A DNA stretch of 64,000 nucleotides from the NCBI RefSeq assembly GCF_044324785.1, contig NZ_CP172127.1. One strand, 5' to 3'. The translations under genes were made by a program, and so were the position numbers. Within the stretch, counting starts at the first letter, position 1. Each line of letters begins with the position of its first letter. Below, one piece after another: positions 1 to 64,000 of this stretch. The notes under the pieces were generated by a model. The model ran no database searches, had not been told where the DNA came from, and saw nothing but the letters and a program-made list of their open reading frames with translations. This DNA comes from Escherichia coli (GTDB taxonomy: Bacteria; Pseudomonadota; Gammaproteobacteria; Enterobacterales; Enterobacteriaceae).

Positions 1-177
1 TGCCGCCCTGTATTGCAGCAGATGCTGGCAGTTTATCCGCGCCTGGAAAACTACGTCGACGAGCGAAACCATGTTGCCAAAGCATGGCTGCACTGGCTTG
101 GATTCAGGCTTGAAGAAGCCGCGCCTTATGGTGCTCTTGGTCTTAATTTCCACAGATTTCACATGGAGAGAAAATAA
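1..177 (+). CDS. C-terminal fragment of a phage virion protein (5' end outside window)
   Basis: Open frame from base 1 to TAA at 175-177; stop overlaps next start as TAATG. Confidence 0.4.
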   Translation, partial: CRPVLQQMLAVYPRLENYVDERNHVAKAWLHWLGFRLEEAAPYGALGLNFHRFHMERK

Positions 178-722
178 TGTGCGATCCGGTTATTGCTGGT
201 GGCGCAATGCTCGCCATGAGTGGCATTCAGGCATACACCCAGTACCAACAGGGAAAGTATGCCTCGAAGGTTGCAGAAGCGAACGCAGATATAGCCACAG
301 CTCAGGCAAATGATGCAATAAACAGAGGTAACGCTGAAGCTGAGCAACGACGCAGAGAGACCCGACAGCGGCTTGGTACACAGGCGGCGACAATGGGGGC
401 TACCGGCGCTGATTTATCTACAGGTAACGCGCTGGATATATTTGGCGACACTGCCCAGTTTGGCGCTCTTGATTCGCTGACGACGGTGAATAACGCGCAA
501 CGCGAGGCTTACGGTTATCAGGTTCAGGCTGCCAACTATAAAGCAGAAGCCAGTTCAGCCCGTAAACAGGGGAATGTGGGAGCAGCAACAACATTGCTCA
601 CTGCGCCTCTGAAGGCATACGGTGCGTACCAGATGTTTGGTGGGACGTGGAGTCCGTTTACTCAAAGCACTCCTGCGCCAATCGGGGCAGCAGCAGGAAC
701 CAGATTACCAGGAGGATTATAA
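177..722 (+). CDS. Phage virion/internal protein, Ala/Gln/Gly-rich, 181 aa
   Basis: ORF track; translationally coupled (TAATG) to neighbours on both sides. Confidence 0.5.
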   Translation: MCDPVIAGGAMLAMSGIQAYTQYQQGKYASKVAEANADIATAQANDAINRGNAEAEQRRRETRQRLGTQAATMGATGADLSTGNALDIFGDTAQFGALDSLTTVNNAQREAYGYQVQAANYKAEASSARKQGNVGAATTLLTAPLKAYGAYQMFGGTWSPFTQSTPAPIGAAAGTRLPGGL

Positions 723-3235
723 TGCCAGTCGTACCAACAGTATCCGGACGTCAGGTTGAGAGTCGTGGAGTTCAGTCAGCAGGCTTGCAGACGTTTTCTC
801 AGCAAGGTATTGGTGATGCTTTTGTTCGGGCAGGGACAGAGGCAATTGATGTTTTGGGGCAGGCAAAACAGCGTGCCAATATCGCTCTGGCTCAGGAGGC
901 ATCTCTTAACCTCAGTCAGATAAGCAGCGATCTGCTGAATAATCCTGAAACAGGATTGCTTAACCTGAAAGGGAAAAATGCTATTGGAAAAGGCCATGAG
1001 TATACGCAGCAGTTTGATGCTCAGGTCGAACAACTGGCTATGTCGCTGCCGGATGAACAGGCTCGTAATGCTTTCATGCAGCAGGCGCAGCAGCAGCGCA
1101 TTCAGTTCACTACGCAGGCCGGGCGACACGAGATAGGGCAAATTAATGCCTACGAAGAAGGCCAGTTTCAGGCGACACTGCTGAACAATGGTAAAAATGC
1201 CGCAGCATTGTATGGCGACAACGCCGCATACGTATTGGCTAACAAACAAACTTTCCAGCAAATTGAGGAGTACGGTGTTGCACATGGCTGGAGCAACGAG
1301 CAAATCCAGGCCAAGAAAATCGAGTTTAAAGAGAAGGTTGCTGATGCTGCATTGTCCCAGTGGTCGGCAAACAATGCGACCGCATTCATCCAAAGTAATG
1401 GCGAGTTAAGTGATACTGCTGCTGGAGCTCGCCGTGCTGTAGCAGATAGTGACTCTTCCGAGCGTGCCCGTGGCATACGCAACAATAACCCAGGAAATCT
1501 CGAATACAGCAAAACTAATCCGTGGGTAGGCCAGACCGGTGATGATGGTCGATTTGCTAAATTCGAAACACCTGAACACGGGATTCGTGCATTAGGGCGG
1601 AACCTGATGTCGTATCAGAGGCAGGGTATTGATACCGTCAGCGAGATAATTAATCGCTGGGCACCGCCTGCTGATAAAAATGACACTATGTCGTATATCA
1701 AAGCAGTGTGCGAACAACTTGGCGTTTCTGCTGATGAGCCTCTCGATGCATCTAATCCTGATACCCTGAAGGCGCTTTGTGCAGCCATTATCCATCATGA
1801 GAACGGTAGCCAGCCATACAGTGATCAGCAGTTAACTGCTGGTGTCAGTGCAGCACTTGGTTTATCAACAATTCCAACCAACACCAAACGCTATACCGGT
1901 AATGCAGCATTCGATGCGGCATCTCCTGAGGCGCAGGCAAGTTTTATGCGACAGGCGGATCAACTGCGTCGGCAGCAGCAGGCTGAATATAAAACGATGA
2001 TTGACAGCCAGGTTCGCGATGCGACAGCTGCGTATATGCGTGGCGTTGAATTTCCTAACCCACCTGGTGAGGCTGATTTTATTGCAGCTTATGGAGTAAG
2101 AGAAGGAAACCTGCGATATACCGAGTTCAGAAATACGCAAATCGCCGGACAGTATATAGGCTCTTTCCGCAACATGCCGACAAGCAGCATTACAGCATAT
2201 GTTGAGCAATTACGCCCGGATACTGGTGAGACAGGGGAGGGTTATGCGGCACGAGCCGCTCTTTATGACAACGTTGTGTCGGCTGCAAGTCAGGTGATAA
2301 AGCAGCGACAGGCTGATCCTGTACAGTTCTCTCTTGCCGCCGGACAGACAAAGCCTATCGACATGAGCAATAAGGATAACTTTGGACAGAGCGTTGCCTT
2401 GCGTGCTGCTCAGGTCAGTGACCTTGCTAAGTCATATGGCACTCCACTGACGTTCTTTTCCAAAGACGAGGCCAATCAGATCGGTGTTTTCTTTCGTGAT
2501 GCGCCCGTTTCCCAACAGGCAGCATATCTCGATACCATCAGGCAGAGCACTGGTGGTGGGCAGGTGTATATGTCAGCACTACAGCAGATCAGTGCCAACG
2601 CTCCATCTGCTGCCGTTGCCGGGATACTGATGGATAAGCCAGGTGGTATTTTGGCAGAAAAAAACTGGTTTAATCCGGATGTTTCCGTGTCTCCTGAAAC
2701 CGCTGCGCAGACAATTCTTGCTGGCGCGGCGGCTCGTAAAGGTACTGATGATGCGAAAGGTATTCCGATGCCTAAAGATGCTGATCTTCGCCTTGAGTTT
2801 TCTGACATGGTGAAGGATGCATTTGCTGGTGACGCTCAGGGGGCATCAATGGCATACGAGATCGCAAAGGATTATTACGCTGGTGTGATGGCGAAAAAAG
2901 GCGTGGTATCAGGCGAAATTGACAATGATGTCTGGAAACAGGCTGTTAACGTAGCTACAGGTGGCGTGCATGACTATAACGGAATGGGGAATGTCCTTTT
3001 GCCGTGGGGAATGTCTGCAGAGCAATTCGATAAGCAGGTTAATCAGGCTTGGAATGAACAAGTTGTCGGCTCTGGGATAAAAACACCGCCTGGTCAGTAT
3101 GGTTTGCAAAGTTACGGCGATAGTCAGTACCTGGTGAAACTTGGTACTGGTTATCTGCTGAAAGATGATGGTTCTCCCGTTGTTCTTAATCTGACACAGA
3201 AGCGTCAGAGATTCTCCGGAGATATTCCGCAATGA
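722..3235 (+). CDS. Large phage virion/ejection (core or tail-hub type) protein, about 837 aa
   Basis: ORF 647..3235 with likely start at ATG 722 overlapping upstream stop; coiled-coil-like Gln/Ala-rich stretches; conserved-looking NNNPGNLEY segment. Confidence 0.5.
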   Translation: MPVVPTVSGRQVESRGVQSAGLQTFSQQGIGDAFVRAGTEAIDVLGQAKQRANIALAQEASLNLSQISSDLLNNPETGLLNLKGKNAIGKGHEYTQQFDAQVEQLAMSLPDEQARNAFMQQAQQQRIQFTTQAGRHEIGQINAYEEGQFQATLLNNGKNAAALYGDNAAYVLANKQTFQQIEEYGVAHGWSNEQIQAKKIEFKEKVADAALSQWSANNATAFIQSNGELSDTAAGARRAVADSDSSERARGIRNNNPGNLEYSKTNPWVGQTGDDGRFAKFETPEHGIRALGRNLMSYQRQGIDTVSEIINRWAPPADKNDTMSYIKAVCEQLGVSADEPLDASNPDTLKALCAAIIHHENGSQPYSDQQLTAGVSAALGLSTIPTNTKRYTGNAAFDAASPEAQASFMRQADQLRRQQQAEYKTMIDSQVRDATAAYMRGVEFPNPPGEADFIAAYGVREGNLRYTEFRNTQIAGQYIGSFRNMPTSSITAYVEQLRPDTGETGEGYAARAALYDNVVSAASQVIKQRQADPVQFSLAAGQTKPIDMSNKDNFGQSVALRAAQVSDLAKSYGTPLTFFSKDEANQIGVFFRDAPVSQQAAYLDTIRQSTGGGQVYMSALQQISANAPSAAVAGILMDKPGGILAEKNWFNPDVSVSPETAAQTILAGAAARKGTDDAKGIPMPKDADLRLEFSDMVKDAFAGDAQGASMAYEIAKDYYAGVMAKKGVVSGEIDNDVWKQAVNVATGGVHDYNGMGNVLLPWGMSAEQFDKQVNQAWNEQVVGSGIKTPPGQYGLQSYGDSQYLVKLGTGYLLKDDGSPVVLNLTQKRQRFSGDIPQ

Positions 3236-5034
3236 GTTACTTTGGCCTTAATCCAGTAAACCAGAATCAGCAGCTTGACGAAGCAGCATCAAATCCAGCT
3301 GGCTTTAACAGCGATGTTGGTTTTTTCGACAATGCTGTAGGAGCGGCATTGTCTGGTTTGTACTCCGGGCTGGTGGCAAAGCCAGATCAGTTGCTATGGG
3401 CAGGGATGGATAAAATCGTATCCCCGATTGCTCAGTTTATTAACGAAAACACCTCGCTCAATGATACTTCAGTTTCATACATTGCCGAGCAGAGAAAACT
3501 AGCAGAGCAGCAGGTTAAGCGGCTGACGCCTGATGCCGCGACAACCGGAACCGCCGGGCAGGTTCTTTATGGGTTGTTCGATATGGGCGGGCAGGCTGTT
3601 GTCGGTACAACGCTCGGTGGTCCTGTCGGAGGTGCAGCGGCGGTAACTTCGCTACAGGGTTTTTCTGAGTTTGAACGGCTGACAGCACAGGGTGTTGATT
3701 TCAGGACGGCGCAGGAAGCGGGATTAGTGCAGGGCATTACTGCTGGTGCCGGAACACTGATCCCTATGAGCCTCGGGTTACGTGCTGGTGGTGCGCTGGC
3801 GGAAGGTGTGGCGGCTCAGCTTGCGCGGGCGGGTGAGAGTTCAGTGCGACGCGCCGCAGCAACAGCAGTACGTGCAACGCCAGATATTGCCTATGCCGCA
3901 GGTACAAATATTGCGTTCGGTATGGCACAGCGTGGGCTTACTGCAAAAACACTTCGTGATGGTGGCTATAGCGAAATGGCTAACCAGTATGATGTGTTGG
4001 ATCGACAGGCAATTGCTATTGATGCTGTTCTTGGGGTGGCGTTTGGTGGTGTCGGCAGATTTATTAACTCTCGCGGCGAGTCTACAAGCGCACCAAATTT
4101 TTCACCAGTTGATGTTGATGCTGCACTGGCGGCGAATGCCGCTCATCATGCTGAAATTGATATTGCGCCCGGCGTGCCGATCAACGTGCTTTCGCGCAAT
4201 TCTCACATTCAGGCTCTGCGAAAAGCTATGTCTGATGTTAGCCAGGGGAGACCTGTAGACGTTGCCAGCATTGTTGAGTCTGCATCTTTCAGTGAAATTC
4301 CTGGGCGCAAGAGTCTGCTGTCTCAGGCAGTTAATGAGGCTCTGTCATCTGTAGATGATGGAGTAACGGCGCGCGCTATAGAAAATCGGTTGCTTGAAGA
4401 ACAGGCCGCGCAGCTTTTGCCGCGTGGCGATAGACAGGTTTACCAGTCTGAAATAGCTAATAGCCAACGAATTATTGAAAATCTCACTGAACAGCGCGCA
4501 CAAATTCTTGCAGAAGAGCCAACCGGTAGCGGTAAATCTTTGTCTCGTGCTCGATCAGATAAACAGGTCAGACTTCGCGATATTGACCAACGAATCCGGC
4601 AGGCACAAGAACGCCTGGAATTTTCCCGTAACGCGTTGGCACCGCATGAGCCTGGCGGTCAGTTTTTTGAAGCTCGAGCAGAACTGGCACGGAGACAGCA
4701 GGCTGAAAGTGAACTTAATGCTCAGGCTGTTTCATTCTATAAAACAGCAGAGGTCAGGACGCCAGACGAAGTAGCTCCTTTTGAGCCTGATAAAATATTG
4801 CAACAGGCAGAACAAAAAATGATGGCGGATCAGGCAGGAGATATTGATCTGCGCATAGCTGAAGACTCGCTGCTTGAATCACCTGACATGATAATCACCG
4901 TGCTGGATGATGATGGTAATCCACAATCGCGCAGCGCGCGTGAAGTACTGGATGAAGCGAACAGGGAAAGTGAGCAGGCAATACAGGATTCCAGCCTGTT
5001 TGATGTCGCTGTGGCGTGTTTCTTGAGAGGTTAA
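3232..5034 (+). CDS. Phage virion/ejection protein, 600 aa, Gly/Ala-rich N-terminal half and charged coiled-coil C-terminal half
   Basis: ORF track; ATGA overlap with upstream stop. Confidence 0.5.
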   Translation: MSYFGLNPVNQNQQLDEAASNPAGFNSDVGFFDNAVGAALSGLYSGLVAKPDQLLWAGMDKIVSPIAQFINENTSLNDTSVSYIAEQRKLAEQQVKRLTPDAATTGTAGQVLYGLFDMGGQAVVGTTLGGPVGGAAAVTSLQGFSEFERLTAQGVDFRTAQEAGLVQGITAGAGTLIPMSLGLRAGGALAEGVAAQLARAGESSVRRAAATAVRATPDIAYAAGTNIAFGMAQRGLTAKTLRDGGYSEMANQYDVLDRQAIAIDAVLGVAFGGVGRFINSRGESTSAPNFSPVDVDAALAANAAHHAEIDIAPGVPINVLSRNSHIQALRKAMSDVSQGRPVDVASIVESASFSEIPGRKSLLSQAVNEALSSVDDGVTARAIENRLLEEQAAQLLPRGDRQVYQSEIANSQRIIENLTEQRAQILAEEPTGSGKSLSRARSDKQVRLRDIDQRIRQAQERLEFSRNALAPHEPGGQFFEARAELARRQQAESELNAQAVSFYKTAEVRTPDEVAPFEPDKILQQAEQKMMADQAGDIDLRIAEDSLLESPDMIITVLDDDGNPQSRSAREVLDEANRESEQAIQDSSLFDVAVACFLRG

Positions 5035-5039
5035 ATTAA

Positions 5040-7514
5040 ATGAGACAGGAATGTATACAAGCGGTCCAGCAGGCGGCGCAGCGCACGTTAACGGCGCGAG
5101 AAATACAGAACATTGAAGACCGCATTTATCGAAATATGCGCTCCATTGCTCGTGATGACCCGATGTCGTGGAGACAACTTTCCGAATCAGAGCGGCTATA
5201 TCGTGCAGCACAATTGGCATCTGAAGAATTACAGCGAGAAGCGGCATTAAAGAAACGTCGTGTGGCCCTCACTATAGCCGCACGTCAGAGATTGGATAAA
5301 TTTATCAATAGCTATCAAGGGGCTGATGGGAAACTTGGCGCTCTTAACCGTACTATTGCTTTTAATGCAGACGGTAAATCGAATTTCCTCTCTGTTGAAT
5401 CCAGAACAAAAGCCACTCGTGATTATGCATTGAGTCAATTGCAGGAGGCATTTGAAGCAGTTGATCCTCGCTTTTTTGGCCTGTTTGAAGATGAAGCTGG
5501 CGTGCGTGACCTGGTATATGAAATGCGAGGGCAAAATACTGGCAATGCTAAAGCAAGAAAAGGTGCTAAGGCGTGGAGAGAAGTGACAGAGCTACTGCGC
5601 CGCCGGTTTAATGATGCTGGTGGGGACATTGGCTATCTCGAAAACTGGGGGCTCCCTCAACATCATTCTATGGAAAAGGTTGGGGCGGTATCAAAGGATA
5701 AGTGGGTTAGCGATGTTATAGGTAAGCTGGATCGCAAATATTATACCCGAGTCGATGGACAACTGATGAACGATGCCGAGTTGTCTGCATTTCTTGGAGA
5801 GGCTTATAACACGATCGCTACTGGTGGGCTGAATAAGCTTACTGATACCGGAATGCGAATTTCCGGCGCACGTGCTAACCGGGGTAATGCATCACGACAG
5901 ATACATTTCAAAGATGCAGATTCCTATCTGCAATATCAGCAACTTTATGGCGATCGCTCTCTATGGGAAATCATGGTCGGTCACCTGGAAGGTATCAGTA
6001 AAGATATTGCACTGGTGGAAACATATGGCCCAAACCCCGATCATGTTTTCCGCTCTCTTCTTGATCAGGTGAAGGCAGAAACGGCAACAGCTAACCCGAG
6101 TAAAACCGGTAAAGTCGAGCGGCTGGCGAACAACACAGAGAATCTGTACAACTTTATTTCCGGAAAGACACAGCCTGTAGCGAATCCGCACATCGCGCGA
6201 TGGTCTGACAATATCCGCAACTGGCTGGTTGCCAGCAGACTCGGATCCGCGTTGCTGTCATCGTTCTCTGATCTTGGAACCATGTATCTGTCTGCGAAGG
6301 TTACCAACCTTCCAATGAACCAGTTATTCCGCAACCAGCTTGAAGCTATGGACCCAACGAACCGTACAGAACTTGCGCGGGCGCGCCGCGCTGGTCTGGC
6401 GATGGAATCTCTACTTGGCAGCGTTAACCGCTGGGCGATGGATAATATGGGGCCGTCTGTGTCTCGTTGGGCTGCAACGGCGGTAATGCGTGCCAGTGGG
6501 CTTACAGCATGGTCAGATGCGCACAAGCGCGCCTATGGCGTAACCATGATGGGAAGCCTGGGAGAAGTAGTGTCACGGACACCAGACCTTCGTAGCCTCG
6601 ATGATTCTGATTTTCGTATCCTGAAAAGCAAAGGGATTACTGACACAGACTGGAGCGTATGGAAGCTGGCGCAACAGGAGGACTGGGGGAACGGTAATAA
6701 TACGATGCTGACACCGGAAAGCATTATGCGTATCCCTGATTCAGCAGTTAAACATCTTGGTGAGCCTGAACGCGTGAAATTTGAGGCAATGCGTAAACTG
6801 CTCGGTGCCGTAACTGAAGAAGTTGATATGGCTGTTATTACACCGGGTGCACGTGAGCAACTGATAACCGGTTCTGGTATTCAGCGTGGAACATGGAAAG
6901 GTGAATTAACGAGAAGTGTTTTCCTGTTTAAATCGTTCCCTATCTCGGTGGTTATGCGTCACTGGTCACGCGCTATGGGTATGCCGTCGGCTGGTGGGCG
7001 TGCGGCATATATTGCGACGTTTATTGCCAGTACGACCATTCTTGGCGCTTTGTCGCAGCAACTTAACGACCTTGCGTCTGGTCGTAATCCTCGCGAGATG
7101 ACAGGAGAAGATGCTGCTAAATTTTGGCTTGGTGCTCTACTGAAAGGTGGTGGTCTTGGCCTTTACGGTGACTTTTTATTGTCAGATCACACTAGGTACG
7201 GAAGCGGCGCGCTGGCGTCGATGCTTGGCCCGGTAGCTGGTCTGGTTGATGACGTAGTGAAGATTGCTCAGGGCATACCGTTAAATGCTGTGGAAGGGAA
7301 GAATGAGCAGACTGGTGGTGATCTGGTTAAGCTGGGGAAAGGTCTGATGCCAGGTGCGAATCTCTGGTACTTAAAGGCGGCTCTCGATCACATGATCTTT
7401 AACCAGATGCAGGAGTATTTTTCACCAGGTTATTTGCGTAAAATGGAGCAACGTTCGAAGAAAGAGTTTAACCAGACATACTGGTGGCGACCACAGGATG
7501 TCACTCCGCAATAA
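5040..7514 (+). CDS. Large phage virion/ejection protein, 824 aa
   Basis: ORF track; RBS gagagg upstream; last gene of coupled block. Confidence 0.5.
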   Translation: MRQECIQAVQQAAQRTLTAREIQNIEDRIYRNMRSIARDDPMSWRQLSESERLYRAAQLASEELQREAALKKRRVALTIAARQRLDKFINSYQGADGKLGALNRTIAFNADGKSNFLSVESRTKATRDYALSQLQEAFEAVDPRFFGLFEDEAGVRDLVYEMRGQNTGNAKARKGAKAWREVTELLRRRFNDAGGDIGYLENWGLPQHHSMEKVGAVSKDKWVSDVIGKLDRKYYTRVDGQLMNDAELSAFLGEAYNTIATGGLNKLTDTGMRISGARANRGNASRQIHFKDADSYLQYQQLYGDRSLWEIMVGHLEGISKDIALVETYGPNPDHVFRSLLDQVKAETATANPSKTGKVERLANNTENLYNFISGKTQPVANPHIARWSDNIRNWLVASRLGSALLSSFSDLGTMYLSAKVTNLPMNQLFRNQLEAMDPTNRTELARARRAGLAMESLLGSVNRWAMDNMGPSVSRWAATAVMRASGLTAWSDAHKRAYGVTMMGSLGEVVSRTPDLRSLDDSDFRILKSKGITDTDWSVWKLAQQEDWGNGNNTMLTPESIMRIPDSAVKHLGEPERVKFEAMRKLLGAVTEEVDMAVITPGAREQLITGSGIQRGTWKGELTRSVFLFKSFPISVVMRHWSRAMGMPSAGGRAAYIATFIASTTILGALSQQLNDLASGRNPREMTGEDAAKFWLGALLKGGGLGLYGDFLLSDHTRYGSGALASMLGPVAGLVDDVVKIAQGIPLNAVEGKNEQTGGDLVKLGKGLMPGANLWYLKAALDHMIFNQMQEYFSPGYLRKMEQRSKKEFNQTYWWRPQDVTPQ

Positions 7515-7523
7515 GGAAGTGTT

Positions 7524-7697
7524 GTGTTTTTAATTATTTTGAGTGTGATAATTTCTGGTGGATTGTTATTTATTGACCGCTACAAATATTTTCTTAACCC
7601 TCAGACTCAAGCTATTTGCTGGTTCATCTTTGTTGTGCAGGGAGTAGTTCTTGTTGCAAGCCTTATTGAGGGGAGGCCTCTTATTTTTACTGGGTAA
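7524..7697 (+). CDS. Small hydrophobic protein, 57 aa, GTG start
   Basis: AAGGAAG 4 nt before GTG 7524; translation is almost entirely hydrophobic; not in ORF track (<60 aa). Confidence 0.3.
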   Translation: MFLIILSVIISGGLLFIDRYKYFLNPQTQAICWFIFVVQGVVLVASLIEGRPLIFTG

Positions 7698-7710
7698 ATT
7701 AGGTGACTAC

Positions 7711-8007
7711 ATGCAAGCTATAGGATTCATTGTTTATATCGTCGTTGGTCTTTTTCAGTTGGCAGCAATTATGGCTGGGCTTGAATCATGGTGGGGATTG
7801 CACTGGATAATTGCAGCCCCCATTGCTTTCATCGTGAGCTATATTCCATTTGTTGGAGCGATTGTTGGTATGGTTGGCGCTGTGGATGTATGGCGGTGGG
7901 AGTGGTGGCAGGCTGGCCTTCTCTTCTTTGGTGGGATCATCTTTGCTATTGTCTGCGGTGGAATGTCATCATTTTTCGAATGGCTATCATTCAGAAAAGG
8001 GACGTGA
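7711..8007 (+). CDS. Small integral membrane protein, about 99 aa (candidate superinfection-exclusion type)
   Basis: ORF 7651..8007; likely start ATG 7711 after AGGTGA; several hydrophobic segments. Confidence 0.45.
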   Translation: MQAIGFIVYIVVGLFQLAAIMAGLESWWGLHWIIAAPIAFIVSYIPFVGAIVGMVGAVDVWRWEWWQAGLLFFGGIIFAIVCGGMSSFFEWLSFRKGT

Positions 8008-8015
8008 CATGTCAC

Positions 8016-8040
8016 AGGCCGCTTTCGCGGCCTTGTTTTT
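8016..8040. terminator. Hairpin plus T-tract terminator, likely bidirectional
   Basis: aggccgc-tttc-gcggcct followed by tgttttt directly after stop at 8007. Confidence 0.55.
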
Positions 8041-8200
8041 AACGAATGCCACCGCCGCCTGGGCGGGAATCCGCAGAACGCCCACCGCAGCGTGAGCCGT
8101 CAGCAGCAGTGTCGCTGTCGTGCTGACAACGACCGGCAAAGGCCTGAGTTGAAGCTACCAGAGACAACAAAACGAACAGTGCAGCAAATGCTTTTTTCAT
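8039..8200 (-). CDS. Small exported peptide, 53 aa, signal peptide with AFA cleavage motif and two-Cys Gly-rich mature part
   Basis: Internal ATG 8200 of ORF 8039..8272; N-terminus MKKAFAALFVLLSLVASTQAFA; own promoter. Confidence 0.3.
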   Translation of the reverse strand: MKKAFAALFVLLSLVASTQAFAGRCQHDSDTAADGSRCGGRSADSRPGGGGIR

Positions 8201-8212
8201 TGTGACATTTCC

Positions 8213-8241
8213 ATCTATAAGCCACCTCAATGTGGCGTCAA
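8213..8241 (-). promoter_or_regulatory. Sigma70-like promoter for small exported peptide gene (TTGACG, 16 bp, TATAGA)
   Basis: Read on minus strand between terminator of upstream cassette and ATG 8200. Confidence 0.4.
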
Positions 8242-8267
8242 TGAGTGTAGCACTGACTTTTGTTTCG

Positions 8268-8293
8268 TCCACAAAAAAGCCCGCAGCGCGGGC
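8268..8293 (-). terminator. Rho-independent terminator of the two-gene cassette
   Basis: Minus strand GCCCGCGCUGCGGGC hairpin followed by UUUUUUG, overlapping stop codon at 8293-8295. Confidence 0.6.
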
Positions 8294-8733
8294 TATTCTT
8301 CTTCATCATTAAAAAGCGGATTGTTGTTTCCATCTGATGAAAGGAAAGGTATGTGTTCTCTTGAAAATCCAACAATGACAATTTCATTATCATTTTTTGC
8401 ATAATGAATGCATTCATTAGAATGCCTTCCGCCAGGGTTGAAATTTAAGTTAATGGTATAATTCTTAAATGTGTTTGGATACCATGTTGGCCCACAATGA
8501 TAATGCCAATAATTCTCTTGCTCATAATTGTCTGAGCCGGGAATTTTATCATGGTTATCATCAACCCACGAGGGCTTGTTTTTTCCAACAAGCGCCCTTC
8601 CATTGGCAACATCCTCTAAAAAACTTTGTATGATTTTTATTTCATCATCAGTAAGGAAAGGTCCGTCTACAGCGAAAGGGGTGTTGCTTTCCCCATGTAG
8701 AAAACTATTAGATATTCTAATGTTAAACTTCAA
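8293..8733 (-). CDS. Unknown 146-aa protein, no internal Met, proposed TTG start, acidic C-terminus (AT-rich cargo gene)
   Basis: Frame of ORF 8293..8874; AGGAG 6 nt before TTG 8733; upstream part of the 193-aa ORF overlaps a better-supported small gene in another frame. Confidence 0.45.
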   Translation of the reverse strand: MKFNIRISNSFLHGESNTPFAVDGPFLTDDEIKIIQSFLEDVANGRALVGKNKPSWVDDNHDKIPGSDNYEQENYWHYHCGPTWYPNTFKNYTINLNFNPGGRHSNECIHYAKNDNEIVIVGFSREHIPFLSSDGNNNPLFNDEEE

Positions 8734-8753
8734 GGAAAACTCCTGATGTGCTT

Positions 8754-8921
8754 CTATTTGGAGCGAAATGCCGCCTTGAAGTCGCTGAAAGATGTTCCTG
8801 TCTGGTAAACCATATCCTTGTCGCGCTCTTTGCTTGCGCGGCCAAGCATAACTTTTCCAATGACATCCCAGCATTGCTTGGCTTGTTCATTGTGCTGAGT
8901 ACGATTTTTCAACGCTGTCAT
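8754..8921 (-). CDS. Unknown small basic protein, 55 aa (MTALKNRTQHNEQAKQCWDVIGKVMLGRASKERDKDMVYQTGTSFSDFKAAFRSK)
   Basis: ATG 8921 preceded by AAAGGAGG at 7-nt spacing; hand-translated; below ORF-track length cutoff. Confidence 0.45.
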   Translation of the reverse strand: MTALKNRTQHNEQAKQCWDVIGKVMLGRASKERDKDMVYQTGTSFSDFKAAFRSK

Positions 8922-8947
8922 ATCGCGCCTCCTTTACCTTTAAGGTA

Positions 8948-8976
8948 ATAGTACGCTATTCACCCACAGTCTGCAA
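8948..8976 (-). promoter_or_regulatory. Sigma70-like promoter of the two-gene cassette (TTGCAG, 17 bp, TACTAT)
   Basis: Minus-strand reading about 27 nt upstream of ATG 8921. Confidence 0.4.
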
Positions 8977-9020
8977 TCTGTACAGAATTATTTAAAGGCA
9001 CATCCCTGTGCCACCGCCCG

Positions 9021-9713
9021 TCAGAAGAACCCTGCTTTGTCGTTGATGTACTCCGCGTGCGTCTGGATATCACGCAGGCATTTGCTCACACCGACGATGT
9101 AGCAGAACATGGTGGTCAGCTCCGCCGCCGCGCCCGATACGTCGTGCCCGTCTTCCTGTAACTGGTTCAGCAGATTCATCAGCAGTGAGTTCTCCGTCAG
9201 GCCGAGAACACCAGACGGCGAATGAATCAGGCTGCGGTAGCCGGGCTTCAGCGGGGCGCTGTAGGTTTTGTTCTCTATCTTCATCGCCTGCATTACTGCT
9301 GACGCCGTGGCGTTGGCTACCTGGTCGGCAACCATCTTTATGCGTTCTTCCTGCGGGAGCGAGTTTTTAATGTAACTTCCGGTGCGACGGATCTGAGGAA
9401 GAACCTCACCTGTAACCCATTCAAGAAATCTGAATGCTCTCGTTCCCTCTGTCATTGCCTCTTTGCAACGCAGAATAAGGATGTAGAGACCTGATTCTGA
9501 AACGATGGATAGTTCTTGTATTCCACCAGGGGTCTGTATTGAATACAGCCCCTTTTTGTTCCAGCCTTTTTTATCAAGTTTTCTCGCTTGTGTAACATCA
9601 ATATTCAAAGCATTGCACACATCTTTGGTGACAAACCAAGGTTCTCCGTCAATCATGAACATACGGATCTGGCAGGATGACTCAAAGGAAAAGATGGAAG
9701 GTTTGGTATTCAT
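9021..9713 (-). CDS. Bro-N domain antirepressor-like protein, about 230 aa
   Basis: N-terminal FSF...IR..MIDGEPWFVTKDVCNALNI matches Bro-N/phage antirepressor signature; start ATG 9713 after AAGGTGA. Confidence 0.7.
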   Translation of the reverse strand: MNTKPSIFSFESSCQIRMFMIDGEPWFVTKDVCNALNIDVTQARKLDKKGWNKKGLYSIQTPGGIQELSIVSESGLYILILRCKEAMTEGTRAFRFLEWVTGEVLPQIRRTGSYIKNSLPQEERIKMVADQVANATASAVMQAMKIENKTYSAPLKPGYRSLIHSPSGVLGLTENSLLMNLLNQLQEDGHDVSGAAAELTTMFCYIVGVSKCLRDIQTHAEYINDKAGFF

Positions 9714-9857
9714 GGCGATCACCTTTGTAGTTAGGTTAATCACCACCGCTGAGACCAATCAGATGGTGGTGAACTGTGCAGAGTTGGTCTTACCGGCTAC
9801 AAAGGAACCCGGCGCACCTTTCGGTGCCCCCACACAGCCCACCATAGAATAGGTGCG

Positions 9858-9876
9858 CTTTACACATAAAAAAACC
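9858..9876 (-). terminator. Weak candidate terminator (4-bp GC stem plus U7) ending the LexA-controlled transcript
   Basis: Minus strand GCGG-auaa-CCGC then UUUUUUU. Confidence 0.3.
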
Positions 9877-9890
9877 GCTTATGCGGCATA

Positions 9891-9944
9891 TGTGCCTCTG
9901 TAGTAATCCGGGAGACCAATCCCGGCACTGGATTTTGCCAGTGC
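9891..9944. other. Three-way-junction forming element: 7-bp outer stem enclosing two 6-bp hairpins
   Basis: tagtaat / ccggga-gaccaa-tcccgg / cactgg-attttg-ccagtg / attacta, all perfect complements. Confidence 0.4.
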
Positions 9945-9960
9945 CTGATTACTATGGCAC

Positions 9961-9989
9961 AAGAGGAGTGCTTATATTTACCGCAAAGG
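9961..9989. other. Perfect 12-bp stem hairpin with 5-nt loop
   Basis: cttatatttacc gcaaa ggtaaatataag. Confidence 0.45.
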
Positions 9990-10023
9990 TAAATATAAGC
10001 ACTCCAGTTGGTAATTACAAACC

Positions 10024-10281
10024 TTATCTGGTTTGTTTTCGTAATTGTTCGGCACAATAGTCTAGATGTGTTTGCAGATCCTGCATAGACATCTGTGAGC
10101 TGGTGACGTAGTTAATCAGTGCAGTCAGTTCGGCAAGTGGGCCATCGACATTAAATCCATCCTTATCGAGATCCCGGAGTAATTTCATCAAGTGCGATCC
10201 CTCCACCAGTGACCTGACGCCTCCCGGCGTGTGAATCCTTTCGGTAAATCCGTCTTCCAGTGGATAGTGATACTGCTGCAT
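10024..10281 (-). CDS. 85-aa protein, stand-alone paralogue of the C-terminal domain of the Bro-N protein; candidate SOS-induced antirepressor
   Basis: ATG 10281 after GGAGAAG; alignable to residues about 170-230 of the 9021..9713 product; LexA box 22 bp upstream. Confidence 0.55.
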   Translation of the reverse strand: MQQYHYPLEDGFTERIHTPGGVRSLVEGSHLMKLLRDLDKDGFNVDGPLAELTALINYVTSSQMSMQDLQTHLDYCAEQLRKQTR

Positions 10282-10302
10282 CTTATCTTCTCCATGCAAT
10301 AA

Positions 10303-10318
10303 CTGTATAAATATACAG
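10303..10318. promoter_or_regulatory. LexA (SOS) box CTGTATAAATATACAG
   Basis: CTGT-N8-ACAG with AT-rich spacer, 18/20 match to TACTGTATATATATACAGTA including flanks. Confidence 0.65.
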
Positions 10319-10476
10319 TATCAAATAATTTGTTTGCTATCCAGCACGTTTTGCAAATCACCTGAAAGGTAATATCTTTTCGTATTTATGGATTATCTAT
10401 CCATATGTGGTTTTTCAGGTAATAGAATAACCAGATATGCGGCGCAACGGGTGCTGCGACTATCTGGAGATTTAAC

Positions 10477-13233
10477 ATGACGGTCTCAACCGAAGTTGAC
10501 CACAACGAATACACCGGTAACGGCGCTACGACATCATTTCCGTATACCTTCCGTATTTTCAAAAAATCCGACCTGGTTGTTCAGGTGTCTGACCTGAACG
10601 GGAACGTAACAGAATTGGTTCTGGATACCGGTTATACGGTAACTGGGGCGGGCACTTATAGTGGCGGTTCTGTTGTTCTTCCGTCGCCGCTTGCTGCTGG
10701 ATGGCGAATTACGATAGATCGTGTGCTTGATGTAGTGCAGGAGACAGACCTTCGCAATCAGGGAAAATTTTTCCCCGAAGTGCATGAAGATGCTTTTGAC
10801 TACCTGACGATGCTGATCCAGCAATGTTTTGGGTGGTTCAGACGTGCATTGATGAAACCATCTTTGCTTGCAAAATATTACGATGCAAAGCAAAACAGAA
10901 TTTCTAACCTTGCAGATCCATCACTTGAGCAGGATGCTGTAAATAATCGCTCAATGCGTAATTATGTTGATGCTGCAATCGCCGGAGTTGTTGGTGGTTT
11001 TGGTTGGTTTATTCAGTATGGTTCTGGAGCAGTATACCGAACGTTCCAGGATAAGATGCGGGATAACGTTAACGCTCTTGATTTTGTTCCGTTTGAGCAA
11101 AGATATGCTGCATTAAATTTTGAAGTTGATGCGTCTGAATGGTTAATTAATGCGATAAATTCTGGTGCAAGTGTCGTTAGAATACCTGCAGGTAAATGGA
11201 TGATTTCTAAGAACATAGATGTGCCTCCTGGAGTGTCATTAATTGGTGATGGCATTGATTATTGGGATACATATAGACCAGCGCCTGAAAGATTATTAAA
11301 AAGTTGGAGTAAAGGAACCCATCTTGTATTTACTGGTGATGGAGAAAAAAACAAATATTTTTTTAACATCTCTAATGAAAGACCAGTTAAAATTGTTGAA
11401 GGGATATCTTGTAAGTTCACTGAGTTTACAAATGAAGATTCTGTAGGTGTTACTCCTGCTACACCAAAAGCCATGAGCGTAGCTGTTAGTATCAACAGGG
11501 CATCACAGTTACGCAACCTGAGAATAATGGTAAGTAAAAATGGTATTGAAGGATACAATAACCCTGATTCTTATTCATTGGGTGATGACTGGGATATAGG
11601 GTTGCATGTATACGATAGCTGTGATTCAGTTATTGATAACGTACAGATTGTCGGCTATTGGAGGGTAAAAGGACTACTACTGACAGAAAATGACGGGAGC
11701 CTTTCAATGAAGGGAAATCCTGAAAAAACGCACTTTAATAACGTTTATGTCCAGTCAGGGATCGCGATAAGGAATAGCCCTCAGATTGATCTTGTAAGTA
11801 ATACTGAAAGCTCAGTGACATTTAAACATAAAAAGTCGATGAGAATAACTTCAGTTAAACAGTTTAAAATTGCTGGCAGTGAATTAGTATATACGTATTC
11901 AGATGCATCATTTGATGGAACTAACATCACACTATCTGGTATTTCTCCTGAAATACAAGGTACAATAAGTGTAATCAGGTTTCCGTCAATTGGTAATAAT
12001 TTTAGCGGGACTGTTTTTGAGAATACAGTAGCCACTACTCTTGATCATACATCAGGTAAGCCATCAGAATACTTTGGCCTTCCTGCATCCTTTGCATTAG
12101 AGGTTGATGGTTTCCCTGTTCGTAATTTAAGGTTTGATAAATTCAAAGCTCAAACAACATTTGATAAAGGAAATTGCATTTTTGGTGATTGCCGTGATGT
12201 TAAAATAACATCATCTGAGTTTGAAAATGGAATTATGATTGCGTATAACCTGACCGAGACTCAGGGTTATACAGGAAATCTTAGATTTTTTGCTTCTGAT
12301 CTTCAGAGCAGCGTTAACACAAGTGAGTTTAAACCAAGAGACGCATTTGTAGACAATAGACAAATAAAAACGGAGTTTACTGATGGTTCGTTCATTATAA
12401 AGAACTGGAGGCCTACAGATACAAAAATACAATGGTCGTCTGGAGCAGATGCTATTGTTCTTAGAGAGTCACCTGACGAACAATCAAACGGAAATATTTA
12501 CGGGCATCACATTGATGGTAAAAGATGGATTAATGTTAGTGGATATAACAAAGATATAAATATTTCATCAAGAAACTTAAGCGTAAAAAACCATGGTGAT
12601 GACTCTGCAGTTATTAATATATTCGGCGACTCTGGAAATATTGCCATTAAAGGTAATTTTTCACCAATTATTGATAACAGCAAATCTCTTGGTGCACCAT
12701 CATTTAGATGGGCACAGGTTTATTCTGCGAACGGTTCGATAAACACATCAGATGGTAGAGAAAAAAGTGAACCGATTAGTACAAGTGAGCTCAGCTTGTA
12801 TATGTCTCGTGGTTATGAAGGTGATGCAATTCTGGATGCATGGGGAGATATCAGGATTGTAGCTTTTCGCTGGCTTGATGCCGTCAGGGAAAAGGGAGAT
12901 GGTGCCCGCTGGCATTTTGGTGTTATAGCACAACAAGTGAGAGACGCTTTCCTCGCGCATGGGATTGATGGAACCAGATTTGGCCTTCTCTGTTACGATG
13001 AATGGGATGATAAATACGCGCCAGTGATGGCGGTAAGGATGATCACTAAAGTTGTGGATGGCGTCGAAATTGAGATGGAAGAAGAATACGAAACAGAAGA
13101 GCGAACTCTGGTTTGCAAGGCTGGAAATAGGTGGGGTATCCGTACTGACCAGTGTTTATGGCTTGAGTCAGCTTATTTGCGTAGAAGAATCGAAAAAATA
13201 GAATCACGTCTTGCAATGCTTGAAAGTAGCTAA
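10477..13233 (+). CDS. Tailspike/tail fibre, 918 aa: T7 gp17-like N-terminal anchor, AT-rich central receptor-binding part, C-terminal intramolecular chaperone (peptidase S74-like) domain
   Basis: ORF track; GGAG RBS; N-terminal pattern resembling podovirus fibre anchors; C-terminal SDGREK motif region; GC drop in the middle. Confidence 0.8.
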   Translation: MTVSTEVDHNEYTGNGATTSFPYTFRIFKKSDLVVQVSDLNGNVTELVLDTGYTVTGAGTYSGGSVVLPSPLAAGWRITIDRVLDVVQETDLRNQGKFFPEVHEDAFDYLTMLIQQCFGWFRRALMKPSLLAKYYDAKQNRISNLADPSLEQDAVNNRSMRNYVDAAIAGVVGGFGWFIQYGSGAVYRTFQDKMRDNVNALDFVPFEQRYAALNFEVDASEWLINAINSGASVVRIPAGKWMISKNIDVPPGVSLIGDGIDYWDTYRPAPERLLKSWSKGTHLVFTGDGEKNKYFFNISNERPVKIVEGISCKFTEFTNEDSVGVTPATPKAMSVAVSINRASQLRNLRIMVSKNGIEGYNNPDSYSLGDDWDIGLHVYDSCDSVIDNVQIVGYWRVKGLLLTENDGSLSMKGNPEKTHFNNVYVQSGIAIRNSPQIDLVSNTESSVTFKHKKSMRITSVKQFKIAGSELVYTYSDASFDGTNITLSGISPEIQGTISVIRFPSIGNNFSGTVFENTVATTLDHTSGKPSEYFGLPASFALEVDGFPVRNLRFDKFKAQTTFDKGNCIFGDCRDVKITSSEFENGIMIAYNLTETQGYTGNLRFFASDLQSSVNTSEFKPRDAFVDNRQIKTEFTDGSFIIKNWRPTDTKIQWSSGADAIVLRESPDEQSNGNIYGHHIDGKRWINVSGYNKDINISSRNLSVKNHGDDSAVINIFGDSGNIAIKGNFSPIIDNSKSLGAPSFRWAQVYSANGSINTSDGREKSEPISTSELSLYMSRGYEGDAILDAWGDIRIVAFRWLDAVREKGDGARWHFGVIAQQVRDAFLAHGIDGTRFGLLCYDEWDDKYAPVMAVRMITKVVDGVEIEMEEEYETEERTLVCKAGNRWGIRTDQCLWLESAYLRRRIEKIESRLAMLESS

Positions 13234-13247
13234 ATATTGAGGATTAA

Positions 13248-13300
13248 TCTTAGTAGCCGACTTGCTTATTACGAAGTAAGTTCGGCTTCTTTCTTCTTTA
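13248..13300 (+). terminator. Candidate terminator after tailspike (imperfect hairpin plus T-rich tract)
   Basis: agccgacttgctt...aagttcggct followed by tctttcttcttt. Confidence 0.35.
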
Positions 13301-13462
13301 ATTGTGACTGAGAGGTACACTAGACCATTTTCTGAACGAAATTTTCATTGCCGTAGAAGGTAGAAATACAGCGTTTTGAGGTAACTATTATCCTTAAATG
13401 GTTTATTATGTGTGAATCTTCAATAGTAAGGAGATTGTTATGCGTAATAAACGGTGTTCATT

Positions 13463-13867
13463 ATGTCAGCCCATCTAACTACTGATTCTTTAAATCAATG
13501 GCTTAGTGTGAGCTCTCTTGCTGCAGTTATCGTAGGCGTTCCGCCAGAGGTGGCGCTCGGTGCTCTTGCTGGTGCGGTAATTTTTGTTACCTCTGCGGTA
13601 GAGTACCCAATTCATCGTCGCGTACTCTTATCGATGCTTAGCTTTCTCTGTGGACTTCTTTTCTACAAACCAGCAGCATCAATTCTTATCGGCATAGCCA
13701 GCCTGATCCCTACCATCACGCAGGACTCTTTTGAAAAAGGGATTGTTTTCTCTGCTGGCGCATTCGTGTCAGCAATTGTCGCTGTGCGTATTGGTATATG
13801 GCTCTACCACCGTTCAGACAATCCACGCGATTTAATTCCGGGGAGAAAAGACGATGGTAACGCATGA
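13463..13867 (+). CDS. Membrane protein with multiple TM segments (holin partner or second holin type)
   Basis: ORF 13454..13867; hydrophobic stretches; start GTG 13454 or ATG 13463. Confidence 0.45.
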   Translation: MSAHLTTDSLNQWLSVSSLAAVIVGVPPEVALGALAGAVIFVTSAVEYPIHRRVLLSMLSFLCGLLFYKPAASILIGIASLIPTITQDSFEKGIVFSAGAFVSAIVAVRIGIWLYHRSDNPRDLIPGRKDDGNA

Positions 13868-14162
13868 GTTTTTTTTGCTTATCACCAATGCAGTTATTTG
13901 TACTGGCATAGCAATTCGCGTTGTCACATTCCGGCGTAACGGCTCTCAACATCGAAGATGGGGAGGGTGGCTTGCTTATTTCCTTATTGTTGCTGCGGCC
14001 AGTATTCCTGTTCGTGTCGTCTATGCAATCTGGTTACGCACGCCAATGGCTGTGGATTTATCTGAGGTCATTATCAACGCTGTCATGCTTGCCGCGGTTA
14101 TTAAAACACGCGGTAACGTTGTTCAGATTTTCAAAATATCGAGGTCTAAACATGGAGATTAA
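13854..14162 (+). CDS. Holin, 102 aa, three predicted TM segments, basic C-terminus
   Basis: ORF track; position immediately upstream of and overlapping endolysin. Confidence 0.55.
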
Positions 14163-14781
14163 ACAATTCCAGCGAGCTGCTGGTATTAGCGAGGCGCTGG
14201 CCGCACGCTGGTTCTCGCATATAACTTCTGCGATGAAAGAGTTTGGTATCAGCAAAGCAGAAGATCAGGCAATGTTTATTGCTCAAGTCGGGCATGAGTC
14301 TGGGGGCTTCACCAGGTTGCAGGAGAATTTCAACTACAGTGTCAGCGGACTGGCTAACTTCGTTCGGGCTGGGCGTCTCACTCAGGGGCAGGCTAATGCA
14401 CTGGGTCGCCATGCTGGTGAACCACCATTGCCACTCGAGCGCCAGCGAGCGATTGCCAATCTGGTGTACAGCAAACGCATGGGGAACAATGCCCCCGGCG
14501 ATGGCTGGAATTACCGTGGCCGCGGACTTATCCAGATTACCGGTTTGAATAACTATCGTGATTGCGGAAACGGCCTGAAAGTGGACCTGCTGGAGAATCC
14601 TGAACTGTTGGCGCAGGACGAATACGCGGCTCGTAGCGCGGCGTGGTTCTTCTCCAGCAAAGGTTGCATGAAGTATACCGGCGATATTGCACGTGTAACT
14701 CTGATTATCAATGGTGGCAGGAATGGCATCGACGACCGGCGCGCGCGGTACGTCACTGCCAGTAAGGTGCTGGCGGTATGA
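14152..14781 (+). CDS. Endolysin, glycoside hydrolase family 19 type, about 209 aa
   Basis: Internal start ATG 14152 (GAGG 7 nt upstream) of ORF 13921..14781; [11 protein letters not shown] motif typical of GH19-type endolysins. Confidence 0.8.
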
Positions 14782-15260
14782 TCTGGGCATTCGTAAAAGC
14801 ATACTGGAAACAGTTGATTATCGTGGCAGTGCTTGCTGTTCTGGTCATATCAGGAGTTGTTGCCTGGAATGTACACGGTATCCGTCAGTACGACGCCGGG
14901 TATGCGCAGGCGAAAGAAGACTGCAAAGCCGAAGAAGAAAAAGTTCGTCAGTACTACGAACAGGAGAAAGTGACCAATGAACGTGAAGCTCAGCAGAGGA
15001 TCGACCAGGCGCGCAATGATGCTCTTGATGCTGCCGCTAGCGCTGGCCGGTTGCAGCAACAACTCTTTGCCATCCGTGAGCAGCTCAGGCAGTATAACGC
15101 CATTGTCGGCGCTGGGTCGTCAGCCGCAGACACCGGAGTTTTGCTTGCCGACGTGCTCAGCAAATCTCTCGAGAGAAACAGACAACTGGCAGAGTATGCT
15201 GACCGGGCAGCCGAAGCCGGAAGAGTCTGCGAAAAACAGTACGACACTTTGACCAGATAG
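14778..15260 (+). CDS. Rz-like i-spanin, 160 aa, N-terminal TM then coiled-coil
   Basis: ATGA overlap with endolysin stop; TM helix then charged helical region. Confidence 0.7.
15016..15252 (+). CDS. Rz1-like o-spanin lipoprotein embedded in the Rz gene in another frame
   Basis: ORF 14977..15252; lipobox LALAGC; Ser/Pro-rich mature region; ends 8 nt before Rz stop. Confidence 0.65.
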   Translation: MMLLMLPLALAGCSNNSLPSVSSSGSITPLSALGRQPQTPEFCLPTCSANLSRETDNWQSMLTGQPKPEESAKNSTTL

Positions 15261-15364
15261 CATGGCATTTTTCATGGTACTGATTTCCGGTGACGGTATA
15301 TAAAACGGTACGGGAAAAATTGAGATTTGGAAAAATGTTATCACTCAATTGGTTATGGTTATCG

Positions 15365-15385
15365 TAAATAATTGAGTGGGAATGA
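15365..15385 (+). other. guaA: attR core region with remnant of guaA 3' end (reads ...IIEWE stop)
   Basis: att gag tgg gaa tga at 15371-15385 matches the GuaA C-terminus as I recall it, preceded by an in-frame stop where phage sequence begins. Confidence 0.45.
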
Positions 15386-15410
15386 TTTGACCCTGCACTA
15401 TGAATGAACA

Positions 15411-15440
15411 AAACCCTCTGTTACTACAGAGGGTTTTTTA
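15411..15440. terminator. Rho-independent terminator (native guaA terminator, possibly bidirectional)
   Basis: ccctctg-ttacta-cagaggg followed by ttttttat. Confidence 0.6.
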
Positions 15441-15477
15441 TCTTCAAGAATTATAGGCTTGAAGTTACTTACATCGA

Positions 15478-16017
15478 TTAATTAAACCAGCTGTCCGATT
15501 TGTTCTCTTCTGCTTTGCCCACGCTTTTCATCAGATCGCGACCGCCCTCAGTCATATTCCTGTTTGCGTCAGCTTCAGATTGCACCACATCGGTTTGCGC
15601 AGCTTTGTGCTTCAGTTCCTGATCGATAAATTCGTTTTCGCGCTTAACGCGGGCTTCTTCTTTCGCCAGCGCCAGTTTTTGTTTCTGAATCTCTAAGCTG
15701 CGTAGCTCATCTTCATAACTTTGATCGCGTTTTTTGTCCGCAGTGGCTTCGGCGTCCAGTTTATCCTGACGAGCTTTCTTATTTGCCGCTGCCGTTGCCG
15801 CTCTTTTATTAGCGGCGGCCTGGGCATTTGCGCGACGTTGCTTCTCTTGCTGGATTTCCCTGTTGCGCTCCGCGACCCATTCGTCATGCTGCCTTTGCTC
15901 TTCATTTTTACCTTGCTGTTCCGCTTCTGCGACAGCAGAGAGTTGATCCTGCAATGATGAGGCGATAGCCGGATAGCTTAAGGAGGCTAAGATGGCGCAA
16001 AGAAAAACTTTCTTCAT
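15478..16017 (-). CDS. yfgI: YfgI, 179 aa, signal peptide, charged repetitive protein
   Basis: ORF track; length and synteny with K-12. Confidence 0.8.
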   Translation of the reverse strand: MKKVFLCAILASLSYPAIASSLQDQLSAVAEAEQQGKNEEQRQHDEWVAERNREIQQEKQRRANAQAAANKRAATAAANKKARQDKLDAEATADKKRDQSYEDELRSLEIQKQKLALAKEEARVKRENEFIDQELKHKAAQTDVVQSEADANRNMTEGGRDLMKSVGKAEENKSDSWFN

Positions 16018-16032
16018 GACTCCTCCTGATTA

Positions 16033-16551
16033 TTAGCTCTTTTCAGGACATTTGGTATTTGGCTGAATACGCGTTTCGTTATACGTCGTGGTAATAACAA
16101 CGGCTAAACCTGTCGTAAACTGGCACTCTTTACCCACCTGGGTGGAGGTATACACTTTGGTGCCTTCCTTATACGTTAGAGAAACACCTTCCACTAAGGT
16201 TTTATCATTCACCATAGAACCTGCTGCCGCGCCTACAGCTCCGCCGCCAACTGCACCTGCCGTCGTTCCGGAATTGCTGCCAGACCCGACGTTGTGGCCA
16301 ATAACACCGCCAGCGACTGCACCAATAAGCGCGCCGAAGGCTTGTGCGTTTCGTTTATTTTGGGAGTTGTCTACGGCAACTTTTGCGGGAAGAATGGAAA
16401 TAATATTAACGGTTTTAGTTTCTTGTTTGGTATTCAGTTGATCGGTTTGATAAACATCGGCGGCATGATCATCAGCATTTGACTGGCATCCTGCCAGAGT
16501 GAATGACGCTAACATTGCCACAGGCAGAAGACATTTTTTAAATTTCATCAC
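16033..16551 (-). CDS. yfgH: YfgH outer-membrane lipoprotein, 172 aa, Gly-zipper region
   Basis: Lipobox LAGC; synteny. Confidence 0.8.
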   Translation of the reverse strand: MMKFKKCLLPVAMLASFTLAGCQSNADDHAADVYQTDQLNTKQETKTVNIISILPAKVAVDNSQNKRNAQAFGALIGAVAGGVIGHNVGSGSNSGTTAGAVGGGAVGAAAGSMVNDKTLVEGVSLTYKEGTKVYTSTQVGKECQFTTGLAVVITTTYNETRIQPNTKCPEKS

Positions 16552-16861
16552 TATTCCTTGTTATACACATTACGAAAAATAAGACATTTAAGATCATCAA
16601 AAGAGGAAAGTAAATGTATTGCGTATAAAGGAATAGATTAAATTTATTAAAATTCATGTGGAAAATAATTTATAAAAATACATCATTAAAACATATGTAT
16701 TAATTTTATATTTATTTCGCAGCCAAACAGGATAAACATCAGTCAGGACAAAGACGTAAAATTTAAGATGAAAGAATATCTGCCGCTTTGATAATCCCAA
16801 AGAGCAAAAGCATCCGACAGCGAGGTGCCGTTATGTTCTGTGAAAGTGGAGAAGGTAACCG

Positions 16862-17053
16862 CTAACGTTGTACCGGTGATTCGACGGAGAGTGTGGATTG
16901 CTGAGCTTCTTTTTTGCTCTGATGGTGCTGCCATGCACCGACGGACGAGTAGATAAAACGGCCAAAGAAGAAGATAAAGCTGATGAGCAGTACGATACGG
17001 GTCATGCGACTGTTAAATCGGTGTCGTTTTCGCATACTGGTTGCCTGACTCAC
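16862..17053 (-). CDS. yfgG: YfgG small membrane protein, 63 aa
   Basis: ORF track; synteny. Confidence 0.7.
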   Translation of the reverse strand: MSQATSMRKRHRFNSRMTRIVLLISFIFFFGRFIYSSVGAWQHHQSKKEAQQSTLSVESPVQR

Positions 17054-17301
17054 AAAAGGTTCCTTGAAGTATGTCCCACGCTGTGGACGGTACTTACATT
17101 AAGGCACAACAGGACAAAATGGTCAATTCTTCGTTATGTAAAAAAGCGTCAGTGGATACATATTTTAATGTTATGGAAGTTAATTTAATTATTTACAATG
17201 ATGATGTAATAATGATGAATTAACATGATAAACGTAATAATTCATTAATCAGGGTTATTTTGTTTGATATATATCAATTGGAACTTTCATATGACACTTA
17301 G

Positions 17302-18496
<1,195 letters not shown>

Positions 18497-18603
18497 TTAG
18501 AATCAATGCTCTCTATAGTGATGAATAATCATCATTCGAAGTCAGGTGGGATGCCTGTCTGAATACACCTCCTTCAGGATGTGGGGGATTCTGCTGAGCA
18601 TCT

Positions 18604-20847
18604 ATGAAACTGAATGCAACCTATATAAAAATACGTGATAAATGGTGGGGGCTTCCGCTGTTCCTGCCTTCTTTAATCTTGCCCATTTTCGCCCACATTA
18701 ATACTTTCGCGCATATTTCTTCCGGTGGGGTTTTTCTCTTTTATCTGCCTCTGGCACTGATGATCAGCATGATGATGTTTTTCAGCTGGGCGGCATTGCC
18801 AGGGATCGCCTTAGGGATTTTTGTCCGCAAATATGCAGAGCTGGGTTTTTACGAAACGCTCTCATTAACGGCTAATTTTATTATCATTATCATTCTCTGT
18901 TGGGGCGGTTACAGGGTCTTTACTCCCCGGCGTAACAACGTTTCACATGGTGATACCCGTTTAATTTCCCAGCGTATATTCTGGCAGATTGTGTTTCCTG
19001 CAACGCTGTTTCTGATACTTTTCCAGTTTGCCGCATTTGTAGGATTACTGGCGAGTAGAGAAAATCTGGTCGGCGTCATGCCTTTTAACCTCGGGACATT
19101 AATCAATTATCAGGCCTTACTGGTGGGTAATCTGATCGGTGTCCCGCTGTGCTACTTCATCATTCGAGTGGTGCGAAATCCGTTTTATTTACGTAGCTAT
19201 TATTCGCAATTAAAACAGCAGGTTGATGTCAAAGTCACCAAAAAAGAGTTCGCGCTCTGGCTACTGGCATTAGGTGCGTTGTTGTTGCTGTTATGCATGC
19301 CGTTAAATGAAAAAAGCACAATTTTTAGCACCAATTATACCCTGTCATTATTGCTGCCCCTGATGATGTGGGGAGCCATGCGCTATGGTTATAAGTTGAT
19401 TTCGCTGCTCTGGGCGGTCGTGCTGATGATCAGCATCCACAGCTATCAAAATTACATTCCCATTTATCCTGGATATACCACGCAACTGACCATAACCTCC
19501 TCCAGTTATCTGGTATTTTCTTTTATTGTTAATTATATGGCTGTACTGGCAACCCGTCAGCGAGCGGTAGTCAGACGCATTCAGCGGCTTGCGTATGTGG
19601 ACCCGGTGGTTCATCTGCCAAATGTTCGCGCCCTGAATCGCGCGTTGCGTGATGCCCCCTGGTCTGCGCTTTGTTATTTACGCATCCCTGGCATGGAAAT
19701 GCTGGTTAAAAACTATGGCATCATGCTACGGATTCAGTACAAGCAAAAACTTTCTCACTGGCTGTCACCCTTGCTGGAACCGGGTGAAGATGTTTATCAG
19801 CTTTCGGGTAACGATCTCGCGCTGCGACTGAATACAGAATCGCACCAGGAGCGCATTACCGCACTGGATAGCCATCTCAAGCAATTTCGTTTCTTTTGGG
19901 ATGGCATGCCGATGCAACCGCAGATTGGCGTCAGTTACTGCTATGTGCGCTCGCCAGTGAATCATATCTACCTGCTGCTGGGAGAGCTAAATACGGTCGC
20001 CGAACTTTCCATCGTGACCAACGCCCCGGAAAATATGCAGCGTCGCGGGGCAATGTATTTGCAACGCGAATTGAAAGATAAAGTCGCGATGATGAATCGA
20101 CTACAGCAGGCGCTGGAACACAACCATTTTTTCCTGATGGCCCAGCCGATTACCGGTATGCGTGGTGATGTTTACCATGAAATTCTTCTGCGCATGAAAG
20201 GTGAGAATGATGAATTGATCAGCCCCGATAGCTTCTTGCCGGTCGCGCACGAATTTGGTTTATCGTCGAGTATCGACATGTGGGTCATTGAGCATACGCT
20301 GCAATTTATGGCTGAAAACAGAGCGAAGATGCCCGCTCACCGTTTTGCTATTAATCTGTCTCCAACCTCGGTATGTCAGGCTCGTTTTCCTGTTGAAGTC
20401 AGTCAGTTGCTGGCTAAATATCAGATTGAAGCGTGGCAACTTATTTTTGAAGTCACCGAAAGTAATGCTCTGACCAATGTTAAGCAGGCGCAAATCACCT
20501 TGCAGCATCTTCAGGAATTAGGCTGCCAGATTGCGATTGATGATTTCGGCACCGGCTACGCCAGCTATGCGCGGCTTAAAAATGTGAATGCCGATCTGCT
20601 TAAAATTGACGGCAGTTTTATCCGCAATATTGTGTCAAATAGTCTGGATTATCAGATAGTGGCATCGATTTGCCACCTGGCGCGAATGAAGAAAATGCTG
20701 GTAGTGGCAGAGTACGTTGAAAACGAAGAGATCCGCGAGGCGGTGCTCTCTTTGGGGATCGATTATATGCAGGGTTATCTTATTGGTAAGCCGCAGCCGT
20801 TAATTGATACGTTGAATGAAATCGAACCCATTCGCGAAAGTGCCTGA
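18604..20847 (+). CDS. pdeF: Cyclic-di-GMP phosphodiesterase PdeF (YfgF), 747 aa, N-terminal membrane domain and C-terminal EAL domain
   Basis: ORF track; length; synteny next to ppx. Confidence 0.85.
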   Translation: MKLNATYIKIRDKWWGLPLFLPSLILPIFAHINTFAHISSGGVFLFYLPLALMISMMMFFSWAALPGIALGIFVRKYAELGFYETLSLTANFIIIIILCWGGYRVFTPRRNNVSHGDTRLISQRIFWQIVFPATLFLILFQFAAFVGLLASRENLVGVMPFNLGTLINYQALLVGNLIGVPLCYFIIRVVRNPFYLRSYYSQLKQQVDVKVTKKEFALWLLALGALLLLLCMPLNEKSTIFSTNYTLSLLLPLMMWGAMRYGYKLISLLWAVVLMISIHSYQNYIPIYPGYTTQLTITSSSYLVFSFIVNYMAVLATRQRAVVRRIQRLAYVDPVVHLPNVRALNRALRDAPWSALCYLRIPGMEMLVKNYGIMLRIQYKQKLSHWLSPLLEPGEDVYQLSGNDLALRLNTESHQERITALDSHLKQFRFFWDGMPMQPQIGVSYCYVRSPVNHIYLLLGELNTVAELSIVTNAPENMQRRGAMYLQRELKDKVAMMNRLQQALEHNHFFLMAQPITGMRGDVYHEILLRMKGENDELISPDSFLPVAHEFGLSSSIDMWVIEHTLQFMAENRAKMPAHRFAINLSPTSVCQARFPVEVSQLLAKYQIEAWQLIFEVTESNALTNVKQAQITLQHLQELGCQIAIDDFGTGYASYARLKNVNADLLKIDGSFIRNIVSNSLDYQIVASICHLARMKKMLVVAEYVENEEIREAVLSLGIDYMQGYLIGKPQPLIDTLNEIEPIRESA

Positions 20848-20885
20848 ATAATGCGGGCCGACATTTCTCGTCGGCCCGCAAAGTA

Positions 20886-24498
<3,613 letters not shown>

Positions 24499-24668
24499 TA
24501 CCACTTTTACTCCGTTTTATTCACGGGACACTGCCTGGATATTATGGCGAGCAATATTGGCAGATGTCCAACTATGCCAGAAAAGGGGGAAAAAAACTGC
24601 TGGAGCTTGCGATTTACAGGTGAATTGAAAAACGCCAGCGGCAGAGCTGGCGTTTTAACTACGGGGCA

Positions 24669-25306
24669 TTACTCGTCGGCAGCGTAGCCCTGCTGCGGCA
24701 GACGTTGACCATCCAGCCACGCGGCGTTTTCGTGCATTTTCAGACGACCATCGGCAAACCAGCTAATCACCAGTGGATAAATAGCGTGTTCCTGGGTTTG
24801 CACGCGGGCGGTGATGTCATCTTCCGTATCACCAGCAAATACCGGGACTTTCGCCTGTAAAATAACCGGGCCACCGTCCAGTTCATCGGTGACGAAATGC
24901 ACTGATGTACCGTGCTCTTCATCGCCATTTTCCAGGGCCTGACGATGGGTGTGTAATCCGGGATATTTCGGCAGCAGAGAAGGGTGAATGTTCAGCAAAC
25001 GCCCGGCATAGTGGGAGACAAACGCCGGGCTGAGAATGCGCATAAAACCAGCCAGCACGACCACATCGGGTGCGTACATGTCGATTTCATGAATCAACTC
25101 CCGGTCATAGGCTTCACGACTGTCAAACGCGCTGGCGATGAGCGTATGCGTTGCAATACCCGCCTGGCGGGCGCGTTCAAGGCCGAACGCGTCGGCCTTA
25201 TTGCTGAAAACTGCCCGTACGGTGCCTTTAATTTTGTTGGTTTTGCAGGCGTCAATAATTGCCTGCAAATTACTTCCGTTGCCGGAAATAAGCACCACAA
25301 TATTCA

Positions 25307-25307
<1 letters not shown>
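24669..25307 (-). CDS. purN: Phosphoribosylglycinamide formyltransferase, 212 aa
   Basis: MNIVVLISGNGSNLQAI N-terminus; overlaps purM stop. Confidence 0.9.
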
Positions 25308-26362
<1,055 letters not shown>

Positions 26363-26407
26363 TTACTTGCGGTAGAAAAATAAAATTCGGCGCAATTCTA
26401 ACAGGGA

Positions 26408-26423
26408 AAGCAAACGTTTGCGA
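26408..26423. promoter_or_regulatory. PurR operator upstream of purMN
   Basis: aagCAAACGTTTGCga palindrome matching PurR box consensus. Confidence 0.6.
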
Positions 26424-26668
26424 GACTGCTTTACACAACCTTTTTGCACGTCTTTTCCCCAGGCGCGCGGCAAAACAATACTTGTACCAGGGCAAAGGAT
26501 CGTTTTCGGATGGAATAATCTTCTTCCATAACCATTTGAATACAAAATAACTTTATCTCAAACCGTTATCATTTTGACTAAAGTCAACGAAAATAATATT
26601 GCCGCCTTGAAGAAAGGAGGTATAATCCGTCGATTTTTTTTGTGGCTGCCCCTCAAAGGAGAAAGAGT

Positions 26669-27295
26669 ATGAAGATCGTGGAAGTCAAACACCCACTCGT
26701 CAAACACAAGCTGGGACTGATGCGTGAGCAAGATATCAGCACCAAGCGCTTTCGCGAACTCGCTTCCGAAGTGGGTAGCCTGCTGACTTACGAAGCGACC
26801 GCCGACCTCGAAACGGAAAAAGTAACTATCGAAGGCTGGAACGGCCCGGTAGAAATCGACCAGATCAAAGGTAAGAAAATTACCGTTGTGCCAATTCTGC
26901 GTGCGGGTCTTGGTATGATGGACGGTGTGCTGGAAAACGTTCCGAGCGCGCGCATCAGCGTTGTCGGTATGTACCGTAATGAAGAAACGCTGGAGCCGGT
27001 ACCGTACTTCCAGAAACTGGTTTCTAACATCGATGAGCGTATGGCGCTGATCGTTGACCCAATGCTGGCAACCGGTGGTTCCGTTATCGCGACCATCGAC
27101 CTGCTGAAAAAAGCGGGCTGCAGCAGCATCAAAGTTCTGGTGCTGGTCGCTGCGCCAGAAGGTATCGCTGCGCTGGAAAAAGCGCACCCGGACGTCGAAC
27201 TGTATACCGCATCGATTGACCAGGGACTGAACGAGCACGGATACATTATTCCGGGCCTCGGCGATGCCGGTGACAAAATCTTTGGTACGAAATAA
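26669..27295 (+). CDS. upp: Uracil phosphoribosyltransferase, 208 aa
   Basis: Internal ATG with AGGAGA RBS; N-terminus [16 protein letters not shown]. Confidence 0.9.
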
Positions 27296-27310
27296 AGAAT
27301 AAAAATAATT

Positions 27311-27345
27311 AAAGCCGACTTTAAGAGTCGGCTTTTTTTTGAGTA
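27311..27345 (+). terminator. Hairpin plus T8 between upp and uraA (attenuator/terminator)
   Basis: aaagccgac-tttaaga-gtcggcttttttttg. Confidence 0.6.
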
Positions 27346-27380
27346 AAGCGCCTATAACACATAATACAGAGGATAATACT

Positions 27381-28670
27381 ATGACGCGCCGTGCTATCGG
27401 GGTGAGTGAAAGACCGCCACTTTTACAGACAATCCCGCTTAGTTTGCAACATTTGTTCGCCATGTTTGGTGCAACCGTCCTGGTGCCCGTCTTATTTCAT
27501 ATTAACCCGGCGACTGTACTGTTATTTAACGGTATAGGAACGCTGCTATATCTCTTCATCTGTAAAGGGAAAATTCCGGCTTATCTTGGTTCCAGCTTTG
27601 CCTTTATTTCACCGGTATTGTTACTGTTGCCGTTGGGGTATGAAGTCGCGCTGGGCGGCTTTATTATGTGCGGCGTGCTGTTCTGCCTGGTTTCTTTTAT
27701 CGTGAAGAAAGCGGGGACCGGCTGGCTGGACGTGCTGTTTCCACCTGCGGCAATGGGCGCAATCGTTGCCGTCATCGGTCTGGAGCTGGCGGGCGTAGCT
27801 GCCGGTATGGCAGGTTTACTCCCGGCTGAAGGGCAAACTCCAGACTCCAAAACCATCATCATCTCCATTACCACCCTGGCAGTCACGGTTTTAGGTTCCG
27901 TGCTGTTTCGTGGTTTCCTGGCAATTATCCCGATTTTAATTGGCGTGCTGGTGGGCTACGCGCTCTCTTTCGCAATGGGAATTGTCGATACCACGCCGAT
28001 TATTAATGCTCACTGGTTTGCGCTGCCAACCCTCTATACGCCGCGCTTCGAGTGGTTTGCCATTCTGACTATTCTGCCAGCGGCGTTAGTGGTTATTGCC
28101 GAACACGTAGGGCACCTGGTGGTAACGGCTAATATCGTCAAAAAAGATCTGCTGCGCGATCCAGGTCTGCACCGTTCGATGTTTGCTAACGGCTTGTCGA
28201 CCGTGATCTCCGGCTTCTTTGGCTCCACGCCAAATACCACCTACGGGGAAAACATTGGCGTGATGGCGATCACCCGTGTTTACAGTACCTGGGTTATCGG
28301 CGGGGCAGCGATTTTCGCTATCCTGCTTTCCTGCGTCGGTAAACTGGCTGCTGCTATCCAGATGATCCCATTGCCGGTGATGGGCGGCGTTTCGCTGCTG
28401 CTTTATGGTGTCATCGGTGCTTCCGGTATTCGTGTTTTGATCGAATCGAAAGTGGATTACAACAAAGCACAGAACCTGATCCTGACTTCCGTGATTTTGA
28501 TCATCGGTGTCAGTGGCGCGAAGGTAAACATCGGCGCGGCGGAGCTGAAAGGTATGGCGCTGGCGACCATCGTCGGTATCGGCTTAAGTTTGATCTTCAA
28601 ACTGATTAGTGTGCTGCGCCCTGAAGAAGTGGTGCTGGACGCAGAAGACGCGGATATAACAGACAAATAA
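27381..28670 (+). CDS. uraA: Uracil permease, 429 aa
   Basis: ORF 27339..28670 with recalled start [15 protein letters not shown]. Confidence 0.9.
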
Positions 28671-28764
28671 TGTACCGACCGGGCAGTGTTGCTGCCCGGT
28701 TCAAACATCATGGGATTCTGTGGTAAACTTCTCGCGATTTTGTGAAATCCTGGTTGAGGTATCT

Positions 28765-29466
28765 CTGAACACACCGGCACAGCTCTCTTTGCCACTTTAT
28801 CTTCCTGACGACGAAACCTTTGCAAGTTTCTGGCCGGGGGATAACTCCTCTTTACTGGCCGCGCTGCAAAACGTGCTGCGTCAGGAACATAGCGGTTACA
28901 TCTATCTCTGGGCACGCGAAGGCGCGGGGCGCAGCCATCTGCTGCACGCGGCTTGCGCGGAATTGTCGCAGCGTGGCGATGCGGTGGGCTATGTCCCGCT
29001 GGATAAACGCACCTGGTTTGTTCCGGAAGTGCTCGACGGTATGGAGCATTTGTCGCTGGTCTGTATCGACAACATTGAGTGTATTGCAGGCGATGAGTTG
29101 TGGGAGATGGCGATTTTCGATCTCTACAATCGAATTCTGGAATCGGGCAAAACACGATTGTTGATCACTGGCGATCGTCCACCGCGGCAGTTGAATCTGG
29201 GATTACCGGATCTCGCGTCGCGACTCGACTGGGGGCAGATCTACAAATTGCAGCCACTTTCTGATGAAGATAAGTTGCAGGCGCTACAGTTACGCGCGCG
29301 TTTGCGTGGTTTTGAACTGCCGGAAGATGTGGGGCGTTTCTTGCTGAAGCGGCTCGACAGAGAAATGCGCACGTTATTTATGACGTTGGATCAGTTGGAT
29401 CGTGCGTCGATTACCGCGCAACGTAAGCTGACCATTCCGTTTGTGAAAGAAATTCTGAAACTGTAG
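28765..29466 (+). CDS. hda: DnaA-inactivating protein Hda, 233 aa with CTG start
   Basis: ORF 28720..29466; Hda is known to initiate at CUG; CTG at 28765 gives [12 protein letters not shown]. Confidence 0.75.
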
Positions 29467-29505
29467 ACAAGACGTTTATTGTCGGAAATGCACCCATAGT
29501 ATTCG

Positions 29506-29550
29506 TCGGCCGGATAAGACGCGGCAAGCGTCGCATCCGGCAATGTGCTT
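29506..29550. repeat. REP-like palindromic element
   Basis: gtcggccggataagacgcggcaagcgtcgcatccggca resembles REP consensus. Confidence 0.5.
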
Positions 29551-29571
29551 CAACTAGCGATGGAGCACTTC

Positions 29572-29931
29572 TTAACCCACGATTTCCAGCACCTGCTCCG
29601 GTGGACGACCAATTCGCGCTTTGCCATTCGCGACCACAATCGGGCGCTCCATTAGCTTCGGATTATCCACCATTGCCTGAATCAGCGCCTCTTCGCTAAG
29701 CGAACTGTCAGCCAGGTTCAGTTCTTTATAAAGATCCTCTTTCTGGCGCATCAATTCACGAGCGCTATTCATCCCCAGCATTTTCAGCAAATCACGCAGC
29801 GTTGCCGCATCGGCGGGTGTCTCAAGGTAGAGCACCACTTCTGGCTCCACGCCGTTTTCTTTCAGCAGGTTCAGCGTTTCCCGGCTCTTTGAACAGCGTG
29901 GGTTATGGTAGATTTTTACCTGTTTGGTCAT
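29572..29931 (-). CDS. arsC: ArsC-family oxidoreductase (YfgD), 119 aa
   Basis: ORF track; CxxS/R motif near N-terminus; synteny. Confidence 0.8.
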   Translation of the reverse strand: MTKQVKIYHNPRCSKSRETLNLLKENGVEPEVVLYLETPADAATLRDLLKMLGMNSARELMRQKEDLYKELNLADSSLSEEALIQAMVDNPKLMERPIVVANGKARIGRPPEQVLEIVG

Positions 29932-29951
29932 TGTTCTTCCTTTAATGCGAA

Positions 29952-31415
29952 TTACATCTTGGTATAAGGCTTAAAGCGTTCTTGCAGCTGGCGCAACTGG
30001 TCGATGCGCGCATCGTAACGCGCTTGTTGCAGGCTGCCTAATTTCACCTGCGAACTGGCGCTACTCAACAAGGAAATGGCCTGATCGAGTCGCCCGGCGA
30101 GCGCATAACCTTCTGCTCGCGCAGCCAGTTCCTGATCGCGGTTATTTAGCGCGGCCTCCGCCTGTGCCAGTAAATCCCAGCCATTGCTGTCATCTTTATT
30201 ATTAAATGTGTAGCGATTCAGAATATTGGCCGCTTCTTGTGGTTGACCGCCTTGCAGATAAGCGTTCGCCAGGTTGAGCTGCAACACTGGATTGGTGCGC
30301 AAATCACGGGCATTTTTCAGGCGATTGATCGCTTCATTGGCTTTGTTTTGCCCAAGATCGATATCGGTAGCCAGATCGAGATACCATGCGTTGCCAGGTT
30401 CTGCCGCCAGTAACGGTTGCAGCGTTTTACGCGCTTCGTCGTATTTATTGGCTTCCATCGCCTGTAAAGCACGACCATATTGCGCCGCTCGTTGCTGACG
30501 AACGTTTCCTTTCGCCCATTCATCCAGCAAATCACTGGTGAGCTGATTACGTCCGGAATTATACATCCCCAGTGTGCGCGCTTTCGCCAGATAGAAATCT
30601 TCCGACGACTGCACCACCATCGGGCGCATCTGATTAGCACGGTTGCGGGCATCTGCCAGACGACTTTCCGGCAATGGGTGAGTCAATAAAATTTCTGGCG
30701 GACGCGAGGAGTAACGCGCCTGATCGAGCAATTTTTCGAGGAAGGTCGGCATCGCCTGCGGATCGAATCCTGAGCGTTGCAGCACCTGAATACCAATGCG
30801 ATCCGCTTCCTGTTCATTTTGCTGGGTGAAGCTGATCATCCCCTGGCGCGTTCCCGCCAGTGTACCGGTCAGCGCTGCCATCCCCGCCTGCGGACTGGCC
30901 ATCGCCAGTAAAATAGAACCTAACGCGCCGACCCAGGTCAGCGGCGCGCTGCGCTGTTGATCTTCCATCGCTCGCGCCAGGTGACGTTGGGTGACGTGGG
31001 AGATTTCGTGCGCCATAACTGAAGCCAGTTGGCTTTCGTTATCGGAATAACGGAACAGGGCAGAGTGCAGTACCACGTTGCCGCCAAAGAAAGCAAAGGC
31101 GTTAATTTCGTCGTTGTTGATCAGAAAAAAATGAAACGGTGTCTTAACCGAATTGGCATGCGAAACCAGACGCATTCCTAGTGAATTAATGTACTGCGTT
31201 AATAGTGGATCATTAATTAACGGCGCGCTGCCGCGTAGCTGGCGGACATAATAGTCGCCCATCTGCATTTCCTGACCAATGGAAAGCGTGCTTCCTGCGG
31301 AGGTTCCCATATCCGGCAAGGTGTCTGCGCTGTCGGCAAACGCCGGGGCTACCTGACCAATGGTCATAGCAGCAATGAGGGTTGCAACCAGGTTTTTTTT
31401 CAACTGCCTGAACAT
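29952..31415 (-). CDS. bepA: Periplasmic beta-barrel assembly-enhancing protease BepA (YfgC), 487 aa
   Basis: Signal peptide, HEISH zinc motif, TPR-like C-terminus. Confidence 0.9.
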
Positions 31416-31627
31416 AACCTCTATCCTGTATTTCTGAAGATAGTCATTTGACCGATACTGTGAAATATCGTTCCCACCGCGCCGCCTTTGAGTGTAACGG
31501 CGAAGATTAGCCCACTCAAATGACTTTTCAGTTTCCTGAATCCGTCATAAAAAGCGAAGTCTTTTTTGTGACATTTCGATACAATTGCGGATCGCAATCC
31601 CGCTCTTGAGGTTCAGGGAAGGTCTTT

Positions 31628-32689
31628 ATGCTCGAAATGTTGATGCAATGGTATCGCCGCCGTTTTAGCGACCCGGAAGCGATTGCCTTGCTGGTTATTT
31701 TAGTTGCCGGATTTGGCATTATCTTTTTCTTTAGTGGCCTGCTTGCTCCGTTGCTGGTGGCTATTGTGCTGGCCTATTTGCTGGAATGGCCAACCGTGCG
31801 CCTGCAATCTATTGGCTGCTCCCGCCGCTGGGCGACGTCGATTGTATTGGTGGTTTTCGTCGGTATATTGCTACTGATGGCGTTTGTGGTACTGCCTATC
31901 GCCTGGCAACAGGGCATCTACTTAATCCGCGATATGCCGGGGATGCTCAATAAGCTTTCTGACTTTGCCGCCACGTTGCCGCGCCGCTATCCGGCGTTAA
32001 TGGACGCGGGCATTATTGATGCAATGGCCGAAAATATGCGCAGTCGGATGCTTACCATGGGCGATTCGGTGGTGAAAATTTCCCTCGCCTCGCTGGTCGG
32101 TTTGCTGACCATAGCCGTCTATCTGGTGCTGGTGCCATTGATGGTCTTCTTCCTGCTGAAAGACAAAGAGCAGATGCTGAACGCCGTTCGTCGGGTGCTA
32201 CCGCGTAACCGCGGACTGGCAGGACAGGTGTGGAAGGAGATGAATCAACAAATCACCAACTATATCCGCGGCAAAGTGCTGGAGATGATCGTGGTGGGGA
32301 TCGCCACCTGGCTGGGATTCTTACTCTTCGGGCTGAACTATTCGCTGCTGCTGGCGGTGCTGGTCGGCTTCTCGGTACTTATTCCGTACATTGGTGCATT
32401 TGTGGTGACCATTCCGGTGGTTGGCGTGGCGCTATTCCAGTTTGGTGCTGGCACGGAATTCTGGAGCTGCTTCGCGGTGTATCTGATCATTCAGGCGCTG
32501 GACGGCAACCTGTTAGTACCTGTGTTGTTCTCCGAAGCGGTTAACCTGCATCCGCTGGTCATTATTTTATCAGTAGTGATCTTCGGTGGTTTGTGGGGAT
32601 TCTGGGGCGTATTCTTCGCCATTCCATTGGCGACGCTGATCAAAGCCGTGATTCACGCCTGGCCCGATGGGCAAATCGCGCAAGAATAA
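31628..32689 (+). CDS. perM: AI-2E family transporter PerM (YfgO), 353 aa
   Basis: Polytopic membrane protein; synteny. Confidence 0.85.
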   Translation: MLEMLMQWYRRRFSDPEAIALLVILVAGFGIIFFFSGLLAPLLVAIVLAYLLEWPTVRLQSIGCSRRWATSIVLVVFVGILLLMAFVVLPIAWQQGIYLIRDMPGMLNKLSDFAATLPRRYPALMDAGIIDAMAENMRSRMLTMGDSVVKISLASLVGLLTIAVYLVLVPLMVFFLLKDKEQMLNAVRRVLPRNRGLAGQVWKEMNQQITNYIRGKVLEMIVVGIATWLGFLLFGLNYSLLLAVLVGFSVLIPYIGAFVVTIPVVGVALFQFGAGTEFWSCFAVYLIIQALDGNLLVPVLFSEAVNLHPLVIILSVVIFGGLWGFWGVFFAIPLATLIKAVIHAWPDGQIAQE

Positions 32690-32725
32690 TCTTCAGCCCG
32701 ACGAACTGTTTCGCCGGGCTGATTT

Positions 32726-33574
32726 TTAGGGTTCCTGACGTAAATAAATAGCCCGATAACAAATACTCACCAGCACTGCACCGCCGATAATATTACCCAG
32801 CATCACCGGGAGCAGATTGGCAGTAATAAAATGGCTGACCGTCAGTGCCGGAAAATGGTCTGCGCTACTGTGCGCCAGTTGCCAGAAGGTGGTAGGGGCG
32901 AAATGGCGAATGGCAATGGCGAACGGAATCACAAACAAATTGGCGATACAGTGCTCAAAACCACTGGCGACAAACAGGGTGATGGGCAAAATCATGGCGA
33001 CGATTTTGTCGCATAACGAACGTCCGCAATAACTCATCCACAGCGCCAGGCAAACCATCACATTGCACATAATGCCGAGGCTGACTGATTCAGTAAATGT
33101 ATGATGCATTTTGCCCTCGGCGCAGTGTAAAACCGCGACTCCCCACATCGCGTTTTCACTCATCACCAGCCCGGAAAACCAGATTAACAAACTGAAACAG
33201 GCAATACCTGCCAGATTACCGCAGGCCACCAGAAGTGCATTAATCAGCCATGTTCGCCAGCTAATAACGCCCCGACTTTTTGCCATCACCGTCATTACCG
33301 ACGAGGTGAACAGGCTGGTGCCGCAAACCGCCAGCAAAATAAAGCCGAGTGTAAAGCAAAGGCCTCCCACCAGATGGGTTAATGCCTGTGAAGACGGGGC
33401 ATCGGCGATAACGGTAAGGTAAAAAGTAAATCCGATCGCCATAAACACGCCTGCGGACACCGCCATTAAAAAGACCGACACTTTGCTGCGGGCAATTTTA
33501 TGGGCGGCAATCCGTTCAGCGATTGCCGCTTTTCTGGCGCTCAACTGCAAGTCGAAAGAGAGTTTGTTTCTCAT
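32726..33574 (-). CDS. focB: Formate channel FocB, 282 aa
   Basis: FNT-family membrane protein at end of hyf operon. Confidence 0.85.
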   Translation of the reverse strand: MRNKLSFDLQLSARKAAIAERIAAHKIARSKVSVFLMAVSAGVFMAIGFTFYLTVIADAPSSQALTHLVGGLCFTLGFILLAVCGTSLFTSSVMTVMAKSRGVISWRTWLINALLVACGNLAGIACFSLLIWFSGLVMSENAMWGVAVLHCAEGKMHHTFTESVSLGIMCNVMVCLALWMSYCGRSLCDKIVAMILPITLFVASGFEHCIANLFVIPFAIAIRHFAPTTFWQLAHSSADHFPALTVSHFITANLLPVMLGNIIGGAVLVSICYRAIYLRQEP

Positions 33575-33595
33575 GCATACTCCTGCAAAAGCAGA

Positions 33596-35611
33596 TTACA
33601 ACACCTCGCGAACCGAGATCCCCAGACGCTGCATTCGTGACAGCAGCGTGGTGCGCTTCATCCCTAATCGTGTCGCCGCGCCACGGGGCCCGGCAACAAT
33701 GCCATTGGTTTCTCGCAATACCTGAACAATGCGCTGACGTTCTTCTTCGTCATTCTCTGGCGTCGTCGGGTGCAGCAACTGCGCCATTGAACTGCGAAGC
33801 GCTGAATCTTCATTTAGCGTCGGCAGTAAACGGCTTTGTCGGACATTAAGATGTAAATTCAGACTGTTACCGCGAGTCAGTAGTACCGCTCGCTCAATCA
33901 CGTTTTCCAGCTCGCGCACGTTGCCCGGCCAGTCCCACGACATCAACTGGCGTAGCGCCTCGGTCGGGATGGCGTCAATTGCGCGATTCATATGGCGCGC
34001 CATTTTTTGCGTGAAATGCTTTGCTAAAAGAGGGATATCTTCCGGACGGTCGCGTAGCGGGGGCAATTCCAGTGGGAAGACATTCAGGCGATAAAAGAGA
34101 TCGCTGCGAAACTGGCGATCTTCAACCATTTGCCACAAATCACGGTTGGTGGCGGCAATGACTCTGACATTCACCGGGATCGTTCTACTCCCGCCGAGAC
34201 GCTCAATCTCCCGCTCCTGCAATACGCGCAGCAGTTTAGGCTGAAGTTCTAACGGCAGATCGCCAATTTCATCGAGAAACAACGTGCCGCCATCGGCAAT
34301 TTCAAAACGACCACGATGGGTATTAATCGCACCAGTAAACGCCCCTTTGTCATGACCGAATAACTCACTTTCCAGAAGACTGGCGGGGATGGCAGCGCAG
34401 TTGATTTTGACCAGTGGCTTGTCGCGTCGTGGGCTAAGTTGATGGATCGCTCTGGCGATCACCTCTTTGCCGGTTCCGGTTTCACCACAAATCAACACCG
34501 TACTGTCGCTCTTCGCCACAATATCTACCTGCTGGAGTAGGTCTTCCATTGCCTGGCTTTGATAGATAATGTCACCGACGCCCAGATTCGAAAGGAGCTG
34601 CTCGCTAAGCTGGTGGTTTTCTTGCTGCAAACTTTCCTGCAAATCGGTCATGCTGCGCCAGGCATCGGCATTGCCAACGGCAATAGCGATGCGATCGGCA
34701 ATATGTTGTAGTAGCTGGCAGTTTTCCTCACTAAAGAGAGTGGAAGAGGTATGCGCCAGCAACAATGCACCCGGTGTATGGTTGCCAAAGGTGAGCGGTA
34801 TCAGGAGCGCAGATTCGCAGCCGTTAGATGCAAGTAAGTGTAATAACGGGTCGCGTTGCCAGAGAAACAGATCGTCTGCACGGTGCGTCAAGGTCGGTTG
34901 TCGGGTTTGTAGCGTTTGTGTCAGCAATACACTTTCGCCAGGCATACTGCGTGGCAGACATGCACAATCTGAGGCGGAAAAAACGCTGCACCACAGGCTG
35001 AACTTCTCGTTCTTTCGATGATCGCCCAGTACCATACTGACTGAAGCCAGACCGAAAAAATGATGGATCTCACGAGCGACGTCAGCGATCAGATCGTCGA
35101 GATCAAGATGTGACAATACTGCATTAGTGATATCCACCAGTACCCGATGATGATCGCGATCTTTCTCCAGCAAACGCAGCGCCACCTGCTGTTCTTCATC
35201 ATTGAGCCATGATTGCAGAACCGGGGTGATTATCCGCGCCAGCCAGTTAAACAGTGTGCAATCCTGGGGAGTAAAACGGCTGCCGTGAGTGCGAATAAAG
35301 CGTAGCTCCGCCATTCCACTACTGCCGAGAAGGACGGCGTGGCGCGAATAATCGACCATCTCGCCCTGATACTCTGTTGTTGCCGTCACATCGCTGCCAT
35401 CATCATGGTAGCGGTAATAGAAGTTGCTTTTGAGAACATGCAGTTCAATAAGTTGTACCGGGCTGAACGGCGGCGGCAGCGGGATGAAGGCGCGTAATAA
35501 AGACGCCTTGCCGTGTTTCTGCGCTAACCGCTCCGCGAGCATTCCGTTTACCGCTTCAATTGTTATTCCTTGCGGCGGGGCAAACATCGCCTCGTCTGAC
35601 ATAGCCATCAA
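33596..35611 (-). CDS. hyfR: Sigma54-dependent formate-responsive activator HyfR, 671 aa
   Basis: GAFTGA-type AAA+ sigma54 activator motifs ([16 protein letters not shown]); C-terminal HTH. Confidence 0.9.
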
Positions 35612-35637
35612 CAGTCCTTATTAATGAGAAATCCTTC

Positions 35638-36051
35638 TCACGCAATTTTTCTGGCCATCAGATAGATGGCCGGTTCCTGCACAATTTCATCCAACAGATG
35701 AATGAATTGAATGCTACGCGCCTGCCACACAGACGTCGCGTCATCTGCCAGTGGCGCGAATGCCCGGGTCAACAGGGCGGTGTGGCTGGCGTCAATAACA
35801 ATCTCACCAAAGGTCATCACCCCCAGCATCTTACGTCGGGCTTGCTCCTCTTCGACCTGTGCAAGCCAATCATCGTATTCCGTCTGTGGGCAGCGGAAGG
35901 CGACATTCAAACAATCAATCACGCCAACGTGATGACCGATAGCCAACGAGTAATACATTACCTGGGAGCTGTGTTCCGGCATCTCGTCGCTACTGGCGAC
36001 AAACTTTTTTCGCAGCGTCCAGAAAACAATTTCCCCGCACGCCTCAGCCAT
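35638..36051 (-). CDS. hyfJ: Hydrogenase-4 component J, 137 aa
   Basis: Length and operon position. Confidence 0.85.
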
Positions 36052-36802
36052 GTAACCCCCGGAGAACGCGAAAGAGTTGCTGAACGATACTATTGAGACG
36101 TGGATCGTCGGCTTCGCGCAACCAGGTGTTAACCCGATTTCCTGTAGGATCGTCGCTTAAATGGCGCAGGAGCCGATCGCAAATTTCTCGCCCCTGACGA
36201 TAGCCCGCCAGCCGCCTCGCTTCTCGCTCAATGGCGATACGCTGTGATGGCGGGATCTGCGGCCATAGCGGTTGCATGGTCACCCCGGTGGGATCGCGAT
36301 AATCCACAGCGTGAATCTTCTGTTGCAGCAAACCGAGCGCCACGGCGAAACCGTGAATGGTGGCGGCCGGTGTTGGCGGGCAGCCGGGGATCCAAACATC
36401 AATGGGGACAATGGTGTCGCTGCCGCCCCAGACGCTGTAAAGATCGTGGAAAATACCGCCGCCGACACCGCACGCGCCGTAGGAAATACAGATTTTATGA
36501 TCGGGGGCAGACTCATATGCCCGAAGTGCAGGCATACGCATCGCCCGGGTGACTGCGCCAGTAAATAACAAAATATCGGCGTGACGCGGTGATGAAACAA
36601 CCTTAATGCCAAAACGTTCTGCGTCGAATACGGGTGTGATGGCGGCAAAAATTTCGATTTCGCAGGCGTTGCAGCCGCCGCAATCGACGCGATAAACGTA
36701 GGCCGAGCGACGGATATCCTGTAACAAATGCTGCTTCATCTTTTGCGTTTGCTCGTCCAGCGTGATGGGCTGGCTGACATATTGCGTAAGCACTGGACTC
36801 AT
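36044..36802 (-). CDS. hyfI: Hydrogenase-4 small subunit HyfI, 252 aa
   Basis: Fe-S small-subunit Cys pattern; operon position. Confidence 0.85.
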
Positions 36803-37344
36803 AGCTGCTCCTTAGCCACCAGCGGTACATCTGTATCGTCGTTGATCAGCGTCGCGCGTTGTTTGCACTCCGGGCAGACGCTCGCTTGCGCCCATAACAT
36901 TTCGCGGTTTTGTGGCGCATTTTGTTGCTGTGCCAACAATTCAGCAGCCAGTGCGACGGTTTTTTGCGGGGCAAACGGGCGTTCGCAACGGCTGCAACGT
37001 TGTAGATGAAACGTCGCGCGGGTATAGAGATCGGCTTTATTGGTGACGGTCAGTTCAAAGTTATTGGTAAGCTGAATGGCTCTGGTCGGGCACACTTCTT
37101 CACAACGTCCGCAGTAAATACAACGCCCCAGATAGAGCTGCCAGGTGCGCGTATTTTGCTGGTCGTCGGTCTGGATAGTCAGCGCGTTTGCCGGACAAGC
37201 ACAGGCGCAGGCACCGCAGGCAATACATTGGCTGGGCATCAGGTCCGGTTTCCCGCGAAAGCCTGGGCTGACCTCCAGTGGCGCGAAGGGATATTTCACC
37301 GTCGCGGTTCCGGCGCGCATAATAGTTTTCAGTAACTTCAGCAT
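36799..37344 (-). CDS. hyfH: Hydrogenase-4 ferredoxin-type subunit HyfH, 181 aa
   Basis: Two 4Fe-4S Cys clusters. Confidence 0.85.
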
Positions 37345-37353
37345 CTTCTGTCC

Positions 37354-39069
37354 TTACTTCAGCGGCGAACGGTTACGATCAATGCCGTAGCGTTCGATCT
37401 CTTTATACGGCACGGTTTTTGACTGGCGCTTGCGCACATCAACCAGCGTCACACGGTCGGTACAGGAGTAGCAGGGATCAAGGCTACCGATAATTAGCGG
37501 TGCGTCAGAAACGGTATTGCCGCGCAGCATGTAACGCAGCACTGGCCAGTTGGCGTAGGTGGCGGCACGACAGCGCCAGCGGAACAATTTTTGGTTATCA
37601 CCGAGCATGCTCCAGTGCACGTCTTCACCACGTGGCGCTTCAACAAAGCCCAGCGCGAATGCGTGAGGTTTATAGCTAAAGCCTTCGGTCAGCAGTGGGG
37701 TATCTGGCATGTTGTCGAGGGCAAATTCCAGCATTGCCAGCGAATCAAACGTCTCTTTGACACGGACCATCACGCGGGAGAAGACATCGCCGCCGGTAAA
37801 GGTAAACAGCGTTTTTGGAATATTGCCGTAGTCGGCGTAGGGGTGAGCAAAGCGCAAATCACGGGCAAAACCACTGCCGCGGATCAGCGGCCCTACGGGG
37901 CTATAATCACGGGCGATTTGTCGGTCGAGAATGCCAATGCCCTGAGTGCGTTGTTCCATATTCGGCGTGGCAAGCAGCATCTCTACCAGCTCCGACACGT
38001 CGGCGCGCATCTCGCGCACTAGTTTCAGCGTTTGCAGACGTTGCTCTTTGAGAATATCGCGGCGAACACCACCAATCAGATTCAGACCGTAGGTTTTACG
38101 CGACCCGGTCAGCAATTCCGCCATCGTCATCGACTTTTCCCGCACGCGGAAAAATTGCATAAAGCCGGTATCAAAACCAACAAAATGGCAGGAGAGGCCA
38201 AGGTTGAGCAAATGACTATGCAGCCGTTCGACTTCCAGCAGAATCGAGCGAATAGTATGCGCTCGTTGCGGCACTTCAATCCCCAGTGCATTTTCAACCG
38301 AGTTGGTATAGGCCACACTGTGGGCAAAACCGCAAATCCCACACACGCGGTCGGATAAGAAGGTCACTTCGTTGTAGCCCATCCGCGTTTCTGCCAGTTT
38401 CTCCATGCCGCGATGGACATAAAACAGGCGGTAATCAGCATCGACAATTTGCTCGCCATCCACAAACAAGCGGAAGTGACCTGGTTCATCGGAGGTGATA
38501 TGCAGCGGGCCGACAGGGATCACCCGCGCATCGCTGTTGCCCTCGTTGATAAACGGATACGTTTCGGTATCAGTCGTCGGTTCTGGGCGCAGTCGATAAT
38601 CCATCGCGTCTTTGCGCAGCGGATGCATATCTTCCGGCCAGTCATCGGGCAACACCAGCCGACGCTGATCCGGCAGGCCAACCGGAATCAGCCCGTACAT
38701 ATCGCGAATTTCTCGCTCGCCCCAGACCGCGGCAGGGACGCGCGGTGTGACTGACGGAAACTCCCGACTGTCGGCATCGACCAGTGCCTTCACCACGATC
38801 CAGCATTTTTCGGCCCCTTCCATAGAAAGGGCATAATAAACCGCGTAATGACCGTTAAGTGTCCGCTCGTCGTTGCCAAACAGGACTGGAAGCCAGCCAT
38901 CATGTTGATAATAAAGATAATGCACAACGTCAGGCAGCAGATTGATTTTCACCGTAATGGTGACCTGTTCAGGCGTTTGTCGCTCTTCATCCAGCACCGC
39001 GCCGGGGAACTGCGTTTTCAGGGCGGCGAGAATCGCTTCGCCACGATTTGACGATGAATTAACGTTCAC
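37354..39069 (-). CDS. hyfG: Hydrogenase-4 large NiFe subunit HyfG, start probably GTG at 39069
   Basis: ORF 37354..39114; GGAGA RBS before GTG; C-terminal DPCYSCTDR Ni-binding motif. Confidence 0.8.
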
Positions 39070-40639
39070 TGTGTTTCTCCGAAACAGATGCGGTGCCTGA
39101 AGGCAAAAAATCATGCCAGGTGCTACGTTGTGCAGGCAGGTCGTGCGTCCCTGAGAGGACTATAGTGGAAGCGCTTGCCAGGATCCTGATGACAGGTTGT
39201 GGAATATGCGTTCCCATCGCCAGCATCATGACCAGCAGAATCACCATTGGCGAGGTGGTCAACCAGCCAAGTTCACCCCGGTTAACGGCCTGCGGCGGTT
39301 TCGCCATTAACACCCGCGCAGCCATCCGTACCAGGCCCGCCAGCACCAGCGTTAACAGCAATAACAGCAGGACGATAAGCAGCAGATGATTACGCGCCAG
39401 TCCGGCGGTAACGGTCATAAATTCGCTAAGAAAAATGTTGAAGGGCGGCATCCCGGCCAGCGCCAGCGCACCGCCGCCAAACAACACGGCGGTAAATGGC
39501 ATGATTTTGAGCATCCCACAGACGACGTTGAGATCGCGCGTGCCGTACTTGAGCAGTACATTGCCGGAACCGCAGAACAACAGCGTTTTTGCCAGACTGT
39601 GGTTTAAGGTGTGCAGCAGCGCGGCAAAAATTCCCAGCGGCCCGCCAATGCCTAACGCCACCGCGACCAGTCCCATGTTCTCCACGCTGGAGTACGCCAG
39701 CAGACGCTTAATGTCCCGCTGTACCAGAATGAAAAATGCCGCCACGGCAACCGACAACATGCCGAAGATGAGCAACAACCGGTTGGGGAAATCGCTGCCG
39801 ATGGCCTGGCAAATAATGATGTAATAGCGAATAAGCACCAACAGCGCGCAGTTCAGCAATACGGCGGAGAGCAGGGCGCTGACCGGACTCGGCGCTTCAC
39901 TGTGAGCATCTGGCAGCCAGGCATGCATGGGGAATAGCCCGGTTTTAGTGCCAAAGCCAATTAGCACAAACACAAAGGCCAACAGCATTAATGTTGGGTC
40001 AAGCAAGGACGATTGCTTAAGAACCTCGCTCCAGAATATCGCCATTTCTGCCTGCGGCATAACGCTGGCGGCGTTGGCGTATACCAGCACGGTACCGAAC
40101 AGACCAAAAGCGACACCAACAGTACAAATAATGATGTACTTCCATGCAGCTTCCAGCGATGAACGCTGACCGTAAATGCCTACCAGAAACGCCGAGCTTA
40201 AGGTGGTGGCTTCGATTGCCGCCCACATCACAATCAGGTTATTGCTGGTAACAACCAGCAGCATGGTGAACAAAAACAGATGGAAGAAACCGTAGTAATC
40301 GCACAGCGTAACGGGTGAAAGCTCGCCGTGTGCCACTTCATGACGCATGTAGCCAATCGAGTAAACACCGGTGAGAAAGCCAATCACACCAAGAATGGCG
40401 AGGAACAAACCGCCCAGACCATCAATGTGAAGCCACAGTCCCGCAGCGAATATTTCTCCCGCATCAGCGGCAGTTTGGACCACCCACAGTGCCAGAATCA
40501 GCAGCAGTGTGATCCCTAAGCCATGTAGTACTGTCACCGTACGAGTCGCAGAGTGTCCCCGTTTCCGGCAGGCAAAACAGAGCAGCGAAAAAAGCAGCGG
40601 CGTGAGCAGGAGTAAAGCGAACATCACAAAATAACTCAT
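39059..40639 (-). CDS. hyfF: Hydrogenase-4 membrane subunit HyfF, 526 aa
   Basis: NuoN/L-like antiporter-type membrane protein. Confidence 0.85.
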
Positions 40640-40643
40640 CTCA

Positions 40644-41294
40644 TTATCCCTTCAGCGCGGTCAAGTTGTTCACGTCCAGCGTGCCGTGGGTACGCCATAT
40701 TTTTCTTGCCAGTAACACCATCACAATGACGGCGAAGATGGCGTCGGTAGCGATACCAATTTCCACCAGTTCCGGTGCACGCCAGGCTAGAAGCGCCAGC
40801 ACCAGATGGGAGCCGTTTTCCATCAGGCAGTAACCAAAGATTTGCCGCAGGATATTGCGCTGGCTGACAATGCACAGCAGGCCAAGCAGAAAATGACCTA
40901 ACGCCACCGCCAGCGCCGGTTTCAGCCCGGTAGCCATCGGTAGCTTCACGGGCTGAACGACAAATGTGCAAAGCAGGACAATTAACGCCGCGAGCAGTGT
41001 CATCATTGCCGGACCGAATAACGCTTTTTCCGGGATGTTCTGGGGAATATTTCGTGCAGCGTAAGTCATGATTAACGGTACCAGCAGCACTTTGGTGATA
41101 AAGGCGCTGGCGGACCAGATCAGCAGTTGCTCTGCGGCGAATAGGCACGAGAGGGTGGCGAAAATAGACACCAGCACCAGTGACTGGCAGGCGTAAAATC
41201 CGCATGACAGGCGATAGCTTTTGACGCTAATCACAAACAGCGATGTCAGCATCATCAGTCCCGCCAGATTATTTACGATCGTAGAACCGGTCAT
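40644..41294 (-). CDS. hyfE: Hydrogenase-4 membrane subunit HyfE, 216 aa
   Basis: Operon position, hydrophobic. Confidence 0.85.
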
Positions 41295-41305
41295 TCATCA
41301 TCTCC

Positions 41306-42745
41306 TTACTGCAACCAGGTCGCGGCGATTACGCTGGAAATCAGCGACATCACAATCAGTACAATCAACACCAGGCGCATTGATCCTGGCAGCGGTGCGG
41401 CATCGGCGACGGCCTCGCTCGGTTTGCCAGGCACGACGCGACCAAACCAGCGAATAAACCAGGCGAAACTGGCGACCGATTCAATCATCAGCAGAATCAT
41501 GGCGGGCAGCAGGATCCAGTACTCCACTGACAACGCAAAACCGGCAGCAAACAGCGGGAATTTACTGAAGAAGCCGTTGAACGGCGGCACGCCGGTAATT
41601 GCCAGCGCTGCCACGCAGAAACCCACGCCAGGCAACGGCAGGGTGTGCAATACGCCACGCAGACGCGGCAACAAGCGCGTGCCGCAGCTGTAACTCAGCG
41701 CACCTGCTACAAGGAAAAACAGGCTTTTAGCGAACGCGTGGTTGACGATGTAGGCGATGCTACCCTCCAGCGCCAGCCGCGAGCCGAAGATGGAGAGCGA
41801 CAAGCCGAAAAACATCCAGCCAAGTTGAGTGATGGTCGACCAGGCCAGCAACCGCTTCATATCCTGCTGTGGCAAATACATCAGGAAGCCATAAAGAATG
41901 GTGACCAGTGCCATAACCATGCCAACGCCGCCAATCACATGCGGGATATTGCCGCCGTCGATAATGGCACGGGCAAAAATGTAAACGCCCACTTTCACCA
42001 TCGATGCGGCGTGGAGATAGGCGCTGATCGGTGTTGGCGCTTCCATTGCATCCGGTAGCCACGCTTGCATCGGTAGCTGGGCCGATTTCCCCCACGCGGC
42101 AAACAGGATGCCACCATAAACCAGATAGCGTGCGTCGCCGTGTAACTCGCTCATCGCGCTGAGCGCAAACGTTCCGGTCTGCAAAAACAGCGTGGCGGCG
42201 GCAAGATACAACCCCAACGAACCGATATGAGTGATAAGCAACGCTTTTAGTGCTGAACGCTGCGCTTTATCGCTCTGGTAATAACTGATCAACGCCCAGG
42301 AGCAGCCGCCCGTAATTTCAAAAAACAACAACTGACCGAGCAGCGTCGAGGAGAGTACCAGTCCCGCCATCGCGCCGATAAAAACCAGCAAAAATGCGTA
42401 ATAACGATTCGTGCCGTTATGCGGGTGTTCGCGATTTTTATCCGTCAGATAACCCGTGGAGTAGATCGTGACCAGCAAACCGAGGAACACCACCACAAAC
42501 AGAATCAGCGTACTCACGCGATCAATGACCAGGCCAAACAACGCCACATCCCCCACGTTGACCAACGTCAACGTGACGGCAACTTTATCGGCCTGATAAA
42601 ACGCGGAGATCAGCGACAACATGCACAGCGTGGTCAGCGCGGCGAACAAAATCCCCCATTCGGCGGCCCGACGTTGTGGCGAAAACGAAACGACCAGTGC
42701 GCCGATAAAAGGCAGCAATAACGTCGTCAGAGCAAGATTTTCCAT
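41306..42745 (-). CDS. hyfD: Hydrogenase-4 membrane subunit HyfD, 479 aa
   Basis: Antiporter-like membrane subunit. Confidence 0.85.
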   Translation of the reverse strand: MENLALTTLLLPFIGALVVSFSPQRRAAEWGILFAALTTLCMLSLISAFYQADKVAVTLTLVNVGDVALFGLVIDRVSTLILFVVVFLGLLVTIYSTGYLTDKNREHPHNGTNRYYAFLLVFIGAMAGLVLSSTLLGQLLFFEITGGCSWALISYYQSDKAQRSALKALLITHIGSLGLYLAAATLFLQTGTFALSAMSELHGDARYLVYGGILFAAWGKSAQLPMQAWLPDAMEAPTPISAYLHAASMVKVGVYIFARAIIDGGNIPHVIGGVGMVMALVTILYGFLMYLPQQDMKRLLAWSTITQLGWMFFGLSLSIFGSRLALEGSIAYIVNHAFAKSLFFLVAGALSYSCGTRLLPRLRGVLHTLPLPGVGFCVAALAITGVPPFNGFFSKFPLFAAGFALSVEYWILLPAMILLMIESVASFAWFIRWFGRVVPGKPSEAVADAAPLPGSMRLVLIVLIVMSLISSVIAATWLQ

Positions 42746-42761
42746 ATTCCGTCAGTGCTCC

Positions 42762-43709
42762 TTACAGACCGGTTAACCAGAAGACCCAGGCAAGCGCAGC
42801 AAGGCTGAAGCCAAGCCAGGTCACATGGTGAATGAGTAAAAAACGCCCGCGTGCCAGCGTGTTTTCTGCGATTGAGGCCAGAACAAAAATCAGCAAAACC
42901 TTGAGCAGCGTAACGATAAGTGAAGTCAGCAGGCAGGTGAGAGAAAGCTCTTGCGCGCGCCCAAAGGGCAAAAACAGGGCCACAAACAGTGATGCCATCA
43001 CGACCTGTTTCAGCCCCAGCCCCAACTTCGCCAGCGCCAGCCCGGCACCGGAATATTCGGTCAGCGGGCCTTCCTGTAATTCCTGTTCTGCTTCAGCAAC
43101 ATCAAAGGGAATTTTTCCCATCTCAATGAAGCAGGCAAAACCACAGGCCAGTAACGCCAGTACGGTGGTTAGCGGCGAGTTCCAGCCCGTCGCCAGCGTC
43201 TTGCTGATCATCTCGATATGCGTGGAATCCGCTATCAGCGCCAATACCAGCAGTGAGAGAAGGAGCATTGGTTCGACCAGAATGCCGAGCGTCAACTCGC
43301 GACTGGCACCGACTCCCGCAAACGGGCTTCCGGTATCCAGCCCGGAAAGAGCAAAGAAAAAACGAAACAGGGCAAGAAGATAGATAAGGGTGATCAGATC
43401 GCCGCCGCCCGCAAAAGGGGAAACAGTAATAAATAGTGGTAGGGCCATCGCCAGCACCAGCATGCTGCTGATTAATACCCACGGCATCAGGCGGAACATC
43501 AGACCTGAAGATGTCGGCGCAACTTCCTGGCGTTTAAACAGTTTGTGGATATCGCGATAATCCTGCCAGATCCCCGGTCCGCGACGGGAGTGCATACGCG
43601 CGCGTATCTGCCGGGAAATCCCCGTAAAAAGCGGGGTTAGCACCAGCAGAATCACGGCCTGTGCTAACGCAAAAATGATCAGATATCCGTCGCAAAGAGT
43701 TTGTCTCAT
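42762..43709 (-). CDS. hyfC: Hydrogenase-4 membrane subunit HyfC, 315 aa
   Basis: ORF 42762..43730 with start at second ATG (MRQTLCDGYL). Confidence 0.85.
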   Translation of the reverse strand: MRQTLCDGYLIIFALAQAVILLVLTPLFTGISRQIRARMHSRRGPGIWQDYRDIHKLFKRQEVAPTSSGLMFRLMPWVLISSMLVLAMALPLFITVSPFAGGGDLITLIYLLALFRFFFALSGLDTGSPFAGVGASRELTLGILVEPMLLLSLLVLALIADSTHIEMISKTLATGWNSPLTTVLALLACGFACFIEMGKIPFDVAEAEQELQEGPLTEYSGAGLALAKLGLGLKQVVMASLFVALFLPFGRAQELSLTCLLTSLIVTLLKVLLIFVLASIAENTLARGRFLLIHHVTWLGFSLAALAWVFWLTGL

Positions 43710-43719
43710 GGTGATTTCC

Positions 43720-45738
43720 TTAGACGGCAATAGCGATTAGCAGCACAACCAGTGCGGCGATCACATACAGGCAATAGAGACGAAAGTCGCCGCTTTGCAG
43801 ATGCTGTATTTCTTTGGCCAGCCGTTGGGTGGCGCTCACGATGGGGCGGATCACCCGCTCATCCCAGAAGGGTTCTGTGCTCTGAGCCCTGGCGGTGATG
43901 TGCGCAAGACCTTTATTTAGCTTCAGCGTAGGGTCGAGCTGTTGTCGTAGACGAAATAGCGCAGAAAAGACCACACGCAGCGGCTGCATCACGCCATTGC
44001 CTGACGGGGCCATCGCATTATCCCAGCCGTAGCCGCATGCCCAGGCATCTCCTGTGCGACGAAACGCTGCGCGGCGCGAACGACGCCACAGCCAGTAAAG
44101 GCCAGGCAGCAAAGGCATCGCCAGTAGTAACAGCAACAGTAATGAGGGAGTGACCCGTGTATGAAACGTGCCGGGTACAAGTGCTATTCCGCTGGCGACA
44201 GTGACGGGAGGGGTATTGGTAAACGCATGGGCAATGTGCATTATCTTCGGTGCCAGCCAACTGGCACTAAGCGCAATGAATACGCAGAGTGCCGCGAGCA
44301 GTAGCATGGCGACGATCATCGTATTTGGCACTTCCTGTGCCTCTTCAGCGTGTGTACTGCGCGGCGCTCCACAGAAAGTAATACCGTACATTTTGGCGAA
44401 GCACATTACTGCCAGCCCACCAGTGACTGCCAGCATCACCATAGCAATAGGACCCGCAAGTTGTAGCGCTACGGCTTCCACACGACTTAGTGAGAACAGC
44501 GACTGCCAGGTGTACCATTCGCTGATAAAACCATTCAGCGGAGGAATGGCTGATATCGCGAGGCAACCAATCAGGCATGCTGCGGCTGTCCACGGCATCC
44601 GTTTTGCCAGTGCCCCCATTTTTTCCATGTCGTGGGTATGCAAACGCGAAATAATCGCACCCGCGCCGAGAAACAGCAGCCCTTTGAACAGTGCATGGTT
44701 GAGCAAATGAAACAGCGCGCCGAGCAGTCCAACCACGGTGAGCAGCGGGTCGTGCAGTGACAGACCGACCATCGCCACACCGACCGCCAGCAAAATAATG
44801 CCGACGTTTTCGACGGTACTCCAGGCCAGCAGCCGTTTGATATCCTGTTCCGCCAGCGCATACAGCACTCCCAGGAGCGCGGAGATTGCGCCGATCGCCA
44901 TCACCAGAATGCCCCACCACAGCGGCAAACCCGTTTGCGCCAGCAGGTCCATCGCTACTTTCAGGATGCCGAAAATACCGATTTTGACCATTACGCCAGA
45001 CATCAACGCCGAAGCGTGCGATGGTGCGGCAGGGTGAGCGCGTGGCAACCAGCTGTGCAACGGCATCATCCCGGCTTTCGCGCCAAAACCGAAGAAGGCC
45101 AGCAGGAACACCGCCGACGCCAGCCCCGGAGAAAGTGAAAGCGTGCGGAAACTGGCAAAATCGAGGCTGCCGCTTTCGCGCCACATCAGCAAGAAGGCGA
45201 TCATAATCAGCACCGATCCGGCGTGGGCGATAAAAAAGTAGAGCATGCCAGCGTTGATTGACGTTTTATCCTGCCTGGCAATGACCAGAAACCAGGAAGA
45301 CAGCGACATCATTTCAAACAGCACGATGAACCAAAAAGCGTTATCCATCACCAGCAGGGCAACCATCGATGCGATGAAAAGATTCATAAAGAAGCCCATT
45401 GCCGCCGCGCCTTTGCCCTCGTATTCGCGCATATAAGTCAATGAATAGAGCGAACAAACCCCCACCAGCAAGGAGATAACCAACACCATAAATGCCGAGA
45501 GGCTATCCATTCGCAGGGTTAAATCGGCAAAATCAAAAGGCGTGGCAAAACGGGCGACTAAAGTTACGCCTGCATGTAATTGCGTAATTCCGCTGATGAT
45601 GCCAATCACGCCGCCCACCAGCGATGTGATGCCGGAAAGCTTAATAGTCAGTCTGTCCAGACCGAGTAAAAACAGCGAAGCCAGACTGGCAAACAGATAG
45701 AGGATCAGCGACCAGGTTAATAATTGCAGGGCATCCAT
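43720..45738 (-). CDS. hyfB: Hydrogenase-4 membrane subunit HyfB, 672 aa
   Basis: Antiporter-like membrane subunit. Confidence 0.85.
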   Translation of the reverse strand: MDALQLLTWSLILYLFASLASLFLLGLDRLTIKLSGITSLVGGVIGIISGITQLHAGVTLVARFATPFDFADLTLRMDSLSAFMVLVISLLVGVCSLYSLTYMREYEGKGAAAMGFFMNLFIASMVALLVMDNAFWFIVLFEMMSLSSWFLVIARQDKTSINAGMLYFFIAHAGSVLIMIAFLLMWRESGSLDFASFRTLSLSPGLASAVFLLAFFGFGAKAGMMPLHSWLPRAHPAAPSHASALMSGVMVKIGIFGILKVAMDLLAQTGLPLWWGILVMAIGAISALLGVLYALAEQDIKRLLAWSTVENVGIILLAVGVAMVGLSLHDPLLTVVGLLGALFHLLNHALFKGLLFLGAGAIISRLHTHDMEKMGALAKRMPWTAAACLIGCLAISAIPPLNGFISEWYTWQSLFSLSRVEAVALQLAGPIAMVMLAVTGGLAVMCFAKMYGITFCGAPRSTHAEEAQEVPNTMIVAMLLLAALCVFIALSASWLAPKIMHIAHAFTNTPPVTVASGIALVPGTFHTRVTPSLLLLLLLAMPLLPGLYWLWRRSRRAAFRRTGDAWACGYGWDNAMAPSGNGVMQPLRVVFSALFRLRQQLDPTLKLNKGLAHITARAQSTEPFWDERVIRPIVSATQRLAKEIQHLQSGDFRLYCLYVIAALVVLLIAIAV

Positions 45739-46355
45739 TAGCGTTGCTCCTGAGTGAGGGAAAGGGGATCCTCCCCGCCATTGGCAAACCAGCTTGCGGC
45801 AAGGCGCTGTTTTTCTTTCATCTGGCGTTGCAGGCTATCGTCGGTGATCAGCCGTAACGCCTTATTCGGGCAAGCGCGAACGCATGCCGGACCTTCTGGC
45901 AAGAAATCACACAGGTCGCATTTCACCGCGACGGTCTGGACACCCGGTTCCCAGCGCAGCAACGCATGTTGGGTCGACACGTTTACTTCTCCGTCTTTGA
46001 GTGAGCCCTCAGCCTGAAAAACATATTGCGCAGGGGCATTCACCGGACGGCTTCCTGAAGCGCTGATTGCGCCAAATGGGCAGACCACGGCACAAAGCTT
46101 GCAGCCAATACAGAGGCTTTCGTTGAGTTGGATCGCATCATCCCTCTGGGAGATGGCATTGACCGGGCAGACCTGCAGGCAAGGGGCTTCCTCACAGTGA
46201 TGACACACGACAGGGGCAGTGAGTGTTGACGTCTTCGCCAGGGCCAGGCGCGGGTGTTGCTGTAAACCTTGCGTTTTATGCACGTCCGAACAGGCAGCGA
46301 GACAGGTATTACATCCTGTACACCACAGTGGTTCGGCCACCACAAAGCGGTTCAT
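45738..46355 (-). CDS. hyfA: Hydrogenase-4 Fe-S subunit HyfA, 205 aa
   Basis: ORF 45738..46394 with start MNRFVVAEPLWCTGC; four Cys clusters. Confidence 0.85.
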   Translation of the reverse strand: MNRFVVAEPLWCTGCNTCLAACSDVHKTQGLQQHPRLALAKTSTLTAPVVCHHCEEAPCLQVCPVNAISQRDDAIQLNESLCIGCKLCAVVCPFGAISASGSRPVNAPAQYVFQAEGSLKDGEVNVSTQHALLRWEPGVQTVAVKCDLCDFLPEGPACVRACPNKALRLITDDSLQRQMKEKQRLAASWFANGGEDPLSLTQEQR

Positions 46356-46395
46356 GTCGGCTCCTTGAAAATGATATGAAACATTGCATTTCATA

Positions 46396-46414
46396 TTGCA
46401 TAAAGGATGCCAGT
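46396..46414 (-). promoter_or_regulatory. Candidate sigma54 promoter of the hyf operon (minus strand TGGCAT-N-TATGCA with GG and GC 10 nt apart)
   Basis: ctGGcatcctttatGCaat about 40 bp upstream of hyfA start. Confidence 0.5.
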
Positions 46415-46607
46415 CTGATTAATTTAATATATTCAATAAGTTATGAATTAACTGTATTCTGAACGGTACAAAAATGATGGTCATTAACGTTCAGCAAAAA
46501 ATGAATTCGACACCCGTGTCGCAGGGGAAAGCGAGAATGTGATCTTGATCACGAGAAGTGAGGTGTGCTGACCGCAAGCGCAGCCAGCACGGAATGGAGC
46601 AAAGTAA

Positions 46608-47078
46608 TCAGGCGTGTTCTTTCAGCCAGTTCAGCACAACGTCGTGGTGATTGCTGGTTTTGAAATCGTCAAAGACATGTTCGATTTTGCCATCAGCGTC
46701 AATCAGGAAGCTGATGCGATGAATACCATCGTAGGTTTTGCCCATGAAGGACTTTTCACCCCAGACGCCGAATTGTTCGCACACCTGGTGGTCCTCATCA
46801 GACAGGAGCGTAAAGTTAAGCAGCTCTTTTTCCGCAAAACGGGAGAGTTTTTCGGGTTTATCGGTGCTGATACCCAGCACATCAACGCCCGCTTTTTTCA
46901 ACTCATCCATGTTATCGCGTAAGCCGCAGGCTTGTACGGTACAGCCGGGGGTCATGGCTTTCGGGTAGAAATAAACCAGAACACGCTGTCCCTGGAAGTC
47001 GGTCAAATTAACTTGTTCTCCGTCTTGATCCGGCAAGCTAAATTTCGGTGCGATATCACCGGCTTTCAGTGGATTCAT
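46608..47078 (-). CDS. bcp: Thiol peroxidase Bcp (peroxiredoxin), 156 aa
   Basis: PGCT active-site motif; synteny. Confidence 0.9.
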   Translation of the reverse strand: MNPLKAGDIAPKFSLPDQDGEQVNLTDFQGQRVLVYFYPKAMTPGCTVQACGLRDNMDELKKAGVDVLGISTDKPEKLSRFAEKELLNFTLLSDEDHQVCEQFGVWGEKSFMGKTYDGIHRISFLIDADGKIEHVFDDFKTSNHHDVVLNWLKEHA

Positions 47079-47650
47079 TACTTAACTCCATCCTGTTCAT
47101 CATGTTGGGAATAATTGACGACGTTAATACTGCCTTGTGCATTGAGTTCTGTACATAGGGCTTTGAACGCTTGCTCAATATTTGCTGCGTCCGCAGATGC
47201 GGGGCTGTGGGCGGTTATCTGAATATGCAACTGCGCAGCCCGTTCATTTTCAGCAGGTTGCGTGCGCGACACCAGCTCCGCAATGTTCATATGATGCGCG
47301 TCGAAAAGTGCTGTGAAGCGTTCAATTAAATGCGGGGAGTCTGCCACATCGACCTGAACCCAGACAGATGCTGGCATTGGCGGACGCGGACGCGCCGTCG
47401 TGCGCTTCATCACGATTAAAAGATCCAGCTCGGCACCTTTCAACGGTAACGTTGATTCAATCAGAGTAATGGCATTCCATGAACCGGAAAGCAGCATGAT
47501 AAACGTGAACTCTTCTCCCAGCATCGCCAGGCGACTGTCTTCAATATTACAGCCGCAACTACTGACATGACGGGTGATGGTGTTCACAATTCCAGGGCGA
47601 TCGGCACCCAACGCAGTGATCACCAGATAATGTTGCGATGACAGTGTCAA
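47078..47650 (-). CDS. gcvR: Glycine cleavage system regulator GcvR, 190 aa, TTG start
   Basis: ORF 47078..47716; recalled N-terminus MTLSSQHYLVITALGADRPGIV begins at in-frame TTG. Confidence 0.8.
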   Translation of the reverse strand: MTLSSQHYLVITALGADRPGIVNTITRHVSSCGCNIEDSRLAMLGEEFTFIMLLSGSWNAITLIESTLPLKGAELDLLIVMKRTTARPRPPMPASVWVQVDVADSPHLIERFTALFDAHHMNIAELVSRTQPAENERAAQLHIQITAHSPASADAANIEQAFKALCTELNAQGSINVVNYSQHDEQDGVK

Positions 47651-47795
47651 ACTGGTTATTCCTTTAAGGGGTGAGTTGTTCTTAAGGAAAGCATAAAAAA
47701 AACATGCATACAACAATCAGAACGGTTCTGTCTGCTTGCTTTTAATGCCATACCAAACGTACCATTGAGACACTTGTTTGCACAGAGGATGGCCC

Positions 47796-48674
47796 ATGTT
47801 CACGGGAAGTATTGTCGCGATTGTTACTCCGATGGATGAAAAAGGTAATGTCTGTCGGGCTAGCTTGAAAAAACTGATTGATTATCATGTCGCCAGCGGT
47901 ACTTCGGCGATCGTTTCTGTTGGCACCACTGGCGAGTCCGCTACCTTAAATCATGACGAACATGCTGATGTGGTGATGATGACGCTGGAGCTGGCTGACG
48001 GGCGCATTCCGGTGATTGCCGGGACCGGCGCTAACGCTACTGCGGAAGCCATTAGCCTGACGCAGCGCTTCAATGACAGTGGTATCGTCGGCTGCCTGAC
48101 GGTAACCCCTTACTACAATCGTCCGTCGCAAGAAGGTTTGTATCAGCATTTCAAAGCCATCGCTGAGCATACTGACCTGCCGCAAATTCTGTATAATGTG
48201 CCGTCCCGTACTGGCTGCGATCTGCTCCCGGAAACGGTGGGCCGTCTGGCGAAAGTAAAAAATATTATCGGAATCAAAGAGGCAACAGGGAACTTAACGC
48301 GTGTAAACCAGATCAAAGAGCTGGTTTCAGATGATTTTGTTCTGCTGAGCGGCGATGATGCGAGCGCGCTGGACTTCATGCAATTAGGCGGTCATGGGGT
48401 TATTTCCGTTACGGCTAACGTCGCAGCGCGTGATATGGCCCAGATGTGCAAACTGGCAGCAGAAGGGCATTTTGCCGAGGCACGCGTTATTAATCAGCGT
48501 CTGATGCCATTACACAACAAACTATTTGTCGAACCCAATCCAATCCCGGTGAAATGGGCATGTAAGGAACTGGGTCTTGTGGCGACCGATACGCTGCGCC
48601 TGCCAATGACACCAATCACCGACAGTGGTCGTGAGACGGTCAGAGCGGCGCTTAAGCATGCCGGTTTGCTGTAA
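47796..48674 (+). CDS. dapA: 4-hydroxy-tetrahydrodipicolinate synthase, 292 aa
   Basis: Start [17 protein letters not shown]. Confidence 0.9.
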
Positions 48675-48690
48675 AGTTTAGGGAGATTTG

Positions 48691-49725
48691 ATGGCTTACT
48701 CTGTTCAAAAGTCGCGCCTGGCAAAGGTTGCGGGTGTTTCGCTTGTTTTATTACTCGCTGCCTGTAGTTCTGACTCACGCTATAAGCGTCAGGTCAGTGG
48801 TGATGAAGCCTACCTGGAAGCGGCACCGCTTGCGGAGCTTCATGCCCCGGCTGGAATGATTTTGCCGGTGACCTCCGGTGATTATGCAATCCCGGTGACC
48901 AACGGTAGTGGTGCTGTCGGTAAGGCGCTGGACATTCGTCCACCAGCCCAGCCGCTGGCACTGGTTTCTGGCGCGCGTACCCAGTTCACGGGCGATACCG
49001 CTTCATTGCTGGTGGAAAATGGTCGTGGCAATACTCTGTGGCCGCAGGTGGTTAGCGTGCTGCAGGCGAAAAACTACACCATCACCCAACGTGATGATGC
49101 TGGTCAGACACTGACCACCGATTGGGTACAATGGAACCGTCTGGACGAAGACGAGCAGTATCGTGGTCGTTATCAAATCTCTGTTAAGCCGCAGGGTTAT
49201 CAGCAGGCGGTTACGGTTAAACTGCTGAACCTGGAACAGGCGGGCAAACCGGTTGCAGACGCGGCTTCCATGCAGCGTTATAGCACGGAGATGATGAACG
49301 TTATTTCCGCCGGTCTGGATAAATCTGCCACTGACGCCGCGAACGCTGCGCAAAATCGTGCCTCCACCACTATGGACGTACAAAGTGCAGCTGATGACAC
49401 CGGTTTACCGATGCTGGTCGTACGCGGGCCGTTCAATGTGGTTTGGCAACGTCTGCCAGCGGCGCTGGAAAAAGTGGGCATGAAAGTGACCGACAGCACC
49501 CGTTCGCAGGGCAACATGGCCGTAACTTATAAGCCGCTGTCTGACAGCGACTGGCAGGAACTGGGCGCGAGCGATCCAGGCCTGGCATCCGGTGACTATA
49601 AACTGCAGGTTGGCGATTTAGATAACCGCAGCAGCCTACAGTTCATCGATCCGAAAGGTCATACTCTGACTCAGAGTCAGAACGACGCGCTGGTATCTGT
49701 CTTCCAGGCAGCGTTTAGCAAGTAA
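48691..49725 (+). CDS. bamC: Outer membrane protein assembly lipoprotein BamC (NlpB), 344 aa
   Basis: Lipobox LLAAC; synteny after dapA. Confidence 0.9.
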
Positions 49726-49768
49726 AAATACAGGGCTGGAGTCATCCGGCCCTTTTTTCTGATATGAT

Positions 49769-49784
49769 ACGCAAACGTGTGCGT
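49769..49784. promoter_or_regulatory. PurR box-like operator upstream of purC
   Basis: ACGCAAACGTGTGCGT. Confidence 0.5.
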
Positions 49785-49840
49785 CGGCAGAAAAATGCGA
49801 TTTTAGCGGTAATTCGCACGAAATTTGTTTGTCGGACGTA

Positions 49841-49885
49841 GGTCGGATAAGGCGTTCTTGCCGCATCCGACAAAACATCCGGCAC
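49841..49885. repeat. REP-like palindromic element
   Basis: taggtcggataaggcgttcttgccgcatccgacaaaacatccggca. Confidence 0.5.
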
Positions 49886-49936
49886 ACCAGACAGCAAAGA
49901 TTTTAAAACGTTAATTCACACCCAGGAGTGATAAAG

Positions 49937-50650
49937 ATGCAAAAGCAAGCTGAGTTGTATCGTGGTAAAGCGAAAACCGTATACAGCACGGAAAACCCGG
50001 ACCTGTTGGTGCTCGAATTCCGCAATGATACGTCAGCAGGGGATGGCGCGCGCATTGAGCAGTTTGATCGCAAAGGTATGGTGAACAACAAGTTCAACTA
50101 CTTCATTATGAGCAAACTGGCTGAAGCGGGTATCCCGACTCAAATGGAGCGTCTGCTCTCCGATACCGAATGTCTGGTGAAAAAGCTGGATATGGTGCCG
50201 GTTGAGTGTGTCGTGCGTAACCGTGCTGCTGGCTCTCTGGTGAAACGTCTTGGAATCGAAGAAGGTATTGAGCTGAACCCGCCGCTGTTCGATCTGTTCC
50301 TGAAAAACGACGCCATGCACGATCCGATGGTCAACGAATCTTACTGCGAAACCTTTGGCTGGGTGAGCAAAGAGAACCTGGCGCGTATGAAAGAGCTGAC
50401 CTACAAAGCGAACGACGTGCTGAAAAAACTGTTCGATGATGCTGGTCTGATTCTGGTCGACTTCAAGCTGGAATTTGGTCTGTACAAAGGCGAAGTGGTA
50501 CTGGGTGATGAGTTCTCCCCGGACGGTAGCCGCCTGTGGGACAAAGAAACGCTGGAGAAAATGGACAAAGACCGTTTCCGCCAGAGCCTCGGTGGCCTGA
50601 TCGAAGCCTATGAAGCCGTCGCCCGCCGCCTGGGTGTACAGCTGGACTGA
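49937..50650 (+). CDS. purC: SAICAR synthetase, 237 aa
   Basis: Start [22 protein letters not shown]. Confidence 0.9.
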
Positions 50651-50817
50651 TTTTTCTGTTCATCATCTTGCCGTGCAGCTGGCACGGCAAGACAACCGCT
50701 CTCGGAAGATGTGCATTGAACGCTCATTCCTCCGCCATTTCATCCCGCTTTCCTGTGGTAATCTTCCTCTGAACCACCTACGATCATTTCTATAATGAAT
50801 ATATTGTTGAGGTATCT

Positions 50818-51681
50818 ATGCGTTGGCAAGGGCGACGTGAAAGTGACAATGTTGAAGACAGGCGCAACAGCTCTGGTGGTCCGTCAATGGGCGGTCCAGG
50901 TTTTCGCCTGCCAAGCGGTAAAGGCGGGCTGATTTTACTGATAGTCGTGCTGGTTGCAGGCTATTATGGCGTTGATTTAACCGGGTTGATGACCGGACAG
51001 CCGGTTTCCCAACAGCAATCAACGCGGTCAATTAGCCCAAATGAAGACGAAGCCGCAAAATTCACTTCGGTGATTCTGGCAACCACGGAAGACACCTGGG
51101 GACAGCAATTCGAGAAGATGGGTAAAACCTATCAGCAACCGAAGCTGGTCATGTACCGTGGAATGACGCGCACCGGATGCGGGGCGGGCCAGTCCATAAT
51201 GGGGCCGTTCTATTGCCCGGCGGATGGCACGGTTTATATCGATCTCTCCTTCTATGATGACATGAAAGACAAACTTGGCGCGGATGGCGATTTTGCCCAG
51301 GGGTACGTTATCGCCCATGAAGTCGGTCATCATGTGCAGAAACTGTTAGGCATCGAGCCGAAAGTTCGTCAACTGCAACAAAACGCGACGCAGGCGGAAG
51401 TGAACCGCTTATCTGTGCGTATGGAACTCCAGGCCGACTGTTTTGCTGGTGTCTGGGGGCATAGTATGCAGCAGCAAGGCGTTCTGGAAACCGGCGATCT
51501 GGAAGAGGCGCTGAACGCGGCGCAGGCCATCGGCGATGATCGTTTACAACAGCAAAGTCAGGGGCGAGTAGTACCAGACAGTTTCACTCATGGCACTTCT
51601 CAGCAACGCTACAGCTGGTTTAAACGTGGTTTCGACAGCGGCGATCCGGCACAATGCAATACTTTTGGTAAAAGCATTTAA
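50818..51681 (+). CDS. ypfJ: YpfJ, predicted zinc metalloprotease-like protein, 287 aa
   Basis: HEVGHH motif; synteny. Confidence 0.8.
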
Positions 51682-51695
51682 CTTCCGGGGCAGGG

Positions 51696-53699
51696 ATGGC
51701 TGAACTAACTGCGCTTCACACATTAACAGCGCAAATGAAACGTGAAGGGATCCGCCGCTTGCTGGTGTTGAGCGGGGAAGAGGGTTGGTGTTTTGATCAT
51801 GCGCTTAAGTTGCGTGATGCCTTACCTGGCGACTGGCTGTGGATTTCGCCGCAGCCAGTCGCTGAAAACCACTGTTTTCCCTCGGCGCTACAAACTTTAC
51901 TTGGGCGCGAATTCCGGCATGCGGTATTCGACGCCCGCCACGGCTTTGATGCCGCTGCCTTTGCAGCACTTAGCGGAACGTTGAAAGCGGGAAGCTGGCT
52001 GGTTTTGTTACTCCCTGTATGGGAAGAGTGGGAAAACCAACCTGATGCCGACTCGCTGCGCTGGAGTGATTGCCCTGACCCTATTGCGACGCCGCATTTT
52101 GTCCAGCATCTCAAACGTGTACTTACGGCGAATAACGACGCCATCCTCTGGCGGCAAAACCAGCCGTTCACGTTGGTGCATTTTGCTCCCCGTACTGACT
52201 GGCACCCCGCGACCGGCGCACCACAACCAGAACAACAGCAACTCTTACAGCAGCTACTGACCATGCCATTGGGCGTGGCGGTGGTAACGGCTGCGCGTGG
52301 GCGCGGTAAATCGGCGCTGGCAGGGCAACTCATTTCTCGTATTGCGGGTAGTGCGATTGTCACCGCGCCCGCAAAAGCGGCAACGGATGTACTGGCACAA
52401 TTTGCGGGCGAGAAGTTTCGCTTTATTGCGCCGGATGCCTTGTTAGCCAGCGATGAGCAAGCCGACTGGCTGGTGGTCGATGAAGCCGCAGCCATACCTG
52501 CGCCGTTGTTGCATCAACTGGTATCGCGTTTTCCTCGAACGTTGTTAACCACTACGGTGCAGGGCTACGAAGGTACCGGACGTGGTTTTTTGCTGAAATT
52601 TTGCGCTCGCTTTCCGCATTTACACCGTTTTGAATTGCAACAGCCGATCCGCTGGGCGCAGGGATGCCCGCTGGAAAAAATGGTCAGCGAGGCACTGGTT
52701 TTTGACGATGAAAACTTCACCCATACACCACAAGGCAATATCGTCATTGCCGCATTTGAACAGACGTTATGGCGAAGCGAGCCAGAAACGCCGTTAAAGG
52801 TTTATCAGCTATTGTCTGGTGCGCACTACCGGACCTCGCCGCTGGATTTACGCCGGATGATGGATGCACCAGGGCAACATTTTTTACAGGCGGCTGGCGA
52901 AAATGCCATTGCCGGGGCGCTGTGGCTGGTGGATGAGGGCGGATTATCTCAAGAACTCAGTCAGGCGGTATGGGCAGGTTTTCGTCGCCCGCGGGGTAAT
53001 CTGGTGGCCCAGTCGCTGGCGGCGCACGGCAGCAATCCACTGGCGGCGACATTGCGCGGAAGGCGGGTCAGCCGAATAGCAGTTCATCCGGCTCGTCAGC
53101 GGGAAGGCACAGGTCAGCAACTGATTGCTGGTGCTTTGCAATATACGCAAGGCCTCGACTATCTTTCGGTGAGTTTTGGTTACACCGAGGAGTTATGGCG
53201 TTTCTGGCAACGCTGCGGTTTTGTGCTGGTGCGAATGGGTAATCATCGTGAAGCCAGCAGCGGTTGCTATACGGCGATGGCGCTGTTACCGATGAGTGAT
53301 GCGGGTAAACAGCTGGCTGAACGTGAGCATTACCGTTTACGTCGCGATGCGCAGGCTCTCGCGCAGTGGAATGGCGAAATGCTTCCTGTTGATCCACTAA
53401 ACGATGCCGTCCTTTCTGACGACGACTGGCTTGAACTGGCCGGTTTTGCTTTCGCTCATCGTCCGCTATTAACGTCGTTAGGTTGCTTAATGCGTCTGTT
53501 ACAAACCAGCGAACTGGCATTACCGGCGCTGCGTGGACGTTTACAGAAAAACGCCAGTGACGCGCAGTTATGTACCACACTTAAACTTTCAGGCCGTAAG
53601 CTGTTACTGGTCCGTCAACGCGAAGAAGCCGCGCAGGCGCTATACGCACTTGATGATGTTCGCACTGAGCGTTTGCGCGATCGCATAACGCAATGGTAA
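51696..53699 (+). CDS. tmcA: tRNA(Met) cytidine acetyltransferase TmcA (YpfI)
   Basis: Length about 667 aa; Walker A GRGKS; C-terminal acetyltransferase region; synteny. Confidence 0.85.
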   Translation: MAELTALHTLTAQMKREGIRRLLVLSGEEGWCFDHALKLRDALPGDWLWISPQPVAENHCFPSALQTLLGREFRHAVFDARHGFDAAAFAALSGTLKAGSWLVLLLPVWEEWENQPDADSLRWSDCPDPIATPHFVQHLKRVLTANNDAILWRQNQPFTLVHFAPRTDWHPATGAPQPEQQQLLQQLLTMPLGVAVVTAARGRGKSALAGQLISRIAGSAIVTAPAKAATDVLAQFAGEKFRFIAPDALLASDEQADWLVVDEAAAIPAPLLHQLVSRFPRTLLTTTVQGYEGTGRGFLLKFCARFPHLHRFELQQPIRWAQGCPLEKMVSEALVFDDENFTHTPQGNIVIAAFEQTLWRSEPETPLKVYQLLSGAHYRTSPLDLRRMMDAPGQHFLQAAGENAIAGALWLVDEGGLSQELSQAVWAGFRRPRGNLVAQSLAAHGSNPLAATLRGRRVSRIAVHPARQREGTGQQLIAGALQYTQGLDYLSVSFGYTEELWRFWQRCGFVLVRMGNHREASSGCYTAMALLPMSDAGKQLAEREHYRLRRDAQALAQWNGEMLPVDPLNDAVLSDDDWLELAGFAFAHRPLLTSLGCLMRLLQTSELALPALRGRLQKNASDAQLCTTLKLSGRKLLLVRQREEAAQALYALDDVRTERLRDRITQW

Positions 53700-53784
53700 T
53701 TTTTTCACTGACTCCTTCAATTTTCTCCCATGGTCATTGTGAGTCAGCGGCGTAAAATTAATGACATCAGTTAAGGAGTTCGCC

Positions 53785-54483
53785 ATGAAACATGACCATT
53801 TTGTTGTTCAAAGCCCGGATAAACCTGCGCAACAGTTGTTACTGCTTTTCCACGGTGTCGGGGATAACCCGGTGGCAATGGGGGAAATAGGCAGCTGGTT
53901 TGCGCCGCTATTTCCTGATGCGCTGGTGGTGAGTGTCGGTGGCGCGGAGCCGAGCGGTAATCCGGCGGGGCGTCAGTGGTTTTCGGTGCAGGGTATTACG
54001 GAAGATAATCGCCAGGAGCGTGTGGATGCCATCATGCCGACGTTTATTGAAACGGTACGCTACTGGCAGAAACAGAGCGGAGTAGGGGCTAACGCCACGG
54101 CGCTAATCGGTTTCTCACAAGGCGCGATTATGGCGCTGGAGAGCATTAAAGCCGAACCGGGCCTTGCTTCGCGCGTCATTGCCTTCAACGGACGCTACGC
54201 GAGCCTGCCGGAAACCGCGTCTACAGCCACGACAATTCACTTGATTCATGGCGGTGAAGATCCGGTTATCGATCTGGCGCATGCGGTTGCGGCGCAGGAA
54301 GCGTTAATCAGTGCCGGTGGTGACGTGACGCTGGATATCGTGGAGGATTTAGGCCATGCGATCGACAATCGCAGTATGCAATTTGCCCTGGATCACTTGC
54401 GTTATACCATTCCGAAACATTATTTCGACGAAGCGCTAAGTGGCGGTAAGCCTGGCGATGATGATGTGATTGAAATGATGTAA
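53785..54483 (+). CDS. ypfH: Esterase YpfH, 232 aa
   Basis: GFSQG serine-hydrolase motif; start MKHDHFVVQ. Confidence 0.85.
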   Translation: MKHDHFVVQSPDKPAQQLLLLFHGVGDNPVAMGEIGSWFAPLFPDALVVSVGGAEPSGNPAGRQWFSVQGITEDNRQERVDAIMPTFIETVRYWQKQSGVGANATALIGFSQGAIMALESIKAEPGLASRVIAFNGRYASLPETASTATTIHLIHGGEDPVIDLAHAVAAQEALISAGGDVTLDIVEDLGHAIDNRSMQFALDHLRYTIPKHYFDEALSGGKPGDDDVIEMM

Positions 54484-54489
54484 TAATAG

Positions 54490-54560
54490 CCGGGTAGGCC
54501 TGATAAGACCGTATCAGGCATCATGGCCGGATGCGGCGTTAACGCCTTATCCGGCCACTC
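54490..54560. repeat. REP elements (two copies)
   Basis: gccgggtaggcctgataagacc... and gccggatgcggcgttaacgccttatccggcc. Confidence 0.6.
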
Positions 54561-54563
54561 AGC

Positions 54564-54764
54564 TTACTTCTTCGGTTGATCCTTTTTCGGCCAGTCGTCG
54601 TCATCGTCCCACTTATCGTTGAAATCACGATGCGGGGGAAGCTCCGGCTTGTTGGCGAGAAATTTCTTATGGTCGACGCGCTTGAGATCTTTAATCACGT
54701 TCAGCAGGACGCCTACCAAAAAGACAATCACCAGAATCCACCAATATTTAGCCAGCCAGTCCAT
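54564..54764 (-). CDS. ypfN: Small membrane protein YpfN, 66 aa
   Basis: Internal ATG of ORF 54564..54788 giving [18 protein letters not shown]... Confidence 0.7.
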
Positions 54765-54791
54765 GCTTATTTCCTCTTGCAGAACCACTCA

Positions 54792-55919
54792 TCAGGCGAC
54801 GAGCTGTTCCATGATACGTTGATACATACGGGCAAGTAGCTGCAGGTCGGCAGCGTTCACACATTCATTAATTTTATGAATAGTGGCATTGACCGGCCCG
54901 AGTTCCACCACCTGCGCCCCCATGCGGGCAATAAAGCGCCCGTCGGACGTTCCGCCTGTGGTCAGTAGCTGCGGTTTAATTTCATTATAGTGCTCAACCG
55001 CGTTAACGACCGCATCCACCAGTTTACCGCGCGCGGTCAAAAATGGCTGCCCGGAAAGCCACCAATCCACCGTATAGCGCAGTTGATGTTTTTCAAGCAG
55101 GGCAAGTACCTGCGCTTTGATCATCTCATCAGTTAGTTCGGTGCTGAAGCGGAAGTTAAACTGCACAAACAGTTCACCCGGAATAACGTTGTTACTGCCC
55201 GTTCCCGCCTGAATATTGGCAATCTGCATACTGGTCGCCGGGAAGAATTCATTGCCCTGATCCCACTCAATAGCCACTAATTCATTAAGGAAAGGTGCTG
55301 CGCGATGTACCGGATTGTCAGCCAGATGTGGGTAGGCAACATGCCCCTGCACGCCATGAATGGTAAGGTTGCATGTTAACGATCCGCGACGACCATTTTT
55401 CACCACGTCACCTACCACTTCGATACTCGACGGTTCGCCGACCAGGCAGTAATCGAGACGCTCATTACGCGCCATTAACGCTTCGACGACTTTTACCGTA
55501 CCGTTGTGGGCACTGGCTTCTTCATCAGAGGTGATCAGAAATGCCAGTCGTCCCGTATGGTTGGGATGTTGTGCGACAAAGCGTTCTGCCGCTACCACCA
55601 TCGCTGCCAGCGAGCCTTTCATATCTGCCGCACCGCGCCCGAATAACATACCGTCACGAATGGTCGGTTCAAACGGCGGATTGATCCAACGATCTGCGTC
55701 GCCAGGCGGCACCACGTCGGTATGCCCGGCAAAGGCCAACGTTTCACCCTGCCCACGCCATGCCCAAAAATTCTGCGTATCGGCAAAATCCATGCGTTCA
55801 ACGGTAAAACCGATCGCCTGCAAACGTTCAATCAACAAAGCCTGGCATCCTGCGTCATCAGGACTCAGGGAAGGGCGGCGAATAAGCTGTTGTGTCAGCT
55901 CAATAACCGGGCACGACAT
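54792..55919 (-). CDS. dapE: Succinyl-diaminopimelate desuccinylase, 375 aa
   Basis: M20 peptidase motifs; start [20 protein letters not shown]. Confidence 0.9.
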
Positions 55920-55922
55920 AGA

Positions 55923-56297
<375 letters not shown>

Positions 56298-56659
56298 TTA
56301 TGAGAATAAATACTCATTTAAGGGTGAAAACATTTTGCCTGCAAATGATTATCAGGAAATATAACATTATCGAAGTATTCAAATTAACAACTATTAAATA
56401 ATATTAAACATTTTTAACGTAAACATTAAGAATATTCATCTTGTTATCTGTCTGTATTTTAACCAGAATTAAATCAGTATTAGATACCGTATGAATATCT
56501 CGAAATGGTGCTGTGTATCACATACAAATCATCACCGCAGGACCATAGTATTTACATAAGGTTTGTCCCCCGGAGGTAGTCATCGCAGCAATCGAGTAAA
56601 TTAGCTTCACCACGGTATATTGTTTCCGTAGAATACCCATAATTATAAGAGAGGTTGTT

Positions 56660-56719
56660 ATGATTGAACGTGAACTGGGGAACTGGAAAGACTTTATCGA
56701 AGTTATGCTTCGTAAGTAA
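56660..56719 (+). CDS. ypfM: Small protein YpfM, 19 aa (MIERELGNWKDFIEVMLRK)
   Basis: AGAGAGG RBS then ATG; hand-translated. Confidence 0.6.
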   Translation: MIERELGNWKDFIEVMLRK

Positions 56720-56774
56720 TTCCTGAGACAAAGTACAAACAGCAAGAACCTGCTGAGCAGGTTCTTAATCGGAA

Positions 56775-56812
56775 AGTTGAAAAGGGCGACACATTGGCAT
56801 GTCGCCTTTTTT
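56775..56812. terminator. Bidirectional hairpin terminator between ypfM and acrD
   Basis: aaagggcgacacattggcatgtcgccttttttatt. Confidence 0.6.
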
Positions 56813-56817
56813 ATTGC

Positions 56818-59800
56818 TTATTCCGGGCGCGGCTTCAGCGGGAAGCGGCGGCGCACCAGCACAAAGAACAGCGGCACGAAGTAAATAGCCAGAATAGTGG
56901 CCGAAATCATCCCGCCCATTACGCCAGTACCCACCGCATGCTGACCACCGGAACCGGCACCCGTGCTGGTTGCCATTGGCAATACGCCGAAGATAAATGC
57001 CAGCGAGGTCATCAGAATCGGGCGTAAACGCTGACGGCAGGCGTGGAGCGTCGCTTCAAACAGGTCGTGGCCTTTTTGGTTCATCTCGTTAGCAAACTCG
57101 ACGATCAGGATGGCGTTTTTCGCCGATAAACCAATGACCGTTAACAGGCCCACCTGGAAGTAAACGTCGTTTTCCAGCCCGCGCATCCAGGTTGCCAGCA
57201 GCGCGCCGATAACCCCCAGCGGCACGACCAGCATTACCGAGAACGGCACCGACCAGCTTTCATACAGCGCCGCCAGACACAGGAATACCACCAGCAAGGA
57301 AATGGCGTACAGCGCCGGAGCCTGCGCGCCGGAAAGCCGCTCCTGATACGACATCGCCGTCCACTCCAGACCAAAGCCGTTTGGCAGCTGCTTCACTAAC
57401 GATTCCATAATATCCATCGCCGTACCGGTACTGACCCCCGGTGCGGCTTCCCCTACAATCTCTACCGCAGAATAACCGTTATAGCGTTCCAGACGCGGCG
57501 AGCCTGTCTCCCAGCGTGAGGTCGCGAAAGCAGAGAAGGGCACCATGCCGCCATCTTTATTTCGGACATACCAGAGATTGATGTCATCTGGCAGCATGCG
57601 ATATGGCGCAGCTGCCTGCACATAGACTTTCTTCACGCGACCGCGATCCATAAAGTCATTCACATAGCTCGAACCCCAGGCGGTTTGCAGTGTGTCGTTA
57701 ATATCGTCGATAGCAACGCCCAGCGCCTGAGCTTTACGCTGGTCGATATCAATCTGCAACTGCGGACTGTCGTCGAGGCCGTTATGGCGCACACGGGTTA
57801 GCTCCGGGTTTTCCGCCGCCAGCGCCAGCAACTGGTTACGTGCTGCCATCAGCGCATCGTGACCTGCCCCGGCGTGGTCCTGCAACTCCATATCAAAACC
57901 CGCAGAACTGCCAAGACCGCTAATTGCTGGCGGGCTGCTGGCGATAACGCGAGCTTCTTTAATCTTGTTAAACGCCTTCGTTGCACGCTCGATAATGGCA
58001 AACGAGGTGCCGGTCTTACTGTCGCGTTCGCTCCAGTCTTTCAGGCGGATAAACATTCGCGCCACGTTTTGCCCGTTACCCCCAGGGCCAGAACCAACAG
58101 TGGCAAACACCGACATGATGTTGTCTTTTTCATGGGTGAAGTAGTATTTCTCGATTTGCTCAACGACTTTCAGGGTCTGTTGTTGGGTTGAACCGCTGGG
58201 CAACTGTACCGAGGTAGTAAACATGCCCCGGTCTTCCAGTGGCAAGAACGACGTCGGCAAACGCAGGAACAGGAACACCATGCCGCCAAGCAGCAGGACA
58301 TAAATCACAATCCAGCGCAGGCTACGGTGGAGAATTTTCGCCACCCCTTTTTCGTAGCGTTCGGCGTTGCGGTTAAACATCTGGTTAAACCAGGCAAAAA
58401 AGCCTTTTTGCCCGTGATGCTCACCTTTTTTCAGTGGCTTAAGTAGCGTGGCACACAGAGCCGGAGTGAGGATCATCGCTACCAGTACTGACAGCACCAT
58501 CGCCGCAACAATGGTAATAGAGAACTGGCGATAGATGGCACCGGTGGTGCCGCCGAAGAAGGCCATTGGCACAAATACCGCCGAAAGCACCATCGCAATC
58601 CCGACCAGTGCCCCCTGGATCTGCCCCATCGATTTACGTGTGGCTTCGCGAGGAGTGAGTCCTTCCTCACTCATAATACGTTCGACGTTTTCCACCACCA
58701 CGATGGCGTCATCCACCAGCAGACCGATCGCCAGCACCATCGCGAACATGGTTAAGGTGTTGACGCTGTAACCGAAGGCATAAAGTACGGAGAAGGTTCC
58801 CATCAACACCACCGGCACGGCGATAGTGGGTATCAGCGTGGCGCGGAAGTTTTGCAGGAACAGATACATAACGAGGAAAACCAGAGCGATAGCTTCCAGC
58901 AGCGTTTTCACCACGTCTTCAATGGAGGCTTTAACAAACGAGGTGGTTTCATACGCCACCTTGTATTCCAGTCCATGCGGGAAATACTGCGCCAGCTCGT
59001 CAAGACGATTGAGCACCAGCTCCGCTGTCGCCATTTCGTTCGCGCCGGAGGCCAGTTTTACCCCCAACCCGGAGGCTGGCTTACCATTGAAGCGGCTAAG
59101 ATAATCGTATTTCTCCGCCCCCATTTCGACGGTGGCGACATCGCCCAGCCTTACCTCTGAGCCGTCCTGATTCACCCGCAAGGTGATATCGCGGAACTGT
59201 TCTGGTGTTTGCAGCAGTGACTGGGCGTTAATGGTGGCGTTGAGCGCCTGCTTATCGACGGAAGGCGTACCACCAAGTTGCCCAACCGCAATCTGCGCGT
59301 TCTGTGACTCAATGGCATCAGTGACATCTTTAGCCGTCATCTGGAAACTGTTGAGTTTCGCCGGGTCCAGCCAGATACGCATGGAATATTGCGAACCATA
59401 GGCATCGATATCCCCAACGCCATTCACGCGGCTTAACGGATCCTGAATATTACTGGCAACGTAATCGGCAATATCCTGTTTATCCATCGAACCATCGGTA
59501 GAGACGAAGGCAATGGTCAGAATGTTGGTATCGCCGGTTTTACGCACCGTCACGCCCTGATTTTGCACTGCCTGCGGTAACTTTCGCATGGCAGATTGCA
59601 GCTGGTTTTGTACTTGCTGCACGGCTTCGTCCGGATCGGTGCCTGCTTTAAAACTTAAAGTGACAGATGCCTGACCGGTGCCGCTGCTCTGAGATGACAT
59701 ATACATCAGATTATCGAGACCGGTCATATTTTGCTCGATAACCTGGGTCACGGTGTTTTCCAGCGTCTGGGCCGATGCGCCGGGATAGTTAGCGGTCACT

Positions 59801-59931
59801 CGCACATTCGGTGGCGCGAGATCGGGGTATTGTTCAACGGGCAATGAGAAAATCGCCAGGGTCCCTGTCAGACACAACAGGATTGCCAGCACCCAGGCAA
59901 AAATGGGGCGATCAATAAAGAAATTCGCCAT
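56818..59931 (-). CDS. acrD: RND multidrug efflux pump AcrD, 1037 aa
   Basis: [20 protein letters not shown]-terminus; RND length. Confidence 0.9.
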
Positions 59932-60094
59932 TAAAAGAGGACCTCGTGTTTCTGCGTATCGTTGTAGGCTTGACTTGCTTCACTGTAGCGGCAAGGTACG
60001 AGCCAATCGTGGAGAAAAAAAGGAGTTAATGTAAATTATCATGCCCTTTTATACTGAACTTTAAGGGCCAGTATTCTTTGGTCAGTCGGAGGCA

Positions 60095-61795
60095 TTACAT
60101 CAGCTGGCTTTCCTCACCCTCCGCGGAGCGAAAGCTAATACTCACTAACGTGCCGCCGCCGGAAGGTTGTGAAAAAGTCAGCGTCCCACCCAGCCGTTCC
60201 GCGCGCTCGCGCATGATATTCAGACCATAATGACCTTCGGGTTCTTTCGGTTCACCGATGCCAATCCCGTTGTCTCGAATATAGACTGTGTGATTGCCGT
60301 CCGGCGCGGTGACGCAACTGACGGCGATTTCGCTGGCGTTGGCGTGCTTCATCGCATTCAGCACCGCTTCGCGAATAATTTGCAACAAATGCACCTGCAT
60401 TTGCGCATCCAGCGCCAGGGTTGGCAGGCGGCAGTCGAGGGTCAGTTTAGCGCTGGTTTGATTTTGTAACGTATCCAGCATTTCCCTCAACGCGGAGGGG
60501 AGATCTGCCTGCTGCAGCGTCAGGCGGAAAGTAGTCAACAGCTCGCGTAACTGCCGATAAGCATCATTCAACGCCTGGGAAAAATCGGCCATGATACTTT
60601 GTGCGGTGGTGTTATCTTCCGGTATCGAACGCTTAAGTAACGTCAACTGGATACGTAAGTAAGAAAGTACCTGAGCCAGCGAGTCGTGCAATTCGCGGGC
60701 GATGGTCGCACGTTCTTCCATCAACAGTAACTGCTGAAAATGCTTCTGCGCCTGATTAAAGTACAAACCGCGTCCCAGCATCGACGAAACGCTGTTAAGC
60801 AGCGGTTCTGATGATGAAACGTGACTATTTTGCCAGTGCAGTTCGCCGTAAACCGTCTCTTGCATTGTCACTGGTAAAATCTGCATCGGCAATTCCGGGT
60901 TTGGTTGCCCTTCGCTAATCCGCCAGTTTTCACCGACATTTAACTCCAGATATTCAGCCGCTTCATTGTCGCGCACAATCTGCAAAATATGGCGGAAACA
61001 ATGCACATCAATCTGGCTGGTGTTCAGCGCCTGCGAACACTGATACAACACCTCCAGGCGACGCTTGGCCTCGTGGAGGTCGCGGGTCTTTTCTTCTACT
61101 GACGCTTCCAGCGAACGGTACAATTTATGCAGCTCGCTCGACATCTGGTTAAAGGTTTTGGCAAGCAGGCCAAGCTCATTCGGCAGGCTGGTATCCAGCG
61201 GCGGCGAGTCGAACTGCCCGTGTTCAATACGCTGACTGGCGGTAACCAGCTGATTCAGCGGGGCAACCACCTGATGGCGTATGCGGCGCAAAGTAAAAAA
61301 GACCAGCGTGAAAATACCGATACCGCCAGCCAGGGAAATCGCCACTACCAGCAGCATTTTGCGTTCAGCGTAGTGCTGTAAAGCCAGCACGAACAGGTCT
61401 ATCTGATTAACATAATTATTAATATTGGCCTGATACCACGGCAAATCGCCTTTGCTGAGCCGATTATTCATCTCCAGCCAGTTGGCATTCAGATGCGCAT
61501 AGCGAGTTTTTACTGCTTCTGGCACATACCAGACGTTGAGGTTGGTTAATACCGGTGAATGCAGTGCCTGATGAAATAACTGGCGATGTGCATTGAGTTG
61601 CGGACTGCCACTTTGCAAGTCGTAGCCCAGGCGGTAACTCTGCATACGCAGCGATCCGGCAATATTGATAGCCTCAGCATCGCGCAAACTGCTCGCCAGA
61701 GTTAGCAGAGCGATACCCGTGGAAAGAATCGACAGCAGCACAATGTAAAAAAAGGCCCGGGCCAGACTGGCCGAGACGGGTCGTTTAACAATCAC
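60095..61795 (-). CDS. narQ: Nitrate/nitrite sensor histidine kinase NarQ, 566 aa, GTG start
   Basis: ORF 60095..61810; recalled start MIVKRPVSASLARAFF at in-frame GTG; HAMP and HisKA_3 regions. Confidence 0.85.
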   Translation of the reverse strand: MIVKRPVSASLARAFFYIVLLSILSTGIALLTLASSLRDAEAINIAGSLRMQSYRLGYDLQSGSPQLNAHRQLFHQALHSPVLTNLNVWYVPEAVKTRYAHLNANWLEMNNRLSKGDLPWYQANINNYVNQIDLFVLALQHYAERKMLLVVAISLAGGIGIFTLVFFTLRRIRHQVVAPLNQLVTASQRIEHGQFDSPPLDTSLPNELGLLAKTFNQMSSELHKLYRSLEASVEEKTRDLHEAKRRLEVLYQCSQALNTSQIDVHCFRHILQIVRDNEAAEYLELNVGENWRISEGQPNPELPMQILPVTMQETVYGELHWQNSHVSSSEPLLNSVSSMLGRGLYFNQAQKHFQQLLLMEERATIARELHDSLAQVLSYLRIQLTLLKRSIPEDNTTAQSIMADFSQALNDAYRQLRELLTTFRLTLQQADLPSALREMLDTLQNQTSAKLTLDCRLPTLALDAQMQVHLLQIIREAVLNAMKHANASEIAVSCVTAPDGNHTVYIRDNGIGIGEPKEPEGHYGLNIMRERAERLGGTLTFSQPSGGGTLVSISFRSAEGEESQLM

Positions 61796-62000
61796 ACGCG
61801 TCTTCTCCACAAAAAATCATTAATGTTCCAGCTCGCTGAAACGCAATTTAGTCAGTGATGGGATTATTTGATCTGCCACAGTTTATAGCGAAATAGTTAC
61901 TTATTCTGGGCACATGAACATTGCCGATTCCCCTGTAAGTCGGGTAATAACAACACTCATATAAAGAATAAGGTTTTTACAACCAAAAAAGAAGGTCGTT

Positions 62001-63980
62001 ATGAATCGTTTTATTATGGCCAACAGTCAGCAATGTCTGGGTTGTCATGCTTGTGAAATCGCCTGTGTCATGGCTCACAATGATGAGCAACATGTCCTGA
62101 GCCAACACCATTTTCATCCCCGAATTACGGTTATCAAACATCAGCAGCAACGTAGTGCAGTGACCTGTCACCATTGTGAAGATGCGCCCTGCGCCCGTAG
62201 CTGCCCTAATGGCGCAATCAGCCACGTTGATGACAGCATTCAGGTCAATCAGCAAAAGTGTATTGGCTGTAAATCCTGCGTGGTGGCCTGTCCATTTGGT
62301 ACGATGCAAATCGTCCTGACACCCGTCGCGGCGGGCAAAGTAAAAGCCACGGCGCATAAATGCGACCTTTGTGCAGGGCGCGAAAACGGTCCTGCCTGTG
62401 TCGAGAATTGCCCGGCGGACGCGCTGCAACTGGTCACTGACGCCGCACTCTCTGGCATGGCGAAATCCCGCCGCTTGCGTACCGCACGTCAGGAACATCA
62501 ACCGTGGCATGCCAGTACCGCGGCGCAAGAAATGCCGGTAATGAGTAAAGTCGAGCAAATGCAGGCAACGCCCGCGCGTGGCGAGCCGGACAAACTGGCG
62601 ATTGAAGCGCGCAAAACCGGTTTTGATGAAATTTATCTGCCATTCCGTGCCGATCAGGCACAACGGGAAGCCTCGCGCTGCCTTAAGTGCGGCGAGCACA
62701 GCGTTTGTGAATGGACCTGCCCGCTGCATAACCATATTCCACAGTGGATTGAACTGGTGAAAGCCGGAAACATCGACGCCGCCGTCGAGCTTTCTCACCA
62801 GACCAACACCCTGCCGGAAATTACCGGACGCGTTTGTCCGCAAGACCGTTTGTGTGAAGGTGCCTGTACTATTCGCGATGAGCACGGTGCGGTAACTATC
62901 GGCAACATTGAACGCTACATTTCAGATCAGGCGTTGGCGAAAGGTTGGCGTCCTGACTTAAGCCATGTCACCAAAGTGGACAAGCGGGTGGCGATTATCG
63001 GTGCGGGTCCGGCAGGGCTGGCCTGTGCGGATGTTCTGACCCGCAATGGCGTGGCGGTGACGGTGTACGATCGCCATCCAGAAATCGGTGGCTTGCTCAC
63101 TTTCGGCATTCCTTCTTTCAAACTGGATAAATCCCTGCTGGCACGCCGTCGGGAAATCTTCAGCGCGATGGGGATTCACTTCGAACTCAATTGTGAAGTG
63201 GGTAAAGATGTCTCTTTGGATTCGCTTTTGGAACAATACGACGCGGTCTTCGTTGGCGTAGGCACTTACCGTTCCATGAAAGCGGGTTTACCCAATGAAG
63301 ATGCGCCAGGCGTTTATGACGCGCTGCCGTTCCTCATCGCCAACACTAAACAGGTGATGGGACTCGAAGAGCTACCGGAAGAGCCGTTTATCAATACCGC
63401 CGGACTCAACGTCGTGGTACTGGGCGGCGGCGACACCGCGATGGACTGTGTGCGTACCGCGCTGCGCCACGGCGCGAGTAACGTCACCTGCGCTTATCGT
63501 CGTGATGAAGCTAACATGCCAGGCTCGAAGAAAGAGGTGAAGAACGCCCGCGAAGAGGGGGCCAACTTCGAATTTAACGTCCAGCCGGTGGCGCTTGAGC
63601 TGAATGAGCAAGGTCACGTTTGCGGGATTCGTTTCCTGCGTACGCGTCTTGGCGAGCCGGATGCCCAGGGGCGTCGGCGTCCAGTACCGGTGGAAGGCAG
63701 TGAATTTGTCATGCCAGCCGACGCGGTGATTATGGCGTTTGGCTTCAATCCACACGGGATGCCGTGGCTGGAGTCGCACGGTGTAACGGTAGACAAATGG
63801 GGCCGCATCATCGCGGATGTGGAAAGCCAGTACCGTTACCAGACCACGAATCCGAAAATCTTCGCCGGTGGTGACGCCGTGCGTGGTGCGGATCTGGTGG
63901 TTACCGCAATGGCAGAAGGACGTCATGCGGCACAGGGGATTATTGACTGGCTGGGGGTAAAATCAGTCAAATCTCACTGA
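62001..63980 (+). CDS. aegA: Fe-S/FAD oxidoreductase AegA, 659 aa
   Basis: N-terminal 4Fe-4S ferredoxin repeats then GltD-like NAD(P)-binding domain. Confidence 0.85.
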   Translation: MNRFIMANSQQCLGCHACEIACVMAHNDEQHVLSQHHFHPRITVIKHQQQRSAVTCHHCEDAPCARSCPNGAISHVDDSIQVNQQKCIGCKSCVVACPFGTMQIVLTPVAAGKVKATAHKCDLCAGRENGPACVENCPADALQLVTDAALSGMAKSRRLRTARQEHQPWHASTAAQEMPVMSKVEQMQATPARGEPDKLAIEARKTGFDEIYLPFRADQAQREASRCLKCGEHSVCEWTCPLHNHIPQWIELVKAGNIDAAVELSHQTNTLPEITGRVCPQDRLCEGACTIRDEHGAVTIGNIERYISDQALAKGWRPDLSHVTKVDKRVAIIGAGPAGLACADVLTRNGVAVTVYDRHPEIGGLLTFGIPSFKLDKSLLARRREIFSAMGIHFELNCEVGKDVSLDSLLEQYDAVFVGVGTYRSMKAGLPNEDAPGVYDALPFLIANTKQVMGLEELPEEPFINTAGLNVVVLGGGDTAMDCVRTALRHGASNVTCAYRRDEANMPGSKKEVKNAREEGANFEFNVQPVALELNEQGHVCGIRFLRTRLGEPDAQGRRRPVPVEGSEFVMPADAVIMAFGFNPHGMPWLESHGVTVDKWGRIIADVESQYRYQTTNPKIFAGGDAVRGADLVVTAMAEGRHAAQGIIDWLGVKSVKSH

Positions 63981-64000
63981 TAGCCTGCGCAGACAAACCC

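What the first reader, a model, noticed from the sequence alone, without database searches (positions are those of the whole stretch)
10282..10340. Near-consensus LexA box in front of a small prophage gene: SOS-wired antirepressor circuit
aaCTGTATAAATATACAGta at 10301-10320 matches the LexA consensus at 18 of 20 positions and lies 22 bp upstream of the ATG of the 85-aa gene (minus strand), overlapping the only plausible promoter. The gene is followed by a structured 3' region and a candidate terminator, so it is a stand-alone SOS-inducible unit. Its product is homologous to the C-terminal domain of the neighbouring Bro-N antirepressor-like protein. This fits the indirect-induction strategy known from coliphage 186 Tum and the Salmonella Gifsy antirepressors, where LexA controls a small antirepressor instead of the phage repressor self-cleaving.
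Basis: partly seen in the sequence, partly recalled or inferred. Interest (0 to 1): 0.65.

Follow-up and report, generated by a model that had tools for sequence, protein, structure and literature searches.

The report
LexA-controlled Ant antirepressor of an epsilon15-like prophage
The LexA box is real and sits on the promoter of a small gene that closely matches (88% identical) the characterised Ant antirepressor of Salmonella phage SPC32H, so this is a correct rediscovery of a known way of linking prophage induction to DNA damage.

Summary
AACTGTATAAATATACAGTA (10301-10320) matches the 20-nt LexA consensus at 18 of 20 positions. It is the only such site in 64 kb, and none appeared in 100 shuffles. 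It lies just upstream of an 85-aa gene (10281-10024, minus strand).

That gene is the orthologue of Ant of Salmonella phage SPC32H: 88% identity, and E = 4e-47 to PDB 5D50 'Anti-repressor protein'. The window holds the right part of an epsilon15/phiV10-like (Uetakevirus) prophage in E. coli.

The LexA box sits at the same place in nine related phages from four host genera. CTGT/ACAG is kept in six of them while the centre varies. Ant and a non-cleavable HTH repressor (Rep) co-occur in all 35 phage records that carry Ant. Here Rep lies outside the window.

One sub-claim is wrong. The 'structured 3' region plus terminator' is not the 3' end of a stand-alone unit. It is an IsrK/a1b1 plus C4 antisense-RNA cassette of the P1 immI / Gifsy-1 isrK type. 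This cassette controls the neighbouring Bro-N antirepressor.

Interest is low for the finding itself and modest for the tandem arrangement.

The parts
10301..10320 (-). LexA (SOS) box. Read on the minus strand it is TACTGTATATTTATACAGTT.
   Evidence: 2 mismatches to the 20-nt consensus, unique in the window, 0 of 100 shuffles. Found at the same position in 9 related phages: CTGT/ACAG is kept in six with a variable centre, and the three Klebsiella phages have ATGT...ACAG. One such box per genome in SPC32H and EC.W1-9, always in front of ant.
10315..10343 (-). Inferred ant promoter: -35 TGGATA (10343-10338), 17-nt spacer, extended TG (10323-10322), -10 TACTGT (10320-10315). The -10 is the left half of the LexA box.
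   Evidence: Relaxed scan. CTGGATAG, TG and TA..T are invariant in alignment A1. The layout matches the annotated p95/LexA/tum region of phage 186. No transcription start has been mapped, so this is an inference.
10024..10281 (-). ant: 85-aa antirepressor, orthologue of SPC32H Ant. SD GGAG at 10293-10290.
   Evidence: phmmer against PDB 5D50 chain E 'Anti-repressor protein', E = 4.1e-47 over residues 2-84. 88% identity to SPC32H ant. Syntenic with SPC32H_020 and epsilon15 gp19. PHROG 450. No Pfam or NCBIfam family.
10357..10373 (.). 17-bp palindrome ATCACCTGAAAGGTAAT, a putative operator of the phage repressor Rep, in the ant/tailspike intergenic region.
   Evidence: ATTACC-N5-GGTAAT occurs 18 times in SPC32H and 18 times in EC.W1-9 against about 1 expected, clustered around rep/cro. 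The same site is annotated 'repressor; lysogeny' in the epsilon15 GenBank record. The half-sites are invariant in A1.
10400..10428 (+). Candidate promoter of the divergent tailspike gene (TCCATA-17-TAGAAT). Tailspike ATG at 10477.
   Evidence: Relaxed scan. The equivalent TTCATA-17-TAGAAT is found in SPC32H and in Klebsiella phage ST512-KPC3phi13.3.
9965..10003 (.). Perfect 39-bp palindrome directly after the ant stop codon. It has a Rep-operator-like core, TTTACC-N5-GGTAAA (9977-9993), and overlaps the promoter-like TTGTAA-17-TATATT (10020-9992, minus strand).
   Evidence: Sequence. Operator-like match. Promoter scan. The TTACC-N5-GGTAAAT core is invariant in 6 genomes. It forms an 18-bp hairpin in RNA with no U-run after it.
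9868..9957 (-). IsrK / c4-a1b1 element. It carries a1 (9903-9895) and b1 (9919-9913) and ends in its own intrinsic terminator (stem 9887-9874, then a T-run).
   Evidence: Rfam RF01394 isrK 74.7 bits (gathering 50). RF03163 c4-a1b1 38.4 bits, below its gathering score of 46.7. Terminator scan.
9762..9849 (-). C4-type antisense RNA with a' (9805-9797) and b' (9790-9784).
   Evidence: Rfam RF01695 78.6 bits (gathering 45), full length. a' and b' are perfectly complementary to a1/b1 and a2/b2. Three b' specificities covary with their targets across genomes.
9722..9758 (-). C4 targets b2 (9758-9752) and a2 (9730-9722). a2 covers the Shine-Dalgarno of the Bro-N antirepressor gene.
   Evidence: RNA duplex computation: a'/a2 9 bp at -12.0 kcal/mol, b'/b2 7 bp at -9.2 kcal/mol.
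9021..9713 (-). Second antirepressor: Bro-N domain plus an Ant-like C-terminal domain (230 aa from the ATG at 9713).
   Evidence: Pfam Bro-N, E = 4e-13. PHROG 130 'anti-repressor Ant', E = 3.5e-51. PHROG 450 matches residues 147-228. 42% identity to the 85-aa Ant.

Best explanation
The window's first 15.4 kb are the right part of an epsilon15/phiV10-like (Uetakevirus) prophage in E. coli.

Proposed mechanism:
1. The 85-aa gene is ant. In the lysogen, host LexA sits on the box at 10301-10320. That box contains the -10 element of the ant promoter and the likely transcription start, so it blocks transcription.
2. DNA damage activates RecA and LexA cleaves itself, so Ant is made.
3. Ant binds the prophage repressor Rep and takes its DNA-binding tetramer apart. 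Rep is an HTH protein without a self-cleavage domain and is encoded outside the window, about 29 kb upstream of ant in the related E. coli EC21 prophage.
4. Rep leaves its ATTACC-N5-GGTAAT operators and the lytic genes switch on.

What is shown here: the site, the gene, the orthology, the conservation of the site, and the co-occurrence of Ant with Rep.

What is taken from the literature on SPC32H: LexA control, and Ant-Rep binding.

What is inferred: that both hold for this E. coli prophage, and the exact promoter.
For: LexA box:
- 18 of 20 match, unique in the window, 0 of 100 shuffles.
- Same position in 9 phages of E. coli, Salmonella, Enterobacter and Klebsiella; half-sites are kept in six while the centre varies.
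- Exactly one such box per genome in SPC32H and EC.W1-9, always at ant.

Ant:
- E = 4e-47 to PDB 5D50 'Anti-repressor protein', 88% identity.
- Synteny with SPC32H and epsilon15.

Rep:
- All 35 phage records with Ant also carry a Rep homologue.
- A complete E. coli prophage of this type has one about 29 kb upstream of ant.
- The E. coli-type Rep has HTH domains only and no Peptidase_S24.

Literature:
- Ant is made after LexA cleavage and inhibits the repressor by protein contact, citing Kim & Ryu 2013 (PMC7380047; PMC9437464).
- The Rep tetramerisation domain is also the Ant contact (PMC9986798).

Promoter:
- The geometry is identical to the annotated 186 p95-LexA-tum region.
Against: - No experiment exists on this E. 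coli prophage.
- The E. coli-type Rep is only 42% identical to SPC32H Rep, while Ant is 88% identical. Ant-Rep pairing here is therefore inferred from co-occurrence, not shown.
- Rep is not in the window, so whether this copy of the prophage is intact cannot be checked.
- The ant promoter is weak by consensus and was not found by the strict scan.
- I could not read the primary SPC32H papers. I rely on how other papers cite them and on my own recollection that LexA binding to the ant promoter was shown there.
Confidence: 0.88

Rival explanations
1. Coupled cascade (an extension rather than a contradiction). No terminator lies between the ant stop codon and the IsrK/a1b1 element. The LexA-controlled transcript may therefore run into that element and end at the IsrK terminator. 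SOS induction would then deliver both Ant and an a1b1 'decoy' RNA. The decoy would pair with the C4 antisense RNA and unlock translation of the second, Bro-N antirepressor.
For: - No terminator-like site between 10024 and 9887; the first one is IsrK's own.
- ant and the cassette are directly adjacent and co-oriented in the window, phiV10, ZX5 and Tyrion.
- a1/b1 are perfectly complementary to C4 a'/b' and covary with them.
- In Gifsy-1, short IsrK activates translation of the downstream antirepressor, and IsrK is complementary to the downstream RNA STnc1160 (PMC4825925).
- In the window the -35 of the cassette's own promoter is degraded relative to ZX5, Tyrion and the Klebsiella phages.
Against: - The cassette is an autonomous, portable module found in 225 phage records with unrelated antirepressor genes.
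- In Klebsiella phage ST512-KPC3phi13.3 a strong terminator and the cassette's own promoter, TTTACA-17-CATAGT, separate it from ant.
- SPC32H, epsilon15 and BUCT554 have ant without the cassette.
- A promoter-like site (TTGTAA-17-TATATT) and a Rep-operator-like palindrome lie between ant and IsrK in the window. The palindrome could also act as a roadblock.
Confidence: 0.2
2. The LexA box works, but the product does not induce its own prophage. Possible reasons are that Ant no longer fits the diverged E. coli-type Rep, that it acts mainly in trans on other prophages, or that the prophage is defective.
For: - Rep is 42% identical while Ant is 88% identical between the E. coli and Salmonella phages.
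- Trans-acting antirepressors are known from Gifsy and Fels prophages (PMC7380047).
- Only part of the prophage is in the window.
Against: - Ant and Rep co-occur in 35 of 35 records.
- Rep similarity extends over its full length, including the C-terminal region.
- The putative operator palindrome is the same in both lineages.
- The segment is kept in 542 of 5426 complete E. coli genomes.
Confidence: 0.07
3. The palindrome is a chance AT-rich promoter sequence, or it serves another protein or the divergent tailspike gene, and LexA does not control ant.
For: The centre of the box is AT-rich and overlaps -10-like sequence. The strict promoter scan gave no call there.
Against: - 0 of 100 shuffles gave such a site.
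- CTGT/ACAG is kept while the centre drifts.
- The box lies 157 bp from the tailspike ATG, which has its own conserved promoter at 10400-10428.
- The SPC32H and epsilon15 boxes have the same 16-nt core as the annotated LexA site of phage 186 p95.
Confidence: 0.03

Closest known systems
Ant/Rep antirepression system of Salmonella phage SPC32H (Kim & Ryu 2013, J Virol 87:11775; Kim et al. 2016, PNAS, PDB 5D4Z/5D50)
   Same: - Same protein family, 88% identity.
- Same phage genus (Uetakevirus).
- Same position, between the end of the structural operon and the divergent tailspike gene.
- LexA box at the same distance from the ATG.
- Same type of HTH repressor without a cleavage domain in the closest complete relatives.
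- Same operator-like palindrome in the intergenic region.
   Different: - The host is E. coli.
- The cognate Rep is only 42% identical.
- The box differs at 2 positions from the SPC32H box (it differs from the consensus at 2 positions; the SPC32H box differs at 3).
- ant is followed by an IsrK/C4/Bro-N antirepressor cassette, whereas SPC32H has only about 50 bp with one terminator-like hairpin before the convergent structural genes.
Coliphage 186 p95-tum SOS operon
   Same: LexA box used as the -10 region of the promoter of a small antirepressor gene. The start codon lies about 20 nt after the box. The repressor is inactivated by binding, not by cleavage.
   Different: No sequence similarity (E = 0.06). 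Tum is 146 aa; its RefSeq product name is 'RecA filament binding protein DinI'. The phage type is unrelated (P2-like myovirus).
Gifsy/Fels antirepressors (GfoA, GfhA, Tum-like) and N15 AntC
   Same: LexA-repressed small antirepressors that drive SOS induction of prophages whose repressors do not cleave (PMC3121763, listed; PMC7380047).
   Different: Not compared by sequence here. Pfam and NCBIfam give no family, and PHROGs give only 450, 15539 and 1760.
P1/P7 immI (c4-icd-ant) and the Gifsy-1 isrK-orf45-anrP locus. This applies to the neighbouring cassette, not to the LexA unit.
   Same: The order is a1b1/IsrK, then C4 RNA, then a2b2 over a ribosome-binding site, then an antirepressor gene. 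Specificity loops covary with their targets, as they do between heteroimmune P1 and P7.
   Different: a2 covers the Shine-Dalgarno of the antirepressor gene itself; no icd/orf45-type coupled leader ORF is evident. The antirepressor is a Bro-N protein with an Ant-like C-terminus, unrelated to Gifsy-1 AnrP. The cassette sits directly downstream of a LexA-controlled ant gene.

Membership tests
SPC32H-type Ant (Uetakevirus small antirepressor) | Sequence homology to SPC32H Ant over the full length | tested here: met
   E = 4.1e-47, residues 2-84 against 3-85 of PDB 5D50_E. 88% identity by tblastn.
SPC32H-type Ant (Uetakevirus small antirepressor) | Conserved genomic position: divergent from the tailspike gene, after the structural operon | tested here: met
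   Synteny with SPC32H, epsilon15, phiV10 and others.
SPC32H-type Ant (Uetakevirus small antirepressor) | LexA box overlapping the ant promoter | tested here: met
   This is sequence evidence only.
SPC32H-type Ant (Uetakevirus small antirepressor) | Cognate Rep (HTH repressor, no autocleavage domain) in the same phage | tested here: inconclusive
   There is no Rep in the window, because that part of the prophage lies outside it. Rep is present in all 35 Ant-bearing phage records and in E. coli EC21. It has HTH only, no Peptidase_S24.
SPC32H-type Ant (Uetakevirus small antirepressor) | LexA binding, SOS-dependent expression, and Ant-Rep complex formation | not testable with these tools
   Needs EMSA, qRT-PCR and a pull-down. 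Known for SPC32H only from the literature.
186 Tum / DinI-like antirepressors | Sequence homology to Tum | tested here: not met
   BLASTP E = 0.061, 14 of 46 identities.
186 Tum / DinI-like antirepressors | LexA box serving as the -10 of the antirepressor promoter | tested here: met
   Same geometry as the annotated p95 region. This shows that it works like Tum, not that it is a member.
P1 immI / IsrK-C4 antisense module (neighbouring cassette) | C4 antisense RNA above the Rfam gathering score | tested here: met
   RF01695, 78.6 bits against 45.
P1 immI / IsrK-C4 antisense module (neighbouring cassette) | Upstream a1/b1 element (IsrK / c4-a1b1) | tested here: met
   RF01394, 74.7 bits against 50. 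RF03163 scores only 38.4 against 46.7. Complementarity to a'/b' is shown.
P1 immI / IsrK-C4 antisense module (neighbouring cassette) | a2/b2 targets over the ribosome-binding site of the gene in front of, or encoding, the antirepressor, covarying with C4 | tested here: met
   a2 covers the SD of the Bro-N gene. Three b' types covary with b1 and b2, and a 1-nt deletion in a' is matched in a1 and a2.
P1 immI / IsrK-C4 antisense module (neighbouring cassette) | Translationally coupled leader ORF (icd / orf45) | tested here: inconclusive
   I read only a 28-codon ATG frame inside C4, which ends about 50 nt before the Bro-N ATG (sequence). ZX5 annotates an 'ash family protein' there. Coupling was not tested.

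The most novel reading that the evidence does not exclude
In E. coli and Enterobacter Uetakevirus prophages, the LexA-controlled ant mRNA may carry the IsrK/a1b1 element as its 3' untranslated region. DNA damage would then produce Ant and, at the same time, an RNA that titrates the C4 antisense RNA. That would release translation of a second antirepressor, a Bro-N protein carrying an Ant-like Rep-binding domain. The result would be an SOS-triggered feed-forward cascade that links a protein switch and an RNA switch.
Probability: 0.2. Interest if true: 0.5.

Novelty: already known. Interest (0 to 1): 0.22.

Why it matters
The circuit explains how this common class of E. coli prophage senses DNA damage without a cleavable repressor. 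The segment is present in 542 of 5426 complete E. coli genomes.

In RefSeq and in most phage records the gene is still labelled 'hypothetical protein'. The practical value is therefore an annotation transfer from SPC32H Ant.

The part that may go beyond published work is the arrangement of two antirepressors in tandem. One is under LexA. The other is under an IsrK/C4 antisense-RNA switch. The two share a homologous Rep-binding-type domain.

Tried and rejected
- Strict sigma-70 scan of 9000-10600: no promoter at the LexA box. A relaxed scan plus conservation was needed.
- Pfam and NCBIfam for the 85-aa protein: no family.
- tblastn of SPC32H Rep against the window: no Rep, consistent with the prophage being cut by the window edge.
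- Homology of Ant to 186 Tum: rejected.
- Homology of the Bro-N protein or of Ant to Gifsy-1 AnrP: rejected. The RNA cassette is therefore shared between these loci, but the protein is not.
- The 39-bp palindrome after ant as an intrinsic terminator: rejected, because no U-run follows it.
- The primary papers (PMC3807360, PMC4983836, PMC2698709) are not held in the library.
- A weak Trp_leader hit at 8271-8377 (21.5 bits against a gathering score of 41) was dismissed as chance.

Full report
**1. Observation**

The 20-mer AACTGTATAAATATACAGTA lies at 10301-10320. It differs from the LexA consensus TACTGTATATATATACAGTA at two positions. It is the only site within three mismatches in the 64-kb window, and no such site appeared in 100 dinucleotide-preserving shuffles. 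The loose core CTGT-N8-ACAG occurs three times against 0.67 expected.

On the minus strand an 85-codon ORF starts at the ATG at 10281 and stops at 10024. A GGAG Shine-Dalgarno sits at 10293-10290. Nineteen nucleotides separate the 20-mer from the ATG.

The ORF product is 42% identical over 74 residues (E = 6e-16) to the C-terminal part of the neighbouring 230-aa protein encoded at 9713-9021. That neighbour has a Bro-N domain and matches PHROG antirepressor families.

The 171 nt after the stop codon fold very strongly (z = -9.3). They contain a terminator-like hairpin with a T-run at 9887-9867.

All factual parts of the finding are confirmed.

**2. What the region is**

The window's first 15.4 kb are collinear with Salmonella phage SPC32H from its structural genes to its lysis genes. 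They are near-identical to the E. coli phages EC.W1-9, ZX5, TL-2011b and phiV10, all Uetakevirus, the epsilon15 group.

Beyond about 15.4 kb the window matches E. coli chromosome next to yfgI/yfgH. The window therefore holds the right arm of an integrated prophage.

The 85-aa protein hits one entry in the Protein Data Bank: chain E of 5D50, 'Anti-repressor protein', E = 4.1e-47 over residues 2-84. It is 88% identical to the gene annotated ant (SPC32H_020) in SPC32H, which sits at the same place, divergent from the tailspike gene. It has no Pfam or NCBIfam family. In most records it is called a hypothetical protein.

**3. Is the LexA box meaningful?**

I aligned the ant-tailspike intergenic region of nine phages from E. 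coli, Salmonella, Enterobacter and Klebsiella.

- In six of them, CTGT and ACAG are kept at the same distance from the ATG. The eight central bases differ (TATATTTAT, TATGTTTAT, TATAAGCAT, TACATATAT).
- The three Klebsiella phages have ATGT...ACAG.
- SPC32H and EC.W1-9 each have exactly one LexA-like 20-mer in the whole genome, and it is this one.

The bases T-G-n-T-A-n-n-n-T that begin at the left edge of the box, and an upstream CTGGATAG block, are invariant. They fit an extended -10 promoter: -35 TGGATA, 17 nt, TG, then -10 TACTGT, spanning 10343-10315. The -10 of this promoter is the left half-site of the box.

The annotated p95 promoter of phage 186 has the same geometry. There the LexA box starts with the -10, and the tum start codon follows 19 nt after the box.

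The promoter assignment is an inference. The strict scan did not call it.

**4. Mechanism**

From the literature on SPC32H:

[quoted passage not shown] - The Rep tetramerisation domain is the Ant contact (PMC9986798).

I could not read the two primary papers.

From the work here:

- All 35 phage records that encode Ant also encode a Rep homologue.
- A complete E. coli prophage of this type has Rep about 29 kb upstream of ant.
- The E. coli-type Rep has HTH domains only and no S24 peptidase domain. It cannot be induced by self-cleavage.
- The E. coli-type Rep is only 42% identical to SPC32H Rep. Ant-Rep pairing in this lineage is therefore inferred, not shown.

A 17-bp palindrome, ATTACC-N5-GGTAAT, occurs 18 times in SPC32H and 18 times in EC.W1-9 against about one expected. 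It clusters around rep/cro. The epsilon15 GenBank record marks it as a repressor binding site. One copy lies at 10357-10373, between the ant and tailspike promoters.

**5. The 'structured 3' region'**

Rfam finds three elements on the minus strand:

- an isrK RNA at 9944-9868 (74.7 bits, gathering score 50);
- a c4-a1b1 match at 9957-9905 (38.4 bits, below its gathering score);
- a full-length C4 antisense RNA at 9849-9762 (78.6 bits, gathering score 45).

The candidate terminator is IsrK's own terminator.

The C4 loops pair with two sets of targets:

- a' (CCUUUGUAG) pairs with a1 inside IsrK and with a2 (CUACAAAGG). a2 is the Shine-Dalgarno of the Bro-N gene.
- b' (AGACCAA) pairs perfectly with b1 inside IsrK and with b2 downstream of C4.

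Across six phages there are three b' variants (AGACCAA, ACGCCAA, GUCUCAA), each matched by its targets. A one-base deletion in a' is mirrored in both a1 and a2.

This is the architecture of P1/P7 immI and of the Gifsy-1 isrK-orf45-anrP locus (PMC4825925; Weinberg et al. 2010, PMC2864571).

The cassette is portable:

- It is found in 225 phage records, including Stx phages, SfV, APSE and Gifsy-1.
- It is attached to unrelated antirepressor proteins.
- It is absent from SPC32H, epsilon15 and BUCT554.
- In Klebsiella phage ST512-KPC3phi13.3 a strong terminator and the cassette's own promoter separate it from ant.

In the window the layout differs. No terminator lies between the ant stop codon and IsrK. 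Instead there is a perfect 39-bp palindrome (9965-10003) with an operator-like core, overlapping a promoter-like site.

The ant gene is therefore not demonstrably a stand-alone unit. Its transcripts may run into IsrK. This leaves open an SOS-to-RNA-switch coupling, which I rate at about 0.2.

**6. Comparison and novelty**

The LexA-ant unit is a member of the SPC32H Ant family by sequence, position and regulatory site. It works like 186 Tum but is not related to it (E = 0.06).

For the finding as stated, the system is already known. What is missing is annotation: the segment occurs in 542 of 5426 complete E. coli genomes, and the gene is labelled hypothetical.

I did not find the tandem arrangement described in the papers I could search. 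That arrangement pairs a LexA-controlled Ant with an RNA-controlled Bro-N protein that carries an Ant-like domain. It is a modest lead and not a new kind of system.

**7. Verdict**

Confidence in the mechanism is 0.88. Novelty is 'already known'. Interest is 0.22.

Noticed in passing
window 9762-9957 (minus strand): An IsrK/c4-a1b1 element and a C4 antisense RNA form a P1-immI-like switch in front of the Bro-N antirepressor gene. Three specificity variants of the b' loop covary with both targets across related phages, which suggests heteroimmune classes like P1 and P7.
   Followed up: yes
window 9965-10003: A perfect 39-bp palindrome (GAGTGCTTATATTTACC-TTTGC-GGTAAATATAAGCACTC) lies directly after the ant stop codon. 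Its core resembles the putative Rep operator, and it overlaps a promoter-like site (TTGTAA-17-TATATT, 10020-9992). In ZX5, Tyrion and the Klebsiella phages the same spot carries a better -35 (TTTACA) for an IsrK promoter and is less palindromic.
   Followed up: partly
window 10357-10373, 9977-9993, 8933-8949; L003 and L010 genome-wide: The 17-bp palindrome ATTACC-N5-GGTAAT occurs 18 times per Uetakevirus genome against about 1 expected. It is found at early, late, lysis and integrase promoters, not only at rep/cro. It is the same in the Salmonella and E. coli phages although their Rep proteins are only 42% identical.
   Followed up: partly
L013 7045-7064 compared with L003 19956-19975: The LexA box of phage 186 p95 (TACTGTATGTTTATACAGTA) is identical at 19 of 20 positions to the box in front of ant in SPC32H and epsilon15, although Tum and Ant are unrelated proteins.
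   Followed up: partly
window 8293-8874 (minus strand): A 193-aa ORF lies downstream of the Bro-N gene. It matches PHROG 5954 (unknown function, E = 2e-73) and has no NCBIfam family. It is probably an accessory gene of the prophage.
   Followed up: no
window 10477-13233 (plus strand): The 918-aa tailspike shares DNA similarity with the SPC32H tailspike only over its first ~350 nt (to window 10823). In related E. coli prophages the gene at this position carries varied RefSeq labels: endosialidase beta-propeller, GH28-related, SGNH/GDSL hydrolase. This points to modular exchange of the receptor-binding part.
   Followed up: no
window 17301-18496: About 1.2 kb of the host part of the window has no counterpart in E. 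coli EC21, whose flanking sequence matches on both sides. It may be an insertion or an IS element.
   Followed up: no
L010 (EC.W1-9) 28067-28982: In phage EC.W1-9 about 1 kb, containing two plus-strand ORFs, is inserted between ant and the IsrK/C4 cassette. This shows that the junction tolerates insertions.
   Followed up: no
L002 1723-1836 (ZX5); window 9762-9849: A short ORF annotated 'ash family protein' in ZX5 and in Hafnia phage yong2 overlaps the C4 RNA. It is probably a protein call on a non-coding RNA.
   Followed up: no

What the first reader, a model, noticed from the sequence alone, without database searches (positions are those of the whole stretch)
10337..10440. Repeated motifs in the divergent control region between the LexA-controlled gene and the tailspike
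The 195-bp intergenic region contains two copies of AGGTAATA (about 10368 and 10425) and two of TATCCA (about 10339 and 10401) at roughly 60-bp spacing. These are possible binding sites for a phage late activator or repressor coordinating the divergent promoters.
Basis: seen in the sequence. Interest (0 to 1): 0.25.

Follow-up and report, generated by a model that had tools for sequence, protein, structure and literature searches.

The report
Prophage repressor operator between two promoters
The repeated short words are parts of four different control elements (a repressor operator and pieces of two back-to-back promoters) in an already characterised type of prophage SOS switch, so the region is real regulatory DNA but largely ordinary and known.

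Summary
The words are present: AGGTAATA at 10367-74 and 10417-24 (50 bp apart, not 60) and (C)TATCCA at 10337-43 and 10397-403 (60 bp apart). Repetition alone is at chance level: 30% of shuffles of the 195-bp region contain a repeated 8-mer and 75% a repeated 7-mer.

The window carries the right arm of a phiV10/epsilon15-type (Uetakevirus) prophage. The leftward gene is a close homologue of the SPC32H antirepressor Ant (PDB 5D50).

- **AGGTAATA copy 1** is the right half of a 17-bp palindrome, ATCACC-TGAAA-GGTAAT. This motif has about 14 intergenic copies per related genome, and the homologous epsilon15 site is annotated as repressor-binding.
- **TATCCA copy 1** is the -35 hexamer (TGGATA, bottom strand) of the LexA-covered ant promoter.
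- **TATCCA copy 2** overlaps the tailspike promoter -35 (TCCATA) and is not conserved as a word.
- **AGGTAATA copy 2** is GGTAA plus the start of the tailspike -10 (TAGAAT). It is invariant in 95 relatives. It belongs to the signature CATAT-N2-GGTT-N5-GGTAATA, which the tailspike promoter shares with the portal-operon promoter.

What binds the promoter-proximal signature remains open.

The parts
10024..10281 (-). ant: 85-aa small antirepressor, homologue of SPC32H Ant
   Evidence: phmmer hit to PDB 5d50_E 'Anti-repressor protein', E 4e-47 over residues 2-84. phrog_450, and the C-terminal part of phrog_1760 'anti-repressor'. Corresponds to phiV10p24 and epsilon15 gp19.
10287..10293 (-). ribosome-binding site of ant (GGAGAAG on the bottom strand)
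   Evidence: Read from the sequence. The block CTCC is conserved in the alignments.
10303..10318 (.). LexA box CTGTATAAATATACAG
   Evidence: Exact CTGT-N8-ACAG match. It is conserved in 10 phages. SPC32N differs from SPC32H by CTGT>CTTT exactly here, which matches the published description that a LexA-site mutation makes Ant constitutive (my recollection of the Kim & Ryu 2013 abstract; the LexA control of ant is also described in review PMC7380047).
10315..10323 (-). ant promoter extended -10: TG (10323-10322), one base, then TACTGT (10320-10315)
   Evidence: TGGATA-17-TACTGT is the positionally conserved bottom-strand promoter in 9 of 10 phages. It scores 5 or more in 99% of 95 relatives. CAAA at 10322-10325 is 93-95/95 conserved. 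The transcription start site (TSS) has not been measured.
   Evidence: T10338, T10340, C10341, C10342, A10343 and G10344 are 93-95/95 conserved.
10357..10373 (.). 17-bp palindromic operator ATCACC-TGAAA-GGTAAT for the phage Rep repressor; contains AGGTAATA copy 1
   Evidence: One mismatch to ATTACC-N5-GGTAAT. It aligns with the epsilon15 protein_bind 'repressor' feature at 19895-19911. Motif count in phiV10 is 8 exact and 14 with at most 1 mismatch, against 0.02 and 0.68 in shuffles. Half-sites are 93-95/95 conserved while the 5-bp spacer varies.
10374..10398 (.). AT-rich linker of fixed length and variable sequence
   Evidence: The sequence varies, but 44 nt separate the operator and GGTAATA copy 2 in 92 of 95 relatives. 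The epsilon15 record predicts an IHF site here, but the window has no IHF-consensus match with fewer than 2 mismatches.
10399..10412 (+). box B (ATCCATATGTGGTT), which contains the tailspike promoter -35 (TCCATA, 10400-10405); TATCCA copy 2 (10398-10403) overlaps its left edge
   Evidence: T(T/C/A)CATA-17-TAnAnT is found in 10 of 10 phages and scores 6.6 or more in 95 of 95 relatives. AT.CATAT and GG.TT are 93-95/95 conserved. For the box B family, phiV10 has 5 sites with at most 2 mismatches against 0.17 in shuffles.
10418..10428 (+). GGTAA (lone operator-like half-site at -17 to -13) fused to the tailspike promoter -10 TAGAAT (10423-10428); contains AGGTAATA copy 2
   Evidence: GGTAATA is 95/95, A10426 is 95/95 and T10428 is 95/95. 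The composite CATAT-N2-GGTT-N5-GGTAATA occurs exactly twice per genome, before the portal operon and before the tailspike, in 5 genomes. The implied site centre is +50 bp from the operator in all genomes.
10439..10457 (+). GC-rich hairpin in the tailspike leader
   Evidence: Four pairs are conserved in 8 sequences, with no compensatory change. Its role is unknown.
10466..13233 (+). tailspike RBS (GGAG, 10466-10469) and gene (ATG 10477; 918 aa)
   Evidence: Relatives annotate tail fiber/tailspike here.
9977..9993 (.). second copy of the operator (TTTACCGCAAAGGTAAA), lying in the 17-bp spacer of a symmetric promoter-like palindrome upstream of the C4-RNA/Bro-N ant-like module
8933..8949 (.). third copy of the operator (TTTACCTTTAAGGTAAT; contains the third AGGTAATA of the window), upstream of the leftward YafO-like module

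Best explanation
The 104-bp stretch is the core of the divergent control region of a phiV10/epsilon15-type prophage. Reading left to right, it holds four elements.

1. **The ant promoter**, read leftward. Its -35 is TGGATA, its -10 is TG-n-TACTGT, and the host LexA box covers the -10 and the start site.
2. **One 17-bp palindromic operator** for the phage's non-cleavable, tetrameric Rep repressor.
3. **A linker** of fixed length and variable sequence.
4. **The tailspike promoter**, read rightward. Its -35 is TCCATA, its spacer is 17 bp, and its -10 is TAGAAT.

The four 'repeat' copies are pieces of these four different elements, not a repeated binding unit.

**Mechanism**
- In the lysogen, LexA keeps ant silent, and Rep occupies this operator and about 14 sister operators across the prophage.
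- DNA damage removes LexA. Ant is then made, and Ant tetramers pull Rep off DNA. This step is shown for SPC32H and inferred here by homology.
- Early promoters then fire, and the tailspike promoter becomes active.

**How Rep acts on the tailspike promoter (inferred only)**
- The operator lies at about -70 from the predicted tailspike start and about -57 from the predicted ant start, so it occludes neither core promoter.
- I infer that it anchors a Rep tetramer whose second pair of DNA-binding domains reaches the invariant GGTAA half-site at -17 to -13 of the tailspike promoter, 50 bp away.
- Alternatively, a further factor reads the invariant promoter-proximal signature.
For: **Identity of the system**
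- The region is 92-98% identical to phiV10-like prophages and about 75% identical to epsilon15, SPC32H and Tyrion.
- Ant matches PDB 5d50_E at E 4e-47. The phiV10 repressor matches 5d50_A at E 4e-42 and has HTH domains but no peptidase domain.

**Operator**
- The epsilon15 record annotates the homologous 17-mer as a repressor site.
- The motif counts are 8 exact and 14 near-exact in phiV10, against 0.02 and 0.68 expected.
- The motif lies at the same intergenic places in ZX5, Tyrion, 65FD and epsilon15. These include 2-3 sites between the repressor and cro-like genes and 2-3 at the leftward early promoter.
- There are three copies in the window, each upstream of a leftward gene.

**Promoters**
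- Both are positionally conserved in a position-weight-matrix scan.
- The invariant bases fall on T-12, A-11 and T-7 of the tailspike -10, and on the TG and -35 of the ant promoter.
- The SPC32N mutation falls in the aligned LexA box.

**Rep geometry**
- Rep is a tetramer. Its two DNA-binding pairs are about 100 Å apart, and its tetramerisation fold is linked to DNA looping (PMC9638917; PMC9986798).
- Operator pairs recur at fixed spacings of 62, 48, 30/31 and 17/18 bp. The portal promoter's lone GGTAAT sits exactly 62 bp from its operator in five genomes.
- The operator-to-promoter distance here is fixed in 92 of 95 relatives.
Against: - No binding or transcript-start data exist for this prophage, and the primary SPC32H and epsilon15 papers could not be read. 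The operator assignment therefore rests on a database annotation, motif statistics and homology.
- The operator overlaps neither core promoter, so simple occlusion cannot be the mechanism here.
- The pseudo-site at the tailspike promoter has only one recognisable half (left half GTGGTT versus ATTACC). Its 50-bp spacing is not one of the spacings seen between full operators (48, 62).
- The invariant GGTT and CATAT bases are not explained by Rep.
- The simple consensus scan did not call either promoter. The tailspike -35 is weak in the E. coli lineage (3 of 6).
Confidence: 0.72

Rival explanations
1. The promoter-proximal signature (box B plus GGTAATA, covering TATCCA copy 2 and AGGTAATA copy 2) is the recognition site of a dedicated late-gene regulator rather than of Rep. 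The protein would bind between -35 and -10 of the two virion-gene promoters and switch them on.
For: - CATAT-N2-GGTT-N5-GGTAATA (16 fixed bases) occurs exactly twice per genome, on the late-gene strand, before the portal operon and the tailspike gene, in five genomes.
- Its bases are 93-95/95 conserved, including spacer positions that sigma-70 does not read.
- Both promoters have weak -35 hexamers in E. coli phages.
- A conserved 112-aa Cys-rich protein called 'transcriptional regulator' (phrog_536) is encoded immediately upstream of the terminase genes.
Against: - No late activator is known for this genus.
- The candidate protein has no Pfam, NCBIfam or PDB match, and its model is poor (pLDDT 56).
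- Box B relatives also sit at early promoters, and at varying positions relative to the -10. That fits a repressor site at least as well as an activator site.
- In Salmonella phages the tailspike promoter is a good sigma-70 promoter without help (score 10.6).
Confidence: 0.3
2. The repeats are chance coincidences in AT-rich DNA, and the word pairs carry no shared function.
For: - Repeated 8-mers occur in 30% of shuffles of the region and repeated 7-mers in 75%.
- TATCCA is not enriched in intergenic DNA.
- TATCCA copy 2 is not conserved outside the E. coli lineage.
- The two TATCCA copies map to different strands and registers of two different -35 hexamers.
Against: - Every copy lies in sequence that is conserved for its own reason.
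- Both AGGTAATA copies contain the operator half-site GGTAAT, which is strongly enriched in intergenic DNA: 14 of 42 copies against 2.7 expected, and AGGTAATA 6 of 6. For that pair, therefore, a common reader (Rep) remains possible.
Confidence: 0.5
3. The operator is the 17-bp spacer of a Rep-repressed rightward promoter (TTGCAA at 10351-56, then 16 bp, then TATCTT at 10373-78). This promoter gives a second, upstream tailspike transcript. The architecture is the same one seen at the early rightward promoter and at the 9977-9993 site.
For: - It is the best top-strand hit in the window (score 8.0), and BUCT554 scores 8.6.
- T10352 and G10353 are conserved.
- An operator in the spacer is the arrangement at the phiV10 early rightward promoter and at window 9965-10005.
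Against: - Only 22% of 95 relatives score 5 or more (median 1.9).
- The critical -7 base (10378) is A37/T33/G22.
Confidence: 0.15

Closest known systems
Rep-Ant-LexA antirepression switch of Salmonella podophage SPC32H (Kim & Ryu 2013; Kim et al. 2016; PDB 5D50/5D4Z)
   Same: - Ant is a close homologue (hit to 5d50_E at E 4e-47), and the relatives' repressor is homologous to Rep.
- ant sits in the same place, next to the tailspike gene.
- The LexA box is at the aligned position, and the SPC32N constitutive mutation falls in it.
- The operator, -35/-10 blocks and spacing align without gaps.
   Different: - The host is E. coli.
- The operator left half is ATCACC instead of ATTACC.
- The tailspike -35 is weaker (TCCATA versus TTCATA).
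- This prophage carries two extra leftward modules, each with its own operator: a C4-RNA/Bro-N module and a YafO-like module.
- I could not read the primary papers, so I do not know which operators were tested experimentally.
Predicted repressor-binding sites annotated in the epsilon15 genome record NC_004775.2 (Kropinski et al. 2007)
   Same: Seven 16-17-bp 'repressor / lysogeny' features are annotated. One, at 19895-19911, is the positional homologue of window 10357-10373.
   Different: - The annotation is a prediction.
- It omits about half of the sites my scan finds, including those between the repressor and cro-like genes.
- It does not mention the promoter-proximal half-site or box B.
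- It predicts an adjacent IHF site that the window sequence does not support.
Phage P1 C1 repressor with dispersed operators, the immI c4-ant module, and late promoters with an inverted repeat in place of the -35 (recalled from knowledge)
   Same: - One repressor has many operators scattered over the genome, including one before an antirepressor operon.
- Rfam finds a C4 antisense RNA in the window before the Bro-N gene.
- The late-type promoters here carry a conserved element between -35 and -10.
   Different: - The P1 operators are asymmetric 17-mers, and C1 is unrelated to Rep.
- No Lpa-like activator is identified here.
- The resemblance is functional, not a tested membership.
LexA-controlled antirepressors of coliphage 186 (Tum) and Salmonella Gifsy/Fels-2 prophages (PMC3121763; review PMC7380047)
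   Same: The logic is the same: a non-cleavable repressor is inactivated by a small antirepressor whose promoter is under LexA.
   Different: - Those proteins are not detectably homologous to this Ant (no such hit).
- In my recollection of the Kim & Ryu 2013 abstract, the SPC32H-type Ant is called structurally distinct from the antirepressors of sipho- and myoviruses.
- Those systems have no tailspike promoter back to back.
Mycobacteriophage L5 gp71 'stoperators' (recalled from knowledge)
   Same: Many copies of one repressor site are distributed in short intergenic regions throughout the genome, including regions before late genes.
   Different: The L5 sites are asymmetric 13-mers that are orientation-dependent and block elongation. 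The sites here are palindromic and sit in or upstream of promoters.

Membership tests
Uetakevirus (epsilon15/SPC32H-type) Rep operator | 17-bp palindrome ATTACC-N5-GGTAAT | tested here: met
   10357-10373 reads ATCACCTGAAAGGTAAT, with 1 mismatch. The same C variant is present in 26 of 95 relatives and in other phiV10 operators.
Uetakevirus (epsilon15/SPC32H-type) Rep operator | Positional homology with a site attributed to the repressor | tested here: met
   It aligns column for column with the epsilon15 protein_bind 'repressor' feature at 19895-19911.
Uetakevirus (epsilon15/SPC32H-type) Rep operator | Multiple copies far above chance, clustered at the immunity region and other promoters | tested here: met
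   phiV10 has 14 sites against 0.68 expected. The same holds in four more genomes. The window has three copies in its 1.5-kb leftward module. The prophage's own immunity region lies outside the window.
Uetakevirus (epsilon15/SPC32H-type) Rep operator | Bound by Rep protein | not testable with these tools
   This needs EMSA, footprinting or ChIP. The primary papers are not held.
LexA-repressed antirepressor promoter (SPC32H ant type) | CTGT-N8-ACAG box overlapping the promoter of an Ant homologue | tested here: met
   The box at 10303-10318 overlaps the predicted -10 at 10315-10320. The gene downstream matches 5d50_E.
LexA-repressed antirepressor promoter (SPC32H ant type) | Loss of the box derepresses ant | tested here: inconclusive
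   The only SPC32H/SPC32N difference within the aligned intergenic stretch before the tailspike start codon is CTGT>CTTT in the box. This is consistent with the published phenotype, which I recall from the Kim & Ryu 2013 abstract and could not re-read here. Nothing was tested for this prophage.
Sigma-70 promoter (tailspike) | -35 and -10 hexamers 17 bp apart, conserved in position | tested here: met
   TCCATA-17-TAGAAT. The equivalent pair is found in 10 of 10 phages and 95 of 95 relatives with score 6.6 or more. The start site has not been measured.
   TATCCA copy 2 varies (C10401 is 60/95), the spacings differ (50 versus 60 bp), and the contexts differ.
IHF site next to the operator (as annotated in epsilon15) | Match to WATCAANNNNTTR | tested here: not met
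   No match with fewer than 2 mismatches in 10320-10440. This stretch is the least conserved part of the region.

The most novel reading that the evidence does not exclude
The invariant signature CATAT-N2-GGTT-N5-GGTAATA occurs twice per genome, only before the portal operon and the tailspike gene. The wider 14-bp box B family (AACCATATATGGTT, an ACC-N6-GGT relative of the ACC-N5-GGT operator) sits at other promoters. Together they may be the DNA code of an undescribed second layer of control in this phage genus. One possibility is a new late regulator, for example the conserved 112-aa Cys-rich protein encoded just before the terminase genes. The other is a Rep tetramer closing 50-62-bp micro-loops between a strong upstream operator and a weak promoter-proximal half-site.
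Probability: 0.3. Interest if true: 0.45.

Novelty: new member of a known kind. Interest (0 to 1): 0.2.

Why it matters
It shows how this widespread group of E. coli and Salmonella prophages (hits in 545 of 5426 complete E. coli genomes) wires an SOS-triggered antirepressor back to back with a virion gene. It also gives exact coordinates for the operator and both promoters.

The practical value is for annotation and for engineering phiV10-type reporter or typing phages. The only open biology is what reads the invariant promoter-proximal signature, and how a repressor bound 60-80 bp upstream silences late promoters.

Tried and rejected
- **Primary literature.** The epsilon15 genome paper (PMC2698709), Kim & Ryu 2013 (PMC3807360) and Kim et al. 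2016 (PMC4983836) are not held. I used the epsilon15 GenBank features and secondary descriptions instead. The ZX5 paper defines no operator.
- **Simple consensus promoter scan.** It found neither promoter in the intergenic region. A weight-matrix scan across homologues did.
- **IHF site.** It is annotated in epsilon15, but the window has no acceptable consensus match.
- **RNA element in the region.** Rfam has no hit inside 10282-10476. The leader hairpin has no covariation.
- **Operator-embedded rightward promoter.** It scores well in the window but is not conserved.
- **Pseudo-site 10407-10423 as a full operator.** The left half does not match (by eye).
- **Sigma-54, CRP and extended -10 readings of the tailspike promoter.** I considered these by eye and rejected them because the spacing and bases do not fit.
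- **Identifying the box B binder.** The cro-like gp41 and the Cys-rich gp55 have no Pfam, NCBIfam or PDB matches. The gp55 AlphaFold model has pLDDT 56, so I ran no fold search. The ribbon-helix-helix look of its N-terminus is only my reading of the alignment.

Full report
**Observation**

- AGGTAATA lies at 10367-10374 and 10417-10424.
- CTATCCA lies at 10337-10343 and 10397-10403.
- The spacings are 50 and 60 bp, not a common 60.
- A perfect LexA box, CTGTATAAATATACAG, lies at 10303-10318.

The repetition itself is unremarkable. In 1000 dinucleotide shuffles of the region, 30% contain a repeated 8-mer and 75% a repeated 7-mer. TATCCA is common and not enriched in intergenic DNA.

AGGTAATA is different. 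Its only three copies in 64 kb fall within 1.5 kb. In phage phiV10, all six copies are intergenic, against 0.4 expected.

**What the locus is**

Window positions 1 to about 15,500 are the right arm of a phiV10/epsilon15-type (genus Uetakevirus) prophage.
- The query region is 92-98% identical to phiV10-like phages and prophages, which are found in 545 of 5426 complete E. coli genomes.
- It is about 75% identical to Salmonella phages epsilon15, SPC32H and SPN1S and to Enterobacter phage Tyrion.

The leftward 85-aa gene is a close homologue of the SPC32H antirepressor Ant (PDB 5d50_E, E 4e-47). The repressor of the relatives (phiV10 gp40) is homologous to SPC32H Rep (5d50_A). It has helix-turn-helix domains and no peptidase domain.

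In SPC32H, Rep is not cleaved during the SOS response. It is inactivated by Ant, whose promoter is held by LexA (review PMC7380047). Rep binds palindromic sites as a tetramer, and an Ant tetramer dismantles it (PMC9638917; PMC9986798).

**AGGTAATA copy 1 is half of the Rep operator**

In a 10-phage alignment the copy sits in an invariant inverted repeat, ATTACC-N5-GGTAAT, whose 5-bp centre varies freely. The window version is ATCACC-TGAAA-GGTAAT at 10357-10373.

The same palindrome occurs twice more in the window, at 8933-8949 and 9977-9993, each upstream of a leftward gene.

In complete genomes the motif is far above chance. phiV10 has 8 exact and 14 one-mismatch sites, against 0.02 and 0.68 in 200 shuffles.

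The sites lie at equivalent intergenic positions in phiV10, ZX5, Tyrion, 65FD and epsilon15. These positions are:
- 2-3 sites between the repressor and cro-like genes;
- 2-3 sites at the leftward early promoter;
- sites before the terminase, portal, tailspike, lysis, integrase, replication and nin-like operons.

The epsilon15 RefSeq record already annotates seven of them as protein_bind 'repressor / lysogeny'. One, at 19895-19911, is the exact homologue of the window site. So the element is real, and it is already predicted in a public record.

**TATCCA copy 1 is the -35 of the ant promoter**

A weight-matrix scan of the ten homologues finds one positionally conserved bottom-strand promoter, TGGATA-17-TACTGT, in 9 of 10. 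It scores 5 or more in 99% of 95 unique IMG/VR relatives.
- On the top strand, TGGATA reads TATCCA (10338-10343).
- The -10 (10320-10315) is preceded by an invariant TG (10323-10322), giving an extended -10. The LexA box overlaps it.
- SPC32N, which by my recollection of the Kim & Ryu 2013 abstract makes Ant constitutively, differs from SPC32H by CTGT>CTTT in this aligned box.
- The transcription start (about 10308) is inferred, not measured.

**TATCCA copy 2 and AGGTAATA copy 2 belong to the tailspike promoter**

The only top-strand promoter conserved in all ten phages and all 95 relatives is T(T/C/A)CATA-17-TA(G/C/A)A(A/C)T, with scores of 6.6-10.6. In the window this is TCCATA (10400-10405) and TAGAAT (10423-10428).

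TATCCA copy 2 (10398-10403) overlaps the -35 by chance of lineage. C10401 is only 60/95, and the word is absent from the Salmonella, Enterobacter and Klebsiella versions.

AGGTAATA copy 2 is GGTAA at -17 to -13 plus the TA of the -10. GGTAATA, A10426 and T10428 are 95/95 invariant. The conserved T-12, A-11 and T-7 explain part of this. The invariant GGTAA, GG.TT (10409-13) and AT.CATAT (10399-10406) go beyond what sigma-70 reads.

**The unexplained layer**

The composite CATAT-N2-GGTT-N5-GGTAATA (16 fixed bases) occurs exactly twice in each of five complete genomes. Both copies are on the late-gene strand, just before the portal operon and the tailspike gene.

Its left part belongs to a family I call box B, close to the palindrome AACCATATATGGTT.
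- phiV10 has five sites with at most 2 mismatches, against 0.17 in shuffles.
- All lie in promoter regions: portal, tailspike, lysis, replication and nin-like operons, plus the leftward early promoter in Tyrion.
- The position relative to the predicted -10 is not constant, and the box often lies 4 nt from a GGTAAT.

Two readings remain open.

(a) *The GGTAA is a weak second Rep contact.*
- Rep is a tetramer with two DNA-binding pairs about 100 Å apart and a looping-type tetramerisation fold.
- Full operators recur in pairs at 62, 48, 30/31 and 17/18 bp.
- The portal promoter's lone GGTAAT sits exactly 62 bp from its operator in five genomes, and the tailspike one sits at 50 bp.
- The 44-nt gap between the operator and GGTAATA copy 2 is kept in 92 of 95 relatives although its sequence varies.

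(b) *A separate regulator reads the signature.*
- One candidate is the conserved 112-aa Cys-rich protein encoded just before the terminase genes (phrog_536).
- That protein has no family or structure match, and its model is poor.

Neither reading can be tested with these tools.

**Mechanism, with status of each step**
- Shown by homology to an experimentally studied system: LexA represses ant; after DNA damage Ant is made and removes Rep from DNA.
- Shown here by sequence statistics and conservation: the operator, both promoters, and their fixed geometry.
- Inferred: the operator lies at about -57 from the ant start and about -70 from the tailspike start, so it occludes neither core promoter. 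It probably works as an anchor for a tetramer reaching the promoter-proximal half-site, or together with a second factor.
- Rejected as a conserved feature: an operator-embedded rightward promoter (TTGCAA-16-TATCTT). It scores well in this window but is not conserved.

**Comparison, novelty and verdict**

The locus is a member of the SPC32H/epsilon15 Rep-Ant-LexA switch; all features testable in silico are met.

It works like the LexA-antirepressor switches of phage 186 and the Gifsy prophages. In its dispersed operators it works like P1 C1 or L5 gp71, without being a member of those families.

This is a control region with regulator sites, but the 'two repeated units' are an accident of four unrelated elements.

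Interest is low (0.2). The residual novelty lies in the promoter-proximal signature and box B.

Noticed in passing
window 9762-9957 (- strand): Rfam finds three hits between the Rep operator at 9977-9993 and the Bro-N antirepressor-like gene (9021-9758). They are a C4 antisense RNA (RF01695, 9762-9849, 78.6 bits, above gathering), an isrK Hfq-binding RNA (RF01394, 9868-9944, 74.7 bits, above gathering), and c4 a1/b1 target sequences (RF03163, 9905-9957, 38.4 bits, below gathering). This looks like a P1 immI-type c4-ant module, so the prophage carries two antirepressor systems side by side.
   Followed up: partly
window 9965-10005: The operator at 9977-9993 is the centre of a 41-bp perfect palindrome, GGAGTGCTTATA-TTTACCGCAAAGGTAAA-TATAAGCACTCC. 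This gives CTTATA-17-TATAAG on both strands, a symmetric promoter-like site with the operator as its spacer.
   Followed up: partly
window 8293-8949 (- strand): A third operator (8933-8949) abuts a strong AGGAGG ribosome-binding site and a 55-aa ORF (8754-8921). That ORF overlaps a 193-aa ORF (8293-8874) whose counterpart in strain N1131 is annotated as a YafO-family toxin (phrog_5954; no Pfam hit). It may be a Rep-controlled toxin-antitoxin-like cargo module.
   Followed up: no
window 13376-13409: The upstream region of the lysis cassette reads GGTAAC-tatt-ATCCTTAAATGGTT-TATTAT. That is a half-site, 4 nt, a box B copy (3 mismatches), and then directly a good -10. Here box B fills the promoter spacer, unlike at the tailspike promoter.
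   Followed up: partly
window 10010-10033: A lone GGTAAT (10010-10015) is followed after 4 nt by a box B-like AACCTTATCTGGTT (10020-10033) at the 3' end of ant. The same pair is present in phiV10, ZX5 and Tyrion. It overlaps the last ant codons, so coding constraint may explain it.
   Followed up: no
window 10439-10457: A GC-rich hairpin (GCGGCGC-AACGG-GTGCTGC) lies in the tailspike 5' leader. Its four core pairs are conserved in 8 phages, with no compensatory changes. Its function is unknown.
   Followed up: partly
L006 (phiV10) 38766-39104; not in the window: The last early gene before the terminase genes encodes a conserved 112-aa protein. It has a basic N-terminus, a strand-helix-helix pattern, and a C-terminal CxxC...CPC...C motif. 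It has no Pfam, NCBIfam or PDB match. It is a candidate late regulator.
   Followed up: partly
L006, L007, L008, L009, L012 (complete relatives): Full operators come in pairs at recurrent centre-to-centre spacings. The spacings are 62 bp (leftward early promoter and nin-like operon promoter), 48 bp (outer pair at the immunity region, split 17+31), 18 bp (before terminase) and 76 bp. They are identical across E. coli, Enterobacter and Salmonella phages.
   Followed up: partly

What the first reader, a model, noticed from the sequence alone, without database searches (positions are those of the whole stretch)
13426..13478. Strong ribosome-binding site feeds a 12-codon leader ORF overlapping the start of the pre-holin membrane gene
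TAAGGAG at 13426-13432 is spaced 7 nt from ATG 13440, which opens only a 12-codon frame (MRNKRCSLCQPI) ending at 13478. The 137-aa membrane protein's candidate starts (GTG 13454, ATG 13463) lie inside this mini-ORF in another frame and have no SD of their own. This looks like translational coupling or a regulatory leader controlling the first gene of the lysis region.
Basis: seen in the sequence. Interest (0 to 1): 0.3.

Follow-up and report, generated by a model that had tools for sequence, protein, structure and literature searches.

The report
Hidden start site in lysis-leader hairpin
The apparent strong ribosome-binding site and 12-codon mini-gene in front of this prophage's lysis genes sit inside one arm of a long, conserved RNA hairpin, so the hairpin, probably an RNase III processing or control element, is most likely the functional feature.

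Summary
The sequence elements are real, with small errors. TAAGGAG is at 13427-13433, one base off, and lies 6 nt before ATG 13440. That ATG opens MRNKRCSLCQPI and stops at 13476-13478. The region heads the lysis cassette of an epsilon15/phiV10-like (Uetakevirus) prophage of E. coli.

It has 21 bp, -21.5 kcal/mol, z -2.7; in epsilon15 it is 24 bp, -33 kcal/mol, z -5.1.

- The hairpin is conserved with covariation: 88.8% of cells paired against 36-54% when the partners are slid.
- It depends on G·U pairs and is specific to the + strand, so it acts as RNA.
- ATG1 is unpaired with probability 0.01. Opening its site costs about 15.5 kcal/mol, against 3-6 for the true start, ATG 13463.
- ATG 13463 has its own weak, conserved SD, GGTG(G).
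- The mini-peptide is not conserved, and ATG1 is absent from 5 of 24 leader lineages.

The epsilon15 GenBank record already labels this stretch a predicted RNase III site.

Best reading: a leader hairpin that is a probable RNase III substrate and hides a cryptic start site. Main rival: the hairpin gates a real mini-ORF. Interest is modest.

The parts
13401..13452 (+). Leader RNA hairpin of the lysis operon: 15 bp lower stem, 2-nt bulge on the 3' side, 6 bp upper stem, 8-nt loop
   Evidence: ViennaRNA MFE -21.5 kcal/mol, centroid -19.5, z -2.73, 1/200 shuffles as good. Homologous hairpin in epsilon15 is -33 kcal/mol, z -5.1. Covariance model R1 gives a single hit in the window, 13393-13465, 61.9 bits.
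13401..13421 (+). 5' arm of the hairpin (GUUUAUUAUGUGUGAAUCUUC)
   Evidence: Pairs 13401-13415 with 13452-13438 and 13416-13421 with 13435-13430. I first misread the family consensus GGTTTATTGTGTATGATGAAC as a promoter.
13422..13429 (+). Apical loop (AAUAGUAA); holds the UAA of TAAGGAG
13430..13452 (+). 3' arm of the hairpin, with UG bulge at 13436-13437; contains the GGAG core of SD1 and ATG1
   Evidence: In the 77-haplotype alignment the three ATG1 positions pair as U-A (76/77), A-U or G·U (76/77) and U·G, C-G or U-A (76/77).
13427..13433 (+). SD-like TAAGGAG ('SD1')
   Evidence: Read. Pairing to the 16S 3' end is -9.2 kcal/mol. G13430-G13433 are paired with C13421-C13418.
13440..13478 (+). 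Mini-ORF ATG...TAA, 12 codons (MRNKRCSLCQPI), overlapping the start of gene 1 out of frame
   Evidence: ATG1 unpaired probability is 0.01. The peptide is not conserved.
13453..13456 (+). Weak SD of gene 1 (GGTG; GGTGG in most relatives), starting 1 nt 3' of the stem base
   Evidence: -3.0 kcal/mol here and -5.8 in most relatives. Nearly invariant in alignment A1. Annotated as the RBS in phage Tyrion.
13463..13867 (+). Gene 1 of the lysis cassette: 134-aa membrane protein of the Phage_holin_8 family
   Evidence: Pfam PF16931, E 4.6e-12; PHROG 198 holin. PGAP start in the identical E57 record. ATG invariant in alignment A1.
13854..14162 (+). Gene 2: holin (Phage_holin_3_7); its ATG lies 11 nt before the stop codon of gene 1
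   Evidence: Pfam PF05449, E 2.2e-27. Own SD -8.1 kcal/mol..
14152..14781 (+). GH19 endolysin; start overlaps the end of gene 2
   Evidence: Pfam PF00182; PGAP coordinates
14778..15260 (+). Rz-like i-spanin (DUF2514), ATGA overlap with the endolysin; embedded Rz1-like lipoprotein ORF at 14977-15252
   Evidence: Pfam PF10721, E 2.2e-42. ORF list. phiV10 and epsilon15 annotation of the homologues.

Best explanation
The SD-like TAAGGAG and ATG 13440 are the 3' arm of a conserved RNA hairpin of about 21-24 bp (13401-13452). It lies in the leader of the lysis-operon mRNA of epsilon15-like (Uetakevirus) phages.

Shown:
- The hairpin exists, is conserved with compensatory changes, relies on G·U pairs, and is specific to the + strand.
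- It buries ATG1 and the core of SD1.
- It ends 1 nt before the weak but conserved SD (GGTG) of the real first gene, which starts at ATG 13463 and stays comparatively accessible.

Inferred: the hairpin, not the mini-ORF, is the selected element. A stem held at two helical turns is what E. coli RNase III needs. I therefore take it to be an RNase III processing or control site, as the epsilon15 depositors predicted.
- It would either mark the 5' end of the lysis transcript or cut the lysis mRNA away from upstream late RNA.
- It thereby sets the stability and translatability of the lysis message.
- Meanwhile it keeps the cryptic upstream start closed, so gene 1 is initiated on its own, at a low rate, from ATG 13463.

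On this view the 12-codon ORF is little translated from the folded RNA and has no function as a peptide.
For: Structure:
- Window fold -21.5 kcal/mol, z -2.73.
- epsilon15 -33 kcal/mol, z -5.12.
- 85 haplotypes: median -26 kcal/mol, median z -4.7. ATG1 is fully paired in 74 of the 79 that have it.

Covariation on 77 distinct sequences:
- 88.8% of cells paired, against 36-54% with partners slid.
- 47 double-change cells against 20.8 ± 4.1 in shuffles (0/500).
- Covariation score 0.209 against 0.06-0.08.
- The commonest pair is G·U at five positions.

Strand and RNA specificity:
- + strand mean -22.8 against - strand -10.2 kcal/mol; + is more stable in 76/77.
- A Watson-Crick-only inverted-repeat search finds nothing there.
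- The covariance model scores 44-98 bits on + and at most 34 on -.

Sequestration:
- P(unpaired) of ATG1 is 0.01.
- Opening SD1..ATG1 costs about 15.5 kcal/mol (25 in epsilon15), against 3-6 for SD2..ATG2.

The hairpin persists without the mini-ORF start:
- ZX5 keeps the stem base, has no SD1 or ATG1, and has a strong AGGAG before the gene.
- L056 has ATA.

Peptide not conserved: frame offsets of 22, 23 and 25 nt, and 1-14 codons.

Prior annotation: NC_004775.2 carries 'protein_bind RNaseIII, mRNA processing' at 24755-24817, exactly this leader.

Distribution: model hits in 69 of 80 protein-defined viral loci and in epsilon15, SPN1S, PAT1, PAS61, ZX5, BUCT554 and Klebsiella phage ST512-KPC3phi13.3.
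Against: - No experiment shows RNase III cleavage. The epsilon15 label is an in-silico prediction.
- The transcription start is unknown, so whether the hairpin is 5'-terminal or internal is inference.
- An SD-like run at ideal spacing from an ATG inside one arm is not very likely by chance. Only 17 of 2217 ATGs in the window have so strong an SD.
- A and T of ATG1 are among the very few invariant leader positions.
- SD1 plus ATG1 persist in lineages whose hairpin has weakened (L012, L016, L111, L057).
- Two lineages without SD1/ATG1 have a stronger SD before the gene (ZX5 AGGAG; L176 AAAGGTGG, -7.8 kcal/mol). This would fit a positive contribution of the mini-ORF elsewhere.
- The hairpin is itself dispensable: it is degenerate or absent in about a third of leader lineages, including the common L060 type (11 of 80 loci).
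Confidence: 0.5

Rival explanations
1. Hairpin-gated mini-ORF. This resembles the lambda S 'sdi' stem or hok/mok, but the upstream start is out of frame.

SD1 and ATG1 would form a real ribosome-binding site that the stem keeps mostly closed. When the stem is open, ribosomes load at 13440. That could happen briefly during transcription, after RNase III cleavage, or on transcripts that start inside the 5' arm.

The ribosomes then run over ATG 13463 and terminate at 13476-13478. They either reinitiate backwards at 13463 with the help of GGTG (coupling) or block it (occlusion). Stem stability would then set how much of the first holin-family protein is made, and so the lysis timing.
For: - Near-ideal SD1-ATG1 geometry is kept in 79 of 86 haplotypes. 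It is also kept in lineages with weak hairpins.
- The start codons are 22-25 nt apart, so two initiating ribosomes cannot sit on both. Pairs of start codons 3-25 nt apart were shown to act by coupling or by occlusion in another bacterium (PMC13285730).
- Mini-ORF stops fall between -17 and +20 of the gene start. That is within the range of bidirectional post-termination scanning, and an SD raises reinitiation (PMC2268962).
- SD2 is stronger in two lineages that lack SD1/ATG1.
- The rest of the cassette is a chain of overlapping cistrons.
- Without the 5' arm, the cost of opening SD1..ATG1 falls from about 15.5 to 6.7 kcal/mol.
Against: - At equilibrium the site is closed: P(unpaired) 0.01, and net energy unfavourable by 6 kcal/mol here and 13 in epsilon15.
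- ATG1 changed to ATA twice independently and to TTG once, without loss of the gene.
- The whole lower 3' arm is as conserved as ATG1, so pairing alone can explain the conservation.
- All SD-like variants look homologous by descent. None arose independently.
Confidence: 0.28
2. An open, strong RBS constitutively translates the 12-codon leader, and the membrane gene is expressed mainly by translational coupling to it.
For: - SD1 is much stronger than SD2 (-9.2 against -3.0 kcal/mol).
- The architecture resembles synthetic bicistronic designs and two-cistron couplers, in which a short leader cistron carries the SD of the second gene (10.1101/2023.02.09.527918 and PMC5995908, listed; abstracts only).
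- The stop lies 13 nt after the gene start.
Against: - SD1 core and ATG1 are base-paired in a conserved stem.
- The gene has its own conserved SD.
- Natural variants lack ATG1.
- There is no structure around ATG 13463 that a leader-translating ribosome would need to unmask: the opening cost is 3-6 kcal/mol.
Confidence: 0.07
3. DNA-level element. The conserved block is a promoter or operator region, for example for the leftward serotype-conversion genes of relatives, or a promoter for the lysis genes inside the 5' arm. The RNA hairpin and the mini-ORF would then be incidental.
For: - A sigma-70-like site on the - strand, TTCACA-18-GATAAT at 13416 to 13387, matches 10 of 12 positions.
- In Tyrion, phiV10, epsilon15 and SPN1S the next gene upstream is a - strand O-antigen modification gene.
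- The 5' arm contains a -10-like TATGAT or TATAAT in most lineages.
Against: - Covariation between the two arms, and the commonest pair being G·U at five positions, cannot be explained by a DNA site.
- The structure is strongly strand-asymmetric.
- It is not a Watson-Crick palindrome.
- A promoter could coexist with the hairpin, but it does not account for conservation of the 3' arm.
Confidence: 0.08
4. Chance or vestige. The mini-ORF is meaningless, and the leader is conserved only because these prophages are closely related.
For: - Strong-SD short ORFs occur about 8 times per window by chance.
- Many loci are near-identical.
Against: - The leader is retained next to a gene-1 protein only 42% identical (L089), while flanking and spacer sequence varies freely.
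- Pairing is kept through compensatory changes.
Confidence: 0.05

Closest known systems
Predicted RNase III site upstream of gp23 in Salmonella phage epsilon15 (GenBank NC_004775.2, feature 24755-24817)
   Same: It is the homologous sequence. The window hairpin matches the model built on this family (61.9 bits), and epsilon15 scores 96.6 bits. Position is the same, immediately before the Phage_holin_8 gene.
   Different: The epsilon15 feature is an unexplained in-silico label. Neither the SD-like/ATG content of the 3' arm, nor the covariation, nor the spread across the genus is noted in the record. The genome paper could not be read here. The window variant is weaker: 21 bp with six G·U pairs and a 2-nt bulge, against 24 bp.
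RNase III-processed leader hairpins such as the lambda N leader, T7 intercistronic sites and the E. coli adhE, pnp and rnc leaders (my own knowledge)
   Same: A long stem of about two helical turns in an enterobacterial or phage mRNA leader, next to a ribosome-binding site. Cleavage there changes translation or stability.
   Different: Cleavage here is untested. The sign of the effect is unknown. Most classical T7 sites have an internal loop and a single cut, whereas most family members here are nearly perfect duplexes.
Lambda S gene 'sdi' stem-loop and dual-start motif (my own knowledge: Blasi et al. 1989)
   Same: A stem-loop directly upstream of the first holin-family gene hides the SD of an upstream start, so ribosomes are partitioned between two close start codons at the head of a lysis cassette.
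   Different: In lambda the two starts are in frame and 2 codons apart, giving holin and antiholin. Here the upstream start is 23 nt away and out of frame, gives a non-conserved 12-aa peptide, and the stem is far longer.
uORF/uRBS control of a closely spaced main RBS: coupling or ribosomal occlusion (Dietz et al. 2026, PMC13285730); termination-reinitiation (Yoo and RajBhandary 2008, PMC2268962)
   Same: Upstream SD plus start lies 22-25 nt from the main start, the short ORF overlaps the main start, and an SD for the main gene lies inside the uORF.
   Different: Those uRBSs were ribosome-occupied. Here the upstream site is buried in a stem of -20 to -36 kcal/mol, and its use is unproven.
hok/mok and other type I toxin mRNAs (my own knowledge; general principle in the abstract of PMC11228461)
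   Same: A lethal small membrane protein gene preceded by an overlapping reading frame whose SD is sequestered by RNA structure until processing.
   Different: No antisense RNA or processing is shown here. Gene 1 has its own SD. Downstream lysis genes have independent SDs.

Membership tests
Translationally coupled leader ORF (termination-reinitiation) | Upstream RBS is accessible and used by ribosomes | tested here: not met
   In silico only. ATG1 P(unpaired) is 0.01. The opening cost is about 15.5 kcal/mol, against -9.2 gained from SD pairing. Ribosome occupancy itself is not testable here.
Translationally coupled leader ORF (termination-reinitiation) | Stop codon of the leader close to or overlapping the downstream start | tested here: met
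   TAA 13476-13478 begins 13 nt after the A of ATG 13463. In relatives the stop begins between -17 and +20.
Translationally coupled leader ORF (termination-reinitiation) | Downstream gene depends on leader translation | not testable with these tools
   Natural variants without ATG1 still carry the gene. This argues against strict dependence but is not a test.
RNase III processing site | Double-stranded stem of about 20 bp or more (two helical turns) on the transcribed strand | tested here: met
   21 bp in the window and 24 bp in epsilon15. Long stems appear in the folds of most haplotypes. The structure is + strand specific.
RNase III processing site | Cleavage by RNase III in vivo or in vitro | not testable with these tools
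   Only the depositors' in-silico label in NC_004775.2 exists.
RNase III processing site | Absence of antideterminant base pairs in the proximal and distal boxes | not tested
   The cleavage position is unknown, so the boxes cannot be placed.
Lambda-type dual-start holin with sdi structure | Stem-loop just upstream of the holin start that hides the SD of the upstream start | tested here: met
   The SD1 core is paired in the apical stem, and the stem ends 10 nt before ATG 13463.
Lambda-type dual-start holin with sdi structure | Two in-frame starts giving holin and antiholin isoforms | tested here: not met
   ATG 13440 is out of frame (offset 23 nt) and stops after 12 codons. An in-frame ATG at -12 exists only in the haplotypes with AAATGGTGG, and not in the window.
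5'-terminal stabilising stem-loop (ompA type) | Hairpin begins within a few nt of the mRNA 5' end | not testable with these tools
   -10-like hexamers end 4-10 nt before the first G of the stem. In the window this is TATTAT 13386-13391, and in one lineage TTGACA-17-AACCAT. No transcription-start data were available.
Intrinsic terminator or attenuator | G+C-rich stem followed by a U run | tested here: not met
   The stem is A+U-rich (GC 0.30) and is followed by GGUGUUCAUUAUG. It is not called by the terminator scan.
Any Rfam family | Match to a curated covariance model | tested here: not met
   Best hits have E 2.6-9.1, far below the gathering scores, and none lies on the hairpin.
Phage_holin_8 (PF16931), for gene 1 | Profile match above the curated cut-off | tested here: met
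   46.6 bits against a cut-off of 26.4; PHROG 198 holin, E 2e-40.

The most novel reading that the evidence does not exclude
The hairpin is a timing gate on a decoy or coupler start site. RNase III cleavage, or transcripts that lack the 5' arm, would expose SD1 and ATG 13440. The flux of ribosomes through the 12-codon frame would then switch translation of the first holin-family gene on by reinitiation, or off by occlusion.

This would be an out-of-frame counterpart of the lambda S sdi/dual-start lysis clock, combined with processing-dependent activation as in type I toxins.
Probability: 0.2. Interest if true: 0.6.

Novelty: new member of a known kind. Interest (0 to 1): 0.33.

Why it matters
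Lysis timing decides phage burst size, and in lambda it is set partly by an RNA stem that partitions ribosomes between two starts of the holin gene. The epsilon15/phiV10 group includes SPN1S and prophages in about 9% of complete E. coli genomes (513 of 5426). No equivalent control has been described for this group in the papers I could search.

A conserved, covarying stem of about two helical turns in front of its lysis cassette is a concrete, testable candidate for such control. It would also link host RNase III to lysis.

There is a practical lesson for annotation. A textbook SD plus ATG can be an arm of a hairpin, and a fold that leaves out one arm gives a false negative.

Tried and rejected
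1. My first folds started at 13418 or at the equivalent alignment column, because I had taken the upstream conserved block for a promoter. They showed no structure (z -0.38; alifold about -1 kcal/mol). This was a false negative caused by cutting off the 5' arm. It was corrected after the epsilon15 record pointed to an RNase III site.
2. I considered the conserved GGTTTATTGTGTATGAT block as a + strand sigma-70 promoter. The scan calls no + strand promoter there and the -35 is weak and variable. Covariation with the 3' arm explains the conservation better. A promoter inside the arm is not excluded.
3. Functional leader peptide or arrest peptide: rejected. The reading frame over the conserved AAACGGTGG differs between lineages (offset 22 against 23 nt), and the C-terminal residues vary.
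4. Programmed frameshift from the mini-ORF into gene 1: rejected. There is no conserved slippery site, and different lineages would need different shifts.
5. GTG 13454 as the gene start: rejected. It is part of the GGTG(G) motif, has no SD of its own (+0.6 kcal/mol), and the next 5 nt are hypervariable.
6. Compensation test, asking whether SD2 is stronger where ATG1 is lost. It is in ZX5 and L176 but not in L011, L056 or L060, so the result is inconclusive.
7. Excess constraint on ATG1 beyond pairing. Counted per cell it looks constrained. Counted as events, ATG to ATA arose twice, about as often as changes in the partner column, so the result is inconclusive.
8. DNA palindrome or operator: no Watson-Crick inverted repeat is found.
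9. Rfam: no family matches.
10. Deep conservation. Distant gene-1 homologues (38-39% identity) in other contexts have ordinary SDs and no such leader. The element is therefore confined to the Uetakevirus leader module.
11. The epsilon15 genome paper (PMC2698709) is not held, so the depositors' basis for the label could not be read.
Full report
**Context**

Window 13.2-15.3 kb is the lysis cassette at the end of an epsilon15/phiV10-like (genus Uetakevirus) prophage of E. coli.
- The stretch 13240-13900 is 100% identical to E. coli E57 (NZ_CP121153). Related sequence occurs in 513 of 5426 complete E. coli genomes and in 22 phage records.
- The gene order is as follows:
  - tail fibre gene, 10477-13233;
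  - terminator-like hairpin, 13255-13287, followed by a U run;
  - a 134-aa Phage_holin_8 membrane protein, 13463-13867;
  - a Phage_holin_3_7 holin, 13854-14162;
  - a GH19 endolysin, 14152-14781;
  - Rz/Rz1 spanins, 14778-15260.

**The observation**

Reading the sequence confirms ATG 13440, the 12-codon frame MRNKRCSLCQPI and TAA 13476-13478. It also confirms GTG 13454 and ATG 13463 inside that frame, in another frame.

Several details need correcting.
- TAAGGAG is at 13427-13433, one base to the right of the coordinates given. The spacer is 6 nt.
- The claim that the gene's starts have no SD is not accurate. GGTG at 13453-13456 (GGTGG in most relatives) lies 6 nt before ATG 13463. It is nearly invariant in relatives and was annotated as the RBS in phage Tyrion. 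It is weak: -3.0 kcal/mol here, against -9.2 for TAAGGAG.
- ATG 13463 is the likely start. PGAP uses it, almost all listed homologues are 133-134 aa, and it is invariant in alignment A1, while the 5 nt before it are hypervariable.
- As a single occurrence the motif is not remarkable. Of 2217 ATGs in the window, 17 have an SD at least as strong, and 8 of these open ORFs under 30 codons.

**Comparative picture**

I collected related loci in three ways:
- by protein (80 viral contigs);
- by a DNA word inside the gene that is independent of the leader;
- from named phages.

Results:
- Among 86 distinct haplotypes, 79 carry an SD-like run (-5 to -12.7 kcal/mol) and an ATG 22-25 nt before the gene start.
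- Grouped at 85% leader identity there are 24 lineages, and 19 keep the ATG.
- The five exceptions are ATA in two lineages (L011, L056), TTG in the common L060 type, a leader without SD1 or ATG1 (L176) and a deleted leader (L146). Phage ZX5 also lacks both.
- The peptide is not conserved. The offset to the gene start is 22, 23 or 25 nt, so the conserved block AAACGGTGG is read in different frames.
- The ORF is 1 codon (ATG-TGA, L057), 3, 6 (phiV10), 11, 12 or 14 codons long, and its stop begins between -17 and +20 of the gene start.
- A gene-1 homologue only 42% identical (L089) carries the same leader. Homologues at 38-39% identity in other phage contexts have ordinary SDs and no such leader.

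The leader is therefore a conserved module of this phage group.

**The turn**

I had read the conserved block upstream (GGTTTATTGTGTATGATGAAC) as a promoter, and I folded only the sequence 3' of it. Those folds showed no structure.

The epsilon15 GenBank record, however, labels 24755-24817, exactly this leader, as 'RNaseIII, mRNA processing'. Folding with the upstream block included gives a long hairpin.
- In epsilon15 it has 24 bp, -33 kcal/mol, z -5.1.
- In the window it spans 13401-13452, with a 15 bp lower stem, a UG bulge and a 6 bp upper stem. It has an 8-nt loop and folds at -21.5 kcal/mol, z -2.7, with 1 of 200 shuffles as good.
- The supposed promoter is the 5' arm. The 3' arm carries the GGAG core of the SD-like run, paired with CUUC 13418-13421.
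- The 3' arm also carries ATG 13440-13442, paired A-U, U·G and G·U with 13413-13411.

**Is the hairpin real and selected?**

- Across 85 haplotypes the median energy is -26 kcal/mol and the median z is -4.7. ATG1 is fully paired in 74 of the 79 that have it.
- On a 77-sequence alignment, 88.8% of cells form standard pairs, against 36-54% when the 3' partners are slid by 1-3 columns.
- The same test gives 47 cells with changes on both sides, against 20.8 ± 4.1 in shuffles (0 of 500). The covariation score is 0.209 against 0.06-0.08.
- The apical stem differs between lineages but stays complementary. Examples are CUCACC/GGGGG, CUUC/GGAG, UUCAC/GUGAG and CCCCU/AGGGG.
- The commonest pair is G·U at five positions.
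- The + strand folds on average 12.6 kcal/mol better than the - strand, and is the more stable in 76 of 77.
- A Watson-Crick-only inverted-repeat search sees nothing.
- A covariance model scores 44-98 bits on + and at most 34 on -.

This is therefore an RNA structure on the lysis-gene strand, not a DNA palindrome.
- The model hits 69 of 80 protein-defined viral loci.
- It also hits epsilon15, SPN1S, PAT1, PAS61, ZX5, BUCT554 and a Klebsiella prophage.
- It finds one site in the window.
- No Rfam family matches.

**Consequences for the mini-ORF**

- In the folded leader ATG1 is unpaired with probability 0.01.
- Opening SD1 through ATG1 costs about 15.5 kcal/mol in the window and 25 in epsilon15. 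This is more than the -9 to -12 kcal/mol gained from SD pairing.
- Opening SD2 through ATG 13463 costs 3-6 kcal/mol.
- The upstream site is thus not a strong RBS at equilibrium, and the true start is the more accessible of the two.
- Conservation of ATG1 is matched by the rest of the lower 3' arm, so pairing can explain it.
- The hairpin survives without the start: ZX5 keeps the stem base and has a strong AGGAG before the gene, and L056 has ATA.

**Most likely mechanism (confidence about 0.5)**

Shown:
- the hairpin, its conservation and its strand specificity;
- the burial of SD1 and ATG1;
- the adjacent weak SD of gene 1.

Inferred:
- The stem is the selected element. Its maintained length of two helical turns points to recognition by RNase III, as the epsilon15 depositors predicted.
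- The hairpin may be 5'-terminal. -10-like hexamers end 4-10 nt before the stem, for example TATTAT 13386-13391 in the window and TTGACA-17-AACCAT in one lineage.
- Alternatively it may be internal to late RNA that reads through the tail-fibre terminator.
- In either case it would set the processing, stability and translatability of the lysis message. It would also keep the cryptic start closed, so gene 1 starts on its own at a low rate.

**Rivals**

- *Hairpin-gated mini-ORF (0.28).* Points that keep it alive:
  - the near-ideal SD-ATG geometry;
  - its persistence in lineages with weak hairpins (L012, L016, L111, L057);
  - the two invariant bases of ATG1;
  - the stronger SD2 in two lineages that lack SD1/ATG1;
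  - start codons too close for two ribosomes, a layout shown elsewhere to act by coupling or occlusion (PMC13285730), with reinitiation helped by an SD (PMC2268962).
  - Without the 5' arm the opening cost falls to 6.7 kcal/mol.
- *DNA-level promoter or operator (0.08).* A promoter-like site on the - strand does overlap the 5' arm (13416 to 13387, 10 of 12 positions). It probably serves the leftward O-antigen conversion genes present in relatives. It cannot explain covariation of the arms through G·U pairs.
- *Pure chance or vestige (0.05).* This does not fit the compensatory changes or the retention of the leader next to a divergent gene.

**Comparison with known systems**

- The element is homologous to the unexplained 'RNaseIII' feature of epsilon15.
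- It most resembles RNase III-processed leader hairpins (lambda N leader, T7 sites, adhE) and the lambda S sdi stem. These comparisons rest on my own knowledge.
- It is not a dual-start holin, because the starts are out of frame.
- It is not a terminator, because there is no U run.
- It is not a demonstrated coupling leader.

**Verdict**

- The feature is real and conserved, but it is a leader hairpin that contains the motif, not an open RBS feeding a leader peptide.
- Novelty: new member of a known kind. It had already been flagged in one GenBank record, but as far as I could find its conservation, covariation and hidden start site have not been described.
- Interest is modest, 0.33.

Noticed in passing
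window 13387-13416 (- strand): There is a sigma-70-like promoter on the opposite strand (TTCACA-18-GATAAT, 10 of 12), overlapping the 5' arm of the hairpin. In Tyrion, phiV10, epsilon15 and SPN1S the neighbouring upstream gene is a - strand O-antigen modification gene. In the window there is no - strand gene to serve, because the tail-fibre gene on the + strand lies directly upstream. The site may therefore be a vestige.
   Followed up: partly
window 13255-13299: A strong terminator-like hairpin (GCCGACUUGCUU...AAGUAAGUUCGGC) followed by UUCUUUCUUCUUU lies just after the tail-fibre gene (-21.4 kcal/mol, z -4.3). The simple terminator scan missed it. The lysis cassette therefore needs its own promoter in 13290-13400, or antitermination.
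   Followed up: partly
window 13386-13391; related loci such as L019, L043: -10-like hexamers end 4-10 nt before the first G of the hairpin. In the window this is TATTAT. One lineage has a perfect TTGACA placed 17 nt before AACCAT. This suggests that lysis transcripts may begin at the foot of the hairpin. No transcription-start data were available.
   Followed up: partly
window 13854-13867, 14152-14162, 14778-14781: All cassette junctions overlap. The ATG of gene 2 lies 11 nt before the stop codon of gene 1, the endolysin ATG lies 8 nt before the stop codon of gene 2, and endolysin and Rz share ATGA. The Rz1 lipoprotein ORF (14977-15252) is embedded in Rz.
   Followed up: no
related loci, e.g. 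L023, L038, L058, L010 (position -12 from the gene start): A C/T polymorphism in AAAYGGTGG creates an in-frame ATG four codons before the usual start in many haplotypes. This probably explains the 138-aa versions of the protein in databases. The window has C, so no such ATG. The added residues carry no conserved charge, so it is probably not a lambda-like dual start.
   Followed up: partly
L084 1430-1503: A 38%-identical Phage_holin_8 homologue from another phage has a different leader hairpin (GCUGUAGC...GCUACAGC) ending directly at its ATG. An ATG without an SD lies at the start of the loop. Leader hairpins in front of this gene family may be recurrent.
   Followed up: no
L218 (epsilon15 26753-26789, 26874-26912, 28297-28335): The epsilon15 record labels three further 'RNaseIII' hairpins around attP and after int, downstream of the lysis cassette on the same strand. 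This recalls lambda sib retroregulation. The record annotates no promoters at all.
   Followed up: no
L060-L063, L065-L067, L070-L072, L074 (about 1425-1500): A common prophage variant (11 of 80 loci) has a degenerate leader. It has no stable hairpin, TTG in place of ATG1 and only a weak ACGGG before the gene. The whole element is therefore dispensable in some genetic backgrounds.
   Followed up: partly
window 15410-15437 and 15478-16551: A terminator-like hairpin lies just after the spanin genes, and is followed by - strand ORFs, one with a lipoprotein-like N terminus. By analogy with epsilon15, where attP follows the spanin genes, this may mark the prophage end. The boundary was not tested.
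   Followed up: no

What the first reader, a model, noticed from the sequence alone, without database searches (positions are those of the whole stretch)
15300..15440. Prophage right junction rebuilds the guaA terminus: integration into the 3' end of guaA
Immediately after the lysis cassette, the plus strand reads att gag tgg gaa tga (IEWE stop) at 15371-15385, which I recognise as the C-terminus of GMP synthase, preceded by an in-frame stop where phage-derived sequence begins, then a hairpin terminator and convergent yfgI. A 9-bp inverted repeat (cactcaatt at 15342-15350, aattgagtg at 15370-15378) brackets the junction. Several temperate podoviruses are reported to use the guaA 3' end as attB; this window contains only attR.
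Basis: partly seen in the sequence, partly recalled or inferred. Interest (0 to 1): 0.45.

Follow-up and report, generated by a model that had tools for sequence, protein, structure and literature searches.

The report
Known prophage junction at guaA end
This is the right-hand junction (attR) of an epsilon15/phiV10-type prophage sitting in its published attachment site at the very end of the E. coli guaA gene; it is real and correctly read, but ordinary and already described.

Summary
Window 15371-15385 reads att gag tgg gaa tga, the last four codons and stop of guaA. An in-frame TAA lies at 15365-15367, the native guaA terminator hairpin at 15410-15437, and convergent yfgI at 15478-16017 (-). 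A four-way comparison of an empty site (E. coli TG1), phage phiV10 attP, and attL and attR of the closest lysogen (CREC-U1) shows exactly 17 shared bases, ATTGAGTGGGAATGATT (window 15371-15387). Phage DNA lies to the left and chromosome to the right. This is letter for letter the published core of phiV10, epsilon15 and vB_EcoP_ZX5 (PMC9782041, confirmed there by PCR and Sanger sequencing). The prophage half in the window (1-15370) is about 98% identical to those Uetakevirus podophages. About 10% of complete E. coli genomes carry the same junctions (547 attR-type, 567 attL-type, of 5426). Two corrections apply. First, attR does not rebuild guaA; it holds an orphan copy of the core. guaA stays intact at attL, outside the window, because the core spans its last codons, and there it receives a phage-borne look-alike terminator. 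Second, the 9-bp inverted repeat is not the crossover site. Its left arm coincides with a conserved IHF-like motif in the phage arm. Verdict: already known, low interest.

The parts
1..15370 (+). Right-hand part of an epsilon15/phiV10-like (Uetakevirus) prophage: internal virion and structural genes, antirepressor region, 918-aa tail fibre (10477-13233), lysis cassette and the P arm of attP
   Evidence: 97.9-98.8% identity to phiV10, phiv142-3 and vB_EcoP_ZX5 over the shared structural genes. Lysis region 89.7-98.2% to Escherichia Uetakevirus phages and 82% to epsilon15. Collinear at 98.5-99.6% with the 40.4-kb prophage of E. coli CREC-U1.
13454..15260 (+). Lysis cassette: membrane/holin-like protein 13454-13867, holin 13854-14162, GH19 endolysin 14152-14781, Rz-like spanin 14778-15260 with embedded Rz1 lipoprotein ORF 14977-15252
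   Evidence: Pfam Phage_holin_8, Phage_holin_3_7, Glyco_hydro_19 and DUF2514. Same order and lengths as phiV10p27-p30a.
15261..15370 (+). P arm of attP retained at attR. It holds GTGACGGTAT (15290-15299) and a second ACGGTAC (15305-15311), candidate arm-type integrase sites, and the IHF-like motif ACTCAATTGGTTA (15343-15355)
   Evidence: Near-identical to the phiV10 sequence left of its core. GTGACGGTAT is annotated as an integrase binding site four times in the epsilon15 record, and the IHF sites are annotated at the homologous positions. GGTGACGGTATATAAAACGGTA and TCAA-N4-TTA are conserved in the attP and attR sequences compared. GTGACGGTAT is expected 0.09 times per window by chance.
15342..15378 (.). 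The left arm is in the phage arm; the right arm overlaps the core
   Evidence: Exact in the window. The left arm reads CACTCAATT in phiV10, Tyrion and TL-2011b, CAGTCAATT in SPN1S and a Klebsiella prophage, and AATTCAATA in epsilon15. It is therefore not strictly conserved, and no function as a pair is shown.
15365..15367 (+). In-frame TAA in phage DNA, two codons before the orphan guaA codons
   Evidence: Read directly from the sequence. It lies in the block GTAAATA conserved in all attP.
15371..15387 (+). att core ATTGAGTGGGAATGATT (17 bp), the segment shared by attP, attB, attL and attR. It contains the last four guaA codons and the stop (15371-15385)
   Evidence: Four-way comparison. BLAST alignments of empty-site genomes start at 15371 and those of free phages end at 15387. 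Identical to the published core (PMC9782041).
15374..15380 (+). Predicted overlap (strand-exchange) segment GAGTGGG, flanked by imperfect inverted 8-mers AAATAATT (15366-15373) and AATGATTT (15381-15388)
   Evidence: Inference from the sequence. GIsul2, a different element using the same guaA site, duplicates GAGTGGGA (PMC9376610). A DUF262 islet in E. coli CH4796 is flanked by repeats sharing GAGTGGGA.
15410..15437 (+). Native guaA rho-independent terminator, now placed after the prophage lysis operon
   Evidence: Terminator scan. Fold energy -17.8 kcal/mol. Identical to the sequence after guaA in TG1.
15478..16017 (-). yfgI, the chromosomal gene convergent with guaA
   Evidence: Pfam DUF5384, E 4e-62. 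Annotated yfgI in TG1 and CREC-U1.

Best explanation
Window 15371-15387 is the core of attR, the right junction of an epsilon15/phiV10-type (Uetakevirus) temperate podophage. The phage integrated by site-specific recombination into its standard attB, the last 15 bases of guaA plus two more. The phage's P4-type tyrosine integrase has an N-terminal arm-binding domain and is encoded about 190 bp right of attP. It sits at the far, attL end of the prophage, outside this window. It pairs the 17-bp core of attP with the identical 17 bp of attB and exchanges strands within it, probably in the central GAGTGGG. IHF is likely to help by bending the arms. The core spans the final four codons and the stop, so guaA is unchanged at attL. 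What guaA loses is its own terminator, and the phage P' arm supplies one with the same stem. At attR the phage late (lysis) operon now runs into an orphan 'IEWE stop' core copy and the original guaA terminator, facing yfgI. Shown here: the positions and identity of the four att sequences, the phage family, the integrase domains in a close relative, and the frequency in E. coli. Shown in the literature: integration and the junction sequences for ZX5. Inferred: the exact exchange point, the roles of the arm-type and IHF motifs, and the presence of attL and int in this particular genome.
For:: attB (TG1), attP (phiV10), attL and attR (CREC-U1) and the window share exactly ATTGAGTGGGAATGATT. The window's left flank equals the phiV10 left flank, and its right flank equals the TG1 right flank; alignment break points fall at 15371 (empty sites) and 15387 (phages); the closest lysogen (99.1% over window 1-17300) has an intact 525-aa guaA, then the integrase, then a 40.4-kb prophage ending in the same lysis cassette before yfgI; that integrase has Arm-DNA-bind_3, Phage_int_M and Phage_integrase domains; phiV10 has the order lysis cassette, terminator, integrase. 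(PMC9782041): the same 17-mer is given as attP and attB of ZX5, phiV10 and epsilon15, with attB, attL and attR amplified and Sanger-sequenced. (PMC3293862): TL-2011b is inserted in guaA; 547 attR-type and 567 attL-type junctions in 5426 complete E. coli genomes; arm-type (GTGACGGTAT) and IHF-like motifs are conserved across the attP and attR sequences compared, from Escherichia, Salmonella, Enterobacter and Klebsiella.
Against: The window itself contains neither attL nor the integrase, so completeness and excision competence of this particular prophage are not shown. No genome in the collection matches the window exactly (best 99.1-99.2%). The exchange point and the protein-binding roles of the motifs rest on sequence inspection and on predicted features in the epsilon15 record, not on footprinting.
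Confidence: 0.96

Rival explanations
1. The junction belongs to a decayed, fixed prophage remnant. Its right end is intact, but attL and/or the integrase have been lost, so it no longer acts as a recombination site.
For: attL and int lie outside the window and could not be inspected. Integrase-less islets do occur at this site, such as the DUF262 islet in CH4796. The 567 attL-type and 547 attR-type counts differ slightly, so some genomes carry only one junction type.
Against: All visible prophage genes from 1 to 15370 are full length and 98-99% identical to inducible phages. The core and P arm are undamaged. The closest relatives carry a complete 40.4-kb prophage with int.
Confidence: 0.1
2. 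The 9-bp inverted repeat (15342-15350 / 15370-15378) is the functional recombination element, a pair of integrase core-type sites bracketing the crossover.
For: It is exact in the window and extends to 14 nt at 86% complementarity. Its left arm is largely conserved in phiV10, Tyrion, TL-2011b, SPN1S and a Klebsiella prophage.
Against: Strand exchange must lie inside the 17 bp shared by attP and attB. The arms are 19 bp apart, whereas tyrosine recombinases typically use a 6-8 bp overlap (textbook knowledge). The left arm is absent from attB. In epsilon15, which has the same core, the left arm is AATTCAATA, matching 5 of 9 positions. What is invariant there is TCAA-N4-TTA, an IHF-consensus match annotated as IHF sites in the epsilon15 record. 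About 7 such repeats per window arise by chance. A better candidate pair is AAATAATT / AATGATTT around GAGTGGG.
Confidence: 0.05
3. The 'IEWE stop' match is a coincidence, and the phage lies in an intergenic site unrelated to guaA.
For: Only 15 coding bases are visible, and no guaA body is in the window.
Against: In TG1 and about 4900 other genomes the same 17-mer is the annotated end of guaA, followed by the identical terminator and yfgI. In lysogens guaA abuts the other prophage end.
Confidence: 0.01

Closest known systems
attP/attB system of Uetakevirus phages phiV10, epsilon15 and vB_EcoP_ZX5 (guaA 3' end, core attgagtgggaatgatt)
   Same: Identical 17-bp core. Homologous P arm with the same arm-type and IHF-like motifs. 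Same position after the lysis cassette. Same bacterial flank (guaA terminator, yfgI). Structural genes about 98% identical.
   Different: The distal part of the tail fibre (window about 11090-13230) and the antirepressor region (about 9294-9735) differ from the named phages. This is ordinary mosaicism and does not affect the att site.
Phage TL-2011b of EHEC O103:H25
   Same: Inserted in guaA, with the same core and P arm.
   Different: The deposited record is 44.8 kb and runs into host DNA (yfgI, yfgH, yfgG). The paper reports only 53% identity to phiV10 overall.
Genomic island GIsul2 (integrates at the 3' end of guaA at GAGTGGGA)
   Same: Same host target. Its 8-bp site lies inside the 17-bp core, at window 15374-15381.
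   Different: It is a resistance island, not a phage. Its duplicated core is shorter and it has its own integrase and att arms. Relatedness of the two integrases was not tested here.
Lambda-type and P4-type tyrosine-integrase attachment sites that overlap the 3' ends of genes or tRNAs
   Same: A core identical in phage and host, and arm-type plus IHF sites in attP. The target gene is preserved because the phage copy restores its end (established knowledge).
   Different: The target is a protein-coding gene rather than a tRNA. The identity is only 17 bp, with a separately conserved terminator hairpin further along the P' arm.

Membership tests
Uetakevirus (epsilon15/phiV10-like) prophage attR at guaA | Core sequence ATTGAGTGGGAATGATT shared by phage and host | tested here: met
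   Window 15371-15387 is identical to the core in phiV10, in TG1 attB and in CREC-U1 attL and attR, and to the published sequence.
Uetakevirus (epsilon15/phiV10-like) prophage attR at guaA | The left flank is the phage P arm following the lysis cassette | tested here: met
   Window 15261-15370 aligns with the attP of phiV10, epsilon15, SPN1S and Tyrion. The lysis genes match in order and family.
Uetakevirus (epsilon15/phiV10-like) prophage attR at guaA | The right flank is the chromosomal sequence downstream of guaA (terminator, yfgI) | tested here: met
   Identical to TG1 downstream of guaA. About 4900 genomes align from 15371 onward.
Uetakevirus (epsilon15/phiV10-like) prophage attR at guaA | A second core copy at attL, joined to an intact guaA, with a P4-type tyrosine integrase next to it | not testable with these tools
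   This lies outside the 64-kb window. It is met in the closest lysogen, CREC-U1: guaA 525 aa, core, then int 190 bp downstream with Arm-DNA-bind_3, Phage_int_M and Phage_integrase domains. 567 genomes carry an attL-type junction.
Uetakevirus (epsilon15/phiV10-like) prophage attR at guaA | Genome content of the genus (podovirus structural module, about 39-40 kb) | tested here: met
   Window 1-10600 is 97.9% identical to phiV10 and up to 98.8% to ZX5 over the shared parts. Only the right 15.4 kb is visible.
Uetakevirus (epsilon15/phiV10-like) prophage attR at guaA | Demonstrated integration and excision at this site | not testable with these tools
   Shown experimentally for vB_EcoP_ZX5 by PCR and Sanger sequencing of attB, attL and attR. 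Not shown for this prophage.
Tyrosine-recombinase core architecture | Inverted core-type sites flanking a 6-8 bp overlap inside the identity segment | tested here: inconclusive
   AAATAATT-GAGTGGG-AATGATTT: the arms agree at 7 of 8 positions as an inverted repeat around 7 bp. This rests on sequence inspection only. It is supported indirectly by the GAGTGGGA duplication of GIsul2 and of the CH4796 islet.

The most novel reading that the evidence does not exclude
The P' arm of these phages carries a terminator hairpin with the same stem as the host's own guaA terminator (AACCCTCTG...CAGAGGGTT), about 45 nt beyond the 17-bp core. The sequence between the core and the hairpin is unrelated to the host's. 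This suggests that the attP region descends from a captured guaA 3' flank. Integration would then amount to a deliberate terminator swap: the guaBA operon ends on a phage-supplied copy that also shields int from read-through, and the phage lysis operon ends on the host copy. Together with GIsul2 and a DUF262 islet using GAGTGGGA, the guaA end would be a shared hot spot whose 3' regulatory context is actively preserved by its occupants.
Probability: 0.4. Interest if true: 0.2.

Novelty: already known. Interest (0 to 1): 0.1.

Why it matters
The result matters little beyond correct annotation. It fixes the prophage boundary at 15370/15371, with core 15371-15387. It explains the stray 'IEWE stop' fragment as an att core duplicate rather than a broken gene. 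It also shows that guaA is not inactivated by the insertion. The site is common: about one in ten complete E. coli genomes carries such a prophage. Automatic pipelines and even reference phage records (TL-2011b) mis-set this boundary, so a precise core is useful for prophage delimitation.

Tried and rejected
(1) I looked for the window's own genome in the complete-genome collection in order to read its attL directly. The best matches were only 99.1-99.2% identical, so attL was examined in the closest lysogen instead. (2) I tested whether the 9-bp inverted repeat is special. It is expected about 7 times per shuffled window. Its left arm is not conserved in epsilon15, while an IHF-like motif at the same place is. 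I therefore rejected it as the recombination element. (3) I considered the upstream ATTGAGATTTGG (15319-15330) as a second core-like site. It is not conserved in phiV10 (ATGAAGTTTTGG) or the other phages, so I dropped it. (4) I checked the 13.9-kb stretch at 32698-46558, which is absent from the closest lysogen, as a possible island. It is the ordinary hyf operon, present in 4291 of 5426 genomes. (5) I did not use the large protein, structure or metagenome searches, because the question was settled by DNA comparison and the literature.

Full report
**Observation**

- 15371-15385 reads ATT GAG TGG GAA TGA.
- The same frame has TAA at 15365-15367, followed by ATA.
- CACTCAATT (15342-15350) and AATTGAGTG (15370-15378) are exact reverse complements. 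The repeat finder extends them to 14-nt arms at 86% complementarity.
- A terminator-like hairpin with 12 pairs and a T-run lies at 15410-15437, with a fold energy of -17.8 kcal/mol.
- The convergent ORF at 15478-16017 (-) is YfgI (Pfam DUF5384, E 4e-62).
- Upstream is a complete lysis cassette: a holin-like protein (13454-13867), a holin (13854-14162), a GH19 endolysin (14152-14781), and an Rz-like spanin (14778-15260) with an embedded Rz1 ORF (14977-15252).

**What it is**

A 501-base query across the junction (15200-15700) hit 5416 of 5426 complete E. coli genomes. In most of them the alignment starts at query base 172, which is window 15371, and the feature under it is guaA followed by yfgI. 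In 547 genomes the alignment covers the phage side as well.

A query from the lysis region (13300-15400) hit phiV10, epsilon15, SPN1S, vB_EcoP_ZX5, phiv142-3 and other Uetakevirus phages. Their alignments end at query base 2088, which is window 15387. The two sets of alignments therefore overlap by 17 bases.

I extracted four att sequences and the window, and compared them directly:
- the empty site from E. coli TG1;
- attP from phiV10;
- both ends of the prophage in the closest lysogen, CREC-U1, which is 99.1% identical to window 1-17300.

All share exactly ATTGAGTGGGAATGATT. The sequence left of it in the window and in CREC-U1 attR matches the phiV10 left flank closely. The sequence right of it in the window is identical to the TG1 sequence downstream of guaA. 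At CREC-U1 attL the guaA body is joined to the phiV10-type right flank. This is the complete signature of conservative site-specific recombination. The window holds attR with its core at 15371-15387.

In CREC-U1, guaA is annotated intact (1578 nt). It is followed after 190 bp by a 416-aa integrase with Arm-DNA-bind_3, Phage_int_M and Phage_integrase domains. The prophage there is 40.4 kb.

**Literature**

PMC9782041 gives 'attgagtgggaatgatt' as the attP core of vB_EcoP_ZX5, 190 bp upstream of its integrase, and as the attB at the 3' end of guaA. It reports PCR and Sanger sequencing of attB, attL and attR, and states that the same sequence is the attP of phiV10 and epsilon15. PMC3293862 notes that the phiV10-related phage TL-2011b is inserted in guaA. 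The finding is therefore a further copy of a described system.

(1) attR does not rebuild guaA.
- The core covers the last four codons, the stop and two more bases, so the guaA coding sequence is unchanged at attL, which lies outside the window.
- What sits at 15371-15385 is the orphan second copy of the core. It has no guaA body in front of it and is closed off by a phage TAA two codons upstream.
- What guaA does lose on integration is its native terminator, which stays at attR (15410-15437).
- The phage P' arm supplies a replacement about 45 nt beyond the core. This hairpin has the same stem (AACCCTCTG / CAGAGGGTT) and a different loop, with a fold energy of -16.3 kcal/mol. The intervening sequence is unrelated to the host's.
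- The hairpin is present in phiV10, epsilon15, SPN1S, Tyrion and the CREC-U1 prophage, with a one-base stem change in epsilon15 and a small one in Tyrion. The native Klebsiella guaA terminator also has this stem.

(2) The 9-bp inverted repeat is not the crossover element.
- Exchange has to occur within the 17 bp shared with attB, and the left arm lies 21-29 bp outside that segment.
- In epsilon15, which has the same core, the left arm reads AATTCAATA.
- What is invariant across the attP and attR sequences compared is TCAA-N4-TTA (window 15345-15355). This matches the IHF consensus WATCAANNNNTTR, and IHF sites are annotated at this position in the epsilon15 record.
- Perfect 9-bp inverted repeats with a short spacer arise about 7 times per shuffled window.

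**Anatomy of the site (inference)**

- The attP core region reads AAATAATT-GAGTGGG-AATGATT(T/A): imperfect inverted 8-mers around a 7-bp segment. This is the usual layout of core-type sites and overlap for a tyrosine recombinase.
- Two independent observations point to GAGTGGG(A) as the exchange segment. The resistance island GIsul2 integrates at the same guaA end and duplicates GAGTGGGA (PMC9376610). A 3.8-kb integrase-less islet with two DUF262 genes in E. coli CH4796 lies between guaA and yfgI, flanked by imperfect repeats whose common part is GAGTGGGA.
- The P arm in the window carries GTGACGGTAT (15290-15299) and a second ACGGTAC (15305-15311). GTGACGGTAT is annotated four times as an integrase binding site in the epsilon15 record. 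It recurs in the P' arm just upstream of int in all phages compared. It is expected 0.09 times per window by chance. This fits an integrase with an arm-binding domain.
- None of these protein-DNA assignments has been tested here.

**The prophage and its frequency**

- Window 1-10600 is 97.9% identical to phiV10 over the 67% of the 13.3-kb query that aligns. ZX5 reaches 98.8% over window 1-8139.
- The distal tail-fibre region and an antirepressor segment differ from the named phages, as is usual for this mosaic group.
- The tail fibre ends in a Peptidase_S74 chaperone domain.
- attR-type junctions occur in 547 complete E. coli genomes and attL-type junctions in 567, of 5426. About one genome in ten is occupied.

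**Limits**

attL and the integrase of this particular genome lie outside the window, and no collection genome is identical to the window. A decayed remnant cannot be formally excluded. I put that at about 10%, given the intact genes, core and P arm.

**Verdict**

The feature is the already published attR of a Uetakevirus prophage at guaA, and the interest is low.

Noticed in passing
window 17302-18495: A 1.2-kb IS5-family insertion (330-aa transposase ORF at 17370-18362, +) lies between yfgG and pdeF (yfgF). It is absent from TG1 and from the closest lysogen, CREC-U1.
   Followed up: partly
window 32698-46558: A 13.9-kb stretch is missing from the closest lysogen, CREC-U1. It is the hyf (hydrogenase 4) operon with hyfR, present in 4291 of 5426 E. 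coli genomes. This is ordinary lineage variation, not an island.
   Followed up: yes
L008 (NC_019445.1, phage TL-2011b) 3724-5555: The reference record of phage TL-2011b runs through attR into host chromosome. yfgI, yfgH (labelled 'DNA methyltransferase') and yfgG are annotated as phage genes gp54-gp56.
   Followed up: partly
L010 (E. coli CH4796) 185-4021: A 3.8-kb islet with two DUF262-domain genes and no integrase sits between guaA and yfgI. It is flanked by imperfect repeats (ATTGAGTGGGAGTGAGG / ATCGAGTGGGAATGATT) that share GAGTGGGA, the same 8-bp site reported for GIsul2. The guaA end is a shared integration hot spot.
   Followed up: partly
L003 5430-5470; L001 about 4995-5027; compare window 15410-15437: The phage P' arm carries a terminator whose stem is identical to that of the native guaA terminator, with a different loop and an unrelated spacer. 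On integration the two terminators swap partners: guaA gets the phage copy and the lysis operon gets the host copy.
   Followed up: partly
window 9294-9735 and about 11090-13230: The antirepressor region and the distal two thirds of the 918-aa tail fibre (C-terminal Peptidase_S74 chaperone domain) diverge from phiV10, ZX5 and phiv142-3. The distal tail-fibre region matches other prophages (Phi05_1387 B), which suggests receptor-specificity mosaicism.
   Followed up: no
window 55648-55657 (-): A second exact copy of the arm-type motif GTGACGGTAT lies far from the prophage in chromosomal DNA. It is probably chance: 0.09 copies are expected per window, and none of 100 shuffles had two.
   Followed up: no

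What the first reader, a model, noticed from the sequence alone, without database searches (positions are those of the whole stretch)
46396..46530. hyf operon control region: sigma54 promoter and perfect palindromes that may be activator sites
About 40 bp upstream of hyfA the minus strand carries a -24/-12 type element with GG and GC spaced 10 nt apart. Further upstream lie the palindrome CGACACCCGTGTCG (46509-46522) and the inverted pair ctgaacg / cgttcag with a 21-bp spacer (46459-46493). These are the right distance for an enhancer-binding protein such as HyfR or FhlA.
Basis: partly seen in the sequence, partly recalled or inferred. Interest (0 to 1): 0.25.

Follow-up and report, generated by a model that had tools for sequence, protein, structure and literature searches.

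The report
Known hyfA sigma-54 promoter and enhancer
This is the already characterised control region of the E. coli hydrogenase-4 (hyf) operon: the promoter call is right, one of the two palindromes is a deeply conserved activator site, and the other is not a conserved unit.

Summary
The window is E. coli. The interval lies in the bcp-hyfA spacer on the minus strand. All three sequence features exist, with one-base coordinate slips. None exceeds chance on sequence statistics alone.

The -24/-12 element TGGCATCCTTTATGCA (46412..46397) is the known hyfA sigma-54 promoter. It is bound in ChIP-seq and in genomic SELEX, and is listed as experimentally confirmed. The inferred start is 46386, 31 nt before the ATG.

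The palindrome CGACAC-N2-GTGTCG (46508-46521, centre -128.5) is the core of a motif, CGWCA-N4-TGHCG. That motif occurs upstream of sigma-54 hyf promoters in 28 of 31 loci from other genera. It also occurs in the E. coli fdhF and hydN upstream regions. It is very probably the HyfR/FhlA enhancer.

The ctgaacg/cgttcag pair is not conserved as a pair. The right arm is at background identity (0.29). Its spacer holds an invariant 15-mer, TGACCATCAYTTTTG (centre -90), with no assigned factor.

Verdict: ordinary and already known. The unassigned 15-mer is the only open point.

The parts
46565..46590 (-). bcp terminator-type hairpin (GTGCTGGCTGC / GCGGTCAGCAC). It marks the upstream limit of the hyf control region.
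   Evidence: -20.2 kcal/mol, z = -4.1. inverted repeat I3. The bcp CDS 46608..47078 is identified.
46538..46553 (.). CRP site, TGTGATCTTGATCACG on the + strand (CGTGATCAAGATCACA in hyf orientation). Centre -159.5.
   Evidence: Only exact TGTGA-N6-TCACR in the window. The identical 16-mer is listed as a CRP ChIP-seq site for hyfA in ETEC H10407 (PMC4287617). hyfA is listed among known cAMP-CRP targets recovered by genomic SELEX (PMC3105977). Half-sites are 0.83 conserved against 0.54 for the spacer.
46508..46521 (.). Enhancer (UAS) core, CGACA-CGGG-TGTCG in hyf orientation. Centre -128.5. Proposed HyfR/FhlA binding site.
   Evidence: Only CGWCA-N4-TGHCG match in the window. The same motif lies at -260..-60 in 28 of 31 sigma-54 hyf-like loci, 5.3 per kb against 0.055 per kb elsewhere. 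It sits at -126 to -128 in Citrobacter, Kosakonia and Atlantibacter. Arms are 0.90 conserved, spacer 0.33. The motif is also in K-12 fdhF and hydN.
46488..46494 (-). It is partly conserved as the 5' flank GAACGTTAA of the 15-mer.
   Evidence: identity 0.63. GAACG is present in 7 of 10 lineages.
46469..46483 (-). Invariant 15-mer TGACCATCAYTTTTG, centre about -90. No factor assigned. Best guess is a secondary, degenerate activator half-site.
   Evidence: identity 0.93 across nine other lineages. No other close copy in the window. It overlaps the -35 of a proposed sigma-70 promoter, ATGACC-17-CAGAAT (PMC3946193).
46459..46465 (-). Not conserved.
   Evidence: identity 0.29, which is background. 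Retained only in the Salmonella-labelled locus.
46431..46443 (+). IHF-like site ATTCAATAAGTTA (1 mismatch to WATCAANNNNTTR), centre -51. Proposed DNA bend between enhancer and promoter.
   Evidence: a site with up to 1 mismatch on this strand in the -80..-35 zone, mostly at about -50/-51 or -61 to -63, in 24 of 32 loci; 21 per kb against 0.8 per kb elsewhere. Specified positions are 0.86 conserved.
46397..46412 (-). Sigma-54 -24/-12 promoter element TGGCATCCTTTATGCA.
   Evidence: ChIP-seq motif ATGGCATCCTTTATGCA upstream of hyfA, EcoCyc status confirmed. Highest RpoN SELEX peak. Core identity 1.00. A -24/-12 element is present upstream of the hyfA homologue in about 30 other loci.
46386..46386 (-). 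Inferred transcription start, 31 nt upstream of the ATG.
   Evidence: Inferred as 12 nt downstream of the -12 C and 19 nt downstream of the motif centre, the rule used in PMC4591121. That paper's table gives distance 31 for hyfA.
46374..46396 (.). Perfect 8-bp inverted repeat ATATGAAA-N7-TTTCATAT spanning about -10 to +13. Specific to E. coli. Function unknown.
   Evidence: inverted repeat I4. P about 0.11. Not conserved in other genera.
45738..46366 (-). Shine-Dalgarno AAGGAG (46366..46361) and the hyfA coding sequence (ATG at 46355; CDS 45738..46355).
   Evidence: annotated hyfA. The SD-to-ATG segment is 0.93 conserved.
33596..35611 (-). hyfR, the operon's own sigma-54 enhancer-binding protein, encoded in cis.
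   Evidence: best family is the FhlA model, below its cut-off, as expected for a paralogue; 51% identical to K-12 FhlA, with a near-identical C-terminal helix-turn-helix.

Best explanation
The interval is the enhancer-dependent sigma-54 promoter of the hydrogenase-4 operon hyfABCDEFGHIJR-focB.

RNA polymerase with sigma-54 sits as a closed complex on TGGCAT-N5-ATGCA (46412..46397). It starts transcription near 46386.

The formate-regulon activators HyfR and FhlA share an almost identical DNA-recognition helix. They bind the inverted repeat CGACA-N4-TGTCG at -128.5 (46508-46521). An IHF-type bend at -51 (46431-46443) brings them to the polymerase. ATP hydrolysis then opens the promoter.

cAMP-CRP bound at -159.5 (46538-46553) assists activation.

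A further invariant 15-mer at -90 (46469-46483) belongs to the architecture. Most likely it is a secondary, degenerate activator contact.

Shown here: the elements, their positions and their conservation.

Shown in papers read here: sigma-54 and CRP occupancy.

Inferred: which protein touches the palindrome and the 15-mer, IHF binding, and the exact start site.
For: Identity of the locus.

Sigma-54 element: for the sequence, ChIP-seq, SELEX and EcoCyc status. for conservation.

Enhancer palindrome: the motif CGWCA-N4-TGHCG is present in 28 of 31 loci, enriched about 96-fold in the -260..-60 zone. The window has a single hit, at the palindrome. Its position is the same (-126 to -128) in Citrobacter, Kosakonia and Atlantibacter. 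The arms are conserved (0.90) and the spacer is free (0.33). The same motif is in the FhlA-dependent fdhF region at -104.5 and the hydN region at -94.5. In Pectobacterium and Dickeya extra copies sit next to divergent sigma-54 elements.

Activators: the helix-turn-helix of HyfR and FhlA is 30/38 identical.

CRP.

IHF-like site.

Within E. coli, all 11 intergenic SNPs among six strains fall between the named elements. In a hyf-less strain the remnant palindrome has decayed to CAACACTCGTTTCA.
Against: No direct binding data for HyfR or FhlA at this exact sequence could be read. The two primary hyf regulation papers are not held.

The published FhlA weight matrix scores the palindrome only 5.6 bits, rank 447 in the window.

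The 16-mer literature consensus CATTTCGTACGAAATG does not hit the palindrome. It also scores at most 9/16 on the two known FhlA regions tested, hyc-hyp and fdhF.

The motif was defined after looking at the sequences, so its enrichment is partly post hoc.

The hyc-hyp spacer lacks the inverted form. It has the direct repeat CGACA-TCAT-CGACA instead.

The 15-mer matches no motif tested. Its resemblance to the hydN flank is not significant (P about 0.1).
Confidence: 0.8

Rival explanations
1. Both the palindrome and the ctgaacg-N22-cgttcag pair are symmetric binding sites for a dimeric or oligomeric enhancer-binding protein.
For: Both arms are intact in all six E. coli strains compared. They are partly kept in one Salmonella-labelled locus, as GAACG...CGTTCA. 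The pair is centred at -90.5, a plausible activator distance. Folded as RNA, the pair has z = -2.5.
Against: The right arm is at background identity (0.29) across nine lineages, while the spacer core is 0.93. A 7-bp inverted repeat with a spacer of up to 30 bp occurs in 35% of shuffles. The arms do not resemble the CGWCA/TGWCG half-sites.
Confidence: 0.1
2. The conserved 15-mer is the -35 region of a sigma-70 promoter, ATGACC-17-CAGAAT. That promoter would give low constitutive hyf transcription independent of sigma-54.
For: RpoD holoenzyme genomic SELEX lists a peak in the bcp>hyfA spacer with exactly this proposed promoter (PMC3946193). Citrobacter species carry TTGACC there.
Against: The -10 hexamer is not conserved: CTCACA, TTCGCA, CTCCTG and TTCGTT in the other lineages. 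Ten bases of the would-be spacer are invariant, which is unusual for a sigma-70 promoter. The consensus scan finds no sigma-70-type promoter at 46300-46700.
Confidence: 0.08
3. The CGACAC/GTGTCG palindrome is an RNA hairpin that terminates bcp transcription, not a protein-binding site.
For: The pattern scan flags it as terminator-like on the minus strand: stem CGACA/TGTCG, then AATTCATTTT.
Against: The hairpin is only -4.9 kcal/mol with z = 0.02. A strong hairpin (-20.2 kcal/mol, z = -4.1) lies directly after the bcp stop codon. In the other lineages the right arm is TGCCG, which breaks pairing, yet the element is conserved. The same motif recurs at hyf promoters that have no upstream bcp.
Confidence: 0.03
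4. The palindromes are chance features of an AT-rich spacer and only the -24/-12 element is functional.
For: Neither repeat is improbable on its own in shuffles.
Against: Cross-genus conservation of the arms, with a free spacer, at a fixed distance from the promoter. A chance hit of the motif within a 200-bp zone is expected about 0.002 times. That figure is my own estimate from the pattern's information content.
Confidence: 0.03

Closest known systems
E. coli hyfA promoter as described in the literature: sigma-54 dependent, activated by FhlA and HyfR, and requiring cAMP-CRP (Skibinski et al. 2002 and Self et al. 2004, J Bacteriol). Both papers are cited from my own knowledge because they are not held in the library.
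   Same: It is the same locus. The window's spacer differs from K-12 at a handful of positions between the named elements. The sigma-54 motif and the 31-nt distance match the published ChIP-seq table.
   Different: Nothing differs in kind. I could not check whether those papers already mark the CGACAC/GTGTCG palindrome, the 15-mer or the IHF site. The 13-site FhlA matrix in PMC7658346 cannot contain the hyf palindrome in its register: C is absent at matrix position 1.
FhlA upstream activating sequences of the formate regulon (fdhF, hydN-hypF, hyc/hyp).
   Same: The inverted core CGWCA-N4-TGWCG occurs about 95-130 bp upstream of a sigma-54 start. Examples are fdhF aCGTCAaaacTGACGa (-104.5), hydN tCGTCActagTGTCGa (-94.5) and hyf gCGACAcgggTGTCGa (-128.5). 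An IHF-type site lies between enhancer and promoter.
   Different: hyf has a G+C-rich spacer (CGGG) and a single full site, not the arrays of half-sites seen at hydN and hyc/hyp. hyf adds a CRP site upstream and an unassigned 15-mer at -90. The hyc/hyp spacer uses a direct-repeat arrangement.
hyf (formate hydrogenlyase-2) promoters of other Enterobacterales, for example Proteus mirabilis (FhlA- and RpoN-dependent, PMC7658346) and Pectobacterium atrosepticum (HyfR-dependent, PMC7384014).
   Same: The layout of sigma-54 element, IHF-like site and CGWCA-N4-TGHCG enhancer is shared.
   Different: The enhancer distance varies by clade: -83 to -96 in Providencia and Morganella, about -120 in Dickeya and Sodalis, -127 in the bcp-hyfA clade. 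The CRP site and the 15-mer are confined to the bcp-hyfA clade.

Membership tests
Sigma-54 (-24/-12) promoter | GG and GC doublets 10 nt apart within TGGCAC-N5-TTGCW | tested here: met
   TGGCATCCTTTATGCA at 46412..46397, 1 mismatch to TGGCAY-N5-TTGCW.
Sigma-54 (-24/-12) promoter | Occupancy by sigma-54 holoenzyme | not testable with these tools
   Published data: ChIP-seq peak OS23 with this motif, EcoCyc status 'C'. Highest RpoN genomic-SELEX peak.
Sigma-54 (-24/-12) promoter | Conserved at the orthologous position upstream of the first gene | tested here: met
   Core identity 1.00 in nine lineages. A -24/-12 element lies upstream of hyfA homologues in about 30 loci.
Sigma-54 (-24/-12) promoter | Mapped transcription start about 12 nt downstream of the GC | not testable with these tools
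   The start at 46386 is inferred. From my own memory, the Skibinski 2002 abstract reports a start 30 bases upstream of hyfA. That paper is not held.
FhlA/HyfR enhancer (UAS) | Inverted CGWCA-N4-TGWCG core as in the fdhF and hydN upstream regions | tested here: met
   CGACACGGGTGTCG at 46521..46508. It is the sole hit in the window. The same core is in fdhF and hydN.
FhlA/HyfR enhancer (UAS) | Located roughly 80-160 bp upstream of a sigma-54 start and conserved among orthologous promoters | tested here: met
   Centre -128.5. Present in 28 of 31 loci, with about 96-fold local enrichment. Arms 0.90 against spacer 0.33.
FhlA/HyfR enhancer (UAS) | Match to the published FhlA weight matrix (PMC7658346, Table 2) | tested here: inconclusive
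   5.6 bits, rank 447 in the window. The known fdhF site scores only 8.6 bits. The matrix does not discriminate.
FhlA/HyfR enhancer (UAS) | Match to the consensus CATTTCGTACGAAATG (Leonhartsberger 2000, quoted in PMC4987338) | tested here: inconclusive
   The best matches in the hyf spacer are 10/16 and none is at the palindrome. The known hyc/hyp and fdhF regions reach only 9/16. The window holds 104 sites with at least 10/16.
FhlA/HyfR enhancer (UAS) | Direct binding by the activator and loss of activation on mutation | not testable with these tools
   Indirect only: the HyfR and FhlA helix-turn-helix is 30/38 identical. From my own memory, the Skibinski 2002 abstract says purified HyfR binds the hyf promoter region.
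CRP site | TGTGA-N6-TCACA with conserved half-sites | tested here: met
   TGTGATCTTGATCACG at 46538-46553, 9/10. Half-sites 0.83 against spacer 0.54. ChIP-seq in ETEC reports the same 16-mer.
IHF site | WATCAANNNNTTR between enhancer and promoter | tested here: met
   ATTCAATAAGTTA, 1 mismatch, centre -51. A comparable site lies in the -80..-35 zone, mostly at about -50/-51 or -61 to -63, in 24 of 32 loci, enriched 26-fold. Binding itself was not tested.
Intrinsic terminator (rival for the palindrome) | Stable G+C-rich hairpin followed directly by a U tract, with pairing maintained in relatives | tested here: not met
   -4.9 kcal/mol, z = 0.02. Pairing is broken in the other lineages, which carry TGCCG.
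   The pattern is the opposite: right arm 0.29, left arm 0.63, spacer core 0.93.

The most novel reading that the evidence does not exclude
The invariant 15-mer TGACCATCAYTTTTG at -90 is as conserved as the enhancer and the promoter core, yet it matches no motif I could test. It may be the operator of a factor not yet linked to hyf. Alternatively it may be the determinant that makes this promoter respond about 1000-fold to HyfR but only weakly to FhlA. Either way it could help explain why E. coli hydrogenase-4 is 'silent' under laboratory conditions.
Probability: 0.2. Interest if true: 0.45.

Novelty: already known. Interest (0 to 1): 0.15.

Why it matters
The hyf operon encodes hydrogenase-4 of formate hydrogenlyase-2. 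This enzyme is of long-standing interest because it resembles respiratory complex I and because the E. coli version is barely expressed.

The promoter, its dependence on sigma-54, FhlA, HyfR and CRP, and the occupancy by sigma-54 and CRP are all published. The finding therefore adds little.

What this check adds is a base-level map of the control region from cross-genus footprinting. The map places the activator site at -128.5 and an IHF-type site at -51. That 15-mer is a cheap target for mutagenesis if someone wants to understand or unlock hyf expression.

Tried and rejected
Primary papers. Skibinski 2002 and Self 2004 are not held. Searches for HyfR with UAS or with ChIP-exo found nothing.

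Published FhlA matrix and consensus. The FhlA weight matrix does not separate the palindrome, or even the fdhF site, from background. The literature consensus CATTTCGTACGAAATG is not discriminating either, including on known FhlA regions.

Terminator reading of the palindrome. Rejected on energy and on lack of compensatory conservation.

Known RNA families. None at 46250-46750.

Sigma-70 promoters. The consensus scan finds none. The SELEX-proposed ATGACC-17-CAGAAT has no conserved -10.

Identity of the 15-mer. By eye I compared it with IHF (3 mismatches), FNR (8/10 in some lineages but lacking the critical G), Fur (14/19 in E. coli only), ModE, ArcA, NarL, Cra and other LacI-type operators, IscR, NikR, CusR, sigma-E and sigma-54. 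None fits across lineages. These comparisons rest on consensus sequences recalled from memory.

Other tests of the 15-mer. Its similarity to the hydN flank ATGACATCGTTTTT is not significant (P about 0.1). A small + strand ORF starting in the block (22 codons) is not conserved in frame in Citrobacter or Kosakonia (read).

The genome-collection scan returned no Escherichia loci. Closer relatives were fetched through protein look-ups instead. Even E. fergusonii HyfA is only 70% identical, so no intermediate-distance comparison was available.

Full report
**Locus.** The 361 bases around the finding are 100% identical to E. coli strain N3. They match 5424 of 5426 complete E. coli genomes. The annotated features under the match are hyfA (hydrogenase 4 subunit HyfA) and bcp. 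On the minus strand the order is: bcp (46608..47078), a 252-bp spacer, hyfA (ATG at 46355, CDS 45738..46355), then the rest of the hyf operon down to hyfR (33596..35611) and focB.

**Observation.** All three features are present.
- The minus strand reads TGGCATCCTTTATGCA at 46412..46397, with GG and GC separated by 10 nt.
- The palindrome is CGACAC-CC-GTGTCG at 46508-46521. This is one base lower than stated. It has 6-bp arms around a non-symmetric dinucleotide.
- The inverted pair is CTGAACG (46459-46465) and CGTTCAG (46488-46494), with a 22-bp spacer.

Sequence statistics alone do not lift any of them above chance.
- The sigma-54 pattern with one mismatch gives 10 hits in 64 kb against 7.9 expected.
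- Palindromes of the first type occur in 27% of dinucleotide-preserving shuffles of the spacer.
- Inverted repeats of the second type occur in 35% of those shuffles.

**The promoter.** Published sigma-54 ChIP-seq lists ATGGCATCCTTTATGCA upstream of hyfA. It gives a predicted start 31 bp before the gene and the flag for an experimentally confirmed EcoCyc promoter (PMC4591121). In RpoN holoenzyme genomic SELEX the bcp>hyfA spacer is the highest peak (PMC8743547). Applying the same rule to the window puts the start at 46386, 31 nt before the ATG. A -24/-12 element lies upstream of the hyfA homologue in about 30 loci from other genera. Its core is invariant in nine other lineages that share the bcp-hyfA arrangement. 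From memory, the abstract of Skibinski et al. 2002 reports a primer-extension start 30 bases upstream of hyfA. That paper is not in the held library.

**The first palindrome.** I collected 45 loci encoding HyfA relatives and six more through protein look-ups. Anchored on the sigma-54 element, their upstream regions share a motif, TCGWCA-N4-TGNCGA.

Written as CGWCA-N4-TGHCG, the motif behaves as follows.
- It occurs between -260 and -60 in 28 of 31 loci, at 5.3 per kb against 0.055 per kb in the rest of those loci.
- In Citrobacter, Kosakonia and Atlantibacter its centre is at -126 to -128.
- In a ten-lineage alignment of the bcp-hyfA spacer the arms are 0.90 identical to E. coli, while the 4-bp spacer is 0.33. 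Conserved arms with a free spacer are the signature of a protein-binding site.
- The same core is present in two E. coli K-12 FhlA-dependent promoter regions: fdhF (aCGTCAaaacTGACGa, centre -104.5) and hydN (tCGTCActagTGTCGa, about -94.5).
- In Pectobacterium and Dickeya extra copies lie beside divergent sigma-54 elements.

HyfR from the window and K-12 FhlA are 51% identical overall. They are 30/38 identical across the C-terminal helix-turn-helix, with the same recognition helix. One site could therefore serve both activators, in line with the published genetics.

I conclude that the palindrome is very probably the HyfR/FhlA enhancer core. Four caveats apply.
- The motif was defined after inspection of the sequences.
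- The published 14-column FhlA matrix gives the palindrome only 5.6 bits, rank 447 in the window, and the known fdhF site only 8.6 bits.
- The textbook consensus CATTTCGTACGAAATG reaches no more than 9/16 on the two known FhlA regions tested, hyc-hyp and fdhF. It does not hit the palindrome.
- The hyc/hyp spacer carries a direct-repeat form instead (CGACA-TCAT-CGACA).

**A terminator reading of the palindrome.** The pattern scan raised this. It fails for three reasons. The hairpin is -4.9 kcal/mol with z = 0. A strong hairpin (-20.2 kcal/mol, z = -4.1) follows the bcp stop codon directly. The other lineages carry TGCCG in the right arm, which breaks pairing while the element stays conserved.

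**The second inverted pair.**
- The right arm CGTTCAG has 0.29 identity across the nine other lineages, which is background.
- The left arm has 0.63.
- The middle of the spacer holds a 15-mer, TGACCATCAYTTTTG (46483..46469, centre about -90), with 0.93 identity.

The conserved unit is therefore the 15-mer, plus a partly conserved GAACGTTAA flank. It is not the inverted repeat.

I could not assign the 15-mer. It does not match the enhancer motif. It has three mismatches to the IHF consensus. It fits FNR and Fur only in some lineages. Its likeness to the hydN flank ATGACATCGTTTTT is not significant (P about 0.1). RpoD genomic SELEX proposed a sigma-70 promoter, ATGACC-17-CAGAAT, here (PMC3946193). 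However, the -10 is not conserved, and ten bases of the would-be spacer are invariant.

My best guess is a secondary, degenerate activator contact, with TGACC resembling the TGWCG half-site. By analogy, a canonical TCGACA half-site sits at a similar position in Atlantibacter. This is inference only.

- TGTGATCTTGATCACG at 46538-46553 (centre -159.5) is the only exact TGTGA-N6-TCACR in the window. The same 16-mer is reported as a CRP ChIP-seq site for hyfA in ETEC (PMC4287617). hyfA is among the known cAMP-CRP targets recovered by SELEX (PMC3105977). From memory, Self et al. 2004 showed that optimal HyfR-dependent expression needs cAMP-CRP.
- ATTCAATAAGTTA on the + strand at 46431-46443 (centre -51) is one mismatch from the IHF consensus. 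A comparable site lies in the -80..-35 zone, mostly at about -50/-51 or -61 to -63, in 24 of 32 loci. This is a 26-fold local enrichment.

**Variation within E. coli.** Among six E. coli strains, all 11 intergenic SNPs fall between the named elements. About 1127 of 5424 genomes lack hyf. In one such strain a decayed remnant of the control region survives next to bcp. Half of its CRP site is deleted and its palindrome is mutated to CAACACTCGTTTCA. This fits a function tied to the operon, though it is a single lineage.

**Model.** The architecture is rigid: CRP (-159.5), enhancer (-128.5), 15-mer (-90), IHF-type bend (-51), then the sigma-54 -24/-12 element. It is a textbook enhancer-dependent sigma-54 promoter.

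**Verdict.** The system is already known. Interest is low. The unassigned 15-mer is the only open point.

Noticed in passing
window 32690-46554; locus L054 557-654: About 1127 of 5424 complete E. coli genomes lack the whole hyf operon. In strain FCI1, yfgO abuts bcp and a diverged remnant of the hyf control region persists. Half of its CRP site is deleted and the enhancer palindrome has decayed to CAACACTCGTTTCA. The junction falls at GCTGAA(G), a sequence found both at 46494..46489 and just downstream of focB (about 32700).
   Followed up: partly
window 46374-46401: A perfect 8-bp inverted repeat, ATATGAAA-N7-TTTCATAT, spans about -10 to +13 of the hyfA promoter. A direct repeat ATTGCAT x2 (46383-46389, 46395-46401) overlaps the -12 element. 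Both are specific to E. coli. They could be an operator over the start site of this poorly expressed operon, or chance (P about 0.11).
   Followed up: no
window 46469-46483: The 15-mer TGACCATCAYTTTTG is 93% conserved across nine other bcp-hyfA lineages and matches no regulator motif I could test.
   Followed up: partly
window 35169-35184, 36327-36342, 36596-36611 (minus strand): There are one-mismatch sigma-54-like matches inside hyfR and hyfI, upstream of or within the hyfR-focB part of the operon. The window-wide count equals the chance expectation (10 against 7.9). The ChIP-seq paper's text mentions only the hyfA site.
   Followed up: no
loci L055-L058 and protein list: E. fergusonii HyfA is only 70% identical to E. 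coli HyfA. That is no closer than Citrobacter, or than sequences labelled Salmonella or Klebsiella, and nothing lies between 96% and 71% identity. This is odd for sister species. It suggests an old polymorphism or horizontal replacement of the hyf cluster.
   Followed up: no
window 46565-46590: The bcp terminator hairpin shows paired differences between strains: GGTCAGCAC against GGCCAGCAT. It lacks a clear U tract in E. coli, whereas Citrobacter has a canonical terminator with a T run.
   Followed up: no
window 46356-46394: The mechanical ORF list extends hyfA 13 codons upstream to an ATG at 46394. That ATG lies upstream of the inferred transcription start. The annotated start (46355) has the conserved Shine-Dalgarno sequence, so the extension is an artefact.
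   Followed up: yes
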